Part shown: one piece after another, positions 1 through 64,000 of the stretch | How the letters are laid out: each line of letters starts with the position of its first letter | Position numbering within the stretch: position 1 is the stretch's first letter | Assembly (NCBI GenBank): GCA_964473155.1 | Contig: CAYYNT010000009.1 | Location: 17,121-81,120 of the forward strand | Length of the DNA stretch: 64,000 nucleotides | Origin: an uncultured Gemmatimonadales bacterium | GTDB taxonomy: Bacteria; Gemmatimonadota; Glassbacteria; GWA2-58-10 | Direction of reading: 5' to 3' | The notes under the pieces: model-generated | What the model was told of the DNA's origin: nothing | The model's database searches: none | What the model saw: the letters and a program-made list of their open reading frames with translations, nothing else | Position numbers and translations under genes: made by a program

Positions 1-107
1 CCCAGGACACGGGAGACAGTGTCGTGATCCACGGCGAAAAAACCCAGAGGGACCCGCTCGGTGGCGCGGTGCTCCAGGACGTTAATCACAGTTTCACGGC
101 TGTTCAT
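1..107 (-). CDS. Partial CDS (first ~35 codons): N-terminus of a uroporphyrinogen-decarboxylase (URO-D/MtaA-like) family protein; gene continues beyond the window start
   Basis: Minus-strand ATG at ~107 gives MNSRETVINVLEHRATERVPLGFFAVDHDTVSRVLG with no stop to position 1. The pattern ...ER...AL.....DRVP... resembles URO-D family N-termini. The start overlaps the last codons of the upstream endonuclease III-like gene in another frame. Confidence 0.3.
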   Translation of the reverse strand, partial: MNSRETVINVLEHRATERVPLGFFAVDHDTVSRVL

Positions 108-891
108 GACTTCCCCTTTCCAGGTTCCCGAACCTTTTTGCATCGGCGGCGCCAACCGTGGCCGCTGTCCTGACTCCGGTCCGGGCGCAGATATCGGCCA
201 GCGGGCATTCATCGCAGCGCGGAGCGCGTTTGAGGCAGTAGACTACGCATTGACGGTCAAGCAGGGCGTGAAACTCCTGGTAAAGTAACGTGTCCCGCGC
301 GCAGGCGGCCTCGAAACGCGCCTTGAGCGAGCCGTAGCTTTCGTTTTCAGCGGCCCAGCCCAGGCGGTGCAGAAGGCGGCGCGTGTATGAGTCGATCACG
401 AACGTGGGCTGGCACGCGGCGTAGAGAACGATGCAGTCGGCTGTCTCCGGGCCGATGCCGCGAACGCCGAGCAGAAGTTGTCTGAGCGCCGCTGTCTCCA
501 CCCGCAGCAGGTCCTGCCAGCTTAACCCGAAGCGCTCATTTATGAACCTGACCAATGCTTGTATTTTCAGCGCTTTCTGGTTGAAATACCCGGAGGGCCG
601 CAGCAGCGGCGCAAGCTGTTCGAGAGGGACCTCCAGCAGGTGCTGGAAATCGACGAGACCGGCGGAGTAAAGGTTGCCCAGTGCCCTGGCCGCCCCGCGC
701 CAGGCCGTGTTCTGGGCCAGGATCGCTCCCAGCATTACCTCGAGCCTCTGAGTATCGGTGCGCGGTCCGCCGCTGTACTGCGGCTCGCCGCCCTCCTCCG
801 GAGTGACCGGCCACCAGAGCCGCGGCCCGAAATGGTCCATCAGCCGCTCGTACAGCAGCGGCAGCCAAAGTCTGTCCTGTTCTGTGTTCAT
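94..891 (-). CDS. Endonuclease III-family HhH-GPD DNA glycosylase with C-terminal [4Fe-4S] cluster loop
   Basis: HhH-GPD signature LLGVRGIGPETADCIVLYA and a C-terminal Cys-x6-Cys-x2-Cys-x5-Cys motif (CLKRAPRCDECPLADIC) typical of the Nth/MutY Fe-S cluster loop. I chose the internal ATG (MNTEQD...) preceded by GAGAGG; the ORF track allows an upstream start at 951. Confidence 0.75.
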   Translation of the reverse strand: MNTEQDRLWLPLLYERLMDHFGPRLWWPVTPEEGGEPQYSGGPRTDTQRLEVMLGAILAQNTAWRGAARALGNLYSAGLVDFQHLLEVPLEQLAPLLRPSGYFNQKALKIQALVRFINERFGLSWQDLLRVETAALRQLLLGVRGIGPETADCIVLYAACQPTFVIDSYTRRLLHRLGWAAENESYGSLKARFEAACARDTLLYQEFHALLDRQCVVYCLKRAPRCDECPLADICARTGVRTAATVGAADAKRFGNLERGSHEQP

Positions 892-960
892 CCGCCTCTC
901 AATCTCCCGCCGTTCTTGACAGTCCCGTCGATACGCACGATATTTTCCCATTCAGACGGA

Positions 961-3333
961 ATGGAGAAAAATAACATGGCTTTCAGAATCCCACAATTAC
1001 TTGACCGCCCGCAGGTGCGTTTCGGCAGCCTGGGGCTGGCGGCTTTCGCGGTATGCCTCCGGACACTGGGCGCCGGTTTCGTGCAATGGGACGACGGCCT
1101 TCTGACCGACAAGCTGGCATTGCACGGCCTGAGCCTCGAACACCTGCGCGGAATCCTGATTCCATCCGGCATGGCCTGGCAGCCAGTGCGCGACCTGACT
1201 TTCGCCCTGACCTACGCTTTCTCGGGCAGCAGCCCCTGGGGCTATCATCTGGTTAACACATTTCTTTACGTTGCCGTGGCTATCCTGTCCCTTTTCACTC
1301 TGGACGCGATCCTGTCGCGCGCAGGGTTCTCAGGCCGGCAGGGAAGACTGGCAGCCTGGACCGGGGCGCTTCTGTTCACTTTGCACCCGCTGCATGTGGA
1401 AGCTTTCGCCTGGGTCCAGGGCAACAAGGACCTTCTGGCCGGGATGTTCTTCCTCGGCGCTTTCATCCAGCACGGCAAGGCCGCGCGCGCAATCGGAAGA
1501 CAAGCCCTGCTGAGCTATGCCGCCGGTTACTTTCTGTTTATCCTGGCGCTCTGCTCGAAACCATCCGCCGCGGCGTTCCCACTGGTTGTGTTGGCTTTCG
1601 ACCTTCTTCTTCCACCGGTTTCCCCAGACGCGGCTCACAATCCGCGCAAGCGTTTGCTCGCTCTGCATCTGCCCTACTGGGTACCGGCTGCGGCCCTGGC
1701 TGCATATTTCATATTTTTTACCGGGGCGGTCAAGCAGACCGGCTTCACAACAGAGAATTTCCTTGTTCTCCCGCAGATACTTGCAGCCTGCTACAGACTG
1801 GCCGTCCTGCCGGTAGATCTTTTGCACCGCTACCCCGACCCTCAGTTCGCCGGATTCGCCTCGCCGTCTTTCTGGACAGGCTCTCTGATCACAGCTGGAG
1901 CCCTGGCTTTTGTCTGGATCAACAGGCGGAAAAAACCGGCCGAGGCGTTCGGCATGCTCTGGTTTTTTCTCTGCTGGCTGCCTCAGTCGAACATTATCCC
2001 TGTCGCTATCCGCGTGGCGGACCGCTACCTGTTTCTTTCACTCCTCGGCCTGACACTGGTGGTATCGGTTTCAGTCATAAGGCTTTCGGAACGCCTGCAA
2101 CCGTCCGGGCGGATTGCTCTCTGGTCTGGTTTCGGGCTGATCCTGGCCTTTTTCGGCCTTCTGAGCGTACAGCGCGCCGGAGTATGGAAGGATGGCTTGA
2201 CACTCTGGAGCACGGCGGCCAGGAACTGCCCGAAAAACAGTTTTTTCCAGCTCGGTCTGGCCCAAGCGCATATCAGCCACGGAGAACTCGACTCCGCGGC
2301 CGCGGCTTATGAACGCGCACTGGCCCTTGAGCCGGGAAATGTAAAAGCCCTGGTGAACCTGGGGTATACACGCAAGGCGCAGGGCCATCTGGATGAGGCG
2401 CTGTCACTCTACGAGCGTGCACTGTTCCTGGACAGCGGCAATTTCAACGCCCTGAACAGCAGCGGGAACATCCTGGCGCAGCTCGGCCGAGACTCGCTGG
2501 CTGCGGCATTCTACGAGCGCGCCCTGCTTGCCGAGCCGGACAACTACATGGCGCGGGTGAACCTGGCCTCACTGTTGCGTCGCACCGGACGGGAATCGGA
2601 GGCTGATTCCCTGATGAGTGGTCTTGAGCAGGGGAGTCTGCCCCAGCCGGTTGTGTTGCTGCTTCGCGGAAGGCAGTTTATCCAGGAGGGCCGTCTGGAC
2701 AGCGCCCGCTCGCGATTCGAACGCGCTCTGACGCTGGACCGCGAACTGACTCCGGCCCTGGCCGGCCTGGGAGAGATACTCCTGCGCCAGGATTCAGCCG
2801 GGCGGGCGCTTGAAGTGCTCCGCGAAGTCAAATCCGTTGGAGCACCGGACTGGGGTCTGCTGCACAACCTCGGCCTTGCCTTCAGCCGCCTGGGTCAATC
2901 CGATTCGGCGCTGGCATATTATCGCCTGGCCTGGCTCAGTCAACCCGATTCACTGGCCTCGGCCCTGGACTATGCGGTTGCGCTGGCGTCTTCCGACAGC
3001 CTGCCCCGAGCCATCGAAGTCGCCTCAGCCCTGGCCGGGGCGAATCCCGGCGAAACGATGCTGCACTACAACCTCGGAAACTGGCTTCTGCGCCTGGAGC
3101 GCTACAATGAGGCCGCCGACAGCTATCGCGCCGCCCTGAAAGCCAATCCGAAGGATGACAAATCACACCTCAACCTGGGTCTTCTTTACATGCGTTTCCT
3201 GGGACAGCCCGATTCGGCCCTGGCGCATCTTGAGGCCAGCCTGTCCGCCGCTCCCGCCCAGCCGCAGGCACAGACCATCCGGAATGCCATCGAATTGCTG
3301 AAACGGCAGAAAAGCCGGGCTGAAGTTCACTGA
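961..3333 (+). CDS. Multi-pass membrane protein with C-terminal TPR repeats, TMTC/DUF1736-like (putative protein O-glycosyl/mannosyltransferase family)
   Basis: The N-terminal ~500 aa are hydrophobic, with FVQWDD...N and W.P.RDLTFALTY...G.SPWGYHLVN motifs characteristic of TMTC/DUF1736 proteins. The C-terminal ~400 aa hold repeated TPR-like units (AY.RAL.L.P.N). The track ORF begins at 559, overlapping the opposite-strand gene. The first plausible ATG is 961; the ATG at 976 has a better GGAG spacing. Confidence 0.75.
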   Translation: MEKNNMAFRIPQLLDRPQVRFGSLGLAAFAVCLRTLGAGFVQWDDGLLTDKLALHGLSLEHLRGILIPSGMAWQPVRDLTFALTYAFSGSSPWGYHLVNTFLYVAVAILSLFTLDAILSRAGFSGRQGRLAAWTGALLFTLHPLHVEAFAWVQGNKDLLAGMFFLGAFIQHGKAARAIGRQALLSYAAGYFLFILALCSKPSAAAFPLVVLAFDLLLPPVSPDAAHNPRKRLLALHLPYWVPAAALAAYFIFFTGAVKQTGFTTENFLVLPQILAACYRLAVLPVDLLHRYPDPQFAGFASPSFWTGSLITAGALAFVWINRRKKPAEAFGMLWFFLCWLPQSNIIPVAIRVADRYLFLSLLGLTLVVSVSVIRLSERLQPSGRIALWSGFGLILAFFGLLSVQRAGVWKDGLTLWSTAARNCPKNSFFQLGLAQAHISHGELDSAAAAYERALALEPGNVKALVNLGYTRKAQGHLDEALSLYERALFLDSGNFNALNSSGNILAQLGRDSLAAAFYERALLAEPDNYMARVNLASLLRRTGRESEADSLMSGLEQGSLPQPVVLLLRGRQFIQEGRLDSARSRFERALTLDRELTPALAGLGEILLRQDSAGRALEVLREVKSVGAPDWGLLHNLGLAFSRLGQSDSALAYYRLAWLSQPDSLASALDYAVALASSDSLPRAIEVASALAGANPGETMLHYNLGNWLLRLERYNEAADSYRAALKANPKDDKSHLNLGLLYMRFLGQPDSALAHLEASLSAAPAQPQAQTIRNAIELLKRQKSRAEVH

Positions 3334-3345
3334 GCAACGGAGACA

Positions 3346-3386
3346 AAAAGGCCCGCGGAGCAATCATGCTCCGCGGGCTTTTTATT
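3346..3386. terminator. Bidirectional rho-independent terminator between convergent genes
   Basis: Perfect 12-bp stem gcccgcggagca / tgctccgcgggc with a 4-nt loop, flanked by an A-tract upstream and ttttt downstream. It lies between the + gene ending at 3333 and the - gene ending at 3406. Confidence 0.65.
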
Positions 3387-3405
3387 CCGATCTGTCACAG
3401 ATTAT

Positions 3406-4113
3406 TTACTGTGAAACACCGCTTTCCTGGTTGTGCTGGATCACTTTCGTCCCGTCGGGAACCCGGAAAGTAAAGCGTGACTCCGCTATTTTCGGGTTTA
3501 ACCGGTGACTGGAGTACTCATAAATCGAACGGTCGCCGTTTGTCTGTACAATTTCAGTGCGCACCGGGTACCAGCGTCCCTCTGTAACAGTCAGCAGAAC
3601 TTTCTGAATCCCCAGCACCGGACTTGCCGCCGAGGCCCCCTGGATGGGAACCAATCCCAGGGTGATAAGCTCAGCGCCGGAGCTCTCGCGCTGACGGGAT
3701 TCGAGGCTCACCTGGAACTGCTCACGGATACGCGCCGCAGAACCGCCGAATCCGACGAACAGTGCGCTCATGTCCTTGGCCTGCTTGACCGAAAACTCGT
3801 GCACCTGCTTGAGATCGGGGTAATGCAGCCAGCCGCGGTTATGGTTGATAATCAACTGCTGGTGCTCAGGGGACTGTGTGTCCAGCACCAGCTTGTCCGG
3901 ATTACGGAAATAGAACTTCCCGCTCGATACGATTTTCTCATCGAAAACTGTCATGATTTTGGTCTGGACGAAATCCGCCTGCATGTCCTCCAGGCGGGCC
4001 GAACTCTCGGCCATGCGGTCCAGGACCTGATCGACGCTCATCCCGGCCGCCTGTGCCATCCCTGAAAGAGCCAGAACAAAAAACCAGATCAGCAGAACTA
4101 ATCCTTTTCTCAT
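3406..4113 (-). CDS. LolA-family outer-membrane lipoprotein carrier-like periplasmic protein
   Basis: Signal peptide MRKGLVLLIWFFVLALSGMAQA. The LolA-like pattern F.Q.....F......SG.F....P.KL.LD.......LI.N....W.Y.P.L.QV is present. I chose the ATG (MRKG) preceded by GAGGGTGA; the track ORF starts 12 nt upstream at a GTG. Confidence 0.65.
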   Translation of the reverse strand: MRKGLVLLIWFFVLALSGMAQAAGMSVDQVLDRMAESSARLEDMQADFVQTKIMTVFDEKIVSSGKFYFRNPDKLVLDTQSPEHQQLIINHNRGWLHYPDLKQVHEFSVKQAKDMSALFVGFGGSAARIREQFQVSLESRQRESSGAELITLGLVPIQGASAASPVLGIQKVLLTVTEGRWYPVRTEIVQTNGDRSIYEYSSHRLNPKIAESRFTFRVPDGTKVIQHNQESGVSQ

Positions 4114-4138
4114 CTTCAGTATCACCCTCGCCTTGTTT

Positions 4139-5161
4139 TCAGGCCTGCGCCGCCACCCCTGAGGTATCGCGCCGCACCGAGTGGGCGCTGAAATATTCCC
4201 TCAGAAGTTCACCCATCGGTTTGTCAAGATATGAGCGTATGGAAACATAACAGCCGCCGCAATCGTTGTGCGGCAGGAATTCCTTGTGGATCTGACGGAT
4301 CGAGGTGTACTTGCGCTCATGCATCGAACAGGGTTTCAGGAACCCGTCAGGCGTCACCACCAGAAATCGCAATCCGGCGCTGCACGGCTTGATCTCGCCC
4401 TGCTCGAAAAACTTGTAAGTGCCCTCGATGTTAAAATCGGCGTTCTGGATAAGCCCGCAATGAGATTTCTTATACTCAAGCAACTGATCGAGCTGGTCGC
4501 GAAGAACGGCCAGGTCCTCGGGAGTTTCGATGGTATAGGCCCTCTCGCCGGTGCGCAGCACCGAATAGGCGCTGAACGAGGTGGAAACTCCCCAGCGCTC
4601 GGCAACTTTCGCCAGGTCCATGATATGAGGCATGTTCTCGCGGGTTATCGCGCTGTTGAGCACGATGTCATCATAGCCCAGGGCCGCCAGTTCCGGGATG
4701 GTGCGGTCCAGATGATCGAACAGTCCCTTGATGTGCCGCCAGTCATCGTGACGGCGGTCCGGGAAGCAGAGCGAAATAGAAAGCTGGTTTATCCCGGCCT
4801 CGCGCAGCTTGAGATACCTTTCGCGGTCCAGCAGCCAGCCGTTGGAAACCACTATAAGATAAGGGGCTTCATGGCCCGCCGGCTTGATCGCCCTGAGCAC
4901 GTCCTCCAGGTCATCCCGAAGCAGCGGCTCACCACCCGAAACCTGCACTATCATCGGCTTGAGCACGCGCATCAGACGGCGGTAATCCTCCGCGCCGATA
5001 CGCTTCTCATCCGGCACCAGGCCACCCATGTTGCAATGGTTGCAGTTGGCGTTACAGCAATGTGTCATCTCCAGAGAGACGACAGTGGGATAACCGAGAG
5101 CATATCCCGGGATTCCGCGGGTCAACAGCGCCGCGGTCTGTCTCTTGGTCAGCTTTCTCAT
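4139..5161 (-). CDS. Radical SAM enzyme with C-terminal SPASM/twitch-like auxiliary Fe-S domain
   Basis: CCNANCNHC (CxxxCxxC) radical SAM cluster motif near the N-terminus, followed by a VSGGEPLL glycine-rich SAM motif. The C-terminal cysteines C-x17-PC (CSAGLRFLVVTPDGFLKPC) and CGGC fit SPASM. The start ATG overlaps the upstream ATPase stop (ATGA), suggesting translational coupling. Confidence 0.7.
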   Translation of the reverse strand: MRKLTKRQTAALLTRGIPGYALGYPTVVSLEMTHCCNANCNHCNMGGLVPDEKRIGAEDYRRLMRVLKPMIVQVSGGEPLLRDDLEDVLRAIKPAGHEAPYLIVVSNGWLLDRERYLKLREAGINQLSISLCFPDRRHDDWRHIKGLFDHLDRTIPELAALGYDDIVLNSAITRENMPHIMDLAKVAERWGVSTSFSAYSVLRTGERAYTIETPEDLAVLRDQLDQLLEYKKSHCGLIQNADFNIEGTYKFFEQGEIKPCSAGLRFLVVTPDGFLKPCSMHERKYTSIRQIHKEFLPHNDCGGCYVSIRSYLDKPMGELLREYFSAHSVRRDTSGVAAQA

Positions 5162-5856
5162 GTCAACTCTTCTTTAGTGTCGCTTATGCATCCGTCAACC
5201 AGATGCAGCGTACGGTCTCCCTGTCTGGCCACCAGCGGATCGTGGGTGACCATGATAATAGTCTGGTTACGCTCGCCGTGCAGACGCTCGAAAATCTCGA
5301 GGACCCGCCGGGTGTTTTCGCGGTCCAGCGAACCTGTCGGCTCATCCGCCAGCAGGATCGACGGACGCCGCACGAGCGCGCGGGCAATAGCCACCCGCTG
5401 CTGCTCCCCGATGGAAAGCTCGCGCGGGTGATGTTGCATCTTGTTGCCCAGACCGACCATCGCAAGCAGTTCGCGGGGATCGGCGAAATCACCCCGCCCG
5501 TTGCCGAACAGGGTAAGTTTAAGGGCAATGGCCACGTTTTCCAGCGCGGTGAGCGTGGGCAGGAGGTTGAACCGCTGGAAAACGAAACCTATCTTTTCAT
5601 ACCGCAGGCGGGTTGTCCCGCTGTCGCCACGTCCGGTCAGTTCCTGGCCGTCCAGCCAGATTCGGCCCTCCGTCACTGGAGCCAGACCGCCGATCAGGTA
5701 GAGCAGTGTGCTCTTGCCCGAGCCGGACGGCCCCATCAGGCTGAAAAACTCTCCATGTGATACACTAAAAGTAATGCCTTTCAGTATACGGCTGGTCGTG
5801 CTGCCGATAGAATAATCCTTGACAACGCTTTCAACGACAACAGCCTGTCTGTCCAA
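5158..5856 (-). CDS. ABC transporter ATP-binding protein (LolD/MacB/FtsE-type), with no permease gene adjacent
   Basis: Walker A GPSGSGKST, Q-loop, ABC signature LSIGEQQRVAIARAL, Walker B ILLADEPTGSLD and an H-loop are all present. There is no in-frame ATG at the N-terminus; the track start is a TTG with weak GGGA spacing, so the start is uncertain. Confidence 0.75.
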   Translation of the reverse strand: MDRQAVVVESVVKDYSIGSTTSRILKGITFSVSHGEFFSLMGPSGSGKSTLLYLIGGLAPVTEGRIWLDGQELTGRGDSGTTRLRYEKIGFVFQRFNLLPTLTALENVAIALKLTLFGNGRGDFADPRELLAMVGLGNKMQHHPRELSIGEQQRVAIARALVRRPSILLADEPTGSLDRENTRRVLEIFERLHGERNQTIIMVTHDPLVARQGDRTLHLVDGCISDTKEELT

Positions 5857-5966
5857 AGTCCCGGAAATAAAAAAATCCCCTGTCTACGATACTGAAAGGG
5901 TCAGATCGCTGTTTTATGATTTGCTGGCCGGCGGGTATCGCCGTATGATAAGTGCTCACCGCGCTT

Positions 5967-5995
5967 AGTATATTCTAATACAGTAATTATGTCAA
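5967..5995 (-). promoter_or_regulatory. Sigma70-like promoter for the ABC-ATPase / radical SAM / LolA-like operon
   Basis: On the minus strand: TTGACA, a 17-nt spacer, then TATACT, an almost consensus -35/-10. It is followed by a ~100-nt leader ending in a T7 run just before the TTG start. Confidence 0.45.
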
Positions 5996-6045
5996 GATTT
6001 TACCGTCCCCGGCGAACGCTGACTAAATGAACGTTCCCCGGAGCG

Positions 6046-8388
6046 TCAAAGTTTCCATCTGAAAAGACCGTCCGTTTCCCCGTACACTTCCTGGTAACGC
6101 CAGAAATTTGTGAGGACTTGCAAATTATAATCATAAGTTTCATCCAGCGGTATCAGCTCGACAAACAGGTCCAGGTCGAACTCGCTCTCGCGGTCTCCGT
6201 GAGAGCGCTCCAGCCAGGCGGGCAGGTTGCGCGGGTCGGCGTTGTAAGAGCTTATAGCCAGCGCGATATTGCCGTTATACTTTTTCAGGTTCGAGGACAG
6301 GAAGCGCGTTCCCAGGGCAATATTGATCTCCGGTTCGAGCAGACGCGCCGCGCTGACTGTGCCGTATCCGGCCGCGCGCCCCAGCCGCCGTCCCACGGAC
6401 GGCAGCAGTTGCATCAGACCCACAGCCCCGGCGTGGCTTTTCGCGCGCGGATGAAAATTCGATTCCTGGCGCATCACTGCGGTTACAAGGGCAGGCGGGA
6501 TGCCGTTCTTGCGGCCGTGAGTCGCAATGTAGCCCCGGAAAGGCTCGGGATGAATATAAGCTATTTCCCAGAAACCGGAAGGCAGCCCCTCTCCACCTTT
6601 CTGCAGGTAATCCCGGAAAGGACCGCGGAATGTGCGCAGGACACGATGGTACCAGCCCGCCTGGTACAGGTTCTCATGCATCCGGAATCGCAGAAGGTCA
6701 TCCTGCGGTGTAATATTCAGTCCGTTGCTGTAAATGTAGGCCGCCTCGGCGTAAAAGCCCATGGCGCGCCAGACCGCGGCTGTCTTCTGTATTTCCGCTC
6801 CCTGACGGGTGTAGGTCTGGGGAAATTTCGGGGCATCCATTGCAGGCAGGTCCCCGGCGGGATTTAGAGGCGTGGCGTTCCTCAGCCTCGAGCGGAGCGC
6901 CCGCGCCCGGATGCCGTAATAGGTGTACGGATACGCCTGGGCCAGTGCGTTGAAAGCCCTTAACGCTCCAACCGAATCCCCCAGTGTAAGCCGCGCCTTA
7001 CCCAGAAACAGCATCGCCCGTGACCAGTGCAGCGGGTCACGGCGATCTGTTTTTTCAAACGCGCCCAGGTTCTGTGCCACAGCCAGATAATCAAATTTGA
7101 GGTAATCAGTCAGGGCGATGTACCAGTAAATCTGGTTTACAGCCCCGGAATCCGGCCTCTCGGCGGCGAGACGGTTCAGCCGGTCAAGGGCCTGGTCAAA
7201 ACGGTCCTGCTCAATCAATCCGAGGGCATCCAGGATACAAACCCTGAAATAGTCCGGCGTGCCGTGGTAACGCTGTCCCATCTGCTCCGCCAGCTTCCGG
7301 ACTTTTCCGAAATGCTCATCCGCAAGATTTTTATATTTCTGTGCCGTCGAGCGGCGGCTCTTTCCGCCGTATTTTCGCCAGGCATAATCGTTCTTGCGCG
7401 AAATTGCCATGCTTTTCTTGCCGCACTGATACAGGAAATCCGCCCGGATTGACAGAAACTCTGGCAGGCGGGGGCTGGAGGGATAGCGCGCCGCGAAATC
7501 CTCACTGGCCCTGTCCAGCCGGCCGGCCTGCATGACATTGTCCGACAGCGCCCGCACCGGGAAACCGTCCCGGATCAGACGGGCGTTCTCTATCGCGGCG
7601 ATCTCTGCCTCGGGAGAGCCCGGCCAGGTCTCGATCAGACGGGTGAACGCGGTCCGTCCCGCTCCGCCCAGGCCGCGCCCCCAATCGAGCATGCGCGCCG
7701 GAGGGATGTCCGGCGCGCCGGAACCCTTGAGCGCCCAGATCAGCCGGTATGAATCGATGGCCTGGCCTGAGGTTGGAACTTCGTTCCAGAGTGTTTCAAA
7801 AGCCCGGCGGGCAAGCTCCCCGTCGCCACGCGCAGCCAGGCGGAATCCGGAAAGCAGAAGGAGACGGCGCCAGAAGCGGCTCAGAGGGTATTTTGACTTA
7901 TACTCCAAAGAGGCTTCCAGCAGCGCCCGGCCATCTCCCCAGCGCTCGGAAATCAGGCGGGCATTGTCCGTGTATTCGGCCAGAAAAGGCAGACCGGGCT
8001 GAAGAGCGGTGAATGCCTCCGCCGCTCGGCGGTAATCCGGCAGGAACGGCGGGTTGGAGATCGGCAGACGGCTGAAAGAGGGGGCGCTGGACACAATCTG
8101 CGATATAAAATCATCCTCCAGGTCCATGGCCTTCTGGTTAAGGGCCACGGCCCGGGCCAGACGGCGCGCCTGGCTTATCTCACCTGTCCCGGCATCCACC
8201 TCGGCGATTACCGCGGCATAGGTCCGGCGGCGAGCGGCGGGGGTCTGGTCGAAACTTTCCTGAAGACTCTCCACCAGGGGATCGGCAGCCCGCAGTGGTG
8301 ATGTTTCCAGCGGAAAGATTAACAGTCCTGTTAGTAAAAGGAACGCGGATCGTCTCAAAATCATCCCAATGGCTCGGGTCCCAGGCAA
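6046..8388 (-). CDS. Soluble lytic murein transglycosylase (Slt70-like): superhelical N-terminal domain plus C-terminal SLT domain
   Basis: The C-terminal SLT catalytic region ALVTAVMRQESNFHPRAKSHAGAVGLMQLLPSV carries the E-S motif and a GLMQ box. An N-terminal signal peptide follows a possible alternative start MILRR at 8364. The long helical-repeat N-terminal region is typical of Slt70. Confidence 0.75.
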   Translation of the reverse strand: MPGTRAIGMILRRSAFLLLTGLLIFPLETSPLRAADPLVESLQESFDQTPAARRRTYAAVIAEVDAGTGEISQARRLARAVALNQKAMDLEDDFISQIVSSAPSFSRLPISNPPFLPDYRRAAEAFTALQPGLPFLAEYTDNARLISERWGDGRALLEASLEYKSKYPLSRFWRRLLLLSGFRLAARGDGELARRAFETLWNEVPTSGQAIDSYRLIWALKGSGAPDIPPARMLDWGRGLGGAGRTAFTRLIETWPGSPEAEIAAIENARLIRDGFPVRALSDNVMQAGRLDRASEDFAARYPSSPRLPEFLSIRADFLYQCGKKSMAISRKNDYAWRKYGGKSRRSTAQKYKNLADEHFGKVRKLAEQMGQRYHGTPDYFRVCILDALGLIEQDRFDQALDRLNRLAAERPDSGAVNQIYWYIALTDYLKFDYLAVAQNLGAFEKTDRRDPLHWSRAMLFLGKARLTLGDSVGALRAFNALAQAYPYTYYGIRARALRSRLRNATPLNPAGDLPAMDAPKFPQTYTRQGAEIQKTAAVWRAMGFYAEAAYIYSNGLNITPQDDLLRFRMHENLYQAGWYHRVLRTFRGPFRDYLQKGGEGLPSGFWEIAYIHPEPFRGYIATHGRKNGIPPALVTAVMRQESNFHPRAKSHAGAVGLMQLLPSVGRRLGRAAGYGTVSAARLLEPEINIALGTRFLSSNLKKYNGNIALAISSYNADPRNLPAWLERSHGDRESEFDLDLFVELIPLDETYDYNLQVLTNFWRYQEVYGETDGLFRWKL

Positions 8389-8407
8389 CCGTAAGTATTC
8401 AGAAGAA

Positions 8408-9208
8408 TCAACTCATAACCTCCCGCAGCAGGGCTCCATGCAGTTCGGGCGTCCCGGCGGCGACCACTCCCTCAGGATGTCCATCCGTAAAAACGCCGCC
8501 ATCGCAGGCGCTGACCACTCCTCCCGCCTCGCGAACCAGAAGGACACCGGCTGCCGTATCCCAGGGTTTCAGGCTTTTCTCCCAGTACCCGTCGAACCGT
8601 CCAGCCGCCACGCAGGCCAGATCATAGGCCGCGCTGCCATCGCGCCGCACCGCAAAACTGGCGGCCAGAAGCCGTCTGAACGGTACAAGATTCCGCTCGA
8701 GCACTCCAGGCTGACGGAGATCGTAAGGGAACCCGGTTACAAGAAAGGAACGGCTTAAATCTGTCTGAGATGATACAGCCAGCCTTCGTCCGCCCATCCA
8801 GGCGCCTCCACCACGGATGGCAGTGAACATCTCCGCCGTCGCCGGCTGATACACCACCCCCATGCATGTTTCACCCTCATGCTTCAGGGCGATTGAGACA
8901 GCGAAACAGGGGTAACCGTGGGCATAGTTTGTCGTACCGTCCAGCGGGTCTATCACCCAGAGCCAGGGTGAACCGCCCAGTGAACGCGTGTGCTCCTCGG
9001 CCAGAAAATCGTGATCCGTAAATTCGCTTTCCAGCCGCCCGACTATCAATTCCTCGACCCGGCGATCCAGTTCAGTCACGGGATCGATCTCGCCTTTCAA
9101 CTGCATGCCCACATCCGTGCCCAGCCGCGACATCAGAAGGCCGCCAGCCTCGAGCGCCAGAGCGCGGGCCATATCGAGGGCCTTTTCGACAGTTTTTTTC
9201 AGTGTCAT
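8408..9208 (-). CDS. Inositol monophosphatase family protein (SuhB/ImpA-like)
   Basis: Metal-binding motifs DFLAEEH...WVIDPLDGTTNYAHG and WDTAAG are present. I chose the ATG (MTLKKT) preceded by GGAGAG; the track start is 18 nt upstream. Confidence 0.75.
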   Translation of the reverse strand: MTLKKTVEKALDMARALALEAGGLLMSRLGTDVGMQLKGEIDPVTELDRRVEELIVGRLESEFTDHDFLAEEHTRSLGGSPWLWVIDPLDGTTNYAHGYPCFAVSIALKHEGETCMGVVYQPATAEMFTAIRGGGAWMGGRRLAVSSQTDLSRSFLVTGFPYDLRQPGVLERNLVPFRRLLAASFAVRRDGSAAYDLACVAAGRFDGYWEKSLKPWDTAAGVLLVREAGGVVSACDGGVFTDGHPEGVVAAGTPELHGALLREVMS

Positions 9209-9391
9209 CCAGCTCTCCAACGTCAATTACCTGACCACGACTCCAGACCACGGTCCCTTAGATAAACAAACCTATAAAATAACCCGGCCTCTCCGGGTGT
9301 CAAGCGGAACAGTCAGCTTGCCAGCATGGTGTTCTCAGGCTATTATTACATGGCTTTCCTTTGGTTTTCCTCCCTGTAGACGGAGCCATAC

Positions 9392-10600
9392 ATGATTGCA
9401 TTCAGATTTTTTCTGCCACCGCTCTTTTATCTTCTGCTTAGCATCCATCCCTGCCGGGCCTGCGTGCTGGAGCCTGTGCTTACAGGTCTGGACGTGCTGA
9501 AAGCAGACAATTTCCAGCCTCTCAAAGGGCTGCGGGTGGGCGTGATAACCAATCACACGGGATTGGACCGGGCAGGGGAATCCATCCTTGACCTTCTGGC
9601 CGCCTGCCCGGATGTCCGGTTAGCCGCCGTGTTCGCCCCAGAGCATGGACTGAAAGGCAGGCTGGACAGCGAATACGGTCATTCAAACCTGGTGGGGAAA
9701 AACACGCCGGTCTACAGTCTATACGGCAAGACCCGCAAACCGGAGCGAAAATGGCTTGAAGGCCTGGACATACTGGTGTTCGATATCCAGGATATCGGGA
9801 CGCGGTTCTATACTTACATCACCACGCTGGCCCTGGCGATGCAGGCAGCCTCCGAGGCCGGGATCGGTATCATGGTTCTGGACCGGCCCAACCCGATCGG
9901 CGGACTGGCGGTGGAAGGGCCGGTGCTGGAAAACGCGCTGAAGGGCAATTTCATCGCATACTACCCCATCCCGGTGCGTCACGGTCTGACCGTGGGTGAA
10001 CTGGCTGGGATGTTCAACTCTGAGTTCAATATCGGAGCGAAACTGACTGTGATCCGGATGCAGGGCTGGCGGCGCTCGATGCTCTGGGAGGATACAGGCC
10101 TGAAATGGGTGAATCCCTCGCCCAACATGCGCAGTCCCATGGCGGCGCTGCTTTATCCGGGGCTGGGGATCGCCGAGGCGGCCAACCTCTCGGTCGGACG
10201 GGGCACGGAAAGGCCGTTCGAGATTTATGGAGCGCCCTGGATAACTGACAGCGGGCTGGCTGACGTCCTGAACGAGGCCGCCCTCCCCGGCGTGCGCTTT
10301 GTGGATACTACTTTCACGCCCTCCGCATATGTTTTCAAGGGCGAGGCGTGCCGTGGCGTCAGGGCTGAAGTCACAAATTCGCGGGAGTTCCGCAGCCTGG
10401 ATGCCGGACTTCATTTTCTGTCCACGCTGCAGCGCCTTTACCCGGACAAATTCGACCTGTCAAAAATAGACCTCTGGATCGGCAGGCGGGACGTGAAGGA
10501 CCGGATACGCCGCGGAGAACCGGCCGATTCGATCTCAGCGGGCTGGAAAGCGGGGCTGGATCAGTTCAAGACGATCCGCGAGAAGTATCTTCTTTATTAA
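9392..10600 (+). CDS. DUF1343-family protein (exo-beta-N-acetylmuramidase NamZ-like)
   Basis: The ~400-aa protein has a signal-like N-terminus and a GVITNHTG...LFAPEHG...DIQDIG..Y.Y pattern, as in the DUF1343 (YbbC/NamZ) family. It is divergent from suhB-like and sits near the lytic transglycosylase. Confidence 0.55.
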   Translation: MIAFRFFLPPLFYLLLSIHPCRACVLEPVLTGLDVLKADNFQPLKGLRVGVITNHTGLDRAGESILDLLAACPDVRLAAVFAPEHGLKGRLDSEYGHSNLVGKNTPVYSLYGKTRKPERKWLEGLDILVFDIQDIGTRFYTYITTLALAMQAASEAGIGIMVLDRPNPIGGLAVEGPVLENALKGNFIAYYPIPVRHGLTVGELAGMFNSEFNIGAKLTVIRMQGWRRSMLWEDTGLKWVNPSPNMRSPMAALLYPGLGIAEAANLSVGRGTERPFEIYGAPWITDSGLADVLNEAALPGVRFVDTTFTPSAYVFKGEACRGVRAEVTNSREFRSLDAGLHFLSTLQRLYPDKFDLSKIDLWIGRRDVKDRIRRGEPADSISAGWKAGLDQFKTIREKYLLY

Positions 10601-12104
10601 CCCTGACCCGACCGGCCACCAACTGGGCCTGAAGGCTCGCAACCAGGAGATGCATGGCCAGGGTGTCCAACCGGCAGTATTCGCGGAGAGCGGATTCCAT
10701 GCGCTCACGCTCCACATCTTCCACAGCATCCTCGACCAGAAGATGGCAGACTGCTCCGGCGGTGACGCCGTTGGATACAGTCAAACCCTCATAACTCATA
10801 TCCGGCGCCAGGGCGGGCAGCACGTTCTTGATCGAGAACGAGCCGCGCATCTGCGGATGATAAACGTTATTCTGCACCACGGCGCAGAGGTCCCAGAGAC
10901 GGCCGCGCAGATGCTCGATCCGTCCGCGCAGTTCCGGAAAAGCAGCTCCAAGCTCTTTCAGGCGGTCCGACTCGAAATCCCGGTTGTAAACCACCACACT
11001 CCCCTCGTATCCCTCCGCCGCATCGAGAAGGCTCCGGACAAACCGCTCGCGGGGATCATCCGGCCCGCAATCCAGGAACTCACTGTGAACCGGCTTCGCC
11101 CCCGGCGCCTCCAGGATGTGCAGAGACCACTGGAAAGGAACCGGATCGAAAGGGTGCATACCGGCAAAACGCGGCAGGGCCGGGCTGGAAGCCTCAAAAT
11201 CCATGAACAGCAATGGATAGCTAAGACTGTTCAGCTCATCCGCGAGACATGGGTCAAATACGGGAGCGCCCAGAAGGCAGCTCTCACGCGCGCGCCGCTG
11301 ACGGGGATTCAGCGGAAAATCGGGCGGGATATCCCTGATGCTTCCGACACCATTGAGCGCAAACGTGTCAAGCAGTTCGGGCGTGGCCTCGGGCAGGTAT
11401 CCGATCCAGTCCGGATCGTGCGAGACAGTTTGACAGCCGCCCAGGAAATCACAGCGTGACGGGCGCTGGCAATAGGGCCCTTCAGGCGCCTCGGGGGCGG
11501 AGTCATATTCAAGCGCCTCACGGATTCCCGGCAGTTCCCGCCGCAGACGTTCCGTGGCGGCCGGGATGCCATAGCCGGCATCCCGCATGCAGAAAAGGCT
11601 GTTTGCATCATACTCCCCGCCACGGTATTCATATCCACGGTTAAGGTGCATGACCGCGAAAGCTCCCAGGACCAGGCCGCAGGCCTCCAGCACATACTTC
11701 ATAAGCGCGAGTTCGTGAAAGTGGTTTTCTTTCAGCGAGGCCGCGGGCTTCACCATAACCAGCCGCCAGGCGCCTGTTTCAAGACGCTCAAGGATATCCG
11801 CACGCACAAAGATGTCTCCATGCTCGAAGACACCGCCGTAAATCAGCCGCACATCCGGATCGTTCACCAGCAACGCGGTGTGCTCCAGGTCCCGCCGTTC
11901 GTTTTCAGGACCTTTCCACTCCACGCTCTCCCCACCCCTGAAAGCCTGCCGGGCAATAGCGGCTACTCTCCGCCCCTGCCCCACAAACATGCGTGTGGCC
12001 GGATCGGATGAGTTTTCCCGGGACTGCCCATGCACCTGAAAATACATTTTACGAGGACAGCGAAGAGCGGAAAGGTAAGAGGAGCGGGTAATTCTCATTG
12101 TCAT
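10566..12104 (-). CDS. DUF2779-like protein: N-terminal Cas4/RecB-type PD-(D/E)XK nuclease domain with Cys cluster plus C-terminal DEDD/RNase-H-like region
   Basis: The N-terminal region has ..HGDIFVRADILE..WRLVMVKP...HELALMKY (D...E.K and a QhxxY-like motif). This is followed by CQRPSRCDFLGGC (the Cas4-type Cys triad, with an earlier Cys at residue 15). The C-terminal part carries an FMDFEAS motif. It overlaps the 3' end of the convergent NamZ-like gene by ~35 nt. Confidence 0.5.
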   Translation of the reverse strand: MTMRITRSSYLSALRCPRKMYFQVHGQSRENSSDPATRMFVGQGRRVAAIARQAFRGGESVEWKGPENERRDLEHTALLVNDPDVRLIYGGVFEHGDIFVRADILERLETGAWRLVMVKPAASLKENHFHELALMKYVLEACGLVLGAFAVMHLNRGYEYRGGEYDANSLFCMRDAGYGIPAATERLRRELPGIREALEYDSAPEAPEGPYCQRPSRCDFLGGCQTVSHDPDWIGYLPEATPELLDTFALNGVGSIRDIPPDFPLNPRQRRARESCLLGAPVFDPCLADELNSLSYPLLFMDFEASSPALPRFAGMHPFDPVPFQWSLHILEAPGAKPVHSEFLDCGPDDPRERFVRSLLDAAEGYEGSVVVYNRDFESDRLKELGAAFPELRGRIEHLRGRLWDLCAVVQNNVYHPQMRGSFSIKNVLPALAPDMSYEGLTVSNGVTAGAVCHLLVEDAVEDVERERMESALREYCRLDTLAMHLLVASLQAQLVAGRVRVNKEDTSRGSS

Positions 12105-12363
12105 TCCATTTGGATCGATATGTCAGCCTTTGAATAATAACGGCGCAGATATGAAAATATGACCCTGGCTGCCATATTTCAACAAATGCGGCGGAGGTGA
12201 ATCAGAAGGACAATATCCAACTTTATCACATTGCGGCGCGAAATGTTGCCATTCAAACCACCACTGTTTCCGGATTGGATCATACAATATGCTTCATGTC
12301 CGGCGCAGCAGACCAGACGGATCCTCGATGGAAAGAAAAACGAACCCCGTCCTAACAGTTCTT

Positions 12364-12729
12364 TCAATCGAGCAGCATGAACTTGTCCAGCTTTTTCACC
12401 AGTTCGTCGTAATTGACGGGTTTCAGGACGTAATCGGTCACACCGGACTGGATGGCCTTCTTAACCGCGGACTCATCGCTTTCCACGGTCACCATTATTA
12501 TCGGCGCCTTTTTCAGGCTTTCATGCTGGCGCATCTGACGGCAGGTTTCGAAACCGTCCATGCCGGGCATGCGGACATCCAGAAGTATTATGTGCGGTTT
12601 AATGGTCAGGGCCAGCTTCAATCCCTCTTCGCCGTTCTCGGCATTATATATTTCAAACCCCAGAAATTTCAGTCTTGTTTCAAGACTGTTCCGCATGAAC
12701 TTGCTGTCGTCAATTATCAGAACCTTCAT
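12364..12729 (-). CDS. Single-domain response regulator (CheY-like receiver)
   Basis: The 121-aa protein has the acidic pocket DD near the N-terminus, the phospho-acceptor in LLDVRMPGMDG, and a conserved T and K (VTDYVLKP). Confidence 0.85.
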   Translation of the reverse strand: MKVLIIDDSKFMRNSLETRLKFLGFEIYNAENGEEGLKLALTIKPHIILLDVRMPGMDGFETCRQMRQHESLKKAPIIMVTVESDESAVKKAIQSGVTDYVLKPVNYDELVKKLDKFMLLD

Positions 12730-12770
12730 CTCTCCCTCCTCTCCTCAACATTGCCTTCTGCGGACATCCC

Positions 12771-15590
<2,820 letters not shown>

Positions 15591-15638
15591 GGTTACCCAC
15601 CATCCCGCACAAACGATTGAAGAGAAGACGCCTGTCTA

Positions 15639-16220
15639 TTACTCCATCACTCGGGCCAGCTTGAGCAGTTGGGAGCTGAAATTCGCCCCCTCCTCACGCG
15701 CGGCCCGGATATTGATCAGTATTTCAGGACGGTCCCGGTTCTGGCTGATACCCACCGCCAAGCCCTGGCCGCAGTATTCCGGGACTCCGGTGACACTGAC
15801 TATGCCAAGGCTTCTGCACAAACCGCTGATTGAATTGATATCGTAGGCGCGCAGGGGTGAGATATAGAGAATGTCCACTTTTTTGCTCACTACCGCCTCA
15901 TCCAGCTTCTCCCGGTAAATGTCTATCATAGTCAGGGCCAGTGGCAAACCTTTCACCTGAGGCGCAGAAAGTTTTTTAAAAACGCTTTCTATCTGTTCAC
16001 GCACAATCAGAGAGTTCCGGAAAGGCTCCTGATACACCACTCCCACCCGCAGGCTGTCGCCGTTGCGTGAGGAGAGGTTACGGTCGAACGAGATAATTTT
16101 GAGCAGGAGATTAAGCTGAAGATCTACCGGGACTGGCATTTCCTGGGCCGGGCACAGACCGGCTGAATACAAGCCCGGCAGCAGAAGGAGGGCAAAAAGA
16201 ATTGGCAGGCCTTTTTTCAT
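15639..16220 (-). CDS. YfiR/DUF4154-family periplasmic protein
   Basis: Signal peptide MKKGLPILFALLLLPGLYSA. LRVGVV...ILYIS...SQLLKLARV resembles the YfiR family. It sits between the TonB-dependent receptor and the hybrid kinase. The track ORF extends to 16265, overlapping the receptor gene; the ATG at 16220 has a GGAGA RBS. Confidence 0.5.
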   Translation of the reverse strand: MKKGLPILFALLLLPGLYSAGLCPAQEMPVPVDLQLNLLLKIISFDRNLSSRNGDSLRVGVVYQEPFRNSLIVREQIESVFKKLSAPQVKGLPLALTMIDIYREKLDEAVVSKKVDILYISPLRAYDINSISGLCRSLGIVSVTGVPEYCGQGLAVGISQNRDRPEILINIRAAREEGANFSSQLLKLARVME

Positions 16221-16252
16221 GACAACCCGTTCTCCACTCTGTATCCGCTCTC

Positions 16253-18283
16253 TCAGAATCCGCATTCCAGTCTCAATATCACTGTCCTTCCATCCTGCTG
16301 CACCAGTTCCTGGAGCAGCGGCAAGCCGGCCGGATAGGCATAACTGGCGTCAAAAAGGTTACGCACTTTGAACGCAAGGCGGAGGCGTTCCGGGACTATA
16401 TCTCCGGTAAGGTTTAAGTCGAATACAGTGAAAGAGTCCGCAGTGATATTTTTCTCGGAACGGCGCGAGGAGGAATAACGGCATTGCAGCGCCGCAGTCA
16501 GGCCAGGCTTGAAAGAGGCTGATGCGCCGGACTGAACGAGGTGGCGTGGAGAATTGGGAAGACGTTCTCCGCTTGCACCGGCGCGCGGAAGCTGGTATGA
16601 GTAATTCAGGTACGCACCATACCCGGAGAGAAAATCACCCCGCAATCCGGCCTCAAAACCGTGCGATTTCATGTGCCCCATGTTCATGAAACGGCTCAGA
16701 TGTTCGCCCGAGGCTTCCACCTGCTCGATGAAATCCCGCATTATATTGTTGTAAACCGAAAATGATCCATGCAAGCCGTGGGCAAAACGGCCCTCGGCCA
16801 CCAGTTCCAGCGTCTCGATTTTCTCGGGTTTGAGCCCGGGGTTCCCCTCGGCGATGAAAGGCGCTTCATAGAAGACCTCATTTATATTAGGGGCGCGGAA
16901 CGCCCCACCGTAAAGCAGTTTGATCGAACTGTTCCGCGACGCCGCCCAGACAAGGGCCGCTCTCGGCACGGTGGACTCGTTTCGCGAGGCGTATTTTTCA
17001 TAACGCAAACCCACGCTTAACAGAAGAGTCGGGTGCAATTGAAGCTCCTGCTGCAGATACGCGGAAAAAGCATTGAACGGGTGGTTCTGATCGTAATATA
17101 CGATCTGCGGGTTCCAGGAGCGGTAAAAGGCCCGTGGGTGTCTCTGCATCTCGGTCCCGGCGATAATCCGAAGGAAAGGCTGCGGGTCCCACAGATAACG
17201 CGCCTCACCCCCGTAGTGGTTCTCGGCGAACTTCTCCCCTGCCGGTATTCCGCCGAACCGGTATGATCCGCGCTGGCCATAATGATCGTAGTATCCGCGC
17301 AGCATCAGTTCGTGACCTGTCGCCAGGCTGCGTTCGTACTTGATCTCGCCGAACTTGAACTCCTCGTAGAAATACGAGAGCGGATCGTTGAAGTCCATGT
17401 ACCAGGGGGCGGTAGGCACGCCTTTTTTTCGGGCGTTAAGATATCCCTGAAAACTGAAATCGCCCCAGGATGCGGTGGCGAGGAGGCTCTGCTGCCGCTC
17501 CCAGTCGGCATCCTCCGCCACTCCGTTGTTTGCCGCCGGTGAATCGTATTCCGGGAAGTACAAGTCCTGACCCTCCGCGCGGGTAACCCGTCCGGAAAGC
17601 ATGAAATCCGAGCCGCCGGCGGTCTGGTGGCCGGCTGTAACGCCGATGGTTTTCCGCCCGAAACTTCCCAATTCACCATAAGCTTCCATACCGTCCACGC
17701 CACCGCCGTTGCGAGTTATCACGTTGATCACCGCGAACATGGCGCTCGTGCCATACAGCACCGATCCCGGCCCGCGCACGATCTCAATCCTCTCGACCGC
17801 ATCCAGATTCAATCCGAAATCATTGCCAAAGAACGAGGAGCCGAAATAGTTCTCGTTTACGGTATGCCCGTTGATCATCAGCAGCAGACGGTTGTTGTTG
17901 TCCGCGGTCCGGTTGAATCCGCGCGTGCCGATAAAATCGAGAAGGCGGTCGTTGGTCAGGTAGAAGCCCCGGATGTTCTCCAGGACCTCCGACAGAGTCC
18001 GGTAGCCAAAACGCGATATCTCATCCGCGGTCACGATTGTCACGGCCGCGGGGGCTTCGCCAGCGGTCTGCTCGTATTTAGAGACAGTGCTGATCCTCAC
18101 GCCCAGAAGCGAATCGAGCGCGGACCACCCCGCTGCTCCCTCCTGGGCCACGAGAAGCCCGGGAAAGACTAAAAGAACAAGAGAAAAAAGACAGTACTTT
18201 ATGACATTTGACGGATGCAAAGGTTCTCCACAGGTTCGATTAATGCCAAACTGGTTAGAAGTGTGTTTATTTGTTTGGATCAA
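16253..18283 (-). CDS. TonB-dependent outer-membrane receptor
   Basis: Signal peptide, then a plug region (EIVRGPGSVLYGTSAMFAVINVITR) and a long beta-barrel region rich in alternating aromatics and glycines. The C-terminus ends in F (...LRLECGF). Confidence 0.8.
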   Translation of the reverse strand: MIQTNKHTSNQFGINRTCGEPLHPSNVIKYCLFSLVLLVFPGLLVAQEGAAGWSALDSLLGVRISTVSKYEQTAGEAPAAVTIVTADEISRFGYRTLSEVLENIRGFYLTNDRLLDFIGTRGFNRTADNNNRLLLMINGHTVNENYFGSSFFGNDFGLNLDAVERIEIVRGPGSVLYGTSAMFAVINVITRNGGGVDGMEAYGELGSFGRKTIGVTAGHQTAGGSDFMLSGRVTRAEGQDLYFPEYDSPAANNGVAEDADWERQQSLLATASWGDFSFQGYLNARKKGVPTAPWYMDFNDPLSYFYEEFKFGEIKYERSLATGHELMLRGYYDHYGQRGSYRFGGIPAGEKFAENHYGGEARYLWDPQPFLRIIAGTEMQRHPRAFYRSWNPQIVYYDQNHPFNAFSAYLQQELQLHPTLLLSVGLRYEKYASRNESTVPRAALVWAASRNSSIKLLYGGAFRAPNINEVFYEAPFIAEGNPGLKPEKIETLELVAEGRFAHGLHGSFSVYNNIMRDFIEQVEASGEHLSRFMNMGHMKSHGFEAGLRGDFLSGYGAYLNYSYQLPRAGASGERLPNSPRHLVQSGASASFKPGLTAALQCRYSSSRRSEKNITADSFTVFDLNLTGDIVPERLRLAFKVRNLFDASYAYPAGLPLLQELVQQDGRTVILRLECGF

Positions 18284-18618
18284 ATCCCCCTCGGTCCCTT
18301 AACGAAGGAGGATAGACGGGTTTGTGTGTTTTAATAATTTTCCAACACGCTTTTAGCCCGGATTATTCATAAATCATTCTAACTTCTTGAAAGAAATAGA
18401 TTTTTCATCATCGAGGCCCCGATAAATAGGAGAGCCTGCCCGAATTCGTCCGGGCGGCCATGGGGGGGCCGCTCCTACAAGAAATAATTTTTTATGAATA
18501 AGCCGGGTGAGATAACAACAGTTCAATAATAAAAGCATCCCCTGAGAATTCGTCAGACTACTTGCCACCCGCTCGAATCGATAACTTTCATTCCGTTTTT
18601 TCATTCTGAATAGACAAG

Positions 18619-18651
18619 AGGCCGCCGCCCCGGGGCGGGTAGCGGCGGCCA
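18619..18651 (-). terminator. GC-rich hairpin immediately downstream of the Gfo/Idh/MocA gene (putative terminator)
   Basis: gccgccgccccggggcgggtagcggcggc forms a 8-10-bp GC stem ~25 nt past the stop. Only a weak T-rich tail follows on the minus strand. Confidence 0.35.
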
Positions 18652-18674
18652 TCGGTCTTGACAGCATCTGAATC

Positions 18675-20030
18675 TCAGACATTCTCCGGAACGACATAAG
18701 GATAACGGTACTCACGGCTGAGCTGGGCATTAGCCTCGTCATCCCCGGGGAAAGTTTCCGTCGCCGAGTCAAACACAACGGTGCGGCCCGTGCGGTAGGC
18801 GATATTCGACAGATGGCACATCGAGGTCGAAAGGTGCCCCTCCAGGATATCCGCGTTCAGGAGTTCCGGCTTGTGCGCCCGCACGGCATCGATGAAATTG
18901 CCGAAATGCGGATCACCTGACGCGCCGCGGGTGTCCAGCGCCCGTTTCTGGGCATCGCCCTCATTCCCGCCCATTCCCGGACCGGGTTCGTTCTTCCGGC
19001 CGAAATAGCTCTGCCAGCTCGATCCGCCCAGCTTCAGCCAGCCCTCGGTGCCGTAGAAAAATTCGCCCTGCTCGATGTCCTCTTCCTTGTTCGAATAAAG
19101 GCCGCGCACCTCCAACTGAACGATCTTGCCGTTCGAGTACTCCATCACAGAGGTCTGCTGGTTCGGAGTTTCCTGATCGCAGACATTACCGAACTTATAG
19201 TATCCACCGATGCTCTGAATCTTGCGCGGGTGTTCGTAGAGCTGTAGTCCCCAGCGGGCGCGGTCGCAGTTGTGCGGCCCGGTGTTGCCGGTGTCGCCGT
19301 TGCCGGTGTTCCAGAACCAGTGCCAGTTGTAGTGGAACTTGCACTCGTTGAACGGATACCACTGGGCCGGACCGAGCCAGAGGTCGTAATGCACACCCTG
19401 GGGCACGGGGGTGTTGGGGGCGCGGCCGAAACTGTCGCGGGCCTTGATCAGGCAACTGCGGCACATGTAGACCTCGCCCAGCTTGCCCGAATGCAGGAAT
19501 TCCATGGCCGCCCGCATTGTCTTGTTGCTGCGGCTCTGGGTGCCGGTAGCGACCACCCGGTCATACTTGCGGGCCGCTTCCACTATCTTGCGGCCTTCCC
19601 AGATGTTGTGCGAGGAAGGCTTCTCGACGTAGACATCCTTGCCCGCCTGACAGGCCCAGATGGCGGCCAGGGCATGCCAGTAGTTCGGGCTGGCGATAGA
19701 CAGGACATCGATGGTCTTGTCTTCCAGCACCTTGCGGATATCCACCTCGGTGCGGGCTTTCTTCCCGCTTAATTTCTCCAGGTCGGCCAGGGCCTCGGGG
19801 AACAGACGCTCGTCCACGTCGCAGAGCGTCGATACTTCCACGTTCGGCAGCTCGGCATAGCTTTCCATGTGCGAGCGGCCGCGGCTGCGGATGCCCATGA
19901 CCGCCACATTTATCCGGTCCGATGGAGGATTGGCGGCCCAGCCGGATGCAAGAAACGGCCCCGTGGCGGCTACGGCTGCCGCTCCAAGGCCTGCGCTGCG
20001 TAAAAACTCACGGCGTCTTACGGTTTTCAT
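18675..20030 (-). CDS. Tat-exported Gfo/Idh/MocA-family NAD-dependent oxidoreductase (GH109-like)
   Basis: Twin-arginine signal MKTVRRREFLRSAGLGAAAVAA. The Rossmann motif INVAVMGIRSRG follows, with a size (~450 aa) and fold pattern like GH109 alpha-N-acetylgalactosaminidases of the Gfo/Idh/MocA family. Confidence 0.7.
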   Translation of the reverse strand: MKTVRRREFLRSAGLGAAAVAATGPFLASGWAANPPSDRINVAVMGIRSRGRSHMESYAELPNVEVSTLCDVDERLFPEALADLEKLSGKKARTEVDIRKVLEDKTIDVLSIASPNYWHALAAIWACQAGKDVYVEKPSSHNIWEGRKIVEAARKYDRVVATGTQSRSNKTMRAAMEFLHSGKLGEVYMCRSCLIKARDSFGRAPNTPVPQGVHYDLWLGPAQWYPFNECKFHYNWHWFWNTGNGDTGNTGPHNCDRARWGLQLYEHPRKIQSIGGYYKFGNVCDQETPNQQTSVMEYSNGKIVQLEVRGLYSNKEEDIEQGEFFYGTEGWLKLGGSSWQSYFGRKNEPGPGMGGNEGDAQKRALDTRGASGDPHFGNFIDAVRAHKPELLNADILEGHLSTSMCHLSNIAYRTGRTVVFDSATETFPGDDEANAQLSREYRYPYVVPENV

Positions 20031-20333
20031 GCAAGGCTCCTTTTTTGGGTTGCAGTGATATGGAGAGCATCAAGAGGTTCCTGTCGCTAATGTCGCTTCG
20101 CTGGAAGAAGATACGCCGGAGCGCACGGATTCATTATTAGCATGGAGACATGCCGTAAGTCAACAGATTATTTCAGGCTCGCCCACCTTTCCGGCTGCAT
20201 ATCCGGCAGAAAATTCTAAGCTTTTTCTAATAATCCGCTAACTACGGACTAACCGCGGACGGCTACTTTTATGGCTGAGTACTCGTGCGGTGGCAGTTCA
20301 CTTTTCCCAAACCTTAATCTAAGGATGAGGACT

Positions 20334-21209
20334 ATGTCTGGAAAGATTTCATTCCCGCGTTTTGCGATTTTCACCTCCGCCCTGCTGATCACTCTGTCCA
20401 TCAGCGCCGGCGTGCAGGCCCATCCGTCAGCCGAATCCGCCAGCATAATTGTCAAGGGCTCGGACACCATGGTCCATCTGGTAAGCGCCTGGGCCGAGTC
20501 CTATCTGAAGAAAAATCCCGCCGATGACGTGGCGGTCACCGGCGGTGGCTCCGGCGCCGGCATAGCCGCCCTTATCAACGGCTCCACCAACATCTGCGCC
20601 GCATCCAGAAACATGAAGCCGGAGGAATTCGCTCAGGCCAGAGAGAAAAATGTCGCTCCGCAGGAAATTATCGTGGCCAGGGATGGGATTTCCGTGGCTG
20701 TCAATCCCGCCAATCCGCTTAAAGAAATCACGATGGAGCAGCTTGAAAAAATCTTCACCGGCGATTGGACCAACTGGAATCAGCTCGGCGGGCCGAACCT
20801 TCCGATCGAGGTGCTTTCCCGTGAGTCCAGTTCGGGCACCTTTGTGTTCTTCCAGGAACATGTGATGAAGAAAAGGGACTACTCGCCCAAGGCCATGTTG
20901 CTGCCGGCCACCGCGGCAATTGTCGAGACTGTAGGCGCAGACAAGGGCGCTGTCGGCTATGTCGGATTGGGCTACGCCACCCAGGCCGGGAATAAAATAA
21001 AAGTGCTGCCGGTCAAAGCCGATGCCGCCTCCGCCGCGGTGATGCCATCTGAAGCCACGGTCAAGTCCGGCGCCTATCCGGTCTCCCGTCCTCTGTTCTT
21101 CTACACCAACGGCGCGCCGAAAGGTCTCGTCAAGCGGTTCATTGATTTCTGCCTGAGCCCGGAAGGCCAGCAGATAGTCCGCGAGCAGGGTTATATCGCT
21201 TCCAACTGA
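20334..21209 (+). CDS. PstS-family (PBP-like) phosphate-binding periplasmic protein
   Basis: Signal peptide, then GSDTMV...AWAE.Y....P...V.VTGGGSGAGIAAL..G..NI.AASR and a C-terminal YPVSRPLFFY, typical of phosphate ABC substrate-binding proteins. The ATG at 20334 has an AAGGATGAGG RBS. Confidence 0.7.
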   Translation: MSGKISFPRFAIFTSALLITLSISAGVQAHPSAESASIIVKGSDTMVHLVSAWAESYLKKNPADDVAVTGGGSGAGIAALINGSTNICAASRNMKPEEFAQAREKNVAPQEIIVARDGISVAVNPANPLKEITMEQLEKIFTGDWTNWNQLGGPNLPIEVLSRESSSGTFVFFQEHVMKKRDYSPKAMLLPATAAIVETVGADKGAVGYVGLGYATQAGNKIKVLPVKADAASAAVMPSEATVKSGAYPVSRPLFFYTNGAPKGLVKRFIDFCLSPEGQQIVREQGYIASN

Positions 21210-21307
21210 AACAGCGCTTAAAGATCTGATTGCATATTATACGGCAGGCGGACGGCAGGCGGACAGCCTGCATCAGACACAACCTCCAAAAAGGAATGGT
21301 GATTACC

Positions 21308-22531
21308 ATGCGGGGAGGAACTATCAGCGGAAAAATGGTCGCACTTCTGGCGGCGAGACTCATTCTGGCAGTGATGCCCGCTGGTCTTTACGCTCAGGAC
21401 AAGGCCCAGAGCGCCGAAAAGCCCAAAAGCCCCCTGGAGTCTTTCACTCCGGAACTCACCGGATTCATGTATTACAGCCTTGATGCGAGCGATGGCGCGG
21501 ATAAAGCCAATTCGTTCGACATCTCCCGAGTCTATATGGGCGGCAAGTTCGCCCTGTCGGACAAATTCACTTTCCGCTACCTCTCGGACATCGGGCATGA
21601 GACCGGCGGCGGCAAGTTCGAGATGTTCACTAAATATGCCTACCTCGACTGGAAATTCAGTAAATCAGCCGCTCTGACTATCGGTCTCCAGGGCACTAAA
21701 AACTTCGGCGTCGAGGAAAAGGAATGGGGCTTCCGAGTGATCCGCAAGGCCCCGATGGAGTCATTCGGCGATTTCTGGGGAACGAAGACCTACTTCGCGG
21801 CTATCGACAGCCGGGTCAAAACGCTCAACGGTGGCGACGAAAGCGACAAAGCTCTGGCAGTCAAGCTCGGTCAGCAGAAAGCGGCGTTCGCCTGGAGCGC
21901 CCGAAACAAGATGGGGTCCTCCGCCGACCAGGGTGTCAGCCTGTCGCTGAAGCAAGATGCCGACTCATATATCGACATCATGGTGATCAACGGGGATGGG
22001 TACAAGAAAGCCGAGGACGACAAGTATAAAAACTTCCAGTTCCGAGCGGGACGCTATCTGGCCGGGAAGAAAGTCCACCTTTCAGCTTATTTCGAGTTCG
22101 AGCCGTGGAGCTACACAGACAGTCTCAGCGGCAAAAAAAGCTACAGCAACAGGCAGTGGGACCTGATGGCCACCTTCTCCTCCAAGGACAAGGGGCTTCT
22201 CGGGCTGAACTACAACGGCAAGACATTCGCGGGCAGCTTCGAGGACATCACGGCCTCCTGCTTCTCGATATTCGGCAACGTTAATCTGGGCCGCCCGGAC
22301 ACAAAATTTCTGGCCCGCTACGACTACTACAGCAGCGGTTTCAACCAGACCGGCGTTCTGGCTGCTGGAGCGGCGGACCTCAAAACAAACGGCGGCCTGT
22401 TCATCCTGGGTCTGGATTACGCGCCGACCAGCCGCGTGCATATCGTACCGAACGTGCAGATTCTGGACTACGAGAATTCAGCCACGAAAACAAGCAGCCT
22501 GTTCTATATCCACATGCTCGTAACGCTGTAA
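21308..22531 (+). CDS. Outer-membrane porin, phosphate-selective porin O/P-like
   Basis: Signal peptide (MVALLAARLILAVMPAGLYAQ), then alternating amphipathic beta-strand pattern throughout, with Lys/Arg-rich loops. It sits adjacent to the PstS-family gene. Confidence 0.5.
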   Translation: MRGGTISGKMVALLAARLILAVMPAGLYAQDKAQSAEKPKSPLESFTPELTGFMYYSLDASDGADKANSFDISRVYMGGKFALSDKFTFRYLSDIGHETGGGKFEMFTKYAYLDWKFSKSAALTIGLQGTKNFGVEEKEWGFRVIRKAPMESFGDFWGTKTYFAAIDSRVKTLNGGDESDKALAVKLGQQKAAFAWSARNKMGSSADQGVSLSLKQDADSYIDIMVINGDGYKKAEDDKYKNFQFRAGRYLAGKKVHLSAYFEFEPWSYTDSLSGKKSYSNRQWDLMATFSSKDKGLLGLNYNGKTFAGSFEDITASCFSIFGNVNLGRPDTKFLARYDYYSSGFNQTGVLAAGAADLKTNGGLFILGLDYAPTSRVHIVPNVQILDYENSATKTSSLFYIHMLVTL

Positions 22532-22540
22532 TGGATTATA

Positions 22541-22583
22541 AAAAGGCCCTCTTCCAGATTCATGGAGGAGGGCCTTTCTCATT
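22541..22583. terminator. Rho-independent terminator between convergent porin and FAD-oxidoreductase genes
   Basis: aaggccctcttcc / ggaggagggcctt forms a 12/13-bp stem with an 8-nt loop. An A-run upstream and a T-rich tail downstream follow. Confidence 0.5.
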
Positions 22584-22649
22584 ACGGTTATATCTTGATC
22601 TCTTCAAAATCATAAATCGGATGTGACATATCTTCGGCGGCAGCCTGCC

Positions 22650-24515
22650 TCAACTGTAGCACCGCACCTCGAACACGCGGGCCTCCGGCGCGCCGTTGGT
22701 CGCGGACACCTCCAGGCGCACGGCGTCGCAGCGCAAATCCTTGAACAGGTGCACCCTCTTGCGCTGGTAATTTCCACTCTCCGTAGCCAGAACCTTCCAG
22801 GCGCCGTCCACGCGTCCCTCGATGCGATAGTCGCGCACCGTTTCAGGCTGCGGGCCTTCGTGCATGGACTTATTGATCCTGTCCTCATGGGTCAGGGTAA
22901 GAAGGCGCGAGAGGCCGGTGTCGAAAGACAGATGCAACTCCCGCAGGGCCTGTCCCTTCCCGAACTCCAGAGTCAGCGCGGCTTTTCCGGGATCGAGGGA
23001 TTGCGAGCGCCACTGGTGCGAATCGCCTCCGGCTCCGCGCGCCACGCCGTCTGTCACCCGCCGCGCCTCGCACCCTTTCTGCTCGCTCCCGGCGGACACT
23101 TTCGCCCCGCGGGCAAAATCGCGTTCATCACGGTTCGGTGTGCCGATCAGGTAGGCATCCTGACGGAGCAGGGTCTGCTTGACCGTCTCGATGTCATCCC
23201 GGCCGAATTCACGGGTGAGACGGCCGGTCCGCGCGGCGTGCGCCGCCGCCACACCCGCGCCCTGCCCCATGACCGCACAGGTGGCCATCACCCGTGTAGA
23301 GCAGAACGCCACATGGCTGGCGCTGGCCTGCCGTCCGGCGAAAAACAGGTTGCCGACTCGGCTGGAATACAGCGACCGCAGGGGAATAGTGTAAAGTTTG
23401 TCCAGTTCGGACTGGTAGAAAAAGTCATCGTTCTTGCGGTAAAAGCCCTCGCGGTGGTGATGGTCTATCGGCCAGCCGCCGAACGCCACCTCATCGTCAA
23501 AGACACGCCCGGAGGTGAGATCATCCTGGCGCAGCCAGTAAGCCCCCTCCAGCCGGCGGCTCTCGCGGCGCGCGGGGATGAACCCGAACCAGTCCAGGGC
23601 CCAGTTTTCCGCACCGTGGTCCCCACGGTTCTTGATATGGTCCCACACACCCATCAGAATCTTGATCAGCTCCTCGCGGATGCGGTTGTCATCCTTGATC
23701 GTATCGAGCATGCCGCCCCATTCCAGCCACCAGTAGCCGTACTCGTAGTTTTCGTGGCCGCGGCCAAGCTGCTCGTCCGTTTCATAGCGGTACGCCCAGT
23801 CCGGGGTTATGAATTTCATCGGGCGTCCGAAATCACGGGCCTGGAACAGGAGCGTGCTGCCGAGCGTATATGGCTCGGCTTTCTCGGGGGCCAGGGACTC
23901 ACCGAACTCCGCACGCGCCTCGCAGCCCACGCGGAACGGGTTGCCGGCCAGCACTCCCAGCGTGCCGTCACCGGTGCAGTCCACGAACTGGCTGCCCTCG
24001 ATAACGAGTTTTTCCTCGCGTCGCATGTCGTAACACTCTATGGATACAATCCTGTCTCCGGACATGCGGCAGCCGGTGAGGACCGTGTTCAGCAGAAGAG
24101 CCAGTCCCGGCTGATAGAAAGCCTTTTCCCAGAGGATCAGGTCCCACATCGCGGCGGAGCGCTGGGGGTTGCGGACCTGGTTCTCAAGGCGCAGTTCCTC
24201 GAGGATACCGGTCTCTCGACTGTCCGGGATACCGGTGGAGTTGGCCCCGCAGATATGCATCCGTACCTCGCTGGAGGAATTGCCCCCCAGCACCGGACGG
24301 TCCTGCACGAGCACCACGCTCACTCCGGCCCTGGCCGCGGCGATCGCGGCGCACACTCCGCTCATCCCGCCGCCCGCCACCACGACATCCGCCTGAACTG
24401 TTCCGTCAGCTTTAGCCGATCCGTTTTCAGCCGCTTGTACAATCAATGGACCAGCGGCCAGAGCACCACCCAGACCAAGCGCGCCGGATGTTTTGAGAAA
24501 ATCTCTTCTCTGCAT
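22650..24515 (-). CDS. Tat-exported FAD-dependent oxidoreductase (PUL-associated FAD_oxidored family) with C-terminal beta-sandwich domain
   Basis: Tat motif MQRRDFLKTSGALGLGGA. FAD dinucleotide fold DVVVAGGGMSGVCAAIAAARAG.V.LV. I chose the ATG at 24515; the track ORF extends 51 nt upstream and would overlap the next gene. Confidence 0.7.
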   Translation of the reverse strand: MQRRDFLKTSGALGLGGALAAGPLIVQAAENGSAKADGTVQADVVVAGGGMSGVCAAIAAARAGVSVVLVQDRPVLGGNSSSEVRMHICGANSTGIPDSRETGILEELRLENQVRNPQRSAAMWDLILWEKAFYQPGLALLLNTVLTGCRMSGDRIVSIECYDMRREEKLVIEGSQFVDCTGDGTLGVLAGNPFRVGCEARAEFGESLAPEKAEPYTLGSTLLFQARDFGRPMKFITPDWAYRYETDEQLGRGHENYEYGYWWLEWGGMLDTIKDDNRIREELIKILMGVWDHIKNRGDHGAENWALDWFGFIPARRESRRLEGAYWLRQDDLTSGRVFDDEVAFGGWPIDHHHREGFYRKNDDFFYQSELDKLYTIPLRSLYSSRVGNLFFAGRQASASHVAFCSTRVMATCAVMGQGAGVAAAHAARTGRLTREFGRDDIETVKQTLLRQDAYLIGTPNRDERDFARGAKVSAGSEQKGCEARRVTDGVARGAGGDSHQWRSQSLDPGKAALTLEFGKGQALRELHLSFDTGLSRLLTLTHEDRINKSMHEGPQPETVRDYRIEGRVDGAWKVLATESGNYQRKRVHLFKDLRCDAVRLEVSATNGAPEARVFEVRCYS

Positions 24516-24546
24516 GTGGTCTCCGTCAAGTCCAATATTCATCCGC

Positions 24547-26682
24547 TTAAAAAGAGATGATGACATTCACCGGCGTCTGTCCCGGCGCATCCGTCACCAG
24601 CAGACCGTTAGCCGGGTCGAACTCGAATGCAACCGCCGCTCCACCGGCAGTAACCGCCGAGGGCCCATTCTGGCAGTAGAACGATATCCTCCCGCCGGAC
24701 GTGATCCTGGCCATGTAACTGCCATCCGCCTGCCAGCCGAAGCTTTCGAAGATGCCGGCGCTGTTGTACATGTCCGTACGGCCCAGGGGCGCGACTCCCC
24801 GGTCGATCAGCGCGACGGTGCAGACCTCGAACTCTCTCTGCCCCAAACTTAACGGCCAGCGCCCGGCGTAATCACGCACGGAAAGCTCTCTTTTGGAGAA
24901 TGACCAGACCGCGAACCGGCCGTCTTTTGGAATTCCCTGAATAAGCGACACGCTCAGAGTGTCCTGCACGGTTATGGCATTCAGGCTGTCCCAGCGGCAG
25001 TTCCAGGCCCCCAGGACCCAGGCGCCGTCCAGGTTGCGGTTGAAAATTTTCAGCGCCACGTCCTCGGACTGCGGATCGCGGAAAAGGATGTCCGGCGTGG
25101 GCAGGGCCGGTGTGGGACACCGCAGCACCCGGCCATCCGGCAGGCTGATCCGGGCCAGAAGCTTCGAGTCCTGCTCTCCGGGACGGTCGGAGAGATAGAC
25201 CGGTCCACCGGAGATGGCGCGCGCGGAGGCATGATAAGCGCCCCAGGCATGGCCGGACTTGAACATGTCCCAGTCCGGGAGAACGAGCTGACCGGTCATC
25301 AGGCTGTTGTAGGCGTTGACTGTCAGGTGCTGGCCGTGGGTTTCCGGCTGGTCCGGGAAATAGTCGTTTGAATTGCGCGTGACGCTGGAGGTCATGGCCT
25401 GGAAGAGAGCGTCCGATCCCAGTCCCATGCAGTTGATAACGCTGCCCGGGGAAAACAGGCTGTCCACCGAGGATTCCAGAGCGCGCTTGTAAGCGCCCAT
25501 AACATCCGCCAGAGGCCCCGCTCCATAAGTCATGAATTCCAGGTGTGACTGGTTGTCCACCTTGACGCCGGTCACTCCCTGAGCGGCAAGCCAGCCATGG
25601 TATGCGGTGAAGAACGCTTTTATATCCTCCGGAACCACCGCGTTGAAGACCAGCGGGACCCATTCCTGAGTCGATTTGTTCAGCGGGCGGTTGGACTTGC
25701 CGATGGTGTTCCAGGCGCGGAACGGTTTCATCTCCGCCGCCGAGGTGTCGATTCCGTGCCAGTAGCCCTGAAATGTCTGCCAGACCAGGAAATCAGCAAC
25801 TCCGTACTTTTCGCGCGCCTCGGATACCGTGGCGGCCAGCCCCTGCGGGAACTTCTCACGGTTTTCCGCCAGGCCGGTGAGCCAGGTCTTTTCCTCGAAG
25901 AACCCGTACTCGACAGCCTGCTGCCACCCGTCATCCAGCACCAGCCAGCCAAGCCGTGTCCCGTCCTTCTCGAACGATTTCAGCCCATCCAGCACGCCCT
26001 GGTGCGTGACCGCATGATAGAAAGAGTTCCAGGTGCACCAGCCCAGCGTCTCGATCCAGCGGGGCGGAGTTTTTTCGGCGCGCAAACGGCCCAGTCCCAT
26101 GGTATGCACGGCAATGGCGAAAGCGCTGTCGAGCATTGCGTACGGATCGTCTCCCAGCGCGATATAAGCTCCGCGCAGTTCTATCCCTGTCTCGCCCGCG
26201 GGCATGTTGTTGTCCGCGGTCAGCATCAGGGCGCCATCCGCCCCGCCCGCGTTCATCCGGTAGCCCTTGTCGATGAGCGGCAGGATAAGCCCCACCTTGC
26301 CGTCCGCACGCCGCCACAGAAGACATTGCACTTCCAGCGGTAACTCAGCCTCATTCGAACCGTGCAAAGGGACCATCCACCAGGGCAGTTCACGGTACAG
26401 GGCGGTGAACCGTTCCATGCCGGCCAGATGCATCCCGGTCCAGCGGAAATAGCCGTTTTCGCTTTGGCCGGTGCGAAGCGAGAGAAACACTCCGCGGCTT
26501 GTATTGCCTTCCGCGGCGACATCCATTCCATCCGGCAGGCCGGTCAGCACCGGCTGCCCATCCAGACGGAGCGTTCCCCCGTCCACGCTCCAGGGCAGTT
26601 GAACAGCGTTCCGGTTCGGGCTTGAACAGGCGAGAACGGCAAGAAGGACAACAAAAACGGGGATTGTGCAGCACTTAACCAT
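24547..26682 (-). CDS. GH36-clan glycoside hydrolase, raffinose-synthase/Sip1-like alpha-galactosidase family
   Basis: WCTWNSF, LVLDDGWQ and GVKVDNQ motifs are diagnostic of the GH36/raffinose synthase family. A lipoprotein-like signal sits at the chosen start (MVKCCTIPVFVVLLAVLACSS). Confidence 0.7.
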   Translation of the reverse strand: MVKCCTIPVFVVLLAVLACSSPNRNAVQLPWSVDGGTLRLDGQPVLTGLPDGMDVAAEGNTSRGVFLSLRTGQSENGYFRWTGMHLAGMERFTALYRELPWWMVPLHGSNEAELPLEVQCLLWRRADGKVGLILPLIDKGYRMNAGGADGALMLTADNNMPAGETGIELRGAYIALGDDPYAMLDSAFAIAVHTMGLGRLRAEKTPPRWIETLGWCTWNSFYHAVTHQGVLDGLKSFEKDGTRLGWLVLDDGWQQAVEYGFFEEKTWLTGLAENREKFPQGLAATVSEAREKYGVADFLVWQTFQGYWHGIDTSAAEMKPFRAWNTIGKSNRPLNKSTQEWVPLVFNAVVPEDIKAFFTAYHGWLAAQGVTGVKVDNQSHLEFMTYGAGPLADVMGAYKRALESSVDSLFSPGSVINCMGLGSDALFQAMTSSVTRNSNDYFPDQPETHGQHLTVNAYNSLMTGQLVLPDWDMFKSGHAWGAYHASARAISGGPVYLSDRPGEQDSKLLARISLPDGRVLRCPTPALPTPDILFRDPQSEDVALKIFNRNLDGAWVLGAWNCRWDSLNAITVQDTLSVSLIQGIPKDGRFAVWSFSKRELSVRDYAGRWPLSLGQREFEVCTVALIDRGVAPLGRTDMYNSAGIFESFGWQADGSYMARITSGGRISFYCQNGPSAVTAGGAAVAFEFDPANGLLVTDAPGQTPVNVIISF

Positions 26683-26699
26683 CGGGAACGCTCCGGGTC

Positions 26700-27578
26700 T
26701 CACTGTTTTTTGATCAAAACGTATTTTTCCGGAAGGTTGAACGTGATTGTCCGGCCGGTGAAGAAATTCCATCCGATACGGCCGTCATAGATCATAGCCG
26801 GCGTGAACCCCACGGTTGGGTTATTGAGCCCCACGCCATCCGCCCAGGCCAGGGAGATGTATTCCAGGCGGCCGCTCCAGGCGAGCTTTTTGTCTCCCTT
26901 TTCATCGATCCCCAGCCACTGGGTCTTTTCCAGCACTTTGAGAATGTTCAGGAAACGCTCATCGAAAGTGGTGGGAGCGCCGGTGTCGAAAAGGCATTCC
27001 AGCACCTTGCCCTCCGGCGCGGAAACGTCAAAAAACACCTCCAGGCTTTTGCCTCGGTCATCCCGTGTCTTGACCGGCACAATCTGGCTGTCCTGCAGCC
27101 TTCGGCTGAAAGAGAGGCTGTCCTCGAAAATCATGCGGCGTGCGGAAAAATCCAGTGTCACTATCCTGTCACGGAAAAAGGACGCTGAAATCACTCCATC
27201 GACCCCGGAGCTGTCGAGCATGTCCCAGACCGCCACCGCGGGGGCCGGTTGTACTCCCCCTCCGATTCTCAGAGAGGGTATCTCGTAGAGCTGACGGTCC
27301 TGCCGGACGCCATCGGCCTGGAAGCTCGTGTACGTGCCGAGCCGCAACGAGGGCGCCGCCCTGAAAGCGCGCCACGAGAGCATGTGACATCCCGCCCCGG
27401 TGTCCAGCACGAAACGGGCTTTGAGCGTGTCTCCAATCATACCCTGCACAAGAATCGTTCCCTGTGGAGTTATCTCGAGTGGCACGGAATCGCTCTCCGA
27501 GGCCAGTGAAACCCCGCTGAAGAACACCAATAAAACACAGGCGGACAGACAGGGGAGAAAACATTTCGGATTCATCTC
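26700..27578 (-). CDS. Secreted aspartic protease with two retropepsin-like lobes (two DTGA motifs in one chain)
   Basis: Signal peptide MNPKCFLPCLSACVLLVFFSGVSLA. FVLDTGAGCHML and LFDTGAPTTF are two aspartyl-protease active-site motifs ~140 aa apart. Confidence 0.6.
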   Translation of the reverse strand, partial: EMNPKCFLPCLSACVLLVFFSGVSLASESDSVPLEITPQGTILVQGMIGDTLKARFVLDTGAGCHMLSWRAFRAAPSLRLGTYTSFQADGVRQDRQLYEIPSLRIGGGVQPAPAVAVWDMLDSSGVDGVISASFFRDRIVTLDFSARRMIFEDSLSFSRRLQDSQIVPVKTRDDRGKSLEVFFDVSAPEGKVLECLFDTGAPTTFDERFLNILKVLEKTQWLGIDEKGDKKLAWSGRLEYISLAWADGVGLNNPTVGFTPAMIYDGRIGWNFFTGRTITFNLPEKYVLIKKQ

Positions 27579-27694
27579 GACAGCTCTCCTGTTGACATAC
27601 CTATATTCAGGTTCATTCTCATATCGTGTTACCGAAGCAGGAACCGGAATGAGAATATAACCGGACAACCCTCAGGCGCAAGCCTTTCATGGAT

Positions 27695-28351
27695 TTACAC
27701 GCTTTTTCTTCCGGCCCACTGGAAAGCGCGGGCCGGGTTGCCATTCATGGTGACAACCTGGAATTCGCTCCAGAGCAGCGGTTCGAACCCGGCCAGAAGC
27801 GAATCGAGCCAGGGACGGTCGTGATGACGGAGCACCGCGCCCTCGGGCAACTCGAACACGCCGTACTTTCCGTAGACAGCCAGGCCTTTTTCGTAGCGCT
27901 CCAGGTTGCGGCTGTCGGACTGAAGGAGATAATCGCTGATATAGAACACACCTCCCGGCCGCAGCACGCGGGCCGCCTCGGCGGCAATGCCGCGCTGGCC
28001 GCTGTCCGTGGGCACGCAGGTCAGGACCGCAAAAAGCAGCACACAATCGAAACTATTGTCAGAAAACGGTAGTGAACCGCTGTCAAGCAGACGGTAATCC
28101 GGGCCGGGATATTCAGTTCCTGCGCGCTCCAGCATGGCCGGGGAAGGGTCCACTCCGCTCAAGCGCGTGTAGCCCAGCGCTGCCAGCCCGCCCAGGACAC
28201 GTCCCCAGCCGCAGCCGTAATCCAGTATTGCGGCCTCCGCAGGAACGTGCTCGCGCAGGAACGCCTCATTCAGCGGGTGGTTGAATGATTTGCCGCGCGC
28301 CGCCCGGTCCCAGTACTCCACCTGACAGGACAGCTTTTCCTGATCGCGCAT
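27695..28351 (-). CDS. Class I SAM-dependent methyltransferase (Methyltransf_11-like)
   Basis: Motif I ILDYGCGWGRV, motif II FDCVLL, motif III LRPGGVFYI. The ATG at 28351 has a GGGGGAAG RBS. Confidence 0.75.
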   Translation of the reverse strand: MRDQEKLSCQVEYWDRAARGKSFNHPLNEAFLREHVPAEAAILDYGCGWGRVLGGLAALGYTRLSGVDPSPAMLERAGTEYPGPDYRLLDSGSLPFSDNSFDCVLLFAVLTCVPTDSGQRGIAAEAARVLRPGGVFYISDYLLQSDSRNLERYEKGLAVYGKYGVFELPEGAVLRHHDRPWLDSLLAGFEPLLWSEFQVVTMNGNPARAFQWAGRKSV

Positions 28352-28373
28352 CGCACTTCCCCCGGACTGCATT

Positions 28374-28411
28374 GAAAACGAAAGGGGCGGGCATAGACCA
28401 GCCCCGCCCCT
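28374..28411 (-). terminator. Rho-independent terminator downstream of the ADP-ribosylglycohydrolase-family gene
   Basis: ggggcggg / cccgcccc forms an 8-9-bp GC stem, followed on the minus strand by tttcgtttt. Confidence 0.5.
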
Positions 28412-28441
28412 TAATATCAGAGCAGTTCAAGTACAGCTTCT

Positions 28442-29929
28442 TCATTGATAGACAAGAAGATGCCTGAGCATGGGAACCCCCTCGCCGCCGATCTTTCTAA
28501 GCTCCAGCACATGCTGGCCGCTCTCAAGATCATAATTCCAGAACAGCGGCGTGCGGCGGTCGTGAAACTCGGCGGAAAGGGTGACCTTTTCGACCTGCCT
28601 GCCGTCAACCAGAACCTCACATTCCGCCAGGCCGCTGCTTCCCCCTAATCCGCCATCCACCACGAAAGCGCGGCCGGTGAAAGTCGTGCTCCAGGTCTTT
28701 GTCAGAAGAGCATCGTCAAGCGGACGCAATTCCACGGGAGTCAGCCCCTCGAACGCCACCTCCAACGTGTCGGGAGCCGACGGCTTCTCGCGGTTGATGA
28801 CCCAGGAATTCTCCTGGACCGAGCCGCCCCCGCGCGTGACCAGCTCGGAGGCCAGACGGTAGTTGACCTCGTAGACTTCATTCAGGCTGTAGTCGCAGTA
28901 GTCGAATTTCTTATCCTCGATGCCCTCGAAACCGGCCTTCCACTGCTCGGGAATTTTGCTGTAGCCCAGCAAAGTGCCCAGCACGCCCCCGGCATTGGAC
29001 GGGTTGCAGTCAGAGTCCTGGCCGCAGCGGGTGGCAATTTCGATGGTCCGGCCGAAATCCCCCTGACCGTACAGAAGGCCGATAACTATATAGGCCCCGT
29101 TCAGCTTGGCGTCGATATTGCCGGGCAACATCACGCTTTCCGGGCAGCCTGTGTCTTCGGCCCACTTCTTCTGGACCTCGTACCAGCAGGTTTTCCAGTC
29201 TTTCGGGTTCTCGCGCCACCAGCCGATCACATCGCTTATGCAGCGGGCGTAGCCACTGGCAGGGGGGATGCTCTGCAGGGCTTTTTCCACCACGCGCACG
29301 ATATCGGATTCCACATAGGCATGGGAATACATGGCCGCCACGAACATTCCGCCATAGACCCCGTCGCCGTAGTTCATGATATGCCCCACCCGTTCACAAA
29401 GATTCACGGCTGTGGCCGGCAGGGCCGGTGTCAGCAGGCCGATGAAGTCGGCCTCGATCTGGAAGTCGATGTCATCCGCATGGGGGTTGTTCTTCCAGTG
29501 GCCGCTGGCTGGCGGCATGATCCCGTGCAGAATGTTCCAGCGCCCGGCCTGGTTGGCATGCCAGAGGTCGAAACCCGCATTGGCGAACTTGAGCGCCAGG
29601 GCCTCGGAGGAAGCGTCCAGTCCCAGGCTGTCGAACACGGCCAGGAACGAGAGGTCCATGTAAAGATCGTCGTTGTTGTAGTACCTTTCGAGTTGTTCGG
29701 CGCTGTAGTTCAGATTGACATAATCCGTGATCCAGGCGCCCTCCCAGCGAAACTCGGTCGGGCCGCCGTAGCAGACTCCGATAGTCTGCCCGGCCCAGCC
29801 GCCGCGTATCTTATCACGCATCACCTTATCGCTGATCCTCACCGTGGGTGACTCGCCGCCGGAGCAACCGGCCAGTATCACTGCCGCCGTGAAAAAAACA
29901 ACTGCTTTGAGGATAGACATCCTGGACAT
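28442..29929 (-). CDS. ADP-ribosylglycohydrolase-family lipoprotein with C-terminal beta-sandwich (carbohydrate-binding-like) domain
   Basis: Lipoprotein signal AVVFFTAAVILAGCSG. The core shows GG.AGQ.IGV..G, a Glu/Asp-rich metal site pattern, and RCGQDSDCNPSNAGGVLGTLLG resembling the C-terminal DraG/ARH motif. The ATG (MSRMSILK) has a GAGGAG RBS. Confidence 0.5.
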   Translation of the reverse strand: MSRMSILKAVVFFTAAVILAGCSGGESPTVRISDKVMRDKIRGGWAGQTIGVCYGGPTEFRWEGAWITDYVNLNYSAEQLERYYNNDDLYMDLSFLAVFDSLGLDASSEALALKFANAGFDLWHANQAGRWNILHGIMPPASGHWKNNPHADDIDFQIEADFIGLLTPALPATAVNLCERVGHIMNYGDGVYGGMFVAAMYSHAYVESDIVRVVEKALQSIPPASGYARCISDVIGWWRENPKDWKTCWYEVQKKWAEDTGCPESVMLPGNIDAKLNGAYIVIGLLYGQGDFGRTIEIATRCGQDSDCNPSNAGGVLGTLLGYSKIPEQWKAGFEGIEDKKFDYCDYSLNEVYEVNYRLASELVTRGGGSVQENSWVINREKPSAPDTLEVAFEGLTPVELRPLDDALLTKTWSTTFTGRAFVVDGGLGGSSGLAECEVLVDGRQVEKVTLSAEFHDRRTPLFWNYDLESGQHVLELRKIGGEGVPMLRHLLVYQ

Positions 29930-30627
29930 AATCGAGGCTCCTCGGCTTGGATTGCATGTCCGGACTGCCATAAGCCGCGTTCGGCTGACAGTCGGTTTCG
30001 CGGGTAATCAATGTTAACCTGTCAAGCCTCAGGAAGCAAGCCAGAAATGCAAGGCGCAAACTCTCGATTGTCCATGTACTATGTACGGCCCGGGATTTCA
30101 GAATGGAAAAGCGCCTGTCAGACCGGCAATGAAAAAGCCATCCGAGGACATGACCTTTCGGATATCGTTGTCCAGGAGCGCGAAAAAACCCGCTGACAGT
30201 ATAAGACAGCGTCTTCCGGCAAGGTCCAGCCGCAGGCTTAGATTTATCCGGAGTTCTGAAAACGCGGCCCTGTCCAATCCTTAACAGAAACGTTTGAACC
30301 CGGATAGGGCTGTTGCACTTTCCAGACGTTTAACAGCCGAATAATCCAGAAGTCCGTTTTTCTGGTTTTGCTCACATATTCATGTTAATCCTGACAAACG
30401 GCTTATCTTTATCGAGGTAAGGACATTGCTCGGAAATACCAGTCAACTGCATTTACCATTTTATCCCGCCATCAGATTTTCTTTCTGATCTATTCTGCGA
30501 CCAAATCAAGCACAGATGTATATAAATCACCCGCGCAGTGGCATCCTTTCTTTATTTGATCAGGTTTAGATGTCAGCGTGTCCACAGATAAGAATCTATG
30601 TCATCAACCGTCCATACCAAAAGACTA

Positions 30628-30654
30628 TTGACATCGCAAGAGACAGACTATATT
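30628..30654 (+). promoter_or_regulatory. Candidate sigma70 promoter for the HTH-EIIA / Ehr operon
   Basis: TTGACA, a 15-nt spacer, then TATATT, inside an AT-rich ~400-bp intergenic island and ~40 nt upstream of the AAGAGAAGAGGG RBS. The spacer is shorter than the ideal 17. Confidence 0.3.
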
Positions 30655-30692
30655 TTATGTCTCAACCAAACACATGAAAAGAGAAGAGGGAA

Positions 30693-31400
30693 ATGCACTT
30701 ACACGTTCGCGACGTCGCCCGGATACTGAGCGTCTCCGAGAAGACAGTCTACCGCTGGATCAGCCAGGGGGCCATCCCGGCCTACCGTGTGCAGGACCAG
30801 TACCGGATCCACCGCGCCGAACTTCTGGAATGGGTCACCCAGCGCAAGATCAAGGTTTCCGAGGAAATTTTCCAGGAGCCCGAGGCCGCCGGTGAGCAGC
30901 CAGGACTGGCCCCGGCGCTGGAAGCCGGCGGTGTTTTCTACCGGGTGGACGGACGCGACCGGGATTCCGTGCTGCGCGAGGTTGTCAACTCGATGCGTCT
31001 GCCGGATGGAGTCGACCGGGAATTTCTGTATCAGATAATCCTGGCCCGCGAAAACATGTGCTCCACGGCCGTGGGTGACGGTATCGCCATCCCGCATCCC
31101 AGAAGCCCGATGGTCCTGCACGTGGCCCGTCCCTCGATCACTCTGTGCTTCCTGGAGCATCCGGTCGATTTCAGCGCCATGGACATGCAGCCGGTGCGCG
31201 TGCTTTTCACCCTGGTCAGCCCGACTGTCCGCGGCCATCTGGCGATGCTTTCACGCCTCTCCTTTGCAATCCACGATCAAGGTTTCAGGCAGGTGATCCT
31301 CACTCCCGGCACCCGGGAGGAAATCCTCCGCGAATCGCGGAGACTGGACGAAATGTTAGACAAACGGGCGCCCGGCGGCGAGAAACGGAATGTTGTGTAA
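30693..31400 (+). CDS. Transcriptional regulator: N-terminal MerR/excisionase-type HTH (HTH_17) fused to a PTS EIIA type-2 (PtsN/EIIA-Ntr-like) domain
   Basis: The N-terminus VRDVARILSVSEKTVYRWISQGAIPAYRV is a helix-turn-helix. The C-terminal domain has GDGIAIPHP (the phosphorylatable His of EIIA-2/PtsN proteins). Its stop is immediately followed by the GTG start of the next gene. Confidence 0.6.
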   Translation: MHLHVRDVARILSVSEKTVYRWISQGAIPAYRVQDQYRIHRAELLEWVTQRKIKVSEEIFQEPEAAGEQPGLAPALEAGGVFYRVDGRDRDSVLREVVNSMRLPDGVDREFLYQIILARENMCSTAVGDGIAIPHPRSPMVLHVARPSITLCFLEHPVDFSAMDMQPVRVLFTLVSPTVRGHLAMLSRLSFAIHDQGFRQVILTPGTREEILRESRRLDEMLDKRAPGGEKRNVV

Positions 31401-33395
31401 GTGACTGGACTTCTTTTCGTATCTCTTGTCTTCCTTCTCGCCGGTGGCGTTCTGGCGCTTGTTTTCAGCCGTTCCAGACTCTGGCCGGCCTGCTTTGGAG
31501 TGACCGGCGCGGTGCTGGGCAGCCTGTCCGGTCTGGCCGGCTCGATCCAGGCCCTTGCTGATGGCGTGTTCTGGAATTACCGCCTGGCCTGGTCCCTGCC
31601 CGGCGGATCGCTTAATGTAGGGATGGATCCGCTGTCCGCGTTCTTTCTTTTCACCCTGTTTCTGCTCACCGGACTGACCTCCATTTTCGGCCATGGATAC
31701 CTGGCCGCCCATACCGGTCACAGGAACCCGGGCATTTCCTGGTTCTTTTTCAATCTGCTGGCCGCCAGCATGGCGGTCGTGTTCATGGCGCGCAATGCGC
31801 TGCTGTTCCTGATCGCCTGGGAAGTCATGGCTGTCAGCTCATTCTTTCTCGTCACTTTCGAGCACGAAAAACCTCAGGTTCGCGGGGCGGGGTTCTCTTA
31901 TCTGGTGGCGACTCACCTGGGAACAGCTTTCCTGCTGCTGTTTTTTGTCATTCTGGCCGGGCAGACCGGCTCATTTGATTTCGGGAGCCATGCCGCGGCC
32001 GGAGTGTCCAGCGCCGGACTGCTTTTCATTCTGGCCCTGGTGGGATTTGGCTCCAAATCCGGTATCGCGCCTTTCCATGTCTGGCTGCCCGAGGCGCATC
32101 CCTCGGCTCCCAGCCATGTTTCGGCACTGATGTCGGGAGTAATGATCAAGACCGGAATTTATGGCCTCCTGCGCGCGACTATCCTGCTTGGCCCGCCGCC
32201 TGCCTGGTGGGGCTGGTGCCTGGTCGGGATCGGCCTGAGTTCTGGTTTCCTCGGCGTGCTGTTCGCTCTGGTCCAGCACGACCTGAAGCGCCTTCTGGCC
32301 TATCACAGCGTGGAGAATATCGGAATCATTTTCCTCGGGTTGGGCCTGGGCATGCTGGGCTGGCAGGCAGGCATTATCCCCCTGGCAGTCGCCGGGTTTG
32401 CCGGAGCGCTGTTTCATGTGCTGAATCACGCTGTTTTCAAGGGCCTTCTGTTTCTGGACACTGGGGCAGTGTTGCAGGCTGCCGGCGGACGGGAACTGGA
32501 CAGCCTGGGCGGTCTTTACCGGAGGATGCCCTGGACCGGCCTGAGTTTTCTTGCCGGGGCGGTGGCTATCTCGGGGCTGCCGCCGCTCAACGGCTTTATC
32601 AGCGAGTTTCTGATTTTCCGGGCGGGTCTTTCGGGCACGATACTCCCTCTTGGGAGTGTAACGGTCCCGTCATTGCTTGTAATCGGCGGACTGGGACTTA
32701 TCGGAGGACTGGCCGCCGCCTGTTTCGCCAAATTCTTCGGCGTCGTTTTTCTGGGCGAGCCGCGCGGCGAGGACACTGATAAGGTTAAGGATCCCGGTCT
32801 TGCAATGCGTCTGCCGTTGCTTTTCCTGGCCCTCCTGTGTCTCGGTCTTGCCCTGGCCTCTCCCTGGCTGCTGCCTTTCCTTGGCCCGGTGATTTCTGTC
32901 CTGACCGGGTTCGGTCAGGCGGCCGTCAGCGATTCGCTGACAGCTTTCAGCGCTTTACTGGTCTATATCAGCGCGTTTTCCGGCGCAGTAGTTGTTCTGT
33001 CCGCCGTTATTTTCATCGCGCGGCGATGGCTGCTGGCCCGGAGAAAAGTCGATTCGGCGGTTACCTGGGACTGTGGTTATTCCGCACCCTCGCCGCGCAT
33101 GCAATATACCGGCTCGTCCTTTGTGCGTCCGCTCTCCGCTCTTTTCCAGCCTTTACTGGCGGTGCGCCAGGAATATACCGCCCCCGAGGGAGTATTCCCC
33201 AAAAGAACGAGCCATCTGACCACGCATGCCCGGGACCTGTTCCGCTCGTTTTTCTATGATCCGCTGTTTCGGCTGATCAGCCGGACAGCGGGACGGTTTC
33301 TCTGGCTTCAGCACGGGAACATTCATCTCTACATTCTATATATAGCGGCCACCCTGTTTCTTCTGCTGATCTGGAAACTGGGGGTGGGCCTGTGA
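31401..33395 (+). CDS. NuoL/MnhA/HyfB-like proton-pumping antiporter-type membrane subunit (EhrA-like)
   Basis: ~16 TM helices, with the ...WEVMAVSSFFLV... and ...FHVWLPEAHPSAPSHVSALMSGVMIKTGIYGLLR... signature of complex-I antiporter-like subunits. GTG start. Confidence 0.8.
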   Translation: MTGLLFVSLVFLLAGGVLALVFSRSRLWPACFGVTGAVLGSLSGLAGSIQALADGVFWNYRLAWSLPGGSLNVGMDPLSAFFLFTLFLLTGLTSIFGHGYLAAHTGHRNPGISWFFFNLLAASMAVVFMARNALLFLIAWEVMAVSSFFLVTFEHEKPQVRGAGFSYLVATHLGTAFLLLFFVILAGQTGSFDFGSHAAAGVSSAGLLFILALVGFGSKSGIAPFHVWLPEAHPSAPSHVSALMSGVMIKTGIYGLLRATILLGPPPAWWGWCLVGIGLSSGFLGVLFALVQHDLKRLLAYHSVENIGIIFLGLGLGMLGWQAGIIPLAVAGFAGALFHVLNHAVFKGLLFLDTGAVLQAAGGRELDSLGGLYRRMPWTGLSFLAGAVAISGLPPLNGFISEFLIFRAGLSGTILPLGSVTVPSLLVIGGLGLIGGLAAACFAKFFGVVFLGEPRGEDTDKVKDPGLAMRLPLLFLALLCLGLALASPWLLPFLGPVISVLTGFGQAAVSDSLTAFSALLVYISAFSGAVVVLSAVIFIARRWLLARRKVDSAVTWDCGYSAPSPRMQYTGSSFVRPLSALFQPLLAVRQEYTAPEGVFPKRTSHLTTHARDLFRSFFYDPLFRLISRTAGRFLWLQHGNIHLYILYIAATLFLLLIWKLGVGL

Positions 33396-34300
33396 GAGTG
33401 AGCGGACTGGTCAGCCTTGTCATGGCCCTGGTTTTCAGCCCTCTGCTGATCGGAATAATCAATCGGGTCAAAGCCTTTTTCGCCGGACGGAGGGGCTTGC
33501 CGCTGCTGCAACTTTACCGCGACCTGGCCAAACTTCTTCGCAAAGGCGCGGTCTACAGCCGGACATCCACCTGGATTCTGCGTGCAGGCCCGGCCGCGGG
33601 GCTGATCTGCATAATGGCGGCAGCGGCCCTGACTCCTTTCGGCGGACGCTCCCTGTTCGGTTTCGAGGGCGACCTGGTCCTGTTCGCCGGGCTGCTCGCG
33701 CTGATGCGCTTCAGCACGGTGCTTGCCGCTCTGGACACCGGCTCCAGTTTCGAGGGAATGGGGGCGAGCCGGGAAATGCATTTTTCGGTGCTGGCCGAAC
33801 CGGCGCTCCTGCTTGGCCTGACTGTCCTGGCCACGGGGACCGGTTGTATTTCGCTCGGTGCGATATACAGCCGGCTGGGGATGGAGTTATGGCTCAAAGC
33901 CGCTCCGGCGCTGGTTCTGACAATCCTTGCCTTTTCCGTGGTCTTTCTGACTGAAAACGCGCGAATCCCGGTCGATGACCCCAACACGCACCTGGAACTG
34001 ACCATGATTCACGAAGTGATGGTGCTGGACCACTCAGGCCCCGATCTGGCGATCATCCAGTATGCCGCCGCCCTCAAGCTCTGGGTGCTGGGATGCCTGA
34101 TAGTGGGCATTCTGGCCCCGCTGCACAGCGGGATGTTGTGGCTGGACTGCCTGGTTTCTCTTGGCGGTTTGATGCTGTTAGCCGTGGGAGTGGGAGTGGT
34201 CGAATCATCCATGGCCCGGCTGCGCCTGATCAACGTTCCCCGTCTGCTGCTGGGGGCGATTGTTTTCAACGTACTCGCGCTGATTCTTATTCTTAAGTAA
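33392..34300 (+). CDS. NuoH/HycD/HyfC-like membrane subunit (EhrB-like)
   Basis: The N-terminal R(R)GLPLLQLYRDL..KLL.K matches the RxGP..(L)Q..AD..K motif of NuoH/HycD. Eight predicted TM helices. The GTGA overlap with the upstream stop suggests coupling. Confidence 0.7.
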   Translation: MRVSGLVSLVMALVFSPLLIGIINRVKAFFAGRRGLPLLQLYRDLAKLLRKGAVYSRTSTWILRAGPAAGLICIMAAAALTPFGGRSLFGFEGDLVLFAGLLALMRFSTVLAALDTGSSFEGMGASREMHFSVLAEPALLLGLTVLATGTGCISLGAIYSRLGMELWLKAAPALVLTILAFSVVFLTENARIPVDDPNTHLELTMIHEVMVLDHSGPDLAIIQYAAALKLWVLGCLIVGILAPLHSGMLWLDCLVSLGGLMLLAVGVGVVESSMARLRLINVPRLLLGAIVFNVLALILILK

Positions 34301-34312
34301 GAGGCGGCTGAC

Positions 34313-34957
34313 ATGCTTGTCCTGCTGGATTCCGTCATAGTGCTGGTTCTGGTGACCGACCTCCTTCTGCTCTCCTCGAGCCGGCTTAACTACTGCATAC
34401 GCATAGTAGCGTTCCAGGGGGCGCTGGTGGGCCTTCTCCCGCTGTTGCTGCATTTCAGCGAGATAGCAGTGCAGGTGCTGCTGATATCACTGGCCGGGAT
34501 AGTTCTCAAACTGCTCGTATTCCCCTGGCTGCTGCTGCGAGCCATGCGCGGCGCGGATGTCAGGAGGGAAATAGAACCCTACGTTGGCTATTCGCTGTCT
34601 CTGCTGGCGGGAGTGGGGATGCTGATCGCCGCGTTCTGGATCGGCTCCCGGTTACCTCTGACTATTGCCGGACTGCAGCCCTCAGTGATTCCGATGGCCT
34701 TTTTCAACATTTTCACCGGTCTTTTTCTGCTGATCAGCCGCAGAAAAGCCCTCACTCAGGTGCTGGGTTACCTGGTGATGGAGAACGGAATCTACATTTT
34801 CGGCGCCGTCGTAGTCGTCGAGGCCCCGCTGATGGTGGAGTTGGGCATTCTGCTGGATGTTTTCATGCTCGTTTTCGTCCTGGGCATCATTCTGTTTCAT
34901 ATCAGCCGGGATTTCGACCATCTGGACATCGACCGTCTCAGTGCGCTGAAAGACTGA
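34313..34957 (+). CDS. HyfE-like small membrane subunit (EhrC-like)
   Basis: ~214-aa hydrophobic protein with 6-7 TM helices, with the size and position of HyfE/MbhE-type subunits. Confidence 0.55.
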   Translation: MLVLLDSVIVLVLVTDLLLLSSSRLNYCIRIVAFQGALVGLLPLLLHFSEIAVQVLLISLAGIVLKLLVFPWLLLRAMRGADVRREIEPYVGYSLSLLAGVGMLIAAFWIGSRLPLTIAGLQPSVIPMAFFNIFTGLFLLISRRKALTQVLGYLVMENGIYIFGAVVVVEAPLMVELGILLDVFMLVFVLGIILFHISRDFDHLDIDRLSALKD

Positions 34958-35014
34958 GATAGTGAAAACGCTACGGCCGGTCACACACCGGACAGAATAC
35001 TGGAAAGCTGAACC

Positions 35015-36490
35015 ATGTTGATTGCCTTCTTTATATTGCCAGCCCTGGCAGGACTGCTGGCTCTCGTCATACACAACGATTCACTGCGGCGGGCGCTTCT
35101 GCTGTCTGTTGCAGGTATCCATCTGGCGCTGACCGCAACAGCCTGGTTCAAGCCACCTGTGTCTTCGCCGGTCGAGTATCTGAGTCTTGATCCGCTGGGT
35201 CTTCTTTTTCTGAGTATCCTGAGCTTGCTTTTTCTTTTTTCAGCTATCTATGCCAGTGGATATCTGAAAAGGGAAAGTGATTCGAACCAGCCCGACATTT
35301 TAGAGGGCACCTTTTTCGCGCGCTCCCAGGAAGCCGTATTCACCTGCTGTATGATGGAATTCCTGGCCACGATGTCCCTGGTGACGCTCTGCCAGCATTT
35401 CGGCCTTCTCTGGGTGGCGGTTGAGGCGACCACGCTGGTAAGCGCGCCCCTGATATATTATCACCGCAATCATCGCTCCCTCGAAGCGACCTGGAAGTAT
35501 CTGATTCTATGCTCGGTGGGCATCGCAATCGCCCTTCTCGGGAATTTTTTCCTGGCGGTCGCGGCCTCGGGCCATGAAGGGCATGAAACGCCTCTGGTGC
35601 TGAGACACCTGGTGCTGAGGGCCGGGGAATTGCATCCCCAATGGCTTAAAGGCGCTTTTTTGCTTCTTCTGGTGGGCTATGGGACCAAGATGGGCCTGGC
35701 CCCTATGCACTCCTGGCTGCCCGACGCCCACAGCGAATCGCCATCGTTCGTTTCGATGCTCCTTTCGGGCGCGCTCCTGAATTGCGCTTTCCTGGGCCTT
35801 CTGCGAATCTTCCAGGTCTGCAACGCCGCCGGGCTGGGTCAGTTCGCCCGCGAACTGATGGTCCTTTTCGGCTTCGTTTCTCTGGCCACGGCCGCCGTAT
35901 TCATCATACGCCAGACTGATTATAAGCGCATGCTGGCTTATTCCAGCGTGGAACACATGGGAATTCTGTGTCTTGGCGTGGGATTCGGCGGCGCGGGAGT
36001 GTTCGGAGCGCTGCTGCACGCGGTCAACCATTCTCTTACCAAGGGCATGCTTTTCCTTGTCGCGGGCAACCTTCTGAGCGCTTACAAGACGCGTAATATC
36101 GGCGAGGTCAGGGGGGCGCTGAATGTCCTGCCTGTTTCCGGGGCCTTGTGGCTGGCCGGGTTCCTGGCGATCACCGGGACTCCGCCATTCGGTCTGTTCA
36201 TCAGCGAATTCACTATCCTGCGCTCCCTGGTTGACGCGGGCAGCCTGGCTGCGGCAGGCGGTTACCTGCTCCTTCTGGGGATCATATTTGCCGGTATGGC
36301 CAATATCATGCTCAACATGTCGCAGGGAAAAAACGAGCGTGAAATGTCCCCCGCCTTGAGGGCCGAAGCCTCCAGTTCGGTTATCCCTCCGCTGTGCCTG
36401 GGAGCGCTGACTTTGATACTGGGCCTGTATCAGCCCGCTATGCTCGCAGAAAAACTTCAACAGGCAGCCCGTCTGCTGGGAGGGTTCTGA
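35015..36490 (+). CDS. NuoM/NuoN/HyfF-like antiporter-type membrane subunit (EhrD-like)
   Basis: ...MGLAPMHSWLPDAHSESPSFVSMLLSGALLNCAFLGLLR... and ...YSSVEHMGIL... are the conserved proton-pumping subunit core motifs. Confidence 0.8.
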   Translation: MLIAFFILPALAGLLALVIHNDSLRRALLLSVAGIHLALTATAWFKPPVSSPVEYLSLDPLGLLFLSILSLLFLFSAIYASGYLKRESDSNQPDILEGTFFARSQEAVFTCCMMEFLATMSLVTLCQHFGLLWVAVEATTLVSAPLIYYHRNHRSLEATWKYLILCSVGIAIALLGNFFLAVAASGHEGHETPLVLRHLVLRAGELHPQWLKGAFLLLLVGYGTKMGLAPMHSWLPDAHSESPSFVSMLLSGALLNCAFLGLLRIFQVCNAAGLGQFARELMVLFGFVSLATAAVFIIRQTDYKRMLAYSSVEHMGILCLGVGFGGAGVFGALLHAVNHSLTKGMLFLVAGNLLSAYKTRNIGEVRGALNVLPVSGALWLAGFLAITGTPPFGLFISEFTILRSLVDAGSLAAAGGYLLLLGIIFAGMANIMLNMSQGKNEREMSPALRAEASSSVIPPLCLGALTLILGLYQPAMLAEKLQQAARLLGGF

Positions 36491-38010
36491 TGAGTTTTGC
36501 GGACTGCGCGAGGCTGATGAACGGCCAGGCTGTCGCCTGCTCCTCGATCCCGGAATGCGGGATAGAAGATTTCCGCGAGGCGGTGCTGGTGGATATCGAA
36601 AGCGGGGCGCATCTCAGCGCCTTTTTCGGACAGGGCCGGCCGGACGGTAAAGTAAAGCTTTGGGCGGTTCTGGCCTGTCCCTCCCAAGGCGACCTGGCGG
36701 TCTATACCACCTGCGCCGGACAATCCTGGCCCTCACTGACGCCGGACTGTCCGCAGGCTCATCTGTTCGAGCGCGAGCTGTTCGAGCAGTGGGGAATAGT
36801 CCCGGAGGGCCATCCCTGGCTGAAACCTGTGCGGTTCCAGGCGCCATTCCGTAAACCGGACAGTCTGCCCGAAACCTGCAAAGCCCCGGAAATCGGAACG
36901 GATTACCAGTTTTTCCGTGTCGAGGGCGAGGAGGTGCACGAGGTGGCGGTGGGTCCGGTGCACGCCGGAATCATCGAGCCGGGCCACTTCCGCTTCCAGT
37001 GCAGCGGGGAGGAAGTGCTGCACCTGGAAATCGCACTGGGATACCAGCACCGGGGCGTCGAGCGTGCCATGCGCGGCGGGCCGGACAGGCGTTCGATACA
37101 TTATATGGAAACACTCGCGGGCGATACCACCGTGGGCCATGCCACGGCTTACTGCCAGACCCTGGAGGCGCTCTGCGGAACACGTCTCGGCGTCCGCGCG
37201 CAGACTCTGCGCGCCATAGCCCTGGAACTGGAGCGTATGGCAAACCACATCGGGGATCTGGGGGCGCTGGCCGGCGATGTGGGTTACTTGCCCACGGCGT
37301 CCTATTGCGGCCGCCTGCGCGGCGATGTCCTCAATCTGACAGCCCTGGTCTGTGGAAGCCGTTTCGGACGCGGCTGGATCAGGCCCGGCGGATCGGGGTT
37401 CGACATCGAGCCGCCGATGGCGGAGAAAATCGCCGCCCGCCTGAGAGAAATAATGAAAGACCTCGATGGAGCGGTAAAACTGCTCTGGAACACCCCCTCG
37501 GTGATGGCCCGTTTCGAGAAGATCGGTGTGCTGACTCCCGCCGTAGGAGAAGAGCTGGGGCTGGTCGGACCGGCGGCCCGGGCCTGCGGATTGTCGAGGG
37601 ATGTAAGGTTCGAGTTTCCGGCAGGCAAATACCGTTTCTCCCAGATACCGCTTTCCACCTGGTCCACCGGGGATGTGTTCGCCAGGGCCTGGGTGCGCTG
37701 GCTTGAGCTTCAGAGTTCGGCCGAGTTCATCCTGACGGAGCTTGGTTCGCTGCAGCCCGAGCCTGCGCTCAGGGAACCGGGCGTCCCGGCCCCGTTGTCA
37801 CTGGCGGTCTCGCTTGTCGAGGGCTGGCGCGGTGAAATATGCCACGTGGCCATTACCGATGAGCAGGGACGTTTCTCCAGCTACAAGGTGGCCGATCCGT
37901 CTTTCCATAACTGGACAGGGCTGGCGCTGGCCATGCGGGGCGGACAGATATCGGATTTCCCCTTATGCAACAAGAGTTTCAACCTGTCCTATTGCGGGCA
38001 CGATCTCTGA
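36490..38010 (+). CDS. NuoC-NuoD fusion-like large subunit (HycE/EchE-like) lacking the [NiFe]-binding cysteine motifs (EhrL-like)
   Basis: The N-terminal ~170 aa are NuoC-like. They are followed by GPVHAGIIEPGHFRF...LHLEIALGYQHRGVE (the NuoD / NiFe large-subunit core). Where group-4 hydrogenases have RxCGxC, this protein has ETLAGDTT. The C-terminus has DFPLCNKSFNLSYCGH instead of DPCxxC. The ATG overlaps the upstream stop (TGATG). Confidence 0.7.
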   Translation: MSFADCARLMNGQAVACSSIPECGIEDFREAVLVDIESGAHLSAFFGQGRPDGKVKLWAVLACPSQGDLAVYTTCAGQSWPSLTPDCPQAHLFERELFEQWGIVPEGHPWLKPVRFQAPFRKPDSLPETCKAPEIGTDYQFFRVEGEEVHEVAVGPVHAGIIEPGHFRFQCSGEEVLHLEIALGYQHRGVERAMRGGPDRRSIHYMETLAGDTTVGHATAYCQTLEALCGTRLGVRAQTLRAIALELERMANHIGDLGALAGDVGYLPTASYCGRLRGDVLNLTALVCGSRFGRGWIRPGGSGFDIEPPMAEKIAARLREIMKDLDGAVKLLWNTPSVMARFEKIGVLTPAVGEELGLVGPAARACGLSRDVRFEFPAGKYRFSQIPLSTWSTGDVFARAWVRWLELQSSAEFILTELGSLQPEPALREPGVPAPLSLAVSLVEGWRGEICHVAITDEQGRFSSYKVADPSFHNWTGLALAMRGGQISDFPLCNKSFNLSYCGHDL

Positions 38011-38019
38011 GGACGACAG

Positions 38020-38778
38020 ATGTTCAAGGTGCTGTTCGAAAGATTAAGCCAGGGACACCGGCGTTTCCCGTTCCTGAAAAAAACTCCGGTGCTGCCGGAG
38101 CGTTTCCGGGGCCTTCCGGCGCTTAATGCCGCTAAGGGTGAAGAATGCGGCGAAGCCCTCACCCAAGCCTGTCCGTACGGCGCCATTTCCGGCAAAGGGG
38201 AAACTCTTGCGATCGATCTGGGACGCTGCCTGTTCTGCGCGGATTGCAAGGCGGCCTGTCCCGGAGGAGCGGTTGAATTCAGCAACGATTACCGTCTGGC
38301 CGTGCGCCGGCGGGCAGACCTTGTGCTGCGCGATAATTGCCTTCATCTGGCCGAGGCGCTGGACAAAAAAGCCCGGAGCCTGTTCGGCCGCTCTCTGACA
38401 TTGAGACAGGTGAGCGCCGGAGGCTGCAACGCCTGCGAGGCGGATGTCAACGTGCTCAACACCCTGACTTACGATCTGGCCAGTTACGGCATACAGTTCG
38501 CCGCCTCACCCCGTCATGCGGATGGCCTCCTGGTGACTGGGCCGGTCACGGCCAATATGCGGCTGGCCCTGGAAAAAACCTGGCAGGCCGTGCCGGACCC
38601 GAAGATCGTGATCGCGGCCGGAGCCTGCGCCATCTCCGGCGGACCATACCGCGATCACCCGGAAACAGCGAACGGAGTCGATTCCGTATTGCCGGTCGAT
38701 CTTTACATCCCCGGCTGCCCGCCCCACCCCTGGACAATCCTGGACGGCCTTCTGCGCCTGCTGGGGCGGATACGCTGA
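38020..38778 (+). CDS. NuoB-like small subunit with N-terminal ferredoxin-like 4Fe-4S extension (EhrS-like)
   Basis: The N-terminus has CLFCADCKAACP (CxxCxxCxxxCP) plus a degenerate second motif. The C-terminal part has NuoB motifs: GGCNAC, FAASPRHADGLLVTGPVT, IAAGACAISGGPY and IPGCPP. That gives four Cys for a proximal cluster, but CxxC replaces the usual CC pair. Confidence 0.7.
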   Translation: MFKVLFERLSQGHRRFPFLKKTPVLPERFRGLPALNAAKGEECGEALTQACPYGAISGKGETLAIDLGRCLFCADCKAACPGGAVEFSNDYRLAVRRRADLVLRDNCLHLAEALDKKARSLFGRSLTLRQVSAGGCNACEADVNVLNTLTYDLASYGIQFAASPRHADGLLVTGPVTANMRLALEKTWQAVPDPKIVIAAGACAISGGPYRDHPETANGVDSVLPVDLYIPGCPPHPWTILDGLLRLLGRIR

Positions 38779-38783
38779 GAGGA

Positions 38784-39764
38784 TTATCGATATTGTTTCT
38801 GTTTTAACTGATCTATACCCACGGCGGTGATTATAATCGCCCCGATAACGATATTCTGGACGTAATTCTCCACCCCCACCGCCTGGCAGCCGCTACGCAG
38901 GATCGAGATAACCAGCGCGCCCAGCACCGAGCCGATCACGCTCCCCTCCCCGCCGTTGAACGAGCCGCCGCCGATCACCACCGCGGCTATAATGTCAAGC
39001 TCCAGGCCGATCGCACCCGTCGGATCGCCCAGGTTGAGCGCCGAGAATGACATCACGCTGGACACCCCGGCCAGCAGCCCCCCCAGCGTATAGACCCATA
39101 CACGATGACTTTTCACCTTGACACCGCACAGGCGCGCCGTGGCCTCATTGGAGCCGACAGCATAGACATGCCGCCCGAACACGGTATAGCGCAGCACGAT
39201 ATACATCACCGCCAGCAGGGCTAACATCAGCCAGACCGCCGGGGCCACCGAATACCAGACATCCATGCGCGGCTCCACGGTCATCATTCCGTTCAGCCAG
39301 CTCGATGGCGTGTTGACAGTGGTCTGATGGGAAAGGCCCTTTGCCGCGCCCCGGGCTATCTGCATCATACCCAGGGTGACTATGAACGGCACGACCCGCA
39401 GATAGGCGATCATCAGCCCATTCAGCAGGCCGCAGAACGTGCAGACCAGGATTCCGGCCATGGCGGCGGCCAGCGGTAGCCAGATTCCCGGACTGTCCGC
39501 GCCCCAGCGGCGCAGCACAAGGGCGGTGACAACTGTCCCCAGCGCCACGAGCGAACCGGCGCTCAAATCTATCCCGGCGCTGATTATTATCACGGTCATG
39601 CCCAGAGCGGCGACACCGATTATCACGGTCTGGGTCAGGATAGTCTTGGTGTTGTACAGGGAATGAAACGTGTCCGGCGCGATGAAAAAGAACATCAGAT
39701 AAGTGAAAGTCAATCCGAGCAGCGGTCCAGAAAGGCCAAACAGTTTTCCGATCCTTTCGCGCAT
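38784..39764 (-). CDS. Sugar ABC transporter permease (RbsC/BPD_transp_2 family)
   Basis: ~10 TM helices, with a conserved ...GGVDLS.GS... type loop and overall ribose/xylose-type permease hydrophobicity pattern. Confidence 0.7.
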   Translation of the reverse strand: MRERIGKLFGLSGPLLGLTFTYLMFFFIAPDTFHSLYNTKTILTQTVIIGVAALGMTVIIISAGIDLSAGSLVALGTVVTALVLRRWGADSPGIWLPLAAAMAGILVCTFCGLLNGLMIAYLRVVPFIVTLGMMQIARGAAKGLSHQTTVNTPSSWLNGMMTVEPRMDVWYSVAPAVWLMLALLAVMYIVLRYTVFGRHVYAVGSNEATARLCGVKVKSHRVWVYTLGGLLAGVSSVMSFSALNLGDPTGAIGLELDIIAAVVIGGGSFNGGEGSVIGSVLGALVISILRSGCQAVGVENYVQNIVIGAIIITAVGIDQLKQKQYR

Positions 39765-39809
39765 GGCTTTTCAGTCTCCCGGTGATGTTGTTCGTGCACT
39801 TTCCAACTG

Positions 39810-41336
39810 TCACGCGGACATGCACTGAGAGGCTCCCGAGGTGGCGAACCGCATTATTTCCAGCTCTGTCCATTCCCTGACCTGACGGGCCGGGCTGAGT
39901 TCACCACGGTGCATCACGGCCAGTCTGTCGCAGACGCCGAGCAGTTCCGGCAGATAGGATGAGACTACCACTACCGCCTTGCCCTCGGCTGCCAGGCTGT
40001 CGATTAGACGGTATATCTCGACCTTGCTGCCCACGTCCACCCCGCGGGTCGGCTCATCCAGAAGGATTATCCCGTTGCCGCGTTCGAGAATCCGGGCGAA
40101 CGCAACTTTCTGCTGGTTCCCGCCCGAAAGGCCGCTCACTGTCTGATCCACGCCCAGGCAACGGATATTGAGCTCGCGGATCCAGCGCTCGACTGAAACA
40201 CGCTCGCGGTTCAGTCTCATCAGTCCCCAGCCGCGCGGCCTGGCATAGCGGCCGACAGAGGACAGAGTTGCGTTGAACCTGACCGGCAGGCGCTGGGCCA
40301 GCCCCTCGTCCTTGCGGTCCTCGCTCAGGAAATCGATTCCAAAACCCAGCGCAGATGACGGATCAAGACTCTCAACATGCAGCGCCGCTCCGTTTTCCAG
40401 GTGCAGCGTCCCCCCGGATGAGCGGTCCAGGCCGAATATACGGCGCAGAAGCTCGCTGCGCCCGGCCCCGACAAGTCCGAAAATCCCGAGCACTTCACCC
40501 CGGCGCAGTTCGAGCCGCATGGTTATTTCCCGGTTTCGGGGCGAGGTTTCTTCCATTTCCAGAACGACTCCGCCGATCTTGCGCTCGGACCGCGGGAACA
40601 TCTCGGTCAGGCTGCGGCCGACCATCATGCGTATGATCTCCGGCAGCGAGGTTTCGCTCATCCGGCCGCTGCCTGCCACCCGTCCATCGCGCAGGACAGT
40701 GTACGAATCCGCTATCTCCCGCACTTCCTCCAGGAAATGGCTGATATAGATCACCGCCACCCCGGAGTCCCTGAGCCTTCGGATCACCGCGAACAGCGCC
40801 TCCTTGTCCGGCGCGGCCAGCGAACTGGTCGGCTCGTCCATTATTATTACTTTAGCCACGCAGAGCAGGGACCGGGCGATCTCGACTATCTGCTGCAACC
40901 CGACTGCCAGCGTGCCGGCTTTTGCCTCAAGGGACAGGTCCGGGTGCTGAAGAAGGGCCAGCACCTCGGCGATCCGGCCACGCTGGTTGCGGACAAAGCC
41001 CCAGGAGGAGCGCTCCACCCCCAGGGTCAGGTTCTCCTCGACCGAAAGGTGCGGGGCCAGGTTCAGTTCCTGGTAGATCATGCCGATACCCAGCCTGCGT
41101 CCCTCGGACGGCGAGCCGATCAGCCGGGCCTGCCCATCAAGAAGGATATCGCCACTGCTGGCCTGGTGCACCCCGCTGAGGATTTTCATCAGGGTGCTCT
41201 TGCCCGCGCCGTTCTCGCCGATCAGGGCGTGCACCTCTCCCCGGCGGACTTTCAGGTCCACGCCGTCCAGAGCGCGTGTCGCCCCGAAAGACTTGCAGAT
41301 GCCTTTCAGTTCAAGAATGTAATCCGTGTCCGCCAT
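39810..41336 (-). CDS. Sugar ABC transporter ATP-binding protein with duplicated ATPase domains (RbsA/MglA-like)
   Basis: Two sets of Walker A/B and LSGG signature motifs are present (GENGAGKSTLMK ... LSGGNQQK ... DEPT and a second set). The size is ~508 aa. Confidence 0.8.
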   Translation of the reverse strand: MADTDYILELKGICKSFGATRALDGVDLKVRRGEVHALIGENGAGKSTLMKILSGVHQASSGDILLDGQARLIGSPSEGRRLGIGMIYQELNLAPHLSVEENLTLGVERSSWGFVRNQRGRIAEVLALLQHPDLSLEAKAGTLAVGLQQIVEIARSLLCVAKVIIMDEPTSSLAAPDKEALFAVIRRLRDSGVAVIYISHFLEEVREIADSYTVLRDGRVAGSGRMSETSLPEIIRMMVGRSLTEMFPRSERKIGGVVLEMEETSPRNREITMRLELRRGEVLGIFGLVGAGRSELLRRIFGLDRSSGGTLHLENGAALHVESLDPSSALGFGIDFLSEDRKDEGLAQRLPVRFNATLSSVGRYARPRGWGLMRLNRERVSVERWIRELNIRCLGVDQTVSGLSGGNQQKVAFARILERGNGIILLDEPTRGVDVGSKVEIYRLIDSLAAEGKAVVVVSSYLPELLGVCDRLAVMHRGELSPARQVREWTELEIMRFATSGASQCMSA

Positions 41337-41361
41337 CCGATATTTCCGAGGAGAATAACGC

Positions 41362-42351
41362 TCACATGCCGGAAAGGTCAGGATTGACCAGCTTGCTAAT
41401 CTCCGGCGAATCCAGGTTATCCAGGCGCACCACGGCCAGGTTGGTGCTGATCCGCTCCGGCACTGCCTCGCCCTTTATCGCGGCGACAGCAGTTTTCACA
41501 CCCTGATAGCCCATATCGAACGGGTCCTGTGAGATAAGTGCCTGGATCGTCCCGGCGCGAAGGCCGTCGAGAAGGCCCCCGCTGGTGTCGAACCCCACGA
41601 AACTGATCTTGCCCGCCAGGCCCGAGTTCTCCAGAGCGCGCATCATACCGAACGTGCTGGACTCGTTGGGGCAGAATATGCCCTGAATTTCGCCGCCGAA
41701 CTTGTTAAGCAGTATCTGCGAGGCCTCCATGGCCGCCTGCTTTGTCACCCCGGCGTACTGATTGTCAGAGACCATCCGGATATCCGGAAAACTGGCTTTC
41801 ATCTCGTCCAGGAAACCCCGCTCGCGGTTGTCCGTGCTGGCCGAGCCCGGATTGTAGCGCAACATGATCGCCTTGCCCTTGCCGCCCATCATACGGCCCA
41901 GCTCGCGGGCCGCATCGCGCCCGCCCTGAAGGTTGTCCGTGGCGACAAAGCTTCTCTGGGCCGTGGATTTTAGGTCCGAGTCGATAATCACCACCGGGAT
42001 ATTGCGTTTGGCGGCCAGCTCCACGGGTGCCACCAGGGCCACCTCGTCCAGGGGCGCCAGGACTATCGCATCCACATGCCCGGCGATAAAATTCTGCACC
42101 ACATCTATCTGCTGCTTGCGGTCGTCCTCGTTTTCCGGCCCGATCCACTGGATTTCCATATCCGCCTCGGACGCTGCCCGCGCGGCCCCGGCGTGAACCG
42201 CTTTCCAGAACGGCTGGGCCGTTCCCTTGGGGATCACGGCAATACGCTTACGGCCTGGAGCAGCGGCCCGGTCTCCAGTCTGTTCACCGCCGGGGCTGCA
42301 GCCCAGGGCTGCCAGGAGCAGAAGCAGGACCGCCCGATATTTTAAAGACAT
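41362..42351 (-). CDS. Periplasmic sugar-binding lipoprotein (RbsB-like, Peripla_BP_4)
   Basis: Lipoprotein signal LLLLLAALGCSPG, then a type-I periplasmic binding protein pattern (IAVIPKG..QPFW..V..GA..AA...). The ATG (MSLKY) has a GAGGAG RBS. Confidence 0.7.
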   Translation of the reverse strand: MSLKYRAVLLLLLAALGCSPGGEQTGDRAAAPGRKRIAVIPKGTAQPFWKAVHAGAARAASEADMEIQWIGPENEDDRKQQIDVVQNFIAGHVDAIVLAPLDEVALVAPVELAAKRNIPVVIIDSDLKSTAQRSFVATDNLQGGRDAARELGRMMGGKGKAIMLRYNPGSASTDNRERGFLDEMKASFPDIRMVSDNQYAGVTKQAAMEASQILLNKFGGEIQGIFCPNESSTFGMMRALENSGLAGKISFVGFDTSGGLLDGLRAGTIQALISQDPFDMGYQGVKTAVAAIKGEAVPERISTNLAVVRLDNLDSPEISKLVNPDLSGM

Positions 42352-42462
42352 ACGGAACTCCTCTATTTTAATCGGCATAAACGGAACAGTTGAGGACTGG
42401 TGTCCCAGGAATAAGGACATCTCTGTCTTGTCGTGATTCAAAAATAAGATTGAAAAGACCTT

Positions 42463-45400
42463 TCACTCCCGTTCGCTGTCAAGCACCTTCCGGACCTTGT
42501 CAGCCAACTCTTTCATCGCGAACGGCTTCTGGATGAAATGCACACCTTCATCGAGAACCCCGTGGTGCGCGATTACATTTGCGGTATAGCCCGACATGAA
42601 AAGCCGCTTTATTCCGGGATACAAGGACAGCACTCTTTTTGCCAGATCGCGGCCGTTCATTTCTGGCATGATGACATCCGTGATCAGAAGGTGGATTTCG
42701 CCGGCATGCAACTCGGCCAGCCGGATTGCCTCGCCGGGTGTGGAGGCGGCCAGTACTTCATAGCCGAGACTCAACAGCATTCTCTGGCCCAGGTGCAGAA
42801 ATTCGGGTTCATCCTCCACCAGAAGGATACTTTCCCGGCCATGCGGGACAGGAGAAACAGGCCGCTCTTTCTGGAACTCCTCAGTCTTGGCCATATACCT
42901 GGGCAGATAAATCTTGAAAGTAGTGCCCCGTCCCAGTTCGCTGTACACATTTATGCAGCCGTTATTCTGCTTGACAATACCGTATACGGTAGCCAGCCCC
43001 AGCCCGGTGCCCTTGCCGATCTCCTTGGTCGTGAAAAACGGCTCGAACAGTTTGTCCTGCGTCTCTCTGTCCATCCCGCAACCGTTGTCGCTCAAGGATA
43101 GAACTACGTACTCCCCAGGTATATAGCCTGCATGATCCCTGCAATATGCCTCATCCAGCACGGCATTGTCCGTCTCGATAGTGATCTGGCCCACCCCAGC
43201 GATGGCGTCTCTCGCATTTACGCATAGATTGGCAAGAATCTGGTCTATCTGGCTGGGGTCCATCTTAATCGGTGACACTCTCGCTCCGGGGATCCAGGTA
43301 AGCTCTATGTCCTCACCGATCAAACGCCTCAGCATCTTGAGCATCCCCTCGACAGTCTCGTTCAGGTCGAGCACCTTTGGCGCGACAGTCTGTCTGCGGG
43401 CGAAAGCCAGCAGTTGCCTGGTCAGATTGGCCGAGCGCTCGGCGGCTTTCCGGATTTCCTGTATGTCGGCATAGAGAGGTTCCGAGGGATCGATCAGTTC
43501 CAATGCCAGCTCTGAATGACCGATAATAATCCCCAGCATATTGTTGAAATCGTGGGCCACTCCACCCGCCAGCCGCCCAACGGACTCCATTTTCTGCGCC
43601 TGGTTAAGCTGCGCCTGAAGCTTTTCCTTTTCCCGCTCGGCCTGTTTATGCTCTGTAACATCATGGATGATGAAATGAAGCAGGGCCTGACCTTTGACAT
43701 CGATTACGCTTGTATAGACCGCCACATCTCTGATCGAGCCATCGGCCAGCCGGTGCTGGAATTCAAAATAAATTCGCTTCTGCTCCCTGGCTTTCTCAAT
43801 CTCAGCTTTGACCAGTTCCGGAGAAATAGTGTTGATATCCTGAATAAACATCTGTCTGAGCTTTTCTTCCGGCCAGCCATAAAACCGCACCGCAGCTTCA
43901 TTGGCCTCGACAATTCTACCGTCCGCCGGATCGATGATCAGCTTGACGGCTGAGTGCTTATGGAAAAGATGGCGAAACTTTTCTTCGCTTTCTTTCAGTT
44001 CCTCTTCCGCCCGTTTACGCTCTGTTATATCGAAAATGAAGGCGACAAATACCGGATACCCTTCAGTCATCAACTGCAGGTGAATCTCCACCGGGTATAG
44101 TGTTTTATCCTTCCGGCGATGAAAAGTCTTGAAAACAATCACTTTTTCCTTGCCGGTCCGCAGCGGAGCAATCAGCCGGTCGAACATTTCAACCGTGAAT
44201 TCCGGTTTCAGGTCCAGGGGCGTCATTCCGCGCAGTTCATCAATCGTGTATCCCAGGTTTTCGCGCGCCCCCTGATTCACATTTATGAAACGAAGTGTTT
44301 CGGAATCGAAAATATAGATTTCATTGAGAGAAGACTCTATCAGGCGGCTGAAACGTACTATTTCCTGCTCTGTCCGTTTGCGCTCGGTTATGTCGCGCCA
44401 GATGCACTGGTAAACAGGTTCTCCCATTACATCTACAATTTGAGCTGTGACATGGACGTTCCTTGTCTCTCCCTGACTGGTGCGCTGCAGGGTCTCGAAA
44501 TCCGTCTTACCGTTCTGGATCACCCGCGCAATATGCTCCTGCGTATCTCCGGCTGTTTCCCTGGCTTCTATATCCGATATCTTCAGTTGCGCAAATTCTT
44601 CGCGGGTATATCCAAGCTGAGCGTGCGCCGCGGTGTTGAATTCAAGAAATCCTCCAGTGGACGTATCTATAATCAGAATACCGTCAGGAGATTGTTCGAA
44701 CAGCGTCCGTCTGCGGATTGATTGTTTTTCGAGTTCCTTTTCCGTCTTTTTGCGTTCAGTGATGTCCTTGGATGAACACATCACTGAAATAATTTCTCCT
44801 GCAACATCTTTTATCGGAGTTATCGTAGTCACGTAATACCGGTCAAAATCCGGGCGTGAAGCGTGTACTTCCATGATTTTTACCTCGCCGCTGCGAAGCA
44901 CCTCTTCAACGGATTCTGAACATCTATCCGCTTCCTTCTCTGAAAGAACGTCCCGGATTCTTTTCCCGATGACACTGTCGACCGCGACACCCACGCTTTC
45001 AGCAAAGGCTTTGTTGGCGTAGCTGTATTTCCCTTCAGGCGTCATAGAAAAAATCGGATCGGATGATTCCTCAAGAAGGAGCCGATGTTTCTCCTCGCTC
45101 TCACGCAACGCATTAATGTAGTGGATGGTATCTATCTGCTCCGACAGTATTTTGCCGGAAAGGATCGTCGCCAGCGGGTACAGCAATATCACAGGCAGGC
45201 CGATATGCTTTATTACAGTCACCCCCGCACCATCAGGCAGAGTGAACATCAGAGCAAGCATTGCCAGGTGAACAGCCAGACCGAACAGATATAGATTTTG
45301 CGAGGATGGAGATTTGACTTGAAGCTTTAGAAGGCCTCGAACCAGCAGTCCAATCAAGACCGATGAAAGAATAACCAGAATACCGGTCAGCAAGCCTGCG

Positions 45401-45690
45401 CCACCAATTAGAATTCGGCAGGCCACGGTCATTGCGCTCGATATAATTCCAGCCCAGGGACCGAAGTACAAAGCACAAAGGCTGACCATGACCGAACGGC
45501 CGTCAAATATCAGACCGGGGCCCATATTAAGCGGCCGAAGCATTCCTAACACCGCGCTCCCGCCGAATAAAAGACCCTGCAGTATGACTCCAGACAATGT
45601 GTTCCGCGGCCAGCGCTTTACGATGAAATTTGAAACTATGCTGAGAGCCACCAGCAATGCCAGGTTGAGCACCAAATCGAGATAAACCAT
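42463..45690 (-). CDS. Hybrid sensor kinase: N-terminal 5TMR-LYT membrane domain, multiple PAS domains, HisKA/HATPase_c and C-terminal receiver
   Basis: Five TM helices at the N-terminus, of the LytS-YhcK type. At least four PAS-like segments follow (repeated ...ITERK..E.E...). H-box VAHDFNNML, then N, G1 and G2 boxes. The terminal REC has VIMPEMNG. Confidence 0.8.
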
Positions 45691-46141
45691 CCGTCACTTT
45701 TCCTGACTTTGATTGGTTTATTAGCTCTATTTTGAGATATCTTATATTTTTTTGATCAAATCCACCTTTTAAATAATATTGCACTGACAGATACATAGTA
45801 AAGAAATTCCATGCAATTGACTATTCCCCGCGTTAGAACCGCGAGGCATCACGTCAATTCGCCGCCACTTAGTGACACAGAAATCTCCAAAACCTAAAAA
45901 CATATTCAGCTCGATAGCATGGGCAGGCAGGCGGCCAGCGCATGTCACCCATTGGATTTAGCTCCGCTGCTTGCGCTTGACAAGCATTTAGCGCTTTACA
46001 GCCGGAAACCTCCGGATTGGTTGCTCCCCGGCCGGGTTGCTTTAGTCCAGAACGACTGCACCGGGCCGCGGTATTGACCACACATACCGCGGCTAACGCG
46101 TATATCCTGAACCATCCGGCGGAACGCCGGTTCTGGTGACG

Positions 46142-48397
46142 TCAACTGCCTTGAATCTCAAGCAGTTTTTCCTCTATTCTACGGCGCCACTGGTCCATTT
46201 TTCCGTTGTCCTGGGCCGAATACCAGAAATCCGTCACCGTGCTGCTTCCGCGCAGCCCCATTGAATCGTGGATTTCCGCATACAGTTTCGAGAGGAAATC
46301 CCCGATGTCCACCCCCCTGGCCGTTGCCTCACGCTTGAGAGTCTCAAGCAGACGGCGCTCGTCCCAGGCCTCCGAGAGCCCCATCATATAAGGCGTGGGA
46401 ATTATATCGAAAGGTGTGTTCCAGACACAGATCCAGTTTTCGCCCTCGAGCGTGTCGAAACGGTTGCCCCAGTTGTAAGCCCAGACCAGGGAGCCCACGC
46501 TTCCGTTGGCAGCGAAATAATAACCGAACGTATAACGCGCCCGGCCTGGCAGGCCGGCATCTCCCGTGCCGCTGTATTCCCAGAACTCCACCCCGGCGTC
46601 CCTGACCTGGCCGGGCAGGACGGGGTTCTCGTGCGTCGCGTTAGTGCAGAAAACATCCAGATAAGGCAGAAAATCAATACCGCCTTTGTAATGGTGTATG
46701 TCACCGCTGATAATAAAGTCGCTGTTGCCTTCTTTGAGCAGGTTTCTCATATCTATGAAATGCGACTTTATAAATGTCAGCGTATCGGTATATGCGCGCA
46801 TCTGCTCCCAGCGCCTGGCGCTCTGGATCCACTTGGCTGGCTCATCGAACGGAGTGACATTGAGCTTTGGCCAGTTGTTCGCCAAAGCATGCTCGCGGAC
46901 CCGTCCCGCCCACTCCACCACCAGGGGCCTCAGCCTGCTGTTCACCGAATCAGGCTTCTCCCAGAGCAGCGCGTCCGCACCCTTCTGATCCAGCCCTAAC
47001 GCGGCCATGGCCAGGGTCTGTTCGAGCTTCATCGTGCGGGGGAAACCGTACGGATTTTCGCCGAGGAACCAGAATATGTAATTGATGTCATTGCCGCGGC
47101 AGGCCTTCATGAACAGATCGAACCCGCGCCAGTCGAACTCGAAACCGCCGTCCCCGGTCCCTTTCAGTTCAGGCCTCGCGCTGAAATACCAGGGGATGAC
47201 GCAGTTGTGATTGTAGCGGCCGAGGCGCTCGATCTCATGGTAAGGAAGCAGCCCGCGGGTGCAATTTCCGAGAGTAAGCCCCGCCTCGTTCATGGTCAGA
47301 AGCTTTATCGGCAGGATTTCCAGTTTCAGGGGCACTGTCACCGGATCCGCATTCGCCGCGCTTATCACGATCCGGGTGACGTACTCCCCGGCCCTGGCGC
47401 CCTCTGCACCGGCTGTGTTTATCTCGAGCCACACGGCATGGCTTCTGGATTGCGGCACATCGAACTTATAAGACGGCCAAAGCCGCTGTGGAAATGGTTT
47501 CACCGGCAGAATACTGTCGTTCGTCCGCACCAGAGCGTATTCCACCACCCGGACACCGCACAGAGCGACAACGCTCCCGTCCGCGGCCTTTATTTCGCCG
47601 ACAGTCACCGCTACCCCGCTCAAATCCTTTCCGTTCGCATATACACCTATCTGTGCCAGTTCAATCTCGTTAAGGCTCTGACGGACCCGGAGAGTGTCGG
47701 GGATCTCCCCCTGCTGAGGCGCGGCGATATTCACCAGGGGGTCCATCCAGCTCCGGGCGAACGGAACTATCGCGCTCCGCGACCACGCCTCCGGAATGAC
47801 AGGTTTCTGAGCGTACTCATAATACTTTTCCGGAACGGATTCACGGCGCTGGACCCTTTCCACCCAGGCGCGGGTCTCCGCATTGTACCTCTCCTCATCC
47901 CCCGGCTCGCTCTCGACCAGTCTGGCCGAACGCACGCTCAGTTCACCTTCGCGGCTCAGAAGGCGGAACCTGGCGGTCGAATCCGGTTCGCAGAGCGCCA
48001 GGAATCCACTCTCGCATGGTATCCTGACCGTTTTCCACTGATTGTCGTTCAGCCCGCCGAAACGGTGCAGTTCGCTGTAGCGCACGCTCACATCCAACTG
48101 GCTGAATACCTGGGCGATTATCGGCCGGGTGACATTGTCGAGGTATTCAACTTCCAGGTTGAAATGATAGCGCCCGGAGGGCCTGTAGCCCTCCCACCAC
48201 GCGGCAGCTTCAAGGGTAATCGATTTTCCCTTGTACATCTCGGCATACTCATCGCCTTCCGAACCATCTCCCGAAACGGAAGAAAGCTCGACCGGAAATA
48301 TTTTTCCATCGGCATTCCGGGAAGTCTTACCGCCACAGGAGGCATTCAGCAGAACGAGAAAAATCATAACACTTAGTGCGATAAACCTGCTGTTCAT
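46142..48397 (-). CDS. Large secreted lipoprotein of unknown function (possible glycoside-hydrolase-like TIM-barrel protein)
   Basis: Lipoprotein signal MNSRFIALSVMIFLVLLNASCGG (the ATG has a GGAGGG RBS). The 750-aa mature protein has no motif I can assign. Its aromatic/acidic-rich C-terminal half is reminiscent of carbohydrate-active enzymes. Confidence 0.5.
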   Translation of the reverse strand: MNSRFIALSVMIFLVLLNASCGGKTSRNADGKIFPVELSSVSGDGSEGDEYAEMYKGKSITLEAAAWWEGYRPSGRYHFNLEVEYLDNVTRPIIAQVFSQLDVSVRYSELHRFGGLNDNQWKTVRIPCESGFLALCEPDSTARFRLLSREGELSVRSARLVESEPGDEERYNAETRAWVERVQRRESVPEKYYEYAQKPVIPEAWSRSAIVPFARSWMDPLVNIAAPQQGEIPDTLRVRQSLNEIELAQIGVYANGKDLSGVAVTVGEIKAADGSVVALCGVRVVEYALVRTNDSILPVKPFPQRLWPSYKFDVPQSRSHAVWLEINTAGAEGARAGEYVTRIVISAANADPVTVPLKLEILPIKLLTMNEAGLTLGNCTRGLLPYHEIERLGRYNHNCVIPWYFSARPELKGTGDGGFEFDWRGFDLFMKACRGNDINYIFWFLGENPYGFPRTMKLEQTLAMAALGLDQKGADALLWEKPDSVNSRLRPLVVEWAGRVREHALANNWPKLNVTPFDEPAKWIQSARRWEQMRAYTDTLTFIKSHFIDMRNLLKEGNSDFIISGDIHHYKGGIDFLPYLDVFCTNATHENPVLPGQVRDAGVEFWEYSGTGDAGLPGRARYTFGYYFAANGSVGSLVWAYNWGNRFDTLEGENWICVWNTPFDIIPTPYMMGLSEAWDERRLLETLKREATARGVDIGDFLSKLYAEIHDSMGLRGSSTVTDFWYSAQDNGKMDQWRRRIEEKLLEIQGS

Positions 48398-48486
48398 ACA
48401 ACCCTCCAGGAAATATTCCGGTTCAAACGAGTTTCCCTCCGGCACGGAAGCAGGCGGGATAATATTTATCTGCCAGTCGGTTCAGT

Positions 48487-50406
48487 TCAGCGGCGCGGCC
48501 CCCAGACAGGAGTCTCGGCTCCGCGCTCCAGGGCGCCCAGGTCCGGAGCGCTTCCGGTGAAATCATCGTTCACGTTGGGCAGGACCACCCCGCGATCCAC
48601 CGCCGGGGCGCCCGCTCGCAACGAGAAATCATAATCCCGGCTGAAATACACGGCCATCGGCTTTTCCGGATCGGGCCGGGACACGTTCTCAAAGATGTCA
48701 TAATCCACTTCCATTCCATGGCTTTCCTGACCTGTGGCGGCGCGGAACTCCGCCAGCGTTGCAAAACGCTTGAACTCCTCCCGCCGCTCCAGCTCGTAGT
48801 CACGCAGAACTCCCGCGGCAGGAGCCTTCCAGAAAAACTGCGCCCCGCCCGCGCGGTTCGGCCTGTAACCGTTGTAATCCAGCGTGCTGTAGATGGTATT
48901 CGTGCAGAGACGGAACAACTCGCGGCCGGGCGCGTCCGTGCCAAGGAAAAGGTTGTTGCGGAAATGAGCGTTGCTGTAGCCCGCCGGGTTGCGGTTCTCG
49001 GCCACAATCGTATTGTGATACAGCAACAGGCCCGCGGGCTGGACCTTGAACTTGAAAGCCATGCCCCAGGGAACATTATAAAGGATATTGCGGATATAGT
49101 AGGCCGGGCCGCCGTAAACCGGCTGGGCGCTCAGGCCGCACTGGGCCGAGTTGAAGCAGCGGTTGCGCAGCACGCGTATATTGTGCACTCCGCCGTCCGC
49201 CTCGATAAAATCATCGGTCATCAGGTGGATGTCGTTGTTGTAGAAATCGATGGCCGTGTCGCGCAGCGACGGGTCAGGGTCCGGGCTGCCGTGGGTGCAG
49301 ACACAGATCGCGTCATGGAACCAGGCGATATGGTTGTGGCAGACCACGTGCCCCTGGCCATAGACTTTGACCGCGTAATAGCTCTTGAGCGGGCTTGCCC
49401 CGTAGGAGCCTGGATCGTACCAGCCGATCAGGCGGTTGCGGTCGTCCCGGCCGAGCATGACATTGTCCGAGATCAGGAAATCGCGCGATCCGGCAAACTG
49501 GGTCGTGACCGCTATCCCCACCTCCTCCATCCGGCAGTGCCGGACGGTCAGGCCGCTGCACCCGGCCACGTCCTTGAGGCCCGCGTAGAAAGCGATATCG
49601 CAGTTCACTATTGTCAGGTTTTCGAAGATATGGTAGTCCGCGGCCATGACATCGAACAGGCGGTAGCAGCCCGCGCCGTCGAAAATGACCTCACCGTCGC
49701 CCGCCGCGCGTATCACTATAGGCCGCTCGGGCGTGCCCTTGGCTGTCAGGACATACGCGCCGTGGAAATCCAGGCCCAGCGGATCGCTGTAGCTTAAGCG
49801 ATCGGCCCTGTAGCGCCCGGCATGCATCAGGATGACGTCGCCGGGGCGCACCTTGCGCTCGCTCACCACGGCCCAATCTCCGCCGCCGGCGCCCTGGTAG
49901 GCGGACATGAGTCCGGTGAACGACGGCTCCGTGCGCGGGCCTTCCCAGTCCGGGGGATAGACATGCAGCACTCGACCGCCCGCCGCGGCTTTCGGCTCAG
50001 CGCGGGTCCGGAGGCGCACGGTCTTTTCCGCCTCCCCTCGCACGCCGTCCGGGTCGGTCAGGCGCAGACGGCACTCATACTCTGCGCCCGGCTCCAGGTC
50101 GAACAGACTGCCCGCGAACATATCCGGGGCCGTGTAGTCGATAAAATCCTCTTCGGCGAACGTGCGCTCGTTGTCTATCCGCAACAGGGGCAATCCCTCG
50201 CGCCAGCCGTTCTCGCCAGCTTTGCGGTAATGAAGCGAAACCGCGCTGTTGCGGTTGTCATCCCCGGCGATAGCCCACTCGAAACCCAGGCAGATCAGTG
50301 TCGGACGCTCCAGCTTCAGCTCACCCGCGGTCACGCGGTCCTCAGCCGGAAGGATAACGCTTGATAGAAGAATGAGTATTGAAACGAGGGCCGGCGCTGA
50401 ATTCAT
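48487..50406 (-). CDS. Secreted right-handed parallel beta-helix repeat protein (pectate-lyase-fold; putative polysaccharide lyase/hydrolase)
   Basis: Signal peptide, then many short repeats with N/D/G/I/V periodicity (e.g. NLTIVNCDIAFYAG..., HNHIAWFHDAI..., YNNDIHLMTDDFIEADGG) typical of pectin-lyase-fold beta-helices. Confidence 0.6.
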   Translation of the reverse strand: MNSAPALVSILILLSSVILPAEDRVTAGELKLERPTLICLGFEWAIAGDDNRNSAVSLHYRKAGENGWREGLPLLRIDNERTFAEEDFIDYTAPDMFAGSLFDLEPGAEYECRLRLTDPDGVRGEAEKTVRLRTRAEPKAAAGGRVLHVYPPDWEGPRTEPSFTGLMSAYQGAGGGDWAVVSERKVRPGDVILMHAGRYRADRLSYSDPLGLDFHGAYVLTAKGTPERPIVIRAAGDGEVIFDGAGCYRLFDVMAADYHIFENLTIVNCDIAFYAGLKDVAGCSGLTVRHCRMEEVGIAVTTQFAGSRDFLISDNVMLGRDDRNRLIGWYDPGSYGASPLKSYYAVKVYGQGHVVCHNHIAWFHDAICVCTHGSPDPDPSLRDTAIDFYNNDIHLMTDDFIEADGGVHNIRVLRNRCFNSAQCGLSAQPVYGGPAYYIRNILYNVPWGMAFKFKVQPAGLLLYHNTIVAENRNPAGYSNAHFRNNLFLGTDAPGRELFRLCTNTIYSTLDYNGYRPNRAGGAQFFWKAPAAGVLRDYELERREEFKRFATLAEFRAATGQESHGMEVDYDIFENVSRPDPEKPMAVYFSRDYDFSLRAGAPAVDRGVVLPNVNDDFTGSAPDLGALERGAETPVWGPRR

Positions 50407-50763
50407 GTGAACCTCCCGGGGTTCTTGCCGTCAGTGCATATAAAAACCAGGTGGGATTACTCTCCGGATGCCTGCTGGAAATCTGCCCGAAACAGAAAGA
50501 CCGGGTGTTCTGACCGGTGAAAAATTTAATCGCCGAGATACATTAGGACAGAACCTGCCAAAGCGGTAATGCGGTTGCAATGTCCATATCGTAAACGTTG
50601 ATTCGGGGAAATCTCAGAGACAACCTGAACATCCGGTGATACGACAGGACACGGCAGCCAGCCGAGGCTGGCGAGCTGCGACCGCTGTGTAAAAAACTGT
50701 AAGACAGATATTGAGAAGAGCACGGATTAAGGCAACCAGAACGCTTCAACAGCGAGGTAAATC

Positions 50764-50791
50764 AGTCGCTCAACAATGAGCGACTTTTTTC
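50764..50791 (+). terminator. Orphan plus-strand rho-independent terminator/attenuator in the leader of the envelope-module operon
   Basis: agtcgctc / gagcgact is a perfect 8-bp stem with a 6-nt loop, followed by tttttt. No plus-strand coding gene lies upstream (the nearest upstream gene is on the minus strand, ending ~360 nt away). Confidence 0.5.
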
Positions 50792-51025
50792 TACCGGGGA
50801 ATTTATGCTGTCACCTTGCTTTCGCAATCAAAAACAATATTCGAGCCGTTCTATCAATCCCCTGCAACAGGCGTCGAAGGTAAAAGTGAAAAGGTGAAGA
50901 ATAGAGCCGGAGGTGTCAAATCAGTTGCTTTTCCCGGCACATGTCTCTTAATTTCAAATGATGCCTGTATAATATGTGTTCTGATAACTGTCTGTATATG
51001 TTCTCCAATTCAGCCTGTGCGGCTT

Positions 51026-52057
51026 ATGCATAGAATAACGAGGATACTGCCGGCATTAGCCCTGGCCGGTCTCTGGGCCATGCCCTGCCTGGCCTGCGAT
51101 GTACCGGTGTTCCGTTATGCCCTGGAACGCTGGACCCCGGCGGTGTACGAGCTGAACGTTATCGCTCCTCAGGGCAATCCCGCGAACGATACTCCACCCG
51201 TCAACTCCCTGCAAAGCCTTCTGGACAGCGCAAACTGCGCTTTACATTACAGCGGCTCCGGCGCGTCCGTCAGCGGGGGCGTCATCCCGCGGATGGAACT
51301 CGCATATCGCGACTGGCAGGGGGAAAAAATCTTAATATGGTCCGGCCGGGCGTCGGCTGAAAATGTCGAAAAGCTTGTCGATTCTCCAGCCCGCAGGGAG
51401 ATAGCCGGGAAACTACTGGGCGGCGCGACAGCGGTCTGGGTGTTTCTCGAGTGCGAGGACAGGGCGAAAAACGAGGCCGCGCTGGGACGGCTGGAAACGG
51501 CCCTGGACCAGATCGAGCGGAGCCTGACTCTGCCGGAATCGGTGACACGCCTGCAAGAGTCCATGACAGGCAAGCTGCGGGTTGACTTCCCTGTCGTGAA
51601 AATCCAGGGTTCGAGCGAGGCGGAAAAAATCCTGGTCGACATGCTGATCCGCTCCGAGCCGGACCTGGAGTCCTACAGGACTGAGCCGATGGCATTTCCG
51701 GTATTCGGACGGGGGCGTGTGCTTTACGCTCTGGCGGGAGATGGCATCGACAGCGTGAATACCGCCGGGGCGTGCGTTTTCCTGGCCGGTCCATGCGCCT
51801 GCGAGATAAAAGAATCGAACCCGGGAATGGACCTGCTCATGCGGGCCGGATGGGCCTCGGGTATCGGGGAGAGCTGGGTCGACGCCTCGGAAAACGTGTC
51901 GTTGTCCAGCCTCGCCGCCCTGGCGGGAGGCAGGCCGGATGACAACTCCGGCGGGAAACTGTTTCATGGTGTCGTAATAACGCTGCTGACCGTGCTTATA
52001 CTCGTTGGAGCCGGGAGCGTAGTGCTCCTGAGAAAGATCAGGAGAAGGGACCGATGA
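51026..52057 (+). CDS. Exported protein of unknown function with signal peptide and C-terminal transmembrane anchor
   Basis: MHRITRILPALALAGLWAMPCLAC signal. A soluble ~280-aa region with several Cys follows. The C-terminus has a TM helix VVITLLTVLILVGAGSVVLL followed by RKIRRRDR. The stop overlaps the next start (ATGA). The track ORF begins further upstream at a TTG; I chose the first ATG before the signal peptide. Confidence 0.5.
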   Translation: MHRITRILPALALAGLWAMPCLACDVPVFRYALERWTPAVYELNVIAPQGNPANDTPPVNSLQSLLDSANCALHYSGSGASVSGGVIPRMELAYRDWQGEKILIWSGRASAENVEKLVDSPARREIAGKLLGGATAVWVFLECEDRAKNEAALGRLETALDQIERSLTLPESVTRLQESMTGKLRVDFPVVKIQGSSEAEKILVDMLIRSEPDLESYRTEPMAFPVFGRGRVLYALAGDGIDSVNTAGACVFLAGPCACEIKESNPGMDLLMRAGWASGIGESWVDASENVSLSSLAALAGGRPDDNSGGKLFHGVVITLLTVLILVGAGSVVLLRKIRRRDR

Positions 52058-53334
52058 ACCTGAGGCAGGTTGTGTTCCGGGAGATAATGCACCGCAAGAC
52101 GGGCTTTATCCTGGGGGCCTTATCCGTGGCAGCGGCGACCGGCGTTCTGGTCTGTGTCATGACCCTGCTCGAGGCCCATGCCGAGGCGTCCAGCCGGATG
52201 ATGGCGGAAAAGGAAGCCGCTACAGCCAGGGAAATGGCATTGATGCAGGACGACTACCGCAAGATAATGAAGACCCTGGGGTTCAACCTCCTTATACTCC
52301 CCGAAAGCCAGAGCCTGGAGCAGTACTACGCCACCGGGTATGTCACGGAAACGATGCCCGAGGACTACGCCGGGCGTCTTGCCGCGGCCGGGCTGCTGAC
52401 GGTGCGCCATGTCCTGCCCAGCGTGGAGCGCAGGATCGAGTGGCCCGAGATGGGCGGGTCCACGGTCATTCTCTCAGGAACAAAGGGTGAGATACTGTCA
52501 GCGGAAGGTTTCAACGGTGAGTCGATGCAGATGCCGGTGGCAGAGGGGGATCTTGTAGCCGGGTATATCGTGGCGAAAAATCTCGGTCTGAGTGTGGGTG
52601 AGACTGTGACGCTACGCGGCGAGAAGTTCCGGGTCAGTGAGATAAACACCGAGAAGGGAACGCGGGACGACATTACAGTCTGGATCGAACTGGGACGGGC
52701 GCAGAGGATGCTTGGCCTCGAGGGACGGATCAACGCCATCCTGGCCCTGAAATGCCTCTGCGAGGGCAACGAGTTGCCGAAGGTCCGCAAGGACGTGATC
52801 CGGATACTGCCGGGGACCCAGGTTATCGAGGTCGACTCCAAGGTCATCACCCGCGCCGAGGCCAGGGACAAGGCCGCGGCAGTGGCAAAACAGACGCTGG
52901 AGGAAGAGAGCGCCAGCCTGGCCCGTTTGCGTAAAAGTATCGAGGACCTTGCCGCCTGGCTCGTCCCTCTGTCGATTCTCGGCGCCGCAGTCTGGATAGG
53001 CCTTCTGGCCCTGGGCAATGTGCGGCAGAGACGGGCCGAGATCGGGATATTCCAGGCCCTCGGTCTTGATTCGGGGCGCATAATCGCTATTTTCCTGGCC
53101 CGGGCCGCTCTTATAGGCCTGACGGGCGCGGTGGCGGGCTACGCCCTGGGCATGGCCACGGCTGGAGTATACTCGGCAAAGTTCGAGGGTGGCCTTTCCG
53201 GTGCGCTGACTTTCAACGCCCTGACGTTTCTCGTTGTCATCCTTGCCGCCCCGGCGCTGGCCATAGTATCAAGCTGGCTGCCCGCGCTCGTTGCGGCGGG
53301 ACAGGACCCGGCTCTCGTACTTAGGGAGGATTGA
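52054..53334 (+). CDS. ABC transporter permease, FtsX/MacB/LolC-E type (N-terminal TM, large periplasmic domain, three C-terminal TM helices)
   Basis: The topology and the conserved C-terminal FtsX-domain pattern (...RRAEIGIFQALGLDSGRIIAIFLARAALIGLTGAVAGYALG...) fit the family. An AGGAGA RBS is present. Confidence 0.75.
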   Translation: MNLRQVVFREIMHRKTGFILGALSVAAATGVLVCVMTLLEAHAEASSRMMAEKEAATAREMALMQDDYRKIMKTLGFNLLILPESQSLEQYYATGYVTETMPEDYAGRLAAAGLLTVRHVLPSVERRIEWPEMGGSTVILSGTKGEILSAEGFNGESMQMPVAEGDLVAGYIVAKNLGLSVGETVTLRGEKFRVSEINTEKGTRDDITVWIELGRAQRMLGLEGRINAILALKCLCEGNELPKVRKDVIRILPGTQVIEVDSKVITRAEARDKAAAVAKQTLEEESASLARLRKSIEDLAAWLVPLSILGAAVWIGLLALGNVRQRRAEIGIFQALGLDSGRIIAIFLARAALIGLTGAVAGYALGMATAGVYSAKFEGGLSGALTFNALTFLVVILAAPALAIVSSWLPALVAAGQDPALVLRED

Positions 53335-53341
53335 GGCGCGG

Positions 53342-54007
53342 ATGTTGAACCTTGATTCGATAACGAGAGTCTACCGCCGTAAGAACGGGAATCCGGTCGT
53401 GGCGCTCGACAGCGTCTCGCTTTCGGTCCGGCCCGGCGAGTTCGTGGTCCTCCAGGGCCCCAGCGGAAGCGGCAAGACCACCCTGCTCCTGACAGCCGGG
53501 GGCCTTCTGCCCCCGGCCTCCGGCGCGGTAAAGCTGGAGGAGCGCGACATCTATACCCTGCCCGCGGGCGAACTCGCCAGGGTGCGGGCGAAAAAAATCG
53601 GGTTCGTTTTCCAGCAGTTCCATCTGATACCCTACCTGAATGTCCTCGAAAACGTGCTTGCGCCCTCGCTGGCCTGTCCGGACCCTGGTGCGCGGGAGCG
53701 CGCCTTTTCGCTCCTCGAAGAGCTGGGTCTCGACCGGAGGGCCGGCCACTTCCCCTCCGAGCTGAGCACCGGGGAGCGTCAGCGGACAGCCCTTGCAAGG
53801 GCGCTGCTCAACCAGCCGCCGCTCATACTGGCGGATGAACCCACCGGCAACCTGGACCGCGACAATTCACGCATAGTAACCGGTCACCTCTGCCGGTTCG
53901 TGTCCTCGGGCGGCGCGGTGCTGATGGTGACGCACGGGCCGGACAGCCTCTCCTTCGCTCACCGGCGGGTCGACATCATGGAGGGCAAGATTGTCTCCGC
54001 GGATTGA
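53342..54007 (+). CDS. ABC transporter ATP-binding protein (LolD/MacB-type)
   Basis: Walker A GPSGSGKTTL, signature LSTGERQRTALARAL, Walker B ILADEPTGNLD. A GGGAGGA RBS precedes the ATG at 53342. Confidence 0.8.
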   Translation: MLNLDSITRVYRRKNGNPVVALDSVSLSVRPGEFVVLQGPSGSGKTTLLLTAGGLLPPASGAVKLEERDIYTLPAGELARVRAKKIGFVFQQFHLIPYLNVLENVLAPSLACPDPGARERAFSLLEELGLDRRAGHFPSELSTGERQRTALARALLNQPPLILADEPTGNLDRDNSRIVTGHLCRFVSSGGAVLMVTHGPDSLSFAHRRVDIMEGKIVSAD

Positions 54008-54020
54008 AAATACCTTACTC

Positions 54021-57000
54021 ATGACGGCAGAAAAAATCGTGTCGAGACTCGCGCCGTTTATCGTCATGCTGAGCCTCGGACCGGCAAGCTCTCTTTTTCC
54101 ATCAGACTGGCCCATGTGGCGCTTCGGGCCTGAACGCGGGGCCTGCGCTCCGGACAGCCTGGCGACTGAACTGTCGCCCCTGTGGGCGGTGGATTACGGC
54201 AGGCGGGAGCCGGTCTGGGACGATCCGCTGAACCGTGACCTGATGCCCTACGACCGGGTGTTCGAGCCGGTGGTGGCCGATGGTAGGATGTTTGTCGGGT
54301 TCAACGATCGGGACAAGCTGGTGGCCCTCGACACGGATTCAGGCAAAGAACTCTGGTCGTTCTACGCCGAGGGACCGGTGCGGTTTCCGGCGGCCGCCTG
54401 GGGCGGCAACGTGTATTTCGTGTCGGATGACGGGTGCCTCTACTGCGTGCGCGCCGCAGACGGAGCGCTGGTCTGGAGGTTCCGCGGGGGGCCATCGCAG
54501 CGCAGGGTGCTCGGGAACAGACGCCTGATCTCCACCTGGCCGGCCCGCGGCGGACCGGTGATCCGTGATGGGCGGGTATATTTCACCGCCGGCATCTGGC
54601 CGTTCATGGGAGTCTTCATATACGCACTGGATGCCCGGAGCGGAAAGGTTGCCTGGGAGAACGACTGGACCGGCAGCCAGTTCATACTCCAGCCGCACAA
54701 CTCCCCCGCTTTCGCCGGGATTGCGCCTCAGGGCGCCCTGGTCGCGGCGGGCGACGGTATAATAGCGCCCGGTGGACGTTCTGTCCCGGCCCTGTTCGCG
54801 CGTGAAGACGGCAGCCAGCGATACTTCCATCTCGCCGCACAGAACAAGACCGGAGGCTCTTTTGCCTGCGCCGCCAGCCACGTCTTTTTCAACCATTACC
54901 GCGACCAGGTCTGCTCGATGTACGACCTCGCGACCGGTAAGGCCCTTATCGAGCGGATAGGCAGTTCCCCGGTGATATCCGGGGACCTTATCCTGTTCGG
55001 TGGAAAGACTGTCCGGGCTTTCGATTCTCGTGAGCTGCAGGAAGTCAGCCGCTGGTTCCTGACTGGAAATTTCCTGGAGCGCTGGCTCGCAGGCCTCGAT
55101 GCGGACAAAATCAAACCCGCATTCCTCGGTTCGGCCGTGAAATGGTGGGTCCGCAGGAAATCCCGTCTGTGGCGCGGCGCAGTTCTCTGGGAAGCAAAGG
55201 TAGATGCCGGCCGGGACCTCATACGCGCCGGTGATATCCTCTATGCCGCATCCGGTGACGGCATCACGGCGCTGAGGCTGTCATCCGCACGCAAATCTCC
55301 GCCCGCCGTGCTCTGGCATAAGAGGGTCGAGGGCGGCGTCGAAAGGTTACTTGCCGCCGGAGGGAAGCTGTTCGCGGTCACCCTGGACGGGCGGATCATG
55401 GCTTTCGGCCCGGAGAGTGACGGGGATAAAGCCCCTCCCGCGCGTCCCGTGGAAGCGGCCGAAACCGGACCCGGATCGCGCGAGTCCGCCGGGATCATCA
55501 GCCGCACCGGGGCGCGAGAGGGCTACGGTCTGGTGTTCGGACTAAAGGACTATGATTTGCTGCTTGGCCTGGCCCGCGGTTCCAACCTGCAAATTGTCGG
55601 CATTGACCCGGACAGCGCACGGGTGGACTCGATCCGGCGGAGACTGGACCATGAAGGCCTGTACGGGAAGCGGATTGCGGTGGTACGGGGGACCCAGGGC
55701 GGTTTCGACTGCCCGCCATACCTGGCCAGCCTGATCGTTATTAACGGCCCGCTCGAACCGGGTTTCAGCCGGCTCCTCGAATCTCTTCGCCCATACGGAG
55801 GAAAAGCCTGGCTGAGAAACCCGGGGACAGGCCGCCGCGTAATTCAGGATTCTGTCAACGCCGCGGGCGTCGAGGCGCTGCGCCTTGAAAAAGGAACGGC
55901 GCCGGTTGTTGTCGTCCGGAACGGCCCGCTGCCTGGAGCCGGGAGCTGGACCCATCAGTATGGCGATATCGCCAACACGGTCAAATCGAACGACACGCGC
56001 GTGAAGCTGCCGCTTGGCCTGCTCTGGTTCGGCGGAAGCTCCAACCTGGATGTCCTTCCCCGCCACGCGCACGGTCCGCCGGAGCAGGTTGCCGGGGGCC
56101 GGCTTTTTATCGAGGGCATTGACTGCATGAGCGCGCGGGATGTCTACACCGGGCGCGTGCTCTGGAAAACCAGGATCGAGGGCCTGGACAACTTCAATGT
56201 CTATTACGACGAGACTTACAAGGACGCCCCGACCAGCACGGAATACAACCAGATTCATATCCCGGGGGCGAATGTCCGGGGCGCTAATTTCGTGGCCACC
56301 ACGGACCGCCTCTATATTGCCGCCGGACCGGTCTGCCGGGTGCTCGACACGACGACTGGAGAGGTGACCGGGACTATCGGACTGCCGGAAGGTTCGGGCG
56401 GCTGGGGCTACATCGGGGTCTGTGGCGATTACCTTATCGCCGGGGGCGGCCTGGTCGATTTCTCGTCCCGGATGCCGGGAGGCTCTGAAAAGCCAAGCGA
56501 GAGAGACAAGCCTTTCCTTGATTTCAACCGCTCGGCCAGTTCCAGCCTGACAGTCATGAACCGCCATACCGGACGGCCGCTGTGGACCCGCGAGGCGCGT
56601 TACGGCTTCATCCACAATTCGATCGTGGTGCACGACGGGAGACTTTACTGCCTGGACAAGCTGCCGCCTTACATCGAGGGCCTGATCGCCCGTCGCGGCG
56701 GCAGGCCGGTGGAGGGTTCGGGCATGCTCTGCCTGGACCTGACATCCGGGAACATGATCTGGAACAAACAGGAGGGAGTTTTCGGCGCCTGGTTGAGCTA
56801 TTCCGCGGAACACGATATCCTTCTGCAGGCCACCCGTCCCTCCAGCGACATGGTGCGGGGCGAGGACGGCAGGCGCATGGCCGCGTATGGCGGCAGGGAC
56901 GGCCGGCTGCTGTGGGACAGGAAGATCGAATACGGGTCTGTGCCGATTCTCCGTCGTGACAGAATTATCACAGCCGGAAAGATGATCGACCTTCTGAGCG

Positions 57001-57860
57001 GTGAGGAACTGGTCCGGAAACACCCGCTGACCGGCGAGGAGGTACCGTTTTCCTGGAAGCGCAATTATGGCTGCAACTACCCGATCGCCTGCGAAAACCT
57101 TCTGACCTTCCGTTCCGCCGCGGCCGGTTATTTCGACCTGACCAACCTGGGCGGGACAGGCAACCTGGGAGGATTCAAATCCGGCTGCACCTCGAACCTG
57201 GTGGCGGCGGACGGGGTGCTGAACGCCCCGGACTACACCCGGACCTGCGCGTGCAGCTACCAGAACCAGACCTCCCTGGCCCTGCTCTACGACAGGGATG
57301 TCGAGGTCTGGACATTCAACGACCTGGATTCGGTCTCTGCGCCGGTCCGCAGGGTGGGAATCAACCTGGGCGCTCCGGGGGACCGGGTTTCCGATGAGGG
57401 AACCCTCTGGCTGGACTACCCCAGCCGGGGCGGACCCTCTCCGGACATACCGGTGTCGGTCGAGGGAGACAGTCTGCGCTGGTTCTGCCACCATTCGTCG
57501 CGCATACGGGAGGGAGAAATGCGCTGGGTGGCGGCCTCCGGCGTGGAGGGCGCCAGAAAGCTGACTCTGAATCTGGGGCACGGGGATGCCGCCCCCCGGA
57601 CTTTCAAGGTGCGCCTGTATTTTTCGGATTGTGACGCTCACTCAGGCAGCCATGTATTCAGCCTCGGCATCCAGGGGAAAAGAGTTGTTGAAAGGCTCGA
57701 TCTCGTTGCTGAATGCCGCCGGGGAGAGACATATCTGATCAGGGAATTCGACGGTGTAGAGGTGCGGGACACCCTTACCGTTGAGCTGATCCCGGAGCCG
57801 GATATAAAAAACAACCGGACCGTGATCTGCGGGATAGAAGCGATCGAGCAGGGCTGGTGA
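54021..57860 (+). CDS. 1,279-aa secreted multidomain protein: BamB/PQQ-like beta-propeller repeats flanking a degenerate class-I methyltransferase-fold domain, with a C-terminal malectin-like carbohydrate-binding domain
   Basis: Signal-like N-terminus MTAEKIVSRLAPFIVMLSLGPASS. Repeated ..DG.VY....DG.L.A.DA.TG...W.. propeller blades occur at the N-terminus and again after residue ~700. The central GYGLVFGLKDYDLLLGLARGSNLQIVGIDPD..RVDSIRRRL...RIAVVRG...SLIVINGP matches the MTase beta1-alpha-beta2 order but lacks the GxGxG loop. The C-terminal FKVRLYFSDCD...HVFSLGIQGKRVVERLDLV...TYLIREFDGVEV.DTLTVELI matches a malectin-like domain. Confidence 0.6.
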   Translation: MTAEKIVSRLAPFIVMLSLGPASSLFPSDWPMWRFGPERGACAPDSLATELSPLWAVDYGRREPVWDDPLNRDLMPYDRVFEPVVADGRMFVGFNDRDKLVALDTDSGKELWSFYAEGPVRFPAAAWGGNVYFVSDDGCLYCVRAADGALVWRFRGGPSQRRVLGNRRLISTWPARGGPVIRDGRVYFTAGIWPFMGVFIYALDARSGKVAWENDWTGSQFILQPHNSPAFAGIAPQGALVAAGDGIIAPGGRSVPALFAREDGSQRYFHLAAQNKTGGSFACAASHVFFNHYRDQVCSMYDLATGKALIERIGSSPVISGDLILFGGKTVRAFDSRELQEVSRWFLTGNFLERWLAGLDADKIKPAFLGSAVKWWVRRKSRLWRGAVLWEAKVDAGRDLIRAGDILYAASGDGITALRLSSARKSPPAVLWHKRVEGGVERLLAAGGKLFAVTLDGRIMAFGPESDGDKAPPARPVEAAETGPGSRESAGIISRTGAREGYGLVFGLKDYDLLLGLARGSNLQIVGIDPDSARVDSIRRRLDHEGLYGKRIAVVRGTQGGFDCPPYLASLIVINGPLEPGFSRLLESLRPYGGKAWLRNPGTGRRVIQDSVNAAGVEALRLEKGTAPVVVVRNGPLPGAGSWTHQYGDIANTVKSNDTRVKLPLGLLWFGGSSNLDVLPRHAHGPPEQVAGGRLFIEGIDCMSARDVYTGRVLWKTRIEGLDNFNVYYDETYKDAPTSTEYNQIHIPGANVRGANFVATTDRLYIAAGPVCRVLDTTTGEVTGTIGLPEGSGGWGYIGVCGDYLIAGGGLVDFSSRMPGGSEKPSERDKPFLDFNRSASSSLTVMNRHTGRPLWTREARYGFIHNSIVVHDGRLYCLDKLPPYIEGLIARRGGRPVEGSGMLCLDLTSGNMIWNKQEGVFGAWLSYSAEHDILLQATRPSSDMVRGEDGRRMAAYGGRDGRLLWDRKIEYGSVPILRRDRIITAGKMIDLLSGEELVRKHPLTGEEVPFSWKRNYGCNYPIACENLLTFRSAAAGYFDLTNLGGTGNLGGFKSGCTSNLVAADGVLNAPDYTRTCACSYQNQTSLALLYDRDVEVWTFNDLDSVSAPVRRVGINLGAPGDRVSDEGTLWLDYPSRGGPSPDIPVSVEGDSLRWFCHHSSRIREGEMRWVAASGVEGARKLTLNLGHGDAAPRTFKVRLYFSDCDAHSGSHVFSLGIQGKRVVERLDLVAECRRGETYLIREFDGVEVRDTLTVELIPEPDIKNNRTVICGIEAIEQGW

Positions 57861-57867
57861 CAGTATT

Positions 57868-57900
57868 TCGCGCCATGTGCATGGCGCGGCCTGCATCCTT
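57868..57900 (+). terminator. Hairpin between the giant propeller gene and the methyltransferase-barrel gene (possible attenuator/terminator)
   Basis: cgcgccatg tg catggcgcg is a 9-bp inverted repeat, followed by gcctgcatcctttt, ~10 nt past the stop. Confidence 0.3.
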
Positions 57901-57926
57901 TTAATCTGACAAGAGGATTATTTTTG

Positions 57927-60644
57927 ATGCCTGAGTTTTTCTACGAGAAGTATCGAACGGCGATTAAGGGAGTTCTGAGAACCGGCATGTCACAATCTCT
58001 GATTTGTTTTGTATTTTTTCAATTCTCGCTCTGCCTCTCTTTCTCCGTCCAGCCACTTGCCGCGCAGAAAACCAACGATCCGGAACAGGAGGCCAGGGAT
58101 TTTATCAACGTGGCCGAAACCCGGCTTGCACCGGTCTACCCGGCGCTGGCCCTGCATATAGTCGAAAGGTTCGGCCTGGCGGGTGAGAAAGGTCTCGGGA
58201 TCGACCTGGGAAGCGGTCCGGGGCACCTGATTATCGAACTGGCGCGGCGCACGGAGAGGATGGAGTGGATAAACGCGGACATCAATCCCCATTACTTCAC
58301 ATATTTCCTGACAAAGGCCCGGCAGGCCGGGCTGGCCGGGCGGGTGCAAGCCGTGGAAGCCGATGCGCAGGCCCTTCCCTTTGATGACGATGTGGCCGAT
58401 ATCGTTGTCTCCCGCGGTTCGTTTCAGTTCTGGGAAGATAAGGAAAAAGCCTTCTCCGAAATCTATCGTGTCCTCAAACCCGGCGGAAAAGCGTTTATCG
58501 GGCGCGGCCTGCCGGAGAATCTGCCTCCGGAGACTGCAAGCAAGGTGCGTGAACGGGCAGGCAACGGTCCGGAATACGACGTGGCGGAAACTGCAATCCT
58601 GCTGGAAAAAATTATGCGCTCCCTGAAAATAGCCGATTACCGGGTGGAAAGACCCCGGCCGGCGGGCTCCGAGGGTGTAAGCTACGGCGTGTGGATCGAG
58701 TTTTCCAAACCTGCCGCGAAAACACAGGCAAGCGAGAAAAGAACCTCCTACTACGACCTGGATACGCTGGTGGTCATCGGCTCCGTCCTCCGCGACCCGG
58801 TATCCGAGCCGCGAACTGAGCCGTTGAGCCTCGAACCCGCCGCCACCGTGGTCAACCAGGCGGAAATCGCCCGTTCCGGGGCCAAGACCCTGATCGAGGC
58901 CATGGAGTACGTTCCCGGCGCCTGGATCGAGAACCGGGGACGGAAAGTGAAACAGTTCTTTTCGATCCGCGGCCAGAAATATCCCTACCCGGACTATGCC
59001 ATTGACGGCGCCTGGCAGCGTGAGTTTCTGGAGCTGCCTTATTTCTTTCCCGCTGAAAATGTCGAGCGCATCGAAATCATGCGCTCGAGCGCGGCGCTCT
59101 TTACCGGGCTTTCAGGCTTGACCGGCGTGATCAATATCGTCCCGCGCGAATACCGCCAACGGGAAACCGCTTTCCAGGGTGAATACGGGTCTTTCGGAAC
59201 CTACAGGCTCAATCTCAGCCACGGCGGCGTGGTGAAAAACCTGTCCTACGCCCTGGACCTGGGGTTCCCTGGCACGGATGGGCCGAAAGGCAAGTACGCG
59301 GCCGAGTCGTTCACCAATTTCAGAGGCAGCCTCTACTGGCGTCCGAATGAAAAATGGGAAGTCAACGCCCATCTGATGCATCTCAACGGCAGCCGTCAGA
59401 TGGCCCGGGCCGTGGCGCCCGCGACTTTGGACCTGCGCACCGCCTCCGAGAAATTCGATCCTTTCCGAGCCACCCTGGCCACGGTGAAAGCCCTTTACAA
59501 ACCCAACGCGAGAGTTTCCTCGGAGCTAATCGCCAGCTATTCAGTCCGTAACAACATGTATATATCGCAAACCCCGTCCTCGACCACCTCCAACCGTGAG
59601 TACGATTATGAGTGGGGGGCCAACTTCACCCAGTCGGTGACGCCTTTTCGAAGCAATATCCTTCGTTTCGGGAGCCTCTACAACCATTGGGCGGCCCCCA
59701 ACGGAAAGCGTTTCTACGTGGGCAAGCGCTGTGACCTGGAAACCTTCTCCTGGGTGGCCGGGGACGAGCAGAGCATCGGGCCGCTGACCCTGAATCTCGG
59801 TCTGCGCTGGGCTCGCACTTATATCAACAACTACGGCGCATTCAATATCAACGAAAGCCCCAAGGGCCTGCAGAACGTGACCCCGATCAGAAACGAGTGG
59901 GAACCGGCTCAGATAACCACCGCCCTGGGAGCCTCATGGGCATTCTCACCCTCGGTCTCGGCTCATTTCAACCTGGCCGCGGGCAAGATAAAGCCCGCTC
60001 CGGGCAACTTGAACACCGATATGCAGGAACCAGAAAAAGAGAAAAGGCTGAAGATCGACCTCGGTCTCATAACCAGGCGGGAAAACATAGGGCAGCTTTC
60101 ACTGGTCTGGTTTATCACCCGTCAGAACGATGCCCTGGTGCTGAGCGGCAAGACTGTAAACCTCGATGGCAAAGTGCTGGAGACCTTTCTGAACCGCGAC
60201 CAGCGCCAGACCGGTGTCGAGATCGACGCCCGGAGCGTCCCTCTGCGGGGCTGCCTCCAGCTTTTCGCCAATTTCGTGGCCATCAGCCCACGGGCAGAGG
60301 TGGAGGGGCGGATGGTCCGTGACCGGGAAACTCCCAGGATCATTTCATCCGGCGGACTTTTCATCAACAGGGCCGGGTATGACCTGAACCTGTTTCTCAA
60401 AACCGTTTCTTCTTACGAGAGCACCCGTTTCGTGGCAGGCACTGCCGGTCAGCCGCTTCTGCCGCAGCCCCTTGGCGCGTACCAGACGCTTAACCTGACT
60501 CTCGGGCGCAATTTCGGCTCCAGGCCGTTCAACAGGATTTACCTGGAAGTGACCAATATGGCCGATGACAGGTATTCCACGGTGGCGGGCTATCCGGATT
60601 ACGGCAGGAGGCTGACAGCAGGCTGGCGCATCGTTTATAAATGA
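57927..60644 (+). CDS. Fusion protein: N-terminal class-I SAM-dependent methyltransferase domain (UbiE/Methyltransf_11-like) joined to a TonB-dependent-receptor-like plug plus beta-barrel
   Basis: The ATG at 57927 has an AAGAGGA RBS. A hydrophobic segment LICFVFFQFSLCLSFSVQPLAAQ follows. Canonical MTase motifs are present: I GIDLGSGPGHL, post-I INADIN, II FDDDVADIVVSRGSFQFW, III LKPGGKAFI. Next comes a TonB-box/plug-like region (DTLVVIGS ... VPGAWIENRG..V.QFFSIRGQ ... ERIEIMRSSAALFTGLSGLTGVINIV) and a ~550-aa barrel-like region. The last residues are ...RIVYK, not the usual terminal F/W. A single uninterrupted ORF. Confidence 0.65.
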   Translation: MPEFFYEKYRTAIKGVLRTGMSQSLICFVFFQFSLCLSFSVQPLAAQKTNDPEQEARDFINVAETRLAPVYPALALHIVERFGLAGEKGLGIDLGSGPGHLIIELARRTERMEWINADINPHYFTYFLTKARQAGLAGRVQAVEADAQALPFDDDVADIVVSRGSFQFWEDKEKAFSEIYRVLKPGGKAFIGRGLPENLPPETASKVRERAGNGPEYDVAETAILLEKIMRSLKIADYRVERPRPAGSEGVSYGVWIEFSKPAAKTQASEKRTSYYDLDTLVVIGSVLRDPVSEPRTEPLSLEPAATVVNQAEIARSGAKTLIEAMEYVPGAWIENRGRKVKQFFSIRGQKYPYPDYAIDGAWQREFLELPYFFPAENVERIEIMRSSAALFTGLSGLTGVINIVPREYRQRETAFQGEYGSFGTYRLNLSHGGVVKNLSYALDLGFPGTDGPKGKYAAESFTNFRGSLYWRPNEKWEVNAHLMHLNGSRQMARAVAPATLDLRTASEKFDPFRATLATVKALYKPNARVSSELIASYSVRNNMYISQTPSSTTSNREYDYEWGANFTQSVTPFRSNILRFGSLYNHWAAPNGKRFYVGKRCDLETFSWVAGDEQSIGPLTLNLGLRWARTYINNYGAFNINESPKGLQNVTPIRNEWEPAQITTALGASWAFSPSVSAHFNLAAGKIKPAPGNLNTDMQEPEKEKRLKIDLGLITRRENIGQLSLVWFITRQNDALVLSGKTVNLDGKVLETFLNRDQRQTGVEIDARSVPLRGCLQLFANFVAISPRAEVEGRMVRDRETPRIISSGGLFINRAGYDLNLFLKTVSSYESTRFVAGTAGQPLLPQPLGAYQTLNLTLGRNFGSRPFNRIYLEVTNMADDRYSTVAGYPDYGRRLTAGWRIVYK

Positions 60645-60995
60645 AAGCGCTGCATACAGGAAAGTAAAAAATTATTCTTTTTCCCCTTGTTCCATCAGAG
60701 CCTCACAGAATTGGTTTTCAGCCTAAAACAGCCTTAGAAGTACGTTTACGAGCGACTACCATCTATCTGGAACCTATTTCTATATTTTGCATAGAGTTTA
60801 ATCGCCCGGAAATTAACTTTCGCATTGCATGATCTCCTGATTATATTTTTCTGAGGCAATGCGCAATACGATCCCCTGAATTATCCATCCGTCTTTCTGA
60901 AATCATATAGGAGTTCACAACCATTTACCCTGAAAAACACATCTCGCATTTTTGATCCTCTCTCAACAGTCACCCCAGTCCGGAAGAGGCCCTAC

Positions 60996-63900
60996 ATGTC
61001 CAGTCGACGTCTGATTGTCCTGTCTCTTGTTTTCACTCTCCTTGCGGCTGTCAGCCTGGCCGCCCAGGAGCGGCTGAATGTTTTCCTCTCCTTCGAGGAC
61101 AAGAACGAAATCGCCACGCTCAGGGTCTCGCCTGGGGTGCAGATTTCCCAGTCCACCCATTTTCCCACCTGGAAAGAGAACTCCCTGGAGGCTGTGTTCC
61201 CCGCCGGCGGCGGGCAGATCGCTCTGGCCCGTTTCCCTGAAGACTGGCGACTGAGTGGGGCGCTGCTCGTGTTCGCATGGTGCGAGCAGCCCTCCGAGCT
61301 GACTATAGCTCTTGAGGACTCAACAGGCGCCAGTTTCCGGAAAAGCTTCGGTCTTCGAACCGGGGCCAACCATATCCAGTTCGACCTGAGCAAGACCCGC
61401 GGCCTGAACCTCGGGAAGATGAAAGCCGTGCGGCTGGAATCCCCGGCCATGGGAAAAATGTACTTGGACTATATCGCCCTTGACCGTTACAACCAGTTAC
61501 TGGATGAGCGTGGACGGTTCGATTTCCGATACAAGATGGATGTGGAGACGCCGCATTTCAAATGGGGCAATCCCCTTCCCGGGGGTCCGATCAATGTCTA
61601 CGCCCTGAGCGGCATCATCGACGGCCGCGGGATTATCGAACTGACCCAGCGTCTTGATATCAATTTCACGACCACCAGCATGGGCGTACGGGATGCGATG
61701 AACCTGTACGGGTTCGGCGAATTTTACGAGGAGCGCGGTGGCGGCACTTCCACTTCCATGACCTATGTGGCCGATGACATCCTCAATGGGCCGGACTATG
61801 ATGTAATCCTCTGGCCGGGGTTGCGCCCCTGGGAAAGCTATCCGCAGTCTGTCCGCGACCGGATACGTCATCTGGTGGTGGACGAGGGCAAGGGCCTGGT
61901 GCTGTTCTCGCCGACCTCTGAAGCCGCGGACGGGGCCGGGCTGTGGGAACTCTCACCGCTGACCGGAATCGGCGAACACGTGAATATCTGGCCTGAGGAC
62001 AAAGTGACTCTCGACTCGTCCCAGGTGGATCAGAGCGCCTGGACAGTTACACAGGACCATTTTATCACCCGCGGGCTGGCTCTGGACGCTTTTCCGCAGG
62101 GCAAGCTGACCGTGATCACCTCCAAGCCCAATGGTGAAGTGCTGGTCGCCACCAAGCGCGGCGCCCCGGTCCTGGCTGTACGTCAGGCGGGAAAGGGACG
62201 CGTGGTGGCTTTCGGCTACAGCCAGCGCGGAATGATCCCCGAGGTGCCGCGAGTATGGGACACCGGGCTGCAGTACAACTACTGGGAGTATATGTGGTCC
62301 ATGATCGCACGGGCCACGCTCTGGGCCGCGGGACGGGAATCATCTTCAGGCCTGGCATCCATCGAGCGCAAGGAAAACAAAGTGACAGTCCCGCTTCTTC
62401 ATGCCGCCGGGCCGCAGGAGGCTCTTTGCGGACGGTTGACAGATGACCACGGCCAGATGGTCACACAGTACGACATCCCGCTCAAGCCTGGGGCGAAAAG
62501 CGTAGTGTTGGACATTCCCGCCTCCATTCCCGGAGGACGCAGTTTCCTCGATCTCAAGTTGACAAAGGACGGAAACTCCCTGGACTGGGCCACCCTGATC
62601 GTGGACCAGCGACAGCAGGTTAAAATCGAAAGCCTTACCCTCGACACCGGCCGCGTGCAGCTTGGCGGGAGCTTGACCGCCACGGTCAAGCTCTCCGCAC
62701 CGTCAAAAAGCGCCTGCACCCTTGTGGCTGGTTTGTACGACAACTACGGCCGCCTGCTCGGTGAGAGAAAAGAACCGCTTAACTTCTCCGGCGCACTGGA
62801 GAAGAAATTCGAGTTCAGCACCGCCGGAGCGCTCAGCCACCTGGCGCGGGTCGAGTGCCGCCTGGAGGGGGCGCAGGCAGTCCAGGACCGCGCCGAGGCC
62901 GAGGTATTCGTGCTGCAGAAACGCCTCTGGGACGATTTCGACATCGTTATGTACCTTTTCGGCCCCAGCCCCATGCCCGGCATCTGGACCGCGATAGACA
63001 GCCAGATGCAACGCATGCGGGTGACAACGCTTTCCTCGTACCCGGTCAGCCTCTGCAAGCACGCCAACTACATGGTGCAGGCCCAGACCAGGGTGAGCGG
63101 ACAGGAATCTCCGGATGATGGGCCGGACCGCGATTACTATGACAACATGAAAAAGAAATATCTCGCCACCGGCGACAAAATGGGCCTGGTGCGTAAATAT
63201 TGCCTGAACGACCCGGCATACCGTGAACTGATTCACAAGCAGTTGATTGAACTGGCCACGCCCTGGGTTCCGTTCTCGCCGCTGTCGTATTACGTGCTGG
63301 AGGAACCCTCGTTCACCTGCTACGGCGATGCGGTCGATATCTGTTTCAGCGAGCACACGCTAAGCGCCATGCGCGACTGGCTCAAGACCCGTTACGCCTC
63401 TCTCGATGCACTCAACAGGCAGTGGGGCACGGTGTTCGGCAGTTGGGACAAGGTGATCCCGGACGATGCCAAGGAAGCCCAGGCGCGCGGAAACTATTCC
63501 TCCTGGGCGGACCACCGTTCTTTCATGGAGCTGACCTATGCCAACAGCTACAAGATGCTGCTCGACGAATTGCGCCAGCTCGATCCCAACGCAAGGATGC
63601 TCAACTCCGGCACGCAGACATCAGGTTCGCACAACGGCTGCGACTACAGCCAGCTCAACCAGTACACCCTGCACCTGAACGCTTACGAATACGAGGTGCA
63701 CCGCAGTATGAACCAGGCGGTGAAGATTTCAGGGGGCGCGGGCTACGGGGTGATGGGCAAGCACGTACTGCGCAATTTTTACCAGAACCTGTTCAAGGGG
63801 GCCAACGGCGGGCTTTACGTATTCTGGCAGTACTGCACCGTGGACCCCGATCTTACGCTTAATCAGAGCGCCCTTGACATGCTCCAGGGGTTCGATGAAC

Positions 63901-64000
63901 TGCGCGGTCAGGGGATCGGCAAGCTGGTTGGCCTGGCCCTTCCCGACAACAACGGAATCGCGGTGCACTACTCCTACCCCAGCATCCACGGGGCCTGGAT
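60996..64000 (+). CDS. Partial CDS (runs off window end): secreted >1,000-aa protein with GH42-like (beta-galactosidase family) catalytic-region motifs
   Basis: The ATG at ~60996 has a GAAGAGG RBS and a signal peptide MSSRRLIVLSLVFTLLAAVSLAAQ. There is no stop through position 64000 in this frame. Near the window end, CLNDPAYRE ... YYVLEEPSFTCYGDAVDICFSEHTLSAMRDWLKTRYASLDALNRQWGTVFGSW closely parallels the GH42 region around the acid/base Glu (WL..KY..LDALN.AWGT.FWS). It is not in the ORF track because it has no in-window stop. Confidence 0.6.
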   Translation, partial: MSSRRLIVLSLVFTLLAAVSLAAQERLNVFLSFEDKNEIATLRVSPGVQISQSTHFPTWKENSLEAVFPAGGGQIALARFPEDWRLSGALLVFAWCEQPSELTIALEDSTGASFRKSFGLRTGANHIQFDLSKTRGLNLGKMKAVRLESPAMGKMYLDYIALDRYNQLLDERGRFDFRYKMDVETPHFKWGNPLPGGPINVYALSGIIDGRGIIELTQRLDINFTTTSMGVRDAMNLYGFGEFYEERGGGTSTSMTYVADDILNGPDYDVILWPGLRPWESYPQSVRDRIRHLVVDEGKGLVLFSPTSEAADGAGLWELSPLTGIGEHVNIWPEDKVTLDSSQVDQSAWTVTQDHFITRGLALDAFPQGKLTVITSKPNGEVLVATKRGAPVLAVRQAGKGRVVAFGYSQRGMIPEVPRVWDTGLQYNYWEYMWSMIARATLWAAGRESSSGLASIERKENKVTVPLLHAAGPQEALCGRLTDDHGQMVTQYDIPLKPGAKSVVLDIPASIPGGRSFLDLKLTKDGNSLDWATLIVDQRQQVKIESLTLDTGRVQLGGSLTATVKLSAPSKSACTLVAGLYDNYGRLLGERKEPLNFSGALEKKFEFSTAGALSHLARVECRLEGAQAVQDRAEAEVFVLQKRLWDDFDIVMYLFGPSPMPGIWTAIDSQMQRMRVTTLSSYPVSLCKHANYMVQAQTRVSGQESPDDGPDRDYYDNMKKKYLATGDKMGLVRKYCLNDPAYRELIHKQLIELATPWVPFSPLSYYVLEEPSFTCYGDAVDICFSEHTLSAMRDWLKTRYASLDALNRQWGTVFGSWDKVIPDDAKEAQARGNYSSWADHRSFMELTYANSYKMLLDELRQLDPNARMLNSGTQTSGSHNGCDYSQLNQYTLHLNAYEYEVHRSMNQAVKISGGAGYGVMGKHVLRNFYQNLFKGANGGLYVFWQYCTVDPDLTLNQSALDMLQGFDELRGQGIGKLVGLALPDNNGIAVHYSYPSIHGAW

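Follow-up and report, generated by a model that had tools for sequence, protein, structure and literature searches.

The operon described here is tentatively read as linking an enzyme that tailors membrane lipids to envelope transport of the Lol type, a prediction from gene context that is given somewhat less than an even chance. It encodes an ABC transporter ATPase, a radical SAM enzyme (rSAM) and a LolA-family carrier, lies within the 64-kb window (the whole stretch of 64,000 nucleotides that was analysed) and has counterparts in other Glassbacteria. It looks like a reduced form of a fuller module, found with or without Tes and rSAM, and in the Glassbacteria operon the slot between the ATPase and LolA genes is occupied by rSAM. 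The following features were recognised:

3351..3378 (3378..3351 on the minus strand), no strand assigned: intrinsic terminator, a 12-bp GC-rich hairpin between T-runs, from a terminator scan of the minus strand
3406..4125, minus strand: LolA-family periplasmic carrier, 235-239 aa (Pfam LolA, 56.9 bits; cut-off 23.6)
4139..5161, minus strand: radical SAM enzyme, 340 aa, predicted to be cytoplasmic (Pfam Radical_SAM only)
5158..5856, minus strand: ABC transporter ATPase of the MacB/LolD/DevA/FtsE type, 232 aa (Pfam ABC_tran, 118 bits)
5857..5966, minus strand: 5' leader of about 100 nt, without recognisable regulatory RNA
5967..5995, minus strand: sigma-70-type promoter (-35 TTGACA at 5995-5990, 17-nt spacer, -10 TATACT at 5972-5967)
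6046-8388, minus strand: Slt-type lytic transglycosylase (Pfam SLT, 90.6 bits)
8408-9226, minus strand: inositol-monophosphatase-family gene (Pfam Inositol_P, 231 bits)

The three co-directional genes form a single transcription unit, since they share one conserved promoter, translational coupling and one terminator. The stop codon of the ATPase gene and the start codon of the rSAM gene overlap as ATGA at 5158-5161, and the gap between the rSAM and LolA genes is 13 or 25 nt, depending on the LolA start (alternative ATG at 4113). The promoter matches 11 of 12 consensus positions; in the 3.5-kb region, four promoter-like sites were observed versus 1.3 expected. A TTGAC(A)-N17-TAnAnT pair aligns in all eight Glassbacteria upstream regions with hexamers and spacing kept, while the flanking sequence has diverged, and the strict pattern TTGA[CT]A-N16-18-TAnnnT was found in seven of the eight, the remaining one (L011) having TTGACT. 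The sequence-only reading had proposed these three linked genes with their overlap, the near-consensus promoter and the leader of about 100 nt, and all of them were confirmed. The leader matched no family in an Rfam search, was predicted to fold no more stably than shuffled sequence (z = -0.18) and is kept only in the closest relative, L010. No conserved small open reading frame (ORF) or leader was found across the Glassbacteria upstream regions; the sequence-only reading had likewise found no precursor-peptide ORF in the 190-bp upstream region. A 42-aa ORF at 5831-5959(-) falls in the non-conserved leader stretch. The terminator hairpin (aaaaaGGCCCGCGGAGC…GCTCCGCGGGCttttt) probably also serves, on the other strand, as terminator of the convergent gene of a TPR membrane protein (559-3333). 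An Rfam match to His_leader was rejected as spurious, the matching sequence being this hairpin.

Upstream on the same strand (6046..9226), the inositol-monophosphatase gene is followed after 19 nt by the transglycosylase gene, and then by 190 nt that contain the promoter. The order of a divergent NamZ gene, inositol monophosphatase, SLT, ABC ATPase, rSAM and LolA is common to four loci (L001, L010, L173, L174), and the block from inositol monophosphatase to LolA persists among Glassbacteria whose LolA identity has fallen to about 58-60%. The three genes are thus syntenic in relatives, so that the lack of synteny named earlier as a possible objection did not materialise. The two upstream genes form a conserved context of the operon. 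The tight ABC-rSAM-LolA order itself was seen exclusively in Glassbacteria. Homologs of Tes, Ger, inositol-phosphate synthase, CDP-alcohol transferase, VTT and the c30 lipoprotein were not found in the 64-kb window, and the lipid link for Glassbacteria therefore rests on membership in the rSAM family.

The rSAM sequence contains the CX3CX2C motif (C36, C40, C43), the GGEP SAM motif and a Twitch-like C-terminal domain with four cysteines. Whereas the three motif cysteines are invariant in two alignments (15 and 9 sequences), the only invariant cysteines of the C-terminus are C260, C278, C301 and C304; this part is regarded as Twitch-like because four cysteines suffice for one auxiliary cluster and do not make up the seven-cysteine SPASM motif. 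The predicted equipment thus consists of a SAM-cleaving [4Fe-4S] site and the cysteines for one auxiliary cluster. The SPASM label given to the enzyme in the sequence-only reading had to be abandoned, as PF13186 gave no match even at E<=10, and no RiPP-recognition or any further Pfam domain was detected. No hydrophobic segment was found either, and the enzyme should act in the cytoplasm, since it carries neither a signal peptide nor a membrane segment. All NCBIfam scores remained below the respective cut-offs: HpnH 37.3 bits (cut-off 225), PqqE 51.4 (381), MftC 62.3 (265), archaeal MoaA 76.7 (325), AhbD 73.5 (500) and TIGR04133 ('rSAM with lipoprotein') 64.7 (425), and the anSME model was absent among the best 25 of 51 matches. 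The earlier concern that rSAM might be HpnH or a cofactor enzyme was thus not substantiated. The AlphaFold2 model (pLDDT 86.5) had BlsE, SkfB, SuiB, CteB, MoaA and GDGT-MAS as nearest solved folds at TM about 0.5-0.6, with E = 8e-14 and TM 0.61 for BlsE (7vob). BlsE and SkfB are Twitch enzymes with a single auxiliary cluster. These nearest structures assign no substrate to rSAM.

Close members of the rSAM family were found in 68 clusters (50% identity) at E<=1e-30 among 1.84 billion representatives, and the family extends over Glassbacteria, Acidobacteriota, Chloroflexota, Omnitrophota, Latescibacterota, Krumholzibacteria and Gemmatimonadota. Identities of 46-53% across phyla and about 75 invariant positions are consistent with one conserved function of this compact, uncharacterised family, whose proteins measure about 330-340 aa and have one Twitch-like cluster site. 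Its members are numerous in Dehalococcoidia and Chloroflexia, where no Lol genes accompany them; the Dehalococcoidia are not known to have an outer membrane. The only recurrent small ORF among the neighbours was an 88-aa ferredoxin in Dehalococcoidia, and RiPP-type precursor peptides, proteases or exporters were never seen among recurrent partners or fusions. Many members (most of those in Dehalococcoidia and many in Acidobacteriota) have housekeeping neighbours without Lol or lipid partners.

Where partners recur, they are largely lipid genes, and in several phyla the family lies within loci for lipid biosynthesis and handling. A gene for the tetraether synthase Tes neighbours rSAM in four loci of two lineages. 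The metagenomic locus L093 is a tightly packed co-directional operon in the order c30 lipoprotein, FtsX permease, ABC ATPase, VTT, LolA, Tes and rSAM; in L074 a TolC-like OEP gene heads the series c30-FtsX-ABC-VTT-LolA-Tes, which is convergent with rSAM; the orders in L092 and L044 are rSAM, Tes and Tes, rSAM, respectively. The full-length Tes neighbours exceed the NF045702 cut-off of 450 bits (L074, 533; L093, 537; L044, 549.5) and carry the N-terminal Zn-ribbon_HMPTM domain PF23545, and the L092 Tes, cut by the contig end, matches the other three at 309-366 bits. The window rSAM itself was rejected as a Tes candidate, scoring 16 bits by phmmer with the L093 Tes. Also encoded in the omnitrophotal locus L044 are inositol-1-phosphate synthase, a CDP-alcohol transferase resembling phosphatidylinositol-phosphate (PIP) synthase, and a protein of 1427 aa whose BBD architecture is the defining feature of the ether-lipid enzyme type Ger/PlsA. 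Two Dehalococcoidia loci (L048, L071) contain co-directional genes of inositol-phosphate synthase, a GT4 glycosyltransferase, rSAM and a PIP-synthase-like enzyme, so that inositol-gene partners occur in three lineages. A VTT/DedA gene was found near rSAM in 28 of 162 loci, directly adjoining it in Chloroflexota and Latescibacterota, whereas in Omnitrophota and Krumholzibacteria-like loci it is located within the cluster. There is also a VTT-rSAM fusion (P0285, 40% identity), as well as an NTP_transferase-rSAM fusion (P0299, 32% identity) followed by LPG_synthase_TM, PMT_2 and CDP-alcohol transferase genes. The partners in locus L172 are a CDP-alcohol transferase and LPG_synthase_TM. For the family as a whole, co-location or fusion with lipid genes hence recurs in independent lineages, and this context points to a lipid substrate rather than a peptide or protein.

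The ATPase sequence shows legible Walker A, signature, Walker B and H-loop motifs. Its best NCBIfam match was LolD (TIGR02211; 207.8 bits, cut-off 307.75), followed by DevA (201.6 bits, cut-off 295.8), with FtsE at 192.5 bits. The carrier has a type I signal peptide, MRKGLVLLIWFFVLALSGMAQA/AG (…LALSGMAQA/AG), without a lipobox cysteine, and scored 88.4 bits with NCBIfam LolA (cut-off 112) and 77.8 bits with the second-best match, LolA2_flexi (cut-off 125). The LolD and LolA labels stand as family-level resemblances, with the Pfam LolA cut-off exceeded by the carrier, but no NCBIfam equivalog cut-off is reached. The window contains one LolA-type gene and the Glassbacteria one orthologous group, which NCBI annotates as LolA; nearly all database relatives of the window LolA are of the Glassbacteria type and lie in the same operon wherever checked. 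The ATPase had been described as an orphan, and indeed no FtsX-type permease was found within 10 kb of the operon in any Glassbacteria locus. The sole FtsX permease of the window (52054-53334) has an ATPase of its own and scored 65 bits on the profile of the module permeases, compared to 427-675 bits for module members, and 37 bits on lolCE (cut-off 362).

Outside the Glassbacteria, a Lol-like module recurs near rSAM and comprises a LolA_like lipoprotein, an FtsX permease, an ABC ATPase, a VTT/DedA or small membrane protein and LolA. It is located 0-9 kb from rSAM in Terriglobia, Krumholzibacteria-like bacteria and other lineages; of 162 loci, 32 have parts of it within 10 kb of rSAM, as do 16 out of 44 when only loci flanked by 8 kb or more on each side are counted. 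In the rSAM tree, these loci are spread over several separate branches. LolA is separated from rSAM by between 50 nt and 6.8 kb in Terriglobia. In L020 and L107, LolA is directly convergent with rSAM. The Terriglobia loci represent few independent events, as they are related to one another. The window ATPase shares 47-48% identity with the module ATPases of Terriglobia and L093 and 45% with that of L074, and the window LolA shares 26% identity over its full length with its counterpart in the L093 operon (E = 3e-25). Together with the block kept in Glassbacteria, this recurrence supports the earlier proposal that rSAM is wired to a Lol-like module. The accompanying idea that rSAM takes the place of the permease was not upheld, since outside the Glassbacteria the gene between those of the ATPase and LolA encodes VTT/DedA or a membrane protein with a single pass, and the permease gene precedes the ATPase gene.

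According to the favoured reading, rSAM would modify a membrane lipid or lipid precursor. Its target could be a polar head group or a nucleotide-activated polyol, as suggested by the inositol-phosphate synthase, PIP-synthase-like and nucleotidyltransferase partners, or else the hydrocarbon core, as suggested by the Tes and Ger/PlsA-type partners. The ATPase would power an FtsX permease of the MacB/LolC type whose gene would lie elsewhere in the genome. This permease would pull the hydrophobic cargo out of the inner membrane and pass it to the secreted LolA-like carrier for transport to the outer membrane. Candidate cargoes are the modified lipid and lipoproteins assembled from it. A farther-reaching version, in which the rSAM family is an unrecognised step in the biosynthesis of bacterial ether, membrane-spanning or inositol lipids and the LolA_like lipoprotein-FtsX-ABC-VTT-LolA module is a dedicated machine that flips, extracts and delivers such lipids to the diderm outer membrane, is considered unlikely as a whole. 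If it were true, the rSAM family would belong to the pathway behind branched GDGT-type lipids, and the Glassbacteria operon would keep the ATPase and carrier of a dedicated lipid-delivery module.

Another conceivable, though doubtful, explanation is that the ATPase and LolA serve general LolD/LolA lipoprotein sorting, with rSAM as a co-regulated lipid or envelope enzyme that does not act on the cargo. Since rSAM would still be a lipid enzyme, this explanation differs from the favoured one only in the cargo. It agrees with LolD and LolA being the top NCBIfam matches, with the NCBI annotation and single copy of LolA, and with the cell-wall housekeeping role of the upstream SLT and NamZ genes; the fuller module moreover has a permease, ATPase and carrier, and its LolA_like outer-membrane lipoprotein might substitute for LolB. 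The FtsX-ABC pair of module type in L072 comes after prfB-lysS, in a housekeeping setting, so that the phyla concerned may use the module as their ordinary Lol system and not as a dedicated lipid exporter. However, the equivalog cut-offs are missed, and the module permeases score 45-60 bits versus a cut-off of 362 for LolCE. Co-transcription with Tes, VTT and rSAM in L093 and a TolC-like OEP at the head of the L074 module would be unexpected for general sorting, and the proximity of rSAM and module recurs in several phyla despite rearrangements.

That a SPASM-type maturase modifies a protein or lipoprotein subsequently handled by the LolA-like carrier, as the sequence-only reading favoured, is very improbable. 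The peptide maturases SkfB, SuiB and CteB among the nearest structures, the position of rSAM between Lol-like genes and the weak matches to peptide-maturase and 'rSAM with lipoprotein' families would fit such a role, but small molecules are the substrates of BlsE, MoaA, BtrN, DesII and viperin, which are structurally just as close. The enzyme has one auxiliary-cluster site in place of a SPASM domain and no detected RiPP-recognition domain, no small ORF is conserved, and conservation of the leader ends with the closest relative. The family is abundant where Lol genes are missing, and its recurrent neighbours and fusion partners are VTT/DedA and enzymes for lipids or head groups. An accidental linkage, in which an rSAM of an unrelated pathway (for example, anaerobe cofactor biosynthesis) was inserted between lolD and lolA in a Glassbacteria ancestor and the other associations reflect chance or shared ancestry, is distinctly unlikely as well. 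The weak best NCBIfam matches to archaeal MoaA and AhbD, the housekeeping neighbours of most family members (proC, coaD, rsmD, leuS, clpC, SpoU) and the restriction of the tight gene order to one candidate phylum are in line with it. Against this stand cofactor-family scores far under cut-off, the proximity to Lol modules in at least four lineages and to lipid genes, or fusion with them, in at least five with varied arrangements, and the translational coupling and conserved promoter, which argue for selected co-expression.

Among known systems, the Lol pathway (LolCDE-LolA-LolB in E. coli, with LolDF variants in other diderms) likewise combines a MacB-type ATPase with a secreted LolA-fold carrier, and the MacB_PCD/FtsX permease and LolA_like outer-membrane lipoprotein added in related loci would complete a route from the inner to the outer membrane. 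It differs from the operon in that the latter has no permease within 10 kb, does not reach the LolD, LolA and LolCE cut-offs and carries an rSAM gene translationally coupled between ATPase and carrier, and in that the relatives' module is co-transcribed with VTT/DedA and Tes. The glycolipid or macrolide exporters DevBCA-HgdD and MacAB-TolC resemble it through DevA as second-best ATPase match and the TolC-like OEP of L074, but LolA-fold carriers were seen instead of a membrane-fusion (HlyD/DevB) gene, and the DevA cut-off is not reached. In the flexirubin locus of Bacteroidota, LolA2/LolB2 carriers lie in the biosynthetic locus of a hydrophobic outer-membrane molecule and were proposed to be pathway-specific (PMC11885536), a precedent for pathway-specific LolA/LolB paralogues encoded with biosynthesis genes. 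In contrast to that locus, the window carrier falls below the LolA2_flexi cut-off, polyketide/aryl-polyene genes are absent, the unit includes an ABC ATPase, and the chemistry of the rSAM family is represented by rSAM and by the ether, tetraether and inositol-lipid genes of relatives.

The lipid-modifying radical SAM enzymes catalogued to date comprise Tes/GDGT-MAS, Mss, Gms, GrsA/B, Gmm/Ted, the calditol synthase Cds and HpnH, and Cds illustrates that such enzymes can tailor lipid head groups and not tails alone (PMC13459092). The rSAM family is absent from this catalogue but shares with its members a radical SAM core with a (here predicted) auxiliary Fe-S site, an occurrence in lipid clusters and, in four loci, a Tes neighbour. 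Gms exceeds 420 aa and has a full SPASM domain, unlike the smaller family with its single Twitch-like site, and Grs, Gmm and Ted are B12-binding proteins of at least about 495 aa each. The sugar, cyclitol and nucleotide Twitch enzymes BlsE, BtrN, DesII, MoaA and viperin share only 14-23% identity with rSAM, and their substrate-binding residues are not transferable. They are nevertheless among its best structural or sequence matches, have a C-terminal domain with a single auxiliary cluster, and act on a class of substrates into which the inositol-phosphate or nucleotide-activated-alcohol partners of the family would fit.

The operon under study occupies the minus strand and consists of the following elements.

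5995..5967, minus strand: promoter TTGACA-17-TATACT, located by promoter scan and matching 11 of the 12 consensus positions
5158-5856, minus strand: ABC ATPase, 232 aa, arranged head to tail with the next two ORFs
4139-5161, minus strand: radical SAM (rSAM) protein, 340 aa, whose ATG start codon and the stop codon of the ATPase gene share the sequence ATGA
3406-4125, minus strand: LolA-family protein; the ATG at 4113 is the start preferred by public gene callers
3378..3351: terminator closing the operon, formed by a GC-rich 12-bp hairpin and a T-run

Depending on the LolA start chosen, the gap between the rSAM and LolA genes measures 13 or 25 nt. All anatomical elements described in the sequence-only reading, namely the promoter, a leader of approximately 100 nt, the ATGA overlap, and the tight linkage of the LolA gene, are present in the sequence. 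When the regions upstream of the ATPase gene from eight Glassbacteria loci were aligned, the −35 and −10 hexamers, with 17 nt between them, coincided in all eight, and the strict promoter pattern was matched in seven of them. Since hexamers and spacing are conserved amid diverged spacer and flanking sequences, the comparative evidence for a genuine promoter is good. The sequence of the leader is kept only in the closest relative within the alignment of the eight Glassbacteria loci, an Rfam search of the leader matched no family, and its folding showed no added stability over shuffled sequence (z = −0.18); a riboswitch or attenuator in the leader was thus ruled out. Convergent with lolA, and sharing with it the palindromic terminator hairpin (3351-3378), is a 924-aa ORF at 559-3333 on the plus strand (782–787 aa as called in relatives), whose product combines a polytopic N-terminal membrane domain lacking a Pfam match with approximately 10 C-terminal TPR repeats.

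The rSAM protein carries the motifs CX3CX2C (C36, C40, and C43) and GGEP. It had been labelled a SPASM enzyme, but no SPASM domain was matched even at E ≤ 10, and only four further cysteines (C260, C278, C301, and C304) are invariant in the family, so that this label was abandoned. Four cysteines suffice for one auxiliary cluster, and the C-terminal domain is therefore Twitch-like. Classification with the NCBIfam models assigned the protein to none of the curated families, including HpnH, PqqE, and MftC (scores versus cut-offs: archaeal MoaA, 76.7/325; AhbD, 73.5/500; MftC, 62.3/265; PqqE, 51.4/381; HpnH, 37.3/225). A confident AlphaFold2 model (pLDDT 86.5) matched BlsE, SkfB, SuiB, CteB, MoaA, GDGT-MAS, DesII, viperin, and BtrN with TM scores of approximately 0.4–0.6. 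As both sequence and fold searches retrieved only such generic Twitch/SPASM relatives, the solved structures provided no substrate assignment. No hydrophobic segment was found in the protein, which should therefore be cytoplasmic.

Judged by its sequences, the rSAM family is compact and well delimited. At approximately 46–53% identity, members occur in seven groups, which are the Acidobacteriota (Terriglobia, Solibacteraceae, and Bryobacterales), Chloroflexota (mostly Dehalococcoidia), Omnitrophota, Latescibacterota, Krumholzibacteria, Gemmatimonadota, and Glassbacteria; about 75 positions are invariant among the aligned members, and when 1.84 billion representatives were scanned exhaustively with HMMER, no more than 68 clusters (50% identity) reached E ≤ 1e-30. 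The neighborhoods of family members were surveyed in 162 loci (80 genomic and 80 metagenomic, plus look-ups; designated by L-numbers below), and profiles were made from the recurring neighbors. Within a large Dehalococcoidia clade, the neighbors are a class I methyltransferase of 309–318 aa, whose gene overlaps the rSAM start, then a small (88-aa) 2x[4Fe-4S] ferredoxin, and housekeeping genes. Tandem duplication of the rSAM gene, with copies approximately 45% identical, was observed in seven Chloroflexota loci (L050, L073, L083, L084, L132, L138, and L150). A second rSAM gene of 319 aa (L003 6595-7554, minus strand; Radical_SAM plus Fer4_12; approximately 27% identical to the family), claimed by no NCBIfam family, lies divergent and adjacent to the family gene in many Acidobacteriota loci, many of them from Terriglobia. 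The rSAM gene of the Gemmatimonadota locus L063 neighbors genes for an OmpA-family protein and for a membrane sulfatase-family (LtaS/EptA-like) protein.

As an enzyme of the MacB/LolD/DevA/FtsE type, the ATPase is complete (Pfam ABC_tran, 118 bits); it scored highest with LolD among these NCBIfam models (207.8 bits, missing the cut-off of 307.75), followed by DevA (201.6) and FtsE (192.5). The LolA-family carrier has a type I signal peptide without a lipobox; it exceeds the Pfam LolA threshold (56.9 versus 23.6) but falls below the NCBIfam LolA equivalog cut-off (88.4 versus 112), and its second-best NCBIfam match is LolA2_flexi (77.8 bits). A word-index search with LolA returned only relatives of the Glassbacteria type.

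The closest relatives, at 70–100% identity, are found in Candidatus Glassbacteria MAGs. Every sufficiently long Glassbacteria locus contains the same block, with NamZ on the opposite strand followed by co-directional IMPase-family, SLT, ABC, rSAM, and LolA genes; the convergent TPR membrane protein gene follows it in most, but not all, loci. This block is kept down to approximately 58–60% LolA identity, and the synteny of the three operon genes, on which the sequence-only reading depended, holds in every locus long enough to judge. In the window, the inositol-monophosphatase-family gene (8408-9226, minus strand) is separated by 19 nt from the SLT gene downstream of it and adjoins the divergent gene of the NamZ exo-MurNAc hydrolase (9392-10600, plus strand).

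No FtsX-type permease was found within 10 kb of the operon in any Glassbacteria locus examined, and the 64-kb window contains a single such permease (52054-53334), which is paired with an ATPase of its own. The description of the ATPase as an orphan is hence correct locally. The permease at 52054-53334 belongs to a separate MacB-type system (50816-57860, plus strand) comprising a 413-aa protein, which has no Pfam or NCBIfam match and is not an FtsX paralogue, the MacB_PCD/FtsX permease, an ABC ATPase whose gene (53291-54007) overlaps that of the permease, and a 1289-aa PQQ_2 protein with BamB-like beta-propeller repeats. As an obvious partner this system was ruled out by its own ATPase and by the poor score of its permease on the profile of the module described below (65 bits versus 427–675 for members). 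Also on the plus strand, a 906-aa ORF at 57924-60644 contains an N-terminal class I SAM methyltransferase domain (approximately residues 93–193) and a TonB-dependent-receptor Plug domain (306–402). It is an unusual fusion, unless two separate genes appear here as a single ORF by read-through.

The proposed wiring of the rSAM enzyme into a Lol-like module was supported and extends beyond Glassbacteria. Parts of a recurrent module occur within 10 kb of the rSAM gene in 32 of 162 loci, and in 16 of the 44 loci that offer at least 8 kb on both sides. The module comprises the following parts.

Part 1: c30, a LolA_like (PF17131) lipoprotein whose lipobox cysteine is conserved
Part 2: MacB_PCD/FtsX permease, 364–366 aa
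Part 3: ABC ATPase, 45–48% identical to the ATPase of the window
Part 4: VTT/DedA protein, or the single-pass 156-aa protein c18
Part 5: LolA, 23–30% identical to the LolA of the window over its full length

The module permeases score 45–60 bits with the NCBI LolCE model, below its criterion of 362. Loci bearing module parts are spread over several branches of the rSAM tree (several Terriglobia clades, the Krumholzibacteria locus L074 and the related metagenomic locus L093, L072, and the Glassbacteria), and in Terriglobia the LolA and rSAM genes are 50 nt to 6.8 kb apart. For many Acidobacteriota loci, the survey showed neither module nor lipid partners. The Glassbacteria rSAM gene sits between ABC and LolA, precisely where VTT or c18 is encoded elsewhere. 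The earlier picture of an rSAM enzyme taking the permease slot is therefore wrong, because the permease is normally encoded upstream of the ATPase. The conserved c18 gene (L003 14274-14744, minus strand, and equivalents in Terriglobia) has a product without Pfam or NCBIfam match; that c18 is a cryptic VTT protein was ruled out (hhalign probability 0.2%). A c30 profile was also used to look for a c30/FtsX pair encoded apart from the operon in Glassbacteria; its 120 top-ranking matches bore no organism names, agreed best with the Terriglobia-type query rows, and included none recognizable as a Glassbacteria member.

Several loci combine the rSAM gene with genes of lipid synthesis. The L093 operon is tightly packed and has the following order.

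433-1338: c30
to 2429: FtsX permease
2472-3194: ABC ATPase
3191-3874: VTT
3864-4577: LolA
4555-6456: 633-aa rSAM protein
6468-7460: family rSAM

The 633-aa protein passes the NCBI cut-off for tetraether lipid synthase (Tes; 450 bits) with 537 bits, as do proteins of L074 (533) and of the Omnitrophota locus L044 (549.5), and all three carry a Zn_ribbon_HMPTM domain. In L074, the order is OEP-c30-FtsX-ABC-VTT-LolA-Tes with a convergent rSAM gene; the TolC-like OEP gene at its head (17111-18523, minus strand) mixes parts of a tripartite exporter with Lol-like parts. In L092, rSAM is followed by a Tes copy cut by the contig end. L044 encodes, in order, a 1427-aa protein, VTT, c30, Tes, rSAM, a PIP-synthase-like CDP-alcohol transferase, and inositol-1-phosphate synthase. 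The 1427-aa protein has two BcrAD_BadFG domains plus DUF2229, the architecture conserved in the ether-lipid enzyme Ger/PlsA (PMC13159169), and the CDP-alcohol transferase stays below the cut-offs for archaetidylinositol-phosphate synthase (160.7 versus 180) and PIP synthase (143 versus 170). Two Dehalococcoidia loci (L048 and L071) contain, in this order, co-directional genes for inositol-phosphate synthase, a GT4 glycosyltransferase, rSAM, and a PIP-synthase-like enzyme. VTT/DedA genes lie near rSAM in 28 of the 162 loci; in Latescibacterota and two Chloroflexota subclades they are its immediate neighbors. Two natural fusion proteins were detected: P0285 (L171 445-2151; 40% identical to the rSAM of the window) joins VTT/DedA to rSAM, and P0299 (L172 5054-6808; 32% identical to it) joins NTP_transferase to rSAM. 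Downstream of P0299 follow LPG_synthase_TM, PMT_2, and a 463-aa CDP-alcohol phosphatidyltransferase, and two genes upstream, on the opposite strand, is an FtsX permease gene. None of the partners Tes, Ger, inositol-phosphate synthase, CDP-alcohol transferase, VTT, and c30 has a homologue in the 64-kb window. Together with the housekeeping surroundings in the large Dehalococcoidia clade and the many Acidobacteriota loci devoid of partners, this absence counts against a link to lipid genes. The IMPase-family gene of the window, which is conserved and precedes the operon by two genes, fits the inositol theme, but carries little weight because the family is ubiquitous.

Taken together, the evidence favors a lipid or lipid precursor over a peptide or protein as substrate. 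Neither a SPASM nor a RiPP-recognition domain is present, the family is abundant in Chloroflexota without Lol genes, and the genes that recur beside it or are fused to it encode lipid or head-group enzymes and members of a putative lipid scramblase family (VTT/DedA). The search around the operon revealed no conserved small ORF, and the suggestion of a protein or lipoprotein substrate in the sequence-only reading is unsupported by these data. A 42-aa ORF (5831-5959, minus strand) was ruled out as precursor peptide because its nucleotide sequence is not kept beyond the closest relative. The enzyme might tailor a head group or nucleotide-activated polyol, an option to which its inositol-phosphate synthase, PIP-synthase-like, and NTP-transferase partners point and which also fits the closest Twitch enzymes (BlsE, BtrN, DesII, viperin, and MoaA), whose substrates are small molecules, and the precedent of calditol synthase. 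Alternatively, it might modify the hydrocarbon core, as suggested by the Tes and Ger-type partners. We lean slightly toward the former option.

In the proposed scheme, the rSAM enzyme would act in the cytoplasm, the ATPase would drive an FtsX/MacB-type permease encoded elsewhere in the genome, and the secreted LolA-like protein would ferry a hydrophobic cargo to the outer membrane. This cargo may be the modified lipid, handled by a dedicated system, or the module may be the ordinary Lol system of these phyla, with lipoproteins as cargo and the rSAM gene co-regulated with it. Ordinary Lol function is favored by three observations: the module is complete as a Lol pathway, it has a prfB-lysS context in L072, and only a single LolA group was found in Glassbacteria by the word-index search. 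Dedicated lipid transport is favored by the operon of L093, by the TolC-like gene that L074 carries, and by the missed cut-offs for LolCE, LolD, and LolA.

Branched tetraether lipids are widely used palaeoclimate proxies. Which organisms and enzymes make them is a long-standing question, and a second one touched upon here is how such lipids are moved to the outer membrane of a bacterium with two membranes. The rSAM family, which keeps about 50% identity over at least seven phyla, provides a concrete candidate gene. It adjoins Tes, Ger-type, PIP-synthase-like, and VTT/DedA genes and is repeatedly tied to a Lol-type transporter. Should this transporter move lipoproteins and not lipid, the finding would still be a clear case of an rSAM enzyme outside the curated families in a conserved envelope operon.

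The family is absent from the published catalogue of lipid-modifying rSAM enzymes, which lists Tes, Mss, Gms, GrsA/B, Gmm, Cds, HpnH/J/P/R, Jaw5, and the ladderane enzymes (PMC13459092). Gms exceeds 420 aa and has a full SPASM domain, whereas the rSAM of the window has 340 aa and is Twitch-like; Ted and Gmm differ from it by B12 binding and a length of at least approximately 495 aa. Identity with Gms, Ted/Gmm, or Grs was thus ruled out by size and domain content. Bacterial Tes homologues and Ger/PlsA are the current candidates for branched GDGT synthesis (PMC8941075, PMC10087280, PMC13159169), and the L044 cluster corresponds to this proposed pathway supplemented with a family rSAM. In the literature searched, only Tes, Mss, Ger/PlsA, and Elb are discussed as tetraether candidates (PMC8941075, PMC13159169, PMC10087280, PMC11868695), and full-text searches found no paper that, in the context of lipids, ties rSAM to LolA or DedA, nor one that joins Tes to LolA or links rSAM to inositol-lipid genes. 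The sequence-only reading was largely correct in what it observed; the association with a Lol-like module is supported, and its SPASM and protein-substrate parts are not. The dedicated-lipid reading of the LolA of the window is comparable to the flexirubin locus, where LolA2/LolB2 are hypothesized, and still only hypothesized, to be dedicated carriers (PMC11885536); if the transporter indeed moves a lipid rather than a lipoprotein, this precedent would extend to bulk membrane lipids. The operon would combine two known kinds of system, Lol-type trafficking and lipid rSAM chemistry, a combination for which the support is real but indirect.

Follow-up and report, generated by a model that had tools for sequence, protein, structure and literature searches.

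The window that we analysed is a 64,000-nucleotide stretch of a contig from an uncultured Gemmatimonadales bacterium. At positions 30693-38778, it carries an operon of seven co-directional, tightly packed genes in the order R, EhrA, EhrB, EhrC, EhrD, EhrL, EhrS. The initial annotation had read these plus-strand open reading frames as a six-subunit Ehr-type complex without NiFe ligands, encoded behind an HTH plus EIIA(Ntr)-like gene. All seven are present at these positions, an independent gene caller returned the identical set on an identical JGI contig, and domain matches and alignments agree with the assignment.

30693..31400, plus strand: R, HTH_17 (excisionase/BldC-like) plus EIIA(Ntr)-type one-component regulator, 235 aa, putative phospho-His H135
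31401..33395, plus strand: EhrA, HyfB/HycC/NuoL-like antiporter-type subunit, 664 aa (NF005086, E 6e-188)
33392..34300, plus strand: EhrB, HycD/NuoH-like (NADHdh) subunit, 302 aa (PF00146)
34313..34957, plus strand: EhrC, HyfE-like subunit, 214 aa (NF008556, E 3e-26)
35015..36490, plus strand: EhrD, HyfF/NuoM/N-like antiporter-type subunit, 491 aa (NF005044, E 7e-106)
36490..38010, plus strand: EhrL, NuoC-NuoD fusion, 506 aa (Complex1_30kDa and Complex1_49kDa)
38020..38778, plus strand: EhrS, fusion of a HycF/NuoI-like ferredoxin and a HycG/NuoB-like module (Oxidored_q6)

The stop/start couplings described earlier also hold: the GTG of EhrA at 31401 immediately follows the TAA stop of R, EhrA and EhrB overlap by GTGA (33392-33395), and EhrD and EhrL by TGATG, with the EhrL ATG at 36490. 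The remaining gaps measure 12 nt (B/C), 57 nt (C/D), and 9 nt (L/S). A mechanical listing of open reading frames offered a GTG at 36394 as the EhrL start, which we rejected for 36490. The same seven genes lie in three different neighborhoods, those of the window and of two related loci, L087 and L089, and the operon is self-contained and probably autoregulated. We found no pts, hyp, or fdh genes within the 64-kb window.

Membrane and peripheral subunits

The closest solved homologues of EhrA, EhrB, and EhrL are HycC (7Z0S_C, E 1e-70), HycD (7Z0S_D, E 1e-26), and HycE of Escherichia coli formate hydrogenlyase (FHL), respectively, and that of EhrD is Pyrococcus MbhH (6CFW_H). The C-terminal module of EhrS is closest to MbhJ, followed by HycG, and its N-terminal module to HycF. 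Aligned with HycC, EhrA apparently retains the channel residues, Glu in TM5 and Lys in TM7, TM8, and TM12; aligned with MbhH, EhrD apparently retains Glu in TM5 and Lys in both TM7 and TM12, with Asn in place of the TM8 Lys. The C terminus of EhrC is NuoK-like (PF00420 over residues 129-213).

The large subunit was said to have lost both NiFe cysteine motifs, and a residue-level alignment with solved HycE (7Z0S_E) bears this out. RVCGICGFAH of HycE pairs with ETLAGDTTVGH of EhrL, and DPCYSC with NLSYCG; in alignments with HycE and MbhL, the four NiFe Cys positions hold Ala, Thr, Ser, and Gly. This replacement sequence is invariant across 19 diverse relatives. EhrL also lacks the complex-I quinone Tyr/His pair, with Gly and Ile at the equivalents of Nqo4 Tyr87 and His38. 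Its pocket contains the family-invariant residues E163, D212, H217, C493, C502, and H504, and its C terminus carries the family signature SDFPLCNKSFNLSYCGHDL. The Glu of an 'EPGH' block aligns with a conserved Glu of HycE and MbhL that presumably takes part in proton transfer in those proteins. Across phyla, EhrL is 54-65% identical with long invariant blocks, which argues for strong selection and against a relic.

EhrS had been described as a NuoB-like protein with four cysteines. The cysteines are indeed kept: 37-39 of 40 relatives share those of the proximal (N2-type) cluster in the NuoB-like domain (C136, C139, C203, and C233). The protein is not NuoB-like alone, however, but a two-module fusion in which a HycF/NuoI-like ferredoxin domain (about residues 20-105) precedes the NuoB-like one. 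This domain has a single intact [4Fe-4S] motif (C70, C73, and C76 plus C51). The ligands of its second, distal cluster are partly lost: two Cys are gone in the window, and a sister strain has lost a third of these ligands, suggesting that electron input via this domain may be dispensable or altered in the lineage.

Regulator, promoter, and operator

R matches the HTH_17 (E 6.5e-16) and PTS_EIIA_2 (E 4e-24) profiles, and its N terminus also matches the excisionase model TIGR01764 and, weakly, HTH_BldC. The HTH is its best-conserved portion. The AIPH site described earlier as intact proves to be so: H135 pairs with the GIAIPH histidine of E. coli PtsN (number 73 in the 1A6J_A alignment), the PtsN phosphorylation site, and a His occupies this position in 44/44 aligned R proteins. 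R shares with PtsN an EIIA_2 fold domain, the GIAIPH phospho-His motif, and a second conserved His. It differs in that its EIIA domain shares a polypeptide with a DNA-binding domain, in its scores of 49-51 bits, far under the PtsN equivalog cut-offs of 139-221, and in being encoded alongside its own predicted target operon, whereas PtsN is encoded with rpoN. PTS-dependent phosphorylation of His governs the activity of DNA-binding regulators of the MtlR/LicR/LevR type, which also contain EIIA; these proteins have PRD (often AAA+ or EIIB) domains and target sugar operons, whereas R consists of HTH and EIIA alone and has a respiratory-type complex as its predicted target. The EIIA domain and its conserved His make PTS control of the operon plausible. 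An enzyme I gene adjoins R divergently in L026, the only relative with such a neighbor.

Upstream of R, we identified the following elements.

30628..30656, plus strand: sigma-70-type promoter, TTGACA, 17 nt, TATTTT, with 10/12 consensus matches
30595..30618, plus strand: candidate upstream operator, half-sites TGTCAT (30599) and CGTCCA (30609) in 10-bp phase
30657..30663, plus strand: proximal operator half-site ATGTCTC, right after the -10, with a degenerate second half-site

No sigma-54 consensus was found upstream on the plus strand. In a comparison with the upstream regions of L087 and L089, whose R proteins are 86% and 78% identical to that of the window, only TATTGACA and the -10 are conserved. 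The initial annotation had advised looking for an inverted-repeat operator here; we find instead a tandem direct repeat, aTGTCCAnnnnTGTCCA, which overlies the core promoter upstream of R and of which the window's copy is degenerate. Relatives carry this repeat where the window has the 30657..30663 half-site, and the window is about 10 nt shorter there than L087 and L089. The window offers one good proximal half-site and a 10-bit pair, with no strict dyad. That pair, the candidate upstream operator, matches the family matrix weakly (10.2 bits) and keeps the -35 register seen for the three strong half-sites in L089; an additional TGTCCA lies at 30579, 20 bp farther upstream. We infer that this element belongs to R.

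The strict TGTC-N6-TGTC pattern precedes R in 15 genome loci and in L089; L087 has only the degenerate form. It is found in 0/14 loci without R, and elsewhere in about 1.4 Mb at or below chance. The matrix match rate is 127-fold higher upstream of R, a value inflated because the matrix was trained on the same sites. In an independent set of 75 new metagenome loci, 33 have the strict pattern (about 0.2 expected), and in 22 of these it lies precisely at -49 relative to the ATG. In L116, the motif lies upstream of R though no Ehr genes follow.

The linkage of the HTH-EIIA gene to Ehr operons among relatives, on which the initial annotation made its reading depend, is strongly conserved in both directions. 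Of 56 informative genome loci, 42, from about ten phyla, have a full-length HTH-EIIA gene in or beside the Ehr cluster: it lies directly upstream in 29, within the operon in 10, divergently in 2, and downstream in 1. Conversely, Ehr membrane genes follow immediately downstream in 46 of the 47 metagenome loci that were found by way of R. R is absent from 14/56 Ehr loci, and the complex therefore does not need it. In the literature covered, to which Marreiros 2013 did not belong, we found no published mention of an Ehr-linked HTH-EIIA gene or operator. Among 80 loci, no recurrent partner enzyme was found near Ehr clusters; SulP/STAS anion transporters adjoin them in seven loci, one bearing a P-II domain.

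Proposed mechanism

The best explanation of the whole, which we hold to be probable with appreciable doubt, is an R-regulated, redox-driven, ion-translocating complex of the Ehr/Hyq family. The complex itself is already known and not new; its tight pairing with R and the conserved operator offer an initial clue to the conditions of its use. The six structural genes would form a membrane machine resembling formate hydrogenlyase and complex I. Its ion-translocating arm would consist of the antiporter-type EhrA and EhrD with a connecting module of EhrB and EhrC, and its small peripheral arm of EhrL and EhrS, with a short iron-sulfur wire predicted to run from one ferredoxin-type cluster to the N2-type cluster. 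The wire would terminate in the EhrL pocket, which has neither the NiFe site nor the complex-I quinone ligands. Most likely, redox chemistry at this pocket is coupled to translocation of H+ or Na+.

R would be the dedicated transcription factor of the operon that it heads, with a BldC/excisionase-type HTH predicted to bind head-to-tail to TGTCCA direct repeats 10 bp apart; ATGTCCAAAAATGTCCA and the 30560-30690 fragment are predicted targets. The HTH_17-like BldC binds head-to-tail on direct repeats, like the predicted R operator, but it is a stand-alone 68-residue protein with an AATT-type repeat, whereas in R the HTH is joined to a sensor domain, with TGTCCA as the repeat (PMC5859096). Because the TGTCCA repeats overlap the -35/-10 spacer or the -10/+1 region, bound R should repress. 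Phosphorylation of the EIIA(Ntr) His by HPr/NPr would switch DNA binding and would report PEP/pyruvate and the C/N state.

Related complexes and alternative readings

The overall architecture is that of E. coli FHL and hydrogenase-4 (HycCDEFG, 7Z0S; Hyf). The window complex differs in lacking NiFe ligands and in the fusion of the HycF and HycG equivalents, and nothing in its cluster encodes formate dehydrogenase, an HycB-type subunit, or maturation proteins. With complex I, it shares the homologous Q-module/P-module core (NuoB/C/D/H/L/M) and the four N2-type Cys, but it lacks the N-module and NuoA/J, and its membrane subunits are nearer to Hyc/Mbh than to Nuo. The Ehr complex was reportedly named in Geobacter sulfurreducens (GSU0739-45), in work by Coppi in 2005 and by Marreiros and colleagues in 2013. 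Ehr has the same subunit set as the window: NuoL-, NuoH-, HyfE-, and NuoM/N-like proteins, a large subunit without NiFe Cys, and a small subunit (PMC7894505, PMC3569383, PMC6349859). EhrL of Geobacteraceae and Geomonas loci is 55-57% identical to that of the window; Geobacter-type clusters differ in having two ehrA genes and a sometimes divergent R (L033, L045).

The statement that the function of such complexes is unknown overlooks hyqRBCEFGI of Azorhizobium caulinodans, for which there is genetic evidence of H2 recycling (PMC2650096, PMC2930871, PMC3357923). In this and other alpha-proteobacterial diazotrophs, Hyq comprises seven genes in the window's order: the regulator first, then HyfB-, HyfC-, HyfE-, and HyfF-like, NuoCD-like, and NuoB-like genes. 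The Hyq large subunit likewise lacks both CxxC motifs and has signature blocks in common with EhrL, and regulation of the Hyq operon is linked to nitrogen status (NifA/sigma-54, repressed by glutamine). There are also differences: the Hyq promoter is of the sigma-54/NifA type and the window's of the sigma-70 type, the regulator of the Rhizobium orthologue is a 98-aa Xre-type HTH protein unrelated to R, HyqI lacks the N-terminal ferredoxin domain of EhrS, and Hyq carriers are diazotrophic, with no sign of nitrogen fixation in the window. Hyq genetics point to H2 turnover despite the missing Cys, of which the redox-pocket model gives no account.

The complex could accordingly be a real but non-canonical, hyp-independent hydrogenase, similar to the Hyq 'endo-hydrogenase', that oxidizes or evolves H2 at a family-conserved Cys/His/Asp site replacing the four NiFe cysteines, a reading that we consider unlikely but take seriously. 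Besides the common gene layout, it is favored by the loss of H2 recycling in nodules and cultures when hyq and hup are deleted together, and by a report (data not shown) that Rhodocista, with hyq but no hup/hyp, recycles H2 (PMC2650096, PMC2930871, PMC3357923). Rhizobium HyqG and EhrL have GPVHAGIIEPGHFRF and a C-terminal DFPLCNKSFNxSYxGHDL in common, and the aligned 'EPGH' Glu fits as well. They are only 33% identical, however, and the second C-terminal Cys position differs (C502 in EhrL versus C499 in HyqG). Moreover, the window lacks hyp genes and nitrogenase, a NiFe site is in the Hyq authors' own words 'uncertain, if not unlikely', and the H2 phenotypes may have arisen indirectly, through redox effects.

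More doubtful, and in line with the initial suggestion, is that the complex is mainly a regulated Mrp-like cation/proton antiporter or ion-homeostasis device, whose Fe-S arm would serve for redox sensing or as a structural plug and not as a catalytic wire. Here R would tie its expression, or by direct contact its activity, to the PTS(Ntr) state, as PtsN acts on enterobacterial K+ systems. The two Mrp/antiporter-type subunits with their apparently retained channel residues, the decaying distal Fe-S ligands, the EIIA(Ntr) domain of R, and the SulP/STAS neighbors are consistent with such a device. The near-invariance across phyla of the N2-type ligands and of the residues in the EhrL active-site region argues instead for chemistry. 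No K+ transport genes are linked, to our knowledge the PtsN-K+ connection is confined to proteobacteria, and we find no support for a link between K+ homeostasis and the Ehr complex.

As for the predicted role of R as the operon's transcription factor, it is more doubtful still that the TGTCCA repeats are bound by another factor or are a promoter element, with R, like PtsN, working solely by contacting proteins, or acting on other targets. Verrucomicrobia-type loci, in which two ehrA genes flank an R-like gene and a TGTCCA dyad was not seen, and the degeneracy of the window's own site would fit this view. Yet the motif tracks R and not Ehr, as its absence from the R-less loci and its presence in L116 attest, its position at -49 is fixed across phyla, and the HTH is so well conserved. 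The recognition helix differs in the divergent Verrucomicrobia R, so a different DNA site is expected there.

It is scarcely credible that the cysteines were misread in an ordinary group 4 [NiFe] hydrogenase, a reading refuted by the HycE/MbhL residue alignment and the invariant replacement in relatives, or that the cluster is a decaying pseudogene set: JGI and NCBI label relatives 'Ni,Fe-hydrogenase III large subunit' or 'hydrogenase', but the seven frames are intact with coupled junctions, and identical proteins recur across several independent assemblies.

Architecture of the operon and assignment of its subunits

The operon comprises seven ORFs, all on the + strand between 30693 and 38778 of the window, and a separate gene caller had returned these genes too on a JGI metagenome contig of identical sequence.

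R: 30693-31400, +, HTH_17 (residues 5-51) followed by PTS_EIIA_2 (residues 79-213)
A (EhrA): 31401-33395, +, HyfB/HycC/NuoL-like (NF005086, E 6e-188; HycC 7Z0S_C, E 1e-70)
B (EhrB): 33392-34300, +, HycD/NuoH-like
C (EhrC): 34313-34957, +, HyfE-like
D (EhrD): 35015-36490, +, HyfF/NuoM-like
L (EhrL): 36490-38010, +, NuoC + NuoD
S (EhrS): 38020-38778, +, two-module fusion

At the R/A junction, a TAA stop is followed directly by a GTG start (31398-31403), and the A/B and D/L pairs overlap through GTGA (33392-33395) and TGATG (36488-36492), respectively; the remaining junctions are gaps of 12, 57, and 9 nt. Such junctions mark an operon with translational coupling. We placed the start of EhrL at the ATG at 36490 (506 aa), rejecting an upstream GTG at 36394. 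A 720-bp AT-rich non-coding stretch, preceded by a divergent ADP-ribosylglycohydrolase gene, lies 5′ of the operon, and a convergent sugar-ABC-transporter operon lies 5 nt past the last stop codon, so the unit is clearly bounded. A riboswitch or other RNA in the 720-bp leader was considered and rejected, as neither an Rfam family nor a tRNA was matched anywhere in the window. Elsewhere in the window, three long ORFs (767, 639, and 413 aa; 46142-52057) have no Pfam match at E 1e-4, and the local G+C content dips to 0.48 at 44001-46000, inside or adjoining a large PAS/5TMR-LYT hybrid histidine kinase gene.

The six-subunit Ehr layout read in the initial annotation holds, with matches from Pfam, NCBIfam, and the PDB for all six types (NuoL/HyfB, NuoH/HycD, HyfE, NuoM/N/HyfF, NuoC-D, and NuoB). 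Its description of EhrS as NuoB-like fits the C-terminal module, which is MbhJ/HycG/NuoB-like (residues 120-252) and keeps the four expected cysteines, but it overlooked an N-terminal HycF/MbhN/NuoI-like module (residues ≈20-105). The closest solved homologue is a subunit of Escherichia coli formate hydrogenlyase for A, B, and L and Pyrococcus MbhH for D; the C-terminal module of EhrS is closest to MbhJ, narrowly ahead of HycG. Because all of these are hydrogenase subunits, the complex is hydrogenase-like rather than complex I-like in descent. Unlike respiratory complex I, with its full set of 11 to 14 subunits, the operon has no NuoA, E, F, G, or J.

The Ehr complex is thus a member of a known family. 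Ehr complexes have been reported in genome and metagenome-assembled genome (MAG) studies from many phyla, and the idea that they form a "missing link" from membrane-bound hydrogenases to complex I has been discussed. The name originated in Geobacter, with EhrA, EhrC, EhrL, and EhrS, and is the one given to such clusters in the literature, where their role is stated to be unknown or never investigated (PMC7894505, PMC3569383, PMC6349859, PMC10284858). We found more than 8000 homologues of EhrL, usually mislabeled in their sources as "Ni,Fe-hydrogenase III large subunit" or "NADH-quinone oxidoreductase subunit C." Among relatives with a name, a Candidatus Glassbacteria MAG comes closest, with an EhrL that is 79% identical. 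As for the Geobacter cluster that gave the family its name (GSU0739-45), the related loci compared, from Geobacteraceae, Geobacter, and Geomonas, have the same gene order and an EhrL that is 55 to 57% identical.

The former active site, the Fe-S clusters, and the relation to Hyq

Residue-level alignment of EhrL with HycE pairs RVCGICGFAH with ETLAGDTTVGH and DPCYSC with NLSYCG. Both NiFe cysteine motifs are lost, as the initial annotation had read them: the four Cys positions hold Ala, Thr, Ser, and Gly, invariantly so in 19 relatives, and the L1 (RxCGxCxxxH) and L2 (DPCxxCxxH/R) motifs of group 4 [NiFe] hydrogenases are both absent. The quinone ligands of complex I are missing as well, since EhrL has Gly and Ile at the positions of Tyr87 and His38 of Thermus thermophilus Nqo4. 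The replacement sequences are not products of decay, because three blocks, VGPVHAGIIEPGHFRF, METLAGDTT(V/I)GH, and the C-terminal 19 residues SDFPLCNKSFNLSYCGHDL, are invariant in those 19 relatives, which are 60 to 89% identical and come from many phyla.

EhrS retains the four cysteines of an N2-type (proximal [4Fe-4S]) cluster, as first noted from the sequence; residues 136, 139, 203, and 233 are conserved in 37 to 39 of 40 sequences. In the membrane arm, alignments suggest that EhrA keeps the TM5 Glu and the TM7, TM8, and TM12 Lys residues of antiporter-like subunits. Compared with MbhH and NuoM, EhrD appears to have Asn in place of the central TM8 Lys and to keep the other key residues. 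Together, these features describe a conserved machine that probably translocates ions and that combines a short Fe-S wire with an unusual pocket, which is lined by E163, D212, H217, C493, C502, and H504.

The ferredoxin-like domain of EhrS varies at its first Cys motif. The window protein reads G-EE-C-GEA-L-TQA-CP, with non-Cys residues at 40 and 47, where sister strains in the same 90% cluster (P0248) and the close relative L087 have C-xx-C-xxx-C-xxx-CP; another sister (P0249) has lost C80 instead. Since all three losses hit ligands of one cluster, it is apparently the distal [4Fe-4S] cluster that is in decay in this lineage, with the other two clusters kept.

The initial annotation gave the function of the complex as unknown and overlooked a closer functional precedent with genetic evidence for H2 recycling, the seven-gene hyqRBCEFGI cluster of Azorhizobium caulinodans. 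In that cluster, the regulator gene comes first and HyqG has neither CxxC motif; deleting hyq and hup together abolished H2 recycling, and hyq is under NifA/sigma-54 control and repressed by glutamine (PMC2650096, PMC2930871, PMC3357923). We made the comparison with the Rhizobium johnstonii pRL11 orthologue (L090), in which, as in Azorhizobium (PMC2650096), the order regulator, B, C, E, F, G, I is that of the window. The Rhizobium HyqG is 33% identical to EhrL and has signature blocks in common with it, including DFPLCNKSFNxSYxGHDL, but the Rhizobium HyqI lacks the ferredoxin module of EhrS. The Rhizobium "HyqR" is a 98-aa Xre-type HTH protein (HTH_3) with no similarity to R, which rules out homology between the two for this orthologue. 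A sigma-54/NifA-type promoter as in hyq was likewise sought, and there is no consensus match on the + strand upstream of R. Other distant Ehr/Hyq-like clusters, 35 to 40% identical in L, lie on plasmids of Burkholderia, Variovorax, Rhodococcus, and Allomeiothermus; their neighbors are CopG or ArsR genes, or they lack a regulator. We therefore place the window operon in the main Ehr clade, with Hyq as a sister subfamily of analogous design rather than an orthologue.

Large plasmids and chromids commonly carry such distant six-subunit clusters in Rhizobium, Azospirillum, Burkholderia, Cupriavidus, Variovorax, Rhodococcus, and Allomeiothermus (L090, L091, L174, L175, and L176). Their small regulators vary (Xre HTH, CopG, ArsR), and the Rhodococcus plasmid cluster has a NuoB-like gene in first place. 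One genome locus, L033 (13260-20557), carries two clusters in immediate succession, the second of them distant and Ehr/Hyq-like (L 37% identical).

The comparison brings together two bodies of literature, neither of which cites the reasoning of the other: that on Ehr in anaerobes and MAGs and that on Hyq in rhizobia. Both kinds of operon are headed by a regulator. Expression of Hyq has been shown to be linked to nitrogen and redox status, and the EIIA(Ntr) domain suggests that the Ehr cassette may have such a link. For the related Hyq complex, there is genetic evidence for H2 recycling (PMC2650096, PMC2930871, PMC3357923). A bolder reading, which we regard as unlikely, is that Ehr and Hyq would share a new active-site chemistry built on invariant Asp, Cys, and His residues in and around the former NiFe motifs, across thousands of members in more than 10 phyla, and that an HTH-EIIA repressor would gate the complex through the regulatory PTS in most non-proteobacterial carriers. 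That chemistry might be hyp-independent H2 turnover, an option considered because the Azorhizobium genetics suggest it, or might act on an unrecognized substrate. If true, this reading would tie a respiratory-type ion pump directly to the PEP and C/N status of the cell.

The HTH-EIIA regulator and its linkage to Ehr

The N-terminal part of R is a winged HTH of the HTH_17/TIGR01764 type (PF12728, 58.8 bits against a cut-off of 27; TIGR01764, 48.7 bits against 28.8). In its EIIA domain, the GDGIAIPH motif places H135 opposite the His of GIAIPH in E. coli PtsN, position 73 in 1A6J_A, which is the phosphorylated residue. The AIPH site is intact, as originally described, with His in 44 of 44 aligned family members including a divergent in-operon type, and the second conserved His of the EIIA fold is present too. 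Unlike PtsN, a stand-alone protein of ≈160 aa, R is fused to an HTH, and it scores only 49 to 51 bits against PtsN equivalog cut-offs of 139 to 221. R is therefore not PtsN but belongs to a separate HTH-EIIA fusion family, for which the only source names are "PTS sugar transporter subunit IIA" and "nitrogen regulatory IIA component." An AlphaFold (AF2) model of R from a 15-sequence alignment had a mean pLDDT of 59, with the HTH alone confident (76-88 for residues 1-40).

The linkage of R to Ehr was examined in both directions. In the forward test, one genome per species was scanned with a degenerate pattern, which gave 80 loci with L 51 to 64% identical, all with the Ehr gene order conserved, from Planctomycetota, Verrucomicrobiota, Desulfobacterota/Geobacterales, Acidobacteriota, Spirochaetota, Hydrogenedentota, Fibrobacterota, Gemmatimonadota, Omnitrophota, Elusimicrobiota, and Riflebacteria. 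The proposed linkage recurs in these relatives: a full-length HTH-EIIA homologue is present at 42 of the 56 loci whose upstream sequence is long enough.

Where the HTH-EIIA gene lies at these 56 Ehr loci
Directly upstream, same strand: 29 loci
In the operon, flanked by two ehrA paralogues (Verrucomicrobia type, 24-30% identical; Pfam HTH_17 + EIIA_2): 10 loci
Divergent: 2 loci
Downstream: 1 locus
No HTH-EIIA gene (Riflebacteria, Elusimicrobia, Geothrix/Holophagae, Desulfovibrionaceae, others): 14 loci

Nothing recurrent was found as an alternative regulator in the R-less loci. In the reverse test, an alignment of R was used to search metagenome contigs, among them ones from peat, bioreactor, and sediment samples, and Ehr membrane genes lie directly after R in 46 of the 47 loci with at least 1.5 kb downstream; this figure covers the best 80 relatives (55-68% identical) and is silent on more distant HTH-EIIA neighbors. 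The window and two close relatives carry the same seven genes in three unrelated neighborhoods, so the unit moves and persists as a cassette, and the main Ehr clade can be described as traveling with its own regulator.

Some arrangements depart from the common one. In the Verrucomicrobia/Opitutae type (L047, L049, L050, L055, L060, L064, L066, L072, L077, and L038), the divergent in-operon HTH_17-EIIA protein is 24 to 30% identical to R and keeps the His. R is duplicated at L056 (1287-2964), with one copy divergent, and at L019 (177-3217) L and S come straight after an R-like gene, without intervening membrane genes. The cultured carrier Geomonas limicola Red745 (L042) has the order R-A1-A2-B-C-D-L-S.

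Within the literature we searched, three features appear to be new: the tight bidirectional coupling of Ehr to an HTH_17-EIIA(Ntr) regulator, a direct-repeat motif, the predicted operator, validated on independent loci, and the fused HycF-HycG small subunit. The regulator of the main clade thus pairs a PTS phospho-acceptor domain bearing an invariant His with a simple, conserved predicted operator on the core promoter. Function is not revealed by these results, which offer a concrete regulatory entry point to a long-standing puzzle and turn the "unknown function" of Ehr into testable questions: which PTS state derepresses it, under which nutritional conditions, and with what phenotype.

A candidate direct-repeat operator and the PTS context

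Regions upstream of the genome loci contain a recurrent tandem repeat in direct orientation, aTGTCCAnnnnTGTCCAa, whose half-sites lie 10 bp apart; the consensus of this candidate R operator is ATGTCCAAAAATGTCCA. The strict form, TGTC-N6-TGTC, occurs on the coding strand upstream of R at 15 genome loci and in the close relative L089, within ≈130 nt of R (≈400 nt in L017), and precedes the first membrane gene in none of 14 R-less loci. Elsewhere, the strict pattern occurs ≈16 times in the remaining ≈1.4 Mb (≈2.8 Mb on both strands), against ≈40 expected by chance. Matrix matches number 2.07/kb upstream of R and 0.016/kb elsewhere, a comparison that is circular because the matrix was trained on the same upstream sites.

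As the motif was derived from genome loci, it was tested on independent metagenome loci, where the strict dyad lies within 200 nt upstream of R in 33 of 75 (≈0.2 expected by chance), 22 of the 33 falling exactly at -49 from the start codon. The repeats take two promoter positions, either filling the 17-bp spacer straight after TTGACA or running from the 3′ end of the -10 element across +1. Both positions lie over the core promoter, which suggests repression by occlusion at the predicted operator. The motif tracks R rather than Ehr: it is present at -49 in L116 (3826-4563), where R has no Ehr genes downstream, and before the second of the two R copies of L056. BldC, an HTH_17-like protein, binds direct repeats head to tail (PMC5859096), and by analogy a head-to-tail direct-repeat site fits the HTH_17/BldC-type fold of R. 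The Verrucomicrobia/Opitutae-type loci with in-operon HTH_17-EIIA have no TGTCCA dyad, which points to another operator or another way of acting for that type of R.

In the window itself, only TATTGACA (30626-30633) and the -10 element TATTTT (30651-30656) are conserved with the close relatives L087 and L089. The proximal dyad is degenerate, with one good half-site, ATGTCT (30657-30662), directly after the -10, and the window is ≈10 nt shorter here than both relatives. Upstream of the -35, TGTCAT at 30599 and CGTCCA at 30609 stand in 10-bp phase (10.2 bits), in the same register to the -35 as the three strong half-sites of L089, and a further TGTCCA lies at 30579. We consider the predicted operator solid at the level of the family and its assignment in the window tentative. 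The inverted-repeat operator anticipated in 30.3 to 30.7 kb was not borne out: imperfect inverted repeats are present (e.g., 30354-30401), but we set them aside in favor of the direct repeat because none is conserved in L087 or L089. There were no convincing extra operator matches within the window that would point to further regulon members. An imperfect ≈40-bp direct repeat (30584-30624 and 30643-30682, 71-74% identical, 58-59 bp apart) also brackets the promoter, and each copy holds a TATGTC(A)TCAACC element that includes one candidate half-site.

No PTS, hyp, formate dehydrogenase, or nitrogenase genes were found in the 64-kb window by Pfam searches of ≈27 flanking genes, and tblastn with E. 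coli PtsN, NPr, HPr, EI, RapZ, and RpoN gave no match there. No HPr or NPr was detected in ≈2 Mb of loci, a result that is uninformative given how small these proteins are. The sole direct hint of the PTS comes from a Thermoanaerobaculia MAG (L026), in which a complete enzyme I gene (2132-3925, - strand) lies divergent beside R; it encodes 597 aa with PEP-utilizers N, mobile, and C domains and no GAF domain, and it is the only PTS component adjoining any of the ≈160 loci. As evidence for phosphorylation of R through enzyme I and NPr/HPr, it is circumstantial. None of the findings speaks for or against a link to K+.

All-against-all clustering of 613 neighboring ORFs gave no recurrent partner enzyme beside Ehr, only generic sensor kinases, response regulators, and SulP proteins. 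The formate dehydrogenase-Ehr idea (PMC6349859) found no support in the examined loci, which have no recurrent partner oxidoreductase. A SulP-family anion transporter gene (Sulfate_transp + STAS) is co-directional beside Ehr at seven genome loci (L019, L046, L047, L055, L072, L078, and L079; e.g., L046:2330-4237 and L079:9991-11952) from Verrucomicrobiota, Planctomycetota, and Omnitrophota, and is absent from the window and the 80 metagenome loci. We treat this SulP/STAS adjacency as a lead only. At L079, the transporter is fused to a P-II nitrogen-regulatory domain.

Follow-up and report, generated by a model that had tools for sequence, protein, structure and literature searches.

The window, a 64,000-nucleotide stretch of DNA from an uncultured Gemmatimonadales bacterium, contains a seven-gene operon (Table 1) that begins with an HTH-EIIA regulator, continues with genes for HyfB-, NuoH-, HyfE-, and HyfF-like membrane subunits, and closes with a large subunit (L) and, last, a small subunit (S). 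Positions 31401-38778 encode a self-contained six-subunit membrane complex, preceded by the co-transcribed regulator. The reading frames are intact, tightly coupled, and provided with ribosome-binding sites; the stop codon of the regulator abuts the start of the HyfB-like gene, and the ATG of L, with the ribosome-binding site GGGAGGG, overlaps the TGA of the gene upstream. Comparison with locus L081 yielded dN/dS values of 0.03 to 0.19 for all seven genes, indicating purifying selection; the value for the regulator, which shares 97% amino acid identity with its L081 counterpart, was 0.03. The His motif of the regulator is kept in 23 homologues, and in about 26 of 80 loci a regulator gene immediately precedes the HyfB-like one. 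A scan of 20 large neighboring ORFs in the window revealed no hyp, formate dehydrogenase, or NuoEFG genes, nor was HycB/HyfA found near the operon, either in the scanned ORFs or in the flanks; the flanks of the 80 loci contain no other conserved genes and no recurring NuoEFG cluster. Since hyp genes could lie elsewhere in the genome, their absence from the 64 kb window is weak evidence.

Table 1. Genes and sequence features of the operon, numbered from the first nucleotide of the window
Feature	Position	Strand	Basis
Promoter-like site TTGACA-17-TATTTT, 10/12 matches, before the first operon gene	30628..30656	+	Consensus match alone, no sign of function
Regulator: HTH_17 and PTS EIIA-2 domain with GIAIPH phospho-His motif	30693..31400	+	Pfam PF12728, PF00359
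EhrA-like antiporter-type membrane subunit (HyfB/HycC/NuoL-like), 664 aa	31401..33395	+	NCBIfam hydrogenase 4 subunit B, 626 bits
EhrB-like NuoH/HycD-type membrane subunit, 302 aa	33392..34300	+	Pfam PF00146
EhrC-like HyfE-type membrane subunit, 214 aa, C-terminal part NuoK-like	34313..34957	+	NCBIfam hydrogenase 4 membrane subunit; Pfam PF00420
EhrD-like antiporter-type membrane subunit (HyfF/NuoM/N-like), 491 aa	35015..36490	+	NCBIfam hydrogenase 4 subunit F
L (EhrL): large subunit, NuoC-NuoD fusion like HycE, 506 aa, without NiFe cysteines	36490..38010	+	Pfam, alignment, Foldseek
L beta1-beta2 loop GPVHAGIIEPGHFRF, residues 155-169	36952..36996	+	HycE/Nqo4 alignment
L former L1 NiFe motif ETLAGDTTVGH, residues 207-217	37108..37140	+	Alignment to HycE
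L former L2 NiFe motif and C-terminus CNKSFNLSYCGHDL, residues 493-506	37966..38007	+	Alignment to HycE
S (EhrS): HycF/NuoI-like ferredoxin domain (~1-110) fused to HycG/MbhJ/NuoB-like domain (~120-252), 252 aa	38020..38778	+	Pfam, profiles, PDB matches
S degenerate first ferredoxin motif GEECGEALTQACP, residues 40-52	38137..38175	+	Homologue alignment
S complete second ferredoxin motif CLFCADCKAACP, residues 70-81, CxxCxxCxxxCP	38227..38262	+	Homologue alignment
S GGCNAC, residues 134-139, ligands C136 and C139 of N2-like [4Fe-4S] cluster	38419..38436	+	MbhJ/HycG alignment
S other two N2-like ligands, C203 and C233	38626-38628; 38716-38718	+	Alignment

Among the membrane subunits, the HyfB-like protein matches HycC (7z0s_C) with E = 1e-70, and all 60 sequences compared share its residues E141, K219, H343, K347, and E402 (59 share K250). 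In the HyfF-like protein, K225 and E398 align with NuoM K234 and E407, and N256 occupies the position of NuoM K265. The TM5 Glu, the TM7 and TM8 Lys, and the TM12 Glu are conserved; the two antiporter-like subunits keep the Glu and Lys residues with which complex I and Mrp translocate ions. The NuoH-like gene is syntenic in related loci.

Large subunit

L comprises domains PF00329 and PF00346, and the close homologue P0121, also 506 aa long, covers 100% of it in alignment. HycE is the best solved relative (E = 2.8e-43), and the fold matches that of HycE (7z0s_E) with a TM score of 0.85 in Foldseek. All of the sequence features named in the initial annotation are present where it placed them, and its reading of L as lacking the NiFe cysteines held after proper alignment. 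The group-4 hydrogenase L1 (RxCGxCxxxH) and L2 (DPCxxCxxH/R) Cys pairs are absent from L in the HycE alignment: ETLAGDTTVGH aligns by HMMER on HycE DRVCGICGFAH, with Ala210 at Cys241 and Thr213 at Cys244; NLSY aligns on DPCY, with Ser500 at Cys531; and Gly503 falls on Cys534 when the alignment is extended, ungapped, by two residues. These replacements are family-wide, being found in close homologues and wider representatives, and Cys is absent from the four NiFe positions in 79 of 90 family representatives. With other residues in place of every Cys ligand, L cannot bind a NiFe cofactor, and the complex is predicted not to be a hydrogenase. The last residue of L aligns with the HycE maturation cleavage site, Arg537, so that L ends where mature HycE ends, without the C-terminal extension that FHL-type maturation involves together with an endopeptidase.

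The scaffold around the lost site is of hydrogenase type. The GPVHAGIIEPGHFRF loop, which has pLDDT < 50 in the structure model, is invariant in 121 sequences and is common to relatives that retain the four cysteines; it is itself hydrogenase-type. In an ungapped alignment with complex I (Nqo4), Ile162 of this loop takes the place of His38 and Gly211 that of Tyr87, both invariant among 121 close homologues. The nearest four-Cys relatives, P0487 and P0496 (36-38% identity), have the GPxHAGIIEPGHFRF and DFPLxNKSFNL scaffold in common with L, which looks like a Hyf/4f-type hydrogenase after loss of its metal site.

L terminates in C493-x8-C502-G-H504-D-L, and the initial annotation had singled out this C-x8-C-G-H tail as non-canonical. 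The tail is present, and Asp212, Cys493, Cys502, and His504 are all invariant or nearly so among 120 homologues with at least 60% identity; across 90 diverse representatives, however, C493 is found in 56, C502 in 41, and H504 in 31, and the G. pickeringii tail reads CGFDL. By these counts, the tail is clade-specific rather than a family-wide site. Of the tail and the xGD motif, only the xGD Asp (Asp212) is Ehr-specific, as it is found in 81 of the 90 representatives and is absent from the four-Cys relatives.

Small subunit

The start of S is preceded by GAGGA 6 nt upstream, and 120 homologues show a conserved N-terminus beginning at Met1, so that the start is not mis-called. The HycF, HyfH, and NuoI profiles match residues 1-105, as does HycF in the PDB (7z0s_F); the proposed N-terminal extension is genuine, an Fe-S domain derived from HycF/NuoI. 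Counted across homologues, this domain contains 8 Cys in about 119 of 121. In the window copy, Gly40 and Leu47 replace cysteines of motif 1 that are present in the close relative P0001 (C40, C43, C47, C51) and in the family consensus, and Cys43 and Cys51 are kept; the second Cys of this motif lies at position 43 in the clade of S and at 44 in the family. The loss of these two ligands appears to be peculiar to this genome. In motif 2, C70, C73, C76, and C80 align, from the alignment ranges, to Nqo9 C98, C101, C104, and C108.

MbhJ and HycG are the best solved relatives of S, with MbhJ the top sequence match of the NuoB-like domain. The initial annotation had taken GGCNAC as an unusual, intermediate mark. 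The CxxC spacing is unusual only when set against complex I NuoB and is normal in group-4 small subunits: GGCNAC aligns with MbhJ GSCNGC and HycG GGCNGC, and a tandem CC is found only in complex I, where Nqo6 'glaCCaie' aligns to 'aggCnaCea' of S. All four N2-like Cys are kept in 121 of 121 sequences (the window copy and 120 close homologues). The solved-structure matches of L and S have E values of 1e-31 to 1e-43, far beyond chance.

Family spread and relationship to known complexes

At least 596 species genomes carry the complex, a lower bound. Of 80 loci, which come from many phyla, most have these six genes in unchanged order, and homologues uphold 60-65% identity across phyla; the family search patterns also retrieved the Geobacteraceae loci L032, L034, L040, L044, and L047. 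Cluster content varies: motif 1 lacks its cluster in the window copy and Geobacter, motif 2 in Gemmatimonadota, and the whole ferredoxin insert is missing in Omnitrophota. In four loci (L012, L018, L037, and L059), three of the four N2-like Cys ligands are lost with the reading frame intact; L in these loci keeps the conserved motifs, which include the search patterns that fetched the loci. If every member depended on electrons reaching L, such loss would be difficult to explain.

The L/S pair is very probably the peripheral arm of an Ehr (Ech- or energy-converting-hydrogenase-related) complex, a type already described (Coppi 2005; Marreiros 2013). Ehr is defined by a large subunit homologous to that of group-4 [NiFe]-hydrogenases without the NiFe Cys ligands (PMC6349859, PMC10284858, PMC10432482), and L is such a subunit. 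The cluster, with NuoL/HyfB-, NuoH-, HyfE-, and antiporter-like subunits plus L and S, corresponds to Geobacter GSU0739-45, and the subunits of the window and of the G. pickeringii locus L084 fit the EhrA-1/EhrC/EhrL/EhrS naming used for these G. sulfurreducens genes (PMC7894505, PMC8691401). L is 57% identical over its full length to its G. pickeringii orthologue P0335, which has the same motifs; the Geobacter comparison is with G. pickeringii and Geobacter MAGs rather than with the G. sulfurreducens protein. L084 has the same subunit types and order as the window (NuoL/HyfB-, NuoH-, HyfE-, HyfF-like, L, S), the same xAGDT and NKSFNLSYCG motifs in L, and an S whose N-terminal ferredoxin remnant likewise has only the Cys51/70/73/76-type ligand set. 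It differs in an additional HyfB-like gene with divergent transcription, in the lack of a neighboring HTH-EIIA regulator, in the CGFDL tail of L (CGHDL in the window), and in S motif 1, which is wholly gone, whereas the window S retains Cys43. When G. sulfurreducens grows on formate, its Ehr subunits are abundant (PMC7894505).

Of solved complexes, E. coli FHL/hydrogenase 4 (HycCDEFG, HyfBCEFGHI; PDB 7Z0S) provides the best relatives of L, S, and the HyfB-like subunit, and has the NuoC-NuoD fusion, the small-subunit CxxC, and the EPGHFR loop in common with the window complex; the latter differs in lacking NiFe Cys, in the fusion of HycF with HycG (the HycF part being cut to ~110 aa), and in the absence of HycB/HyfA, formate dehydrogenase, and hyp genes near the operon. 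Pyrococcus furiosus Mbh (PDB 6CFW) shares the CxxC type through MbhJ, and the HyfF-like subunit has its nearest solved relative in MbhH, but Mbh differs in its NiFe Cys, its Mrp-type sodium module, and its ferredoxin subunit MbhN, which is a separate protein. MBS/MBX of Thermococcales (PDB 6U8Y) is likewise hydrogenase-derived without a functional NiFe site, yet it is distant from L (MbsL, 6u8y_L, a weak E = 1.2e-14 vs. 2.8e-43 for HycE) and its subunit set differs. Complex I (NuoB, NuoCD, NuoH, NuoI, NuoL/M/N) shares the homologous core, the conserved antiporter-channel residues, and the absence of a NiFe site, whereas the window complex has NuoI and NuoB fused, and L is nearer HycE than NuoD in sequence and fold. 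Two class assignments were rejected: as a group 4 [NiFe]-hydrogenase, since the L1/L2 Cys pairs are missing even though the small-subunit CxxC...C...C is present, and as complex I, since the tandem CC, His38/Tyr87, and NuoEFG are all absent (alignments; scanned ORFs). The window complex appears to have no canonical complex I quinone site and no complex-I-specific feature.

Discussion

The operon encodes an ordinary representative of the known and widespread Ehr family of membrane complexes. The complex has no NiFe site, descends from Hyf/FHL-type group-4 [NiFe]-hydrogenases, and is derived rather than a hybrid. The initial annotation had proposed an intermediate between complex I and group-4 hydrogenases; a link between the two was published for Ehr by Marreiros et al. 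2013, as cited in PMC4758237 and PMC6349859, so this part of the idea is, on those citations, a rediscovery and not new, and the intermediate character itself fell away, as CxxC is no marker of it and complex-I-specific features are missing.

That the operon is a decaying, non-functional hydrogenase remnant is strongly disfavored. Such a remnant would account for the loss of the catalytic Cys and, in this genome, of two ferredoxin ligands, and Geobacter Ehr has been called non-functional in one paper (PMC13194489); against it stand the low dN/dS of all seven genes, their intact, coupled frames, the identity kept across phyla, and the expression and regulation of the Geobacter subunits (PMC7894505, PMC8691401). 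The initial annotation suggested that a different substrate might bind where NiFe formerly sat. It is very unlikely that Asp212, Cys493, Cys502, and His504 form a new site there for a metal or a substrate. Their near-invariance among close homologues, the Ehr-specific Asp212, and the cavity that small residues could leave in place of the four Cys ligands speak for such a site, but the three tail residues are not conserved in the wider family, Geobacter included, and NKSFNL and EPGHFRF are inherited hydrogenase scaffold, also present in four-Cys relatives.

A ferredoxin:quinone oxidoreductase that operates in the manner of complex I or cyanobacterial NDH-1 and binds menaquinone in the L/S/NuoH pocket seems unlikely. 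Comammox Nitrospira, NC10/Methylomirabilis, Gemmatimonadota, and Acidobacteriota are respiratory, quinone-containing groups. Many hosts belong to them: Ehr is reported from comammox Nitrospira (PMC10284858), our homologue matches include NC10/Methylomirabilis, and our loci include Gemmatimonadota and Acidobacteriota; the complex includes a NuoH-like subunit and the conserved loop, and a possible interaction of Ehr with quinones has been suggested (bioRxiv 10.1101/765248). However, the complex I head-group ligands are invariantly replaced among the 121 sequences, S has no tandem CC, and quinone biosynthesis is lacking in some Ehr hosts, as in Riflemargulisbacteria with Ehr (PMC6349859). The latter hosts would fit a redox-independent or merely redox-sensing cation/proton transporter, its peripheral arm capping an Mrp-like membrane module in a structural or regulatory role and its Fe-S clusters vestigial, and so would the independent loss of each of the three clusters in different lineages, the N2-like one included, and the lack of a conserved redox partner in the flanks. 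The PTS-EIIA domain of the co-transcribed regulator points the same way; K+ transport in E. coli is controlled by EIIA-Ntr proteins. Such a transporter is nonetheless quite unlikely, as the N2-like Cys are complete in the window copy and in 120 of 120 close homologues, the nearly universal 8-Cys ferredoxin domain indicates strong purifying selection on the clusters, and lineages without clusters might hold a second, intact copy (L042 has two copies).

We tentatively favor, at somewhat less than even odds, an ion-translocating oxidoreductase with an Fe-S relay as input and electron-to-ion coupling. In this oxidoreductase, the ferredoxin domain of S, in which only one of two clusters keeps a full ligand set here (Cys51, Cys70, Cys73, and Cys76), would be reduced by a soluble donor of low potential that resembles ferredoxin, as in Ech, Mbh, and FHL. 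Electrons would pass to the N2-like cluster and on to a putative acceptor in the former NiFe pocket, which would be lined by small residues and the Ehr-specific Asp212 at the interface of L, S, and the NuoH-like subunit. Through the conserved GPVHAGIIEPGHFRF loop, this possibly reversible reaction may be coupled to the transport of H+ or Na+ in the HyfB- and HyfF-like subunits.

Operon organization and family assignment

The genes for the large subunit (L) and the small subunit (S) are the final two of a tightly packed plus-strand operon, which starts with a putative regulator gene that combines a helix-turn-helix and a PTS-EIIA domain (HTH-EIIA) and continues with four genes for membrane subunits. 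[quoted passage not shown] This comparison rests on G. pickeringii in place of Geobacter sulfurreducens, in which GSU0739-45 encode EhrA-1, EhrC, EhrL, and EhrS (PMC7894505, PMC8691401); Geobacter Ehr subunits have been reported to be expressed and formate-responsive (PMC7894505). Geobacteraceae loci were also among those recovered with the family patterns. The locus thus belongs to a known family and adds no new kind of system. Homologues of L and of S at 60-70% identity number in the thousands for each protein and come from many phyla. When one genome per species was scanned, at least 596 species were found to encode Ehr, and the order of the six structural genes is kept in most of 80 fetched loci.

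All seven operon genes show dN/dS values of 0.03-0.19 relative to locus L081, an 88%-identical relative, which indicates purifying selection and led us to reject pseudogenisation of the operon. The flanks of the module are wholly different in L081; the Ehr module therefore moves as a self-contained unit. Clustering of all flank ORFs of the 80 loci, in which antisense ORFs produced by the crude ORF caller in GC-rich loci were disregarded, yielded nothing recurrent apart from the six subunit genes and the regulator gene, i.e., no conserved redox partner, and no hyp, formate dehydrogenase, or NuoEFG domains were found among 20 large neighbouring ORFs scanned in the window.

Within the module, conservation relative to L081 is highest for the HTH-EIIA regulator (97% amino acid identity, dN/dS of 0.03), which has kept the GIAIPH phospho-histidine motif, including the conserved histidine. 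In about 26 of the 80 loci (as counted from the locus table), which come from many phyla, the regulator gene is the immediate upstream neighbour of the HyfB-like gene. A PTS-EIIA transcription factor thus often travels with the Ehr operon, which suggests that Ehr may be controlled by PTS(Ntr)-type phosphorylation.

Elsewhere in the window, the region directly downstream of the operon is convergent with it and resembles, by sequence appearance, a ribose-type ABC transporter with a multi-PAS hybrid histidine kinase; one ORF is an unusual fusion or else a pair of genes merged in a single ORF call, and five long ORFs (413-767 aa) had no Pfam match at E <= 1e-5.

Features of the window and small-subunit genes of related loci that lack most ligands of the N2-like cluster
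Feature	Position	Strand	Observation
Promoter-like site	30628-30656	+	ahead of HTH-EIIA gene; sequence match only
HTH_17 + PTS-EIIA-2 protein	30693-31400	+	domain profile matches; stop codon abuts next start
HyfB/NuoL-like subunit	31401-33395	+	domain profile matches
NuoH/HycD-like subunit	33392-34300	+	domain profile matches
HyfE-like subunit	34313-34957	+	domain profile matches
HyfF/NuoM-like subunit	35015-36490	+	domain profile matches
Large subunit L, 506 aa	36490-38010	+	start ATG overlaps preceding TGA; GGGAGGG ribosome-binding site
L beta1-beta2 loop, residues 155-169	36952-36996	+	conserved, low model confidence
L C-terminal tail, residues 493-506	37966-38007	+	conserved, low model confidence
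Small subunit S, 252 aa	38020-38778	+	GAGGA 6 nt upstream of start
Convergent downstream region	38784-45690	-	three ABC transporter-like ORFs (permease, ATPase, binding protein); 1075-aa kinase-like ORF
906-aa ORF	57924-60644	+	SAM-methyltransferase domain (residues 93-193); TonB-dependent-receptor Plug domain (306-402)
ORF without Pfam match	21230-22531
ORF without Pfam match	22623-24560		strand uncertain because antisense ORF 22650-24566 overlaps almost all of it
ORF without Pfam match	46142-48445
ORF without Pfam match	48487-50406
ORF without Pfam match	50816-52057
N2-poor S gene, L012	11541-12314
N2-poor S gene, L018	11542-12363
N2-poor S gene, L037	5185-5976
N2-poor S gene, L059	11572-12408

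Large subunit and the former NiFe site

Among solved structures, L matched Escherichia coli HycE best (E = 2.8e-43), with Thermus Nqo4 and then Pyrococcus MbhL as the next best matches. The absence of NiFe cysteines, as proposed in the initial annotation, was borne out by the HycE alignment, which places DRVCGICGFAH opposite ETLAGDTTVGH and DPCY opposite NLSY; allowing for the PDB sequence being offset by 12 residues, HycE Cys241, Cys244, and Cys531 correspond to Ala210, Thr213, and Ser500 of L, and Cys534 corresponds to Gly503 via an ungapped extension of two residues. The last residue of L aligns with Arg537 of HycE, where HycE is cleaved during maturation. An AlphaFold model of L (pLDDT 82, pTM 0.88) was placed by Foldseek at a TM score of 0.85 to HycE and about 0.77 to E. 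coli NuoCD, with pLDDT below 50 in three stretches (residues 132-139, 155-165, and 493-506). Confidence in this model is lowest in the beta1-beta2 loop and in the tail at the C-terminus, both of which are strongly conserved, a combination that fits elements that are probably disordered until they contact S, the NuoH-like subunit, or a ligand in the assembled complex.

Three segments, ETLAGDT(T/S)xGH, GPVHAGIIEPGHFRF, and FPLCNKSFNLSYCGHDL, are near-invariant in 120 homologues with at least 60% identity. For a wider view, 50%-identity cluster representatives were searched (896 proteins at E <= 1e-30), and 90 usable, mostly full-length proteins were scored; 79 of these have no cysteine at the four NiFe positions, nine have one, and two have all four. 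The latter two proteins, P0487 and P0496, are the nearest four-cysteine relatives (36-38% identity to L) and carry the motif ERVCGACSFSH...DFPLVNKSFNLCYSCTDR; they represent candidates for the hydrogenase lineage that gave rise to Ehr. Since P0487 and P0496 also carry DFPLxNKSFNLCYSCTD and the GPxHAGIIEPGHFRF loop in common with Ehr, motifs of the EPGHFRF and NKSFNL type belong to scaffold inherited from hydrogenases and do not constitute a site built anew. The C-x8-C-G-H tail pointed out in the initial annotation is present but does not extend across the family; it is clade-specific, with C493, C502, and H504 found in 56, 41, and 31 of the 90 representatives, respectively. Asp212 is found in 81/90 representatives and is missing from the four-cysteine relatives; judged from these alignments, it is the only Ehr-specific residue at the old active site.

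Small subunit and its ferredoxin domain

S resembles MbhJ and HycG in its C-terminal half (E of approximately 1e-31, with Foldseek in agreement) and, in residues 1-105, the profiles of HycF, HyfH, and NuoI as well as the sequence of the HycF structure, which confirms an N-terminal ferredoxin-like fusion with CxxCxxCxxxCP at residues 70-81. A mis-called start of S was ruled out by the ribosome-binding site upstream and by conservation of the N-terminus in homologues. GGCNAC is present in S as noted initially and aligns with GSCNGC of MbhJ and GGCNGC of HycG, while CC occurs at this position only in Nqo6; because both hydrogenases share CxxC, this pair is the normal hydrogenase state and does not mark an intermediate. 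The alignment also places Ile162 and Gly211 of L at the positions of the Nqo4 quinone ligands His38 and Tyr87, and the Ehr complex of the window hence has no complex-I-specific feature. With its hydrogenase-type scaffold, it is a derived Hyf/4f-type hydrogenase rather than the structural intermediate between complex I and group-4 hydrogenases that had been suggested; the initial interpretation is thus partly supported and in essence repeats the published view.

Checking the cysteines of the ferredoxin domain across homologues gave a family consensus with two complete motifs, C-x3-C-x2-C-x3-CP (motif 1) and CxxCxxCxxxCP (motif 2). In S of the window, Gly40 and Leu47 occupy positions that are cysteine in both this consensus and the closest relative, P0001 (88% identity), and its motif 1 retains Cys43 and Cys51; the second motif-1 cysteine is at position 44 in the family and at position 43 in the clade of the window and P0001, both of which have Gly44. 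At the codon level, TGC became GGT and TGT became CTC, and a single-base sequencing error was ruled out because the change from Cys47 to Leu requires two base changes. By the ferredoxin ligation rule, Cys51 together with Cys70, Cys73, and Cys76 would form one complete Fe-S site, and the second site would be down to two of four ligands. Alignment ranges place S Cys70/73/76/80 at Nqo9 Cys98/101/104/108, and from the Thermus thermophilus structure and the ligation rule the retained site is presumably N6b-like, i.e., the cluster adjoining N2. Relative to L081, dN/dS is 0.24 for residues 1-110 and 0.06 for residues 111-252 of S; the N2-like (proximal) cluster site is intact.

Fe-S cluster complement across the family

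Among the 80 loci, motif-1 loss of the window type is also found in a Geobacter clade (L044 and L047, which have the CPYGA of the window in common), as well as in L055 and the second of the two L042 copies. Motif-2 ligands are gone in Gemmatimonadota loci (L069, L076, L080), and the whole ferredoxin insert is gone in Omnitrophota loci (L074, L078). In four loci from some Planctomycetota and Verrucomicrobiota (L012, L018, L037, L059), three of the four N2-like cysteine ligands are gone from a single uninterrupted frame (e.g., AGGSGACEAD, GAEAISGG, and PGWPPHP at these positions in L012) and both ferredoxin motifs of S are retained; the adjacent L keeps EPGHFRF, xGD, and NKSFNLSY, of which EPGHFRF and NKSFNLS belonged to the search patterns. 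Four further apparent N2-like losses with zero to two cysteines (L020, L007, L026, L054) were discarded as frameshifted assemblies. Each of the three Fe-S clusters of S thus appears to be dispensable within the Ehr family, in which the complement is lineage-specific.

Proposed mechanism and significance

In the HyfB-like subunit, E141, K219, H343, K347, and E402 are invariant in 60/60 sequences and K250 is found in 59/60; the HyfF-like subunit has E137, K225, K343, and E398, for which the alignment gives NuoM K234, E407, and equivalent residues as counterparts. The membrane arm appears capable of translocating ions. In the best-supported account, a soluble low-potential donor would reduce the ferredoxin domain of S, electrons would pass via the N2-like cluster to an acceptor in the former NiFe pocket, and this reaction would be coupled to movement of H+ or Na+. 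The main evidence against this account is the mosaic loss of clusters, which keeps alive a reading of Ehr as a machine resembling complex I in which ion transport or homeostasis is the conserved function and redox chemistry is optional, with the clusters, where present, serving only as a redox gate. Conservation of Asp212 and, where examined, of the ion-channel residues of the membrane arm despite cluster losses is consistent with this transporter reading, and the frequent co-transcription of the PTS-EIIA regulator is suggestive for it; overall, we nevertheless consider it improbable and favor the donor-to-acceptor account.

Ehr complexes have been known for approximately 20 years, are strongly conserved, and occur widely, with at least 596 species genomes that encode them in a single representative set and with protein clusters numbering in the thousands. 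The mosaic Fe-S complement, Asp212, the status of the tail and scaffold motifs, and the EIIA regulator each give an experimental handle on the bioenergetic role of these complexes.
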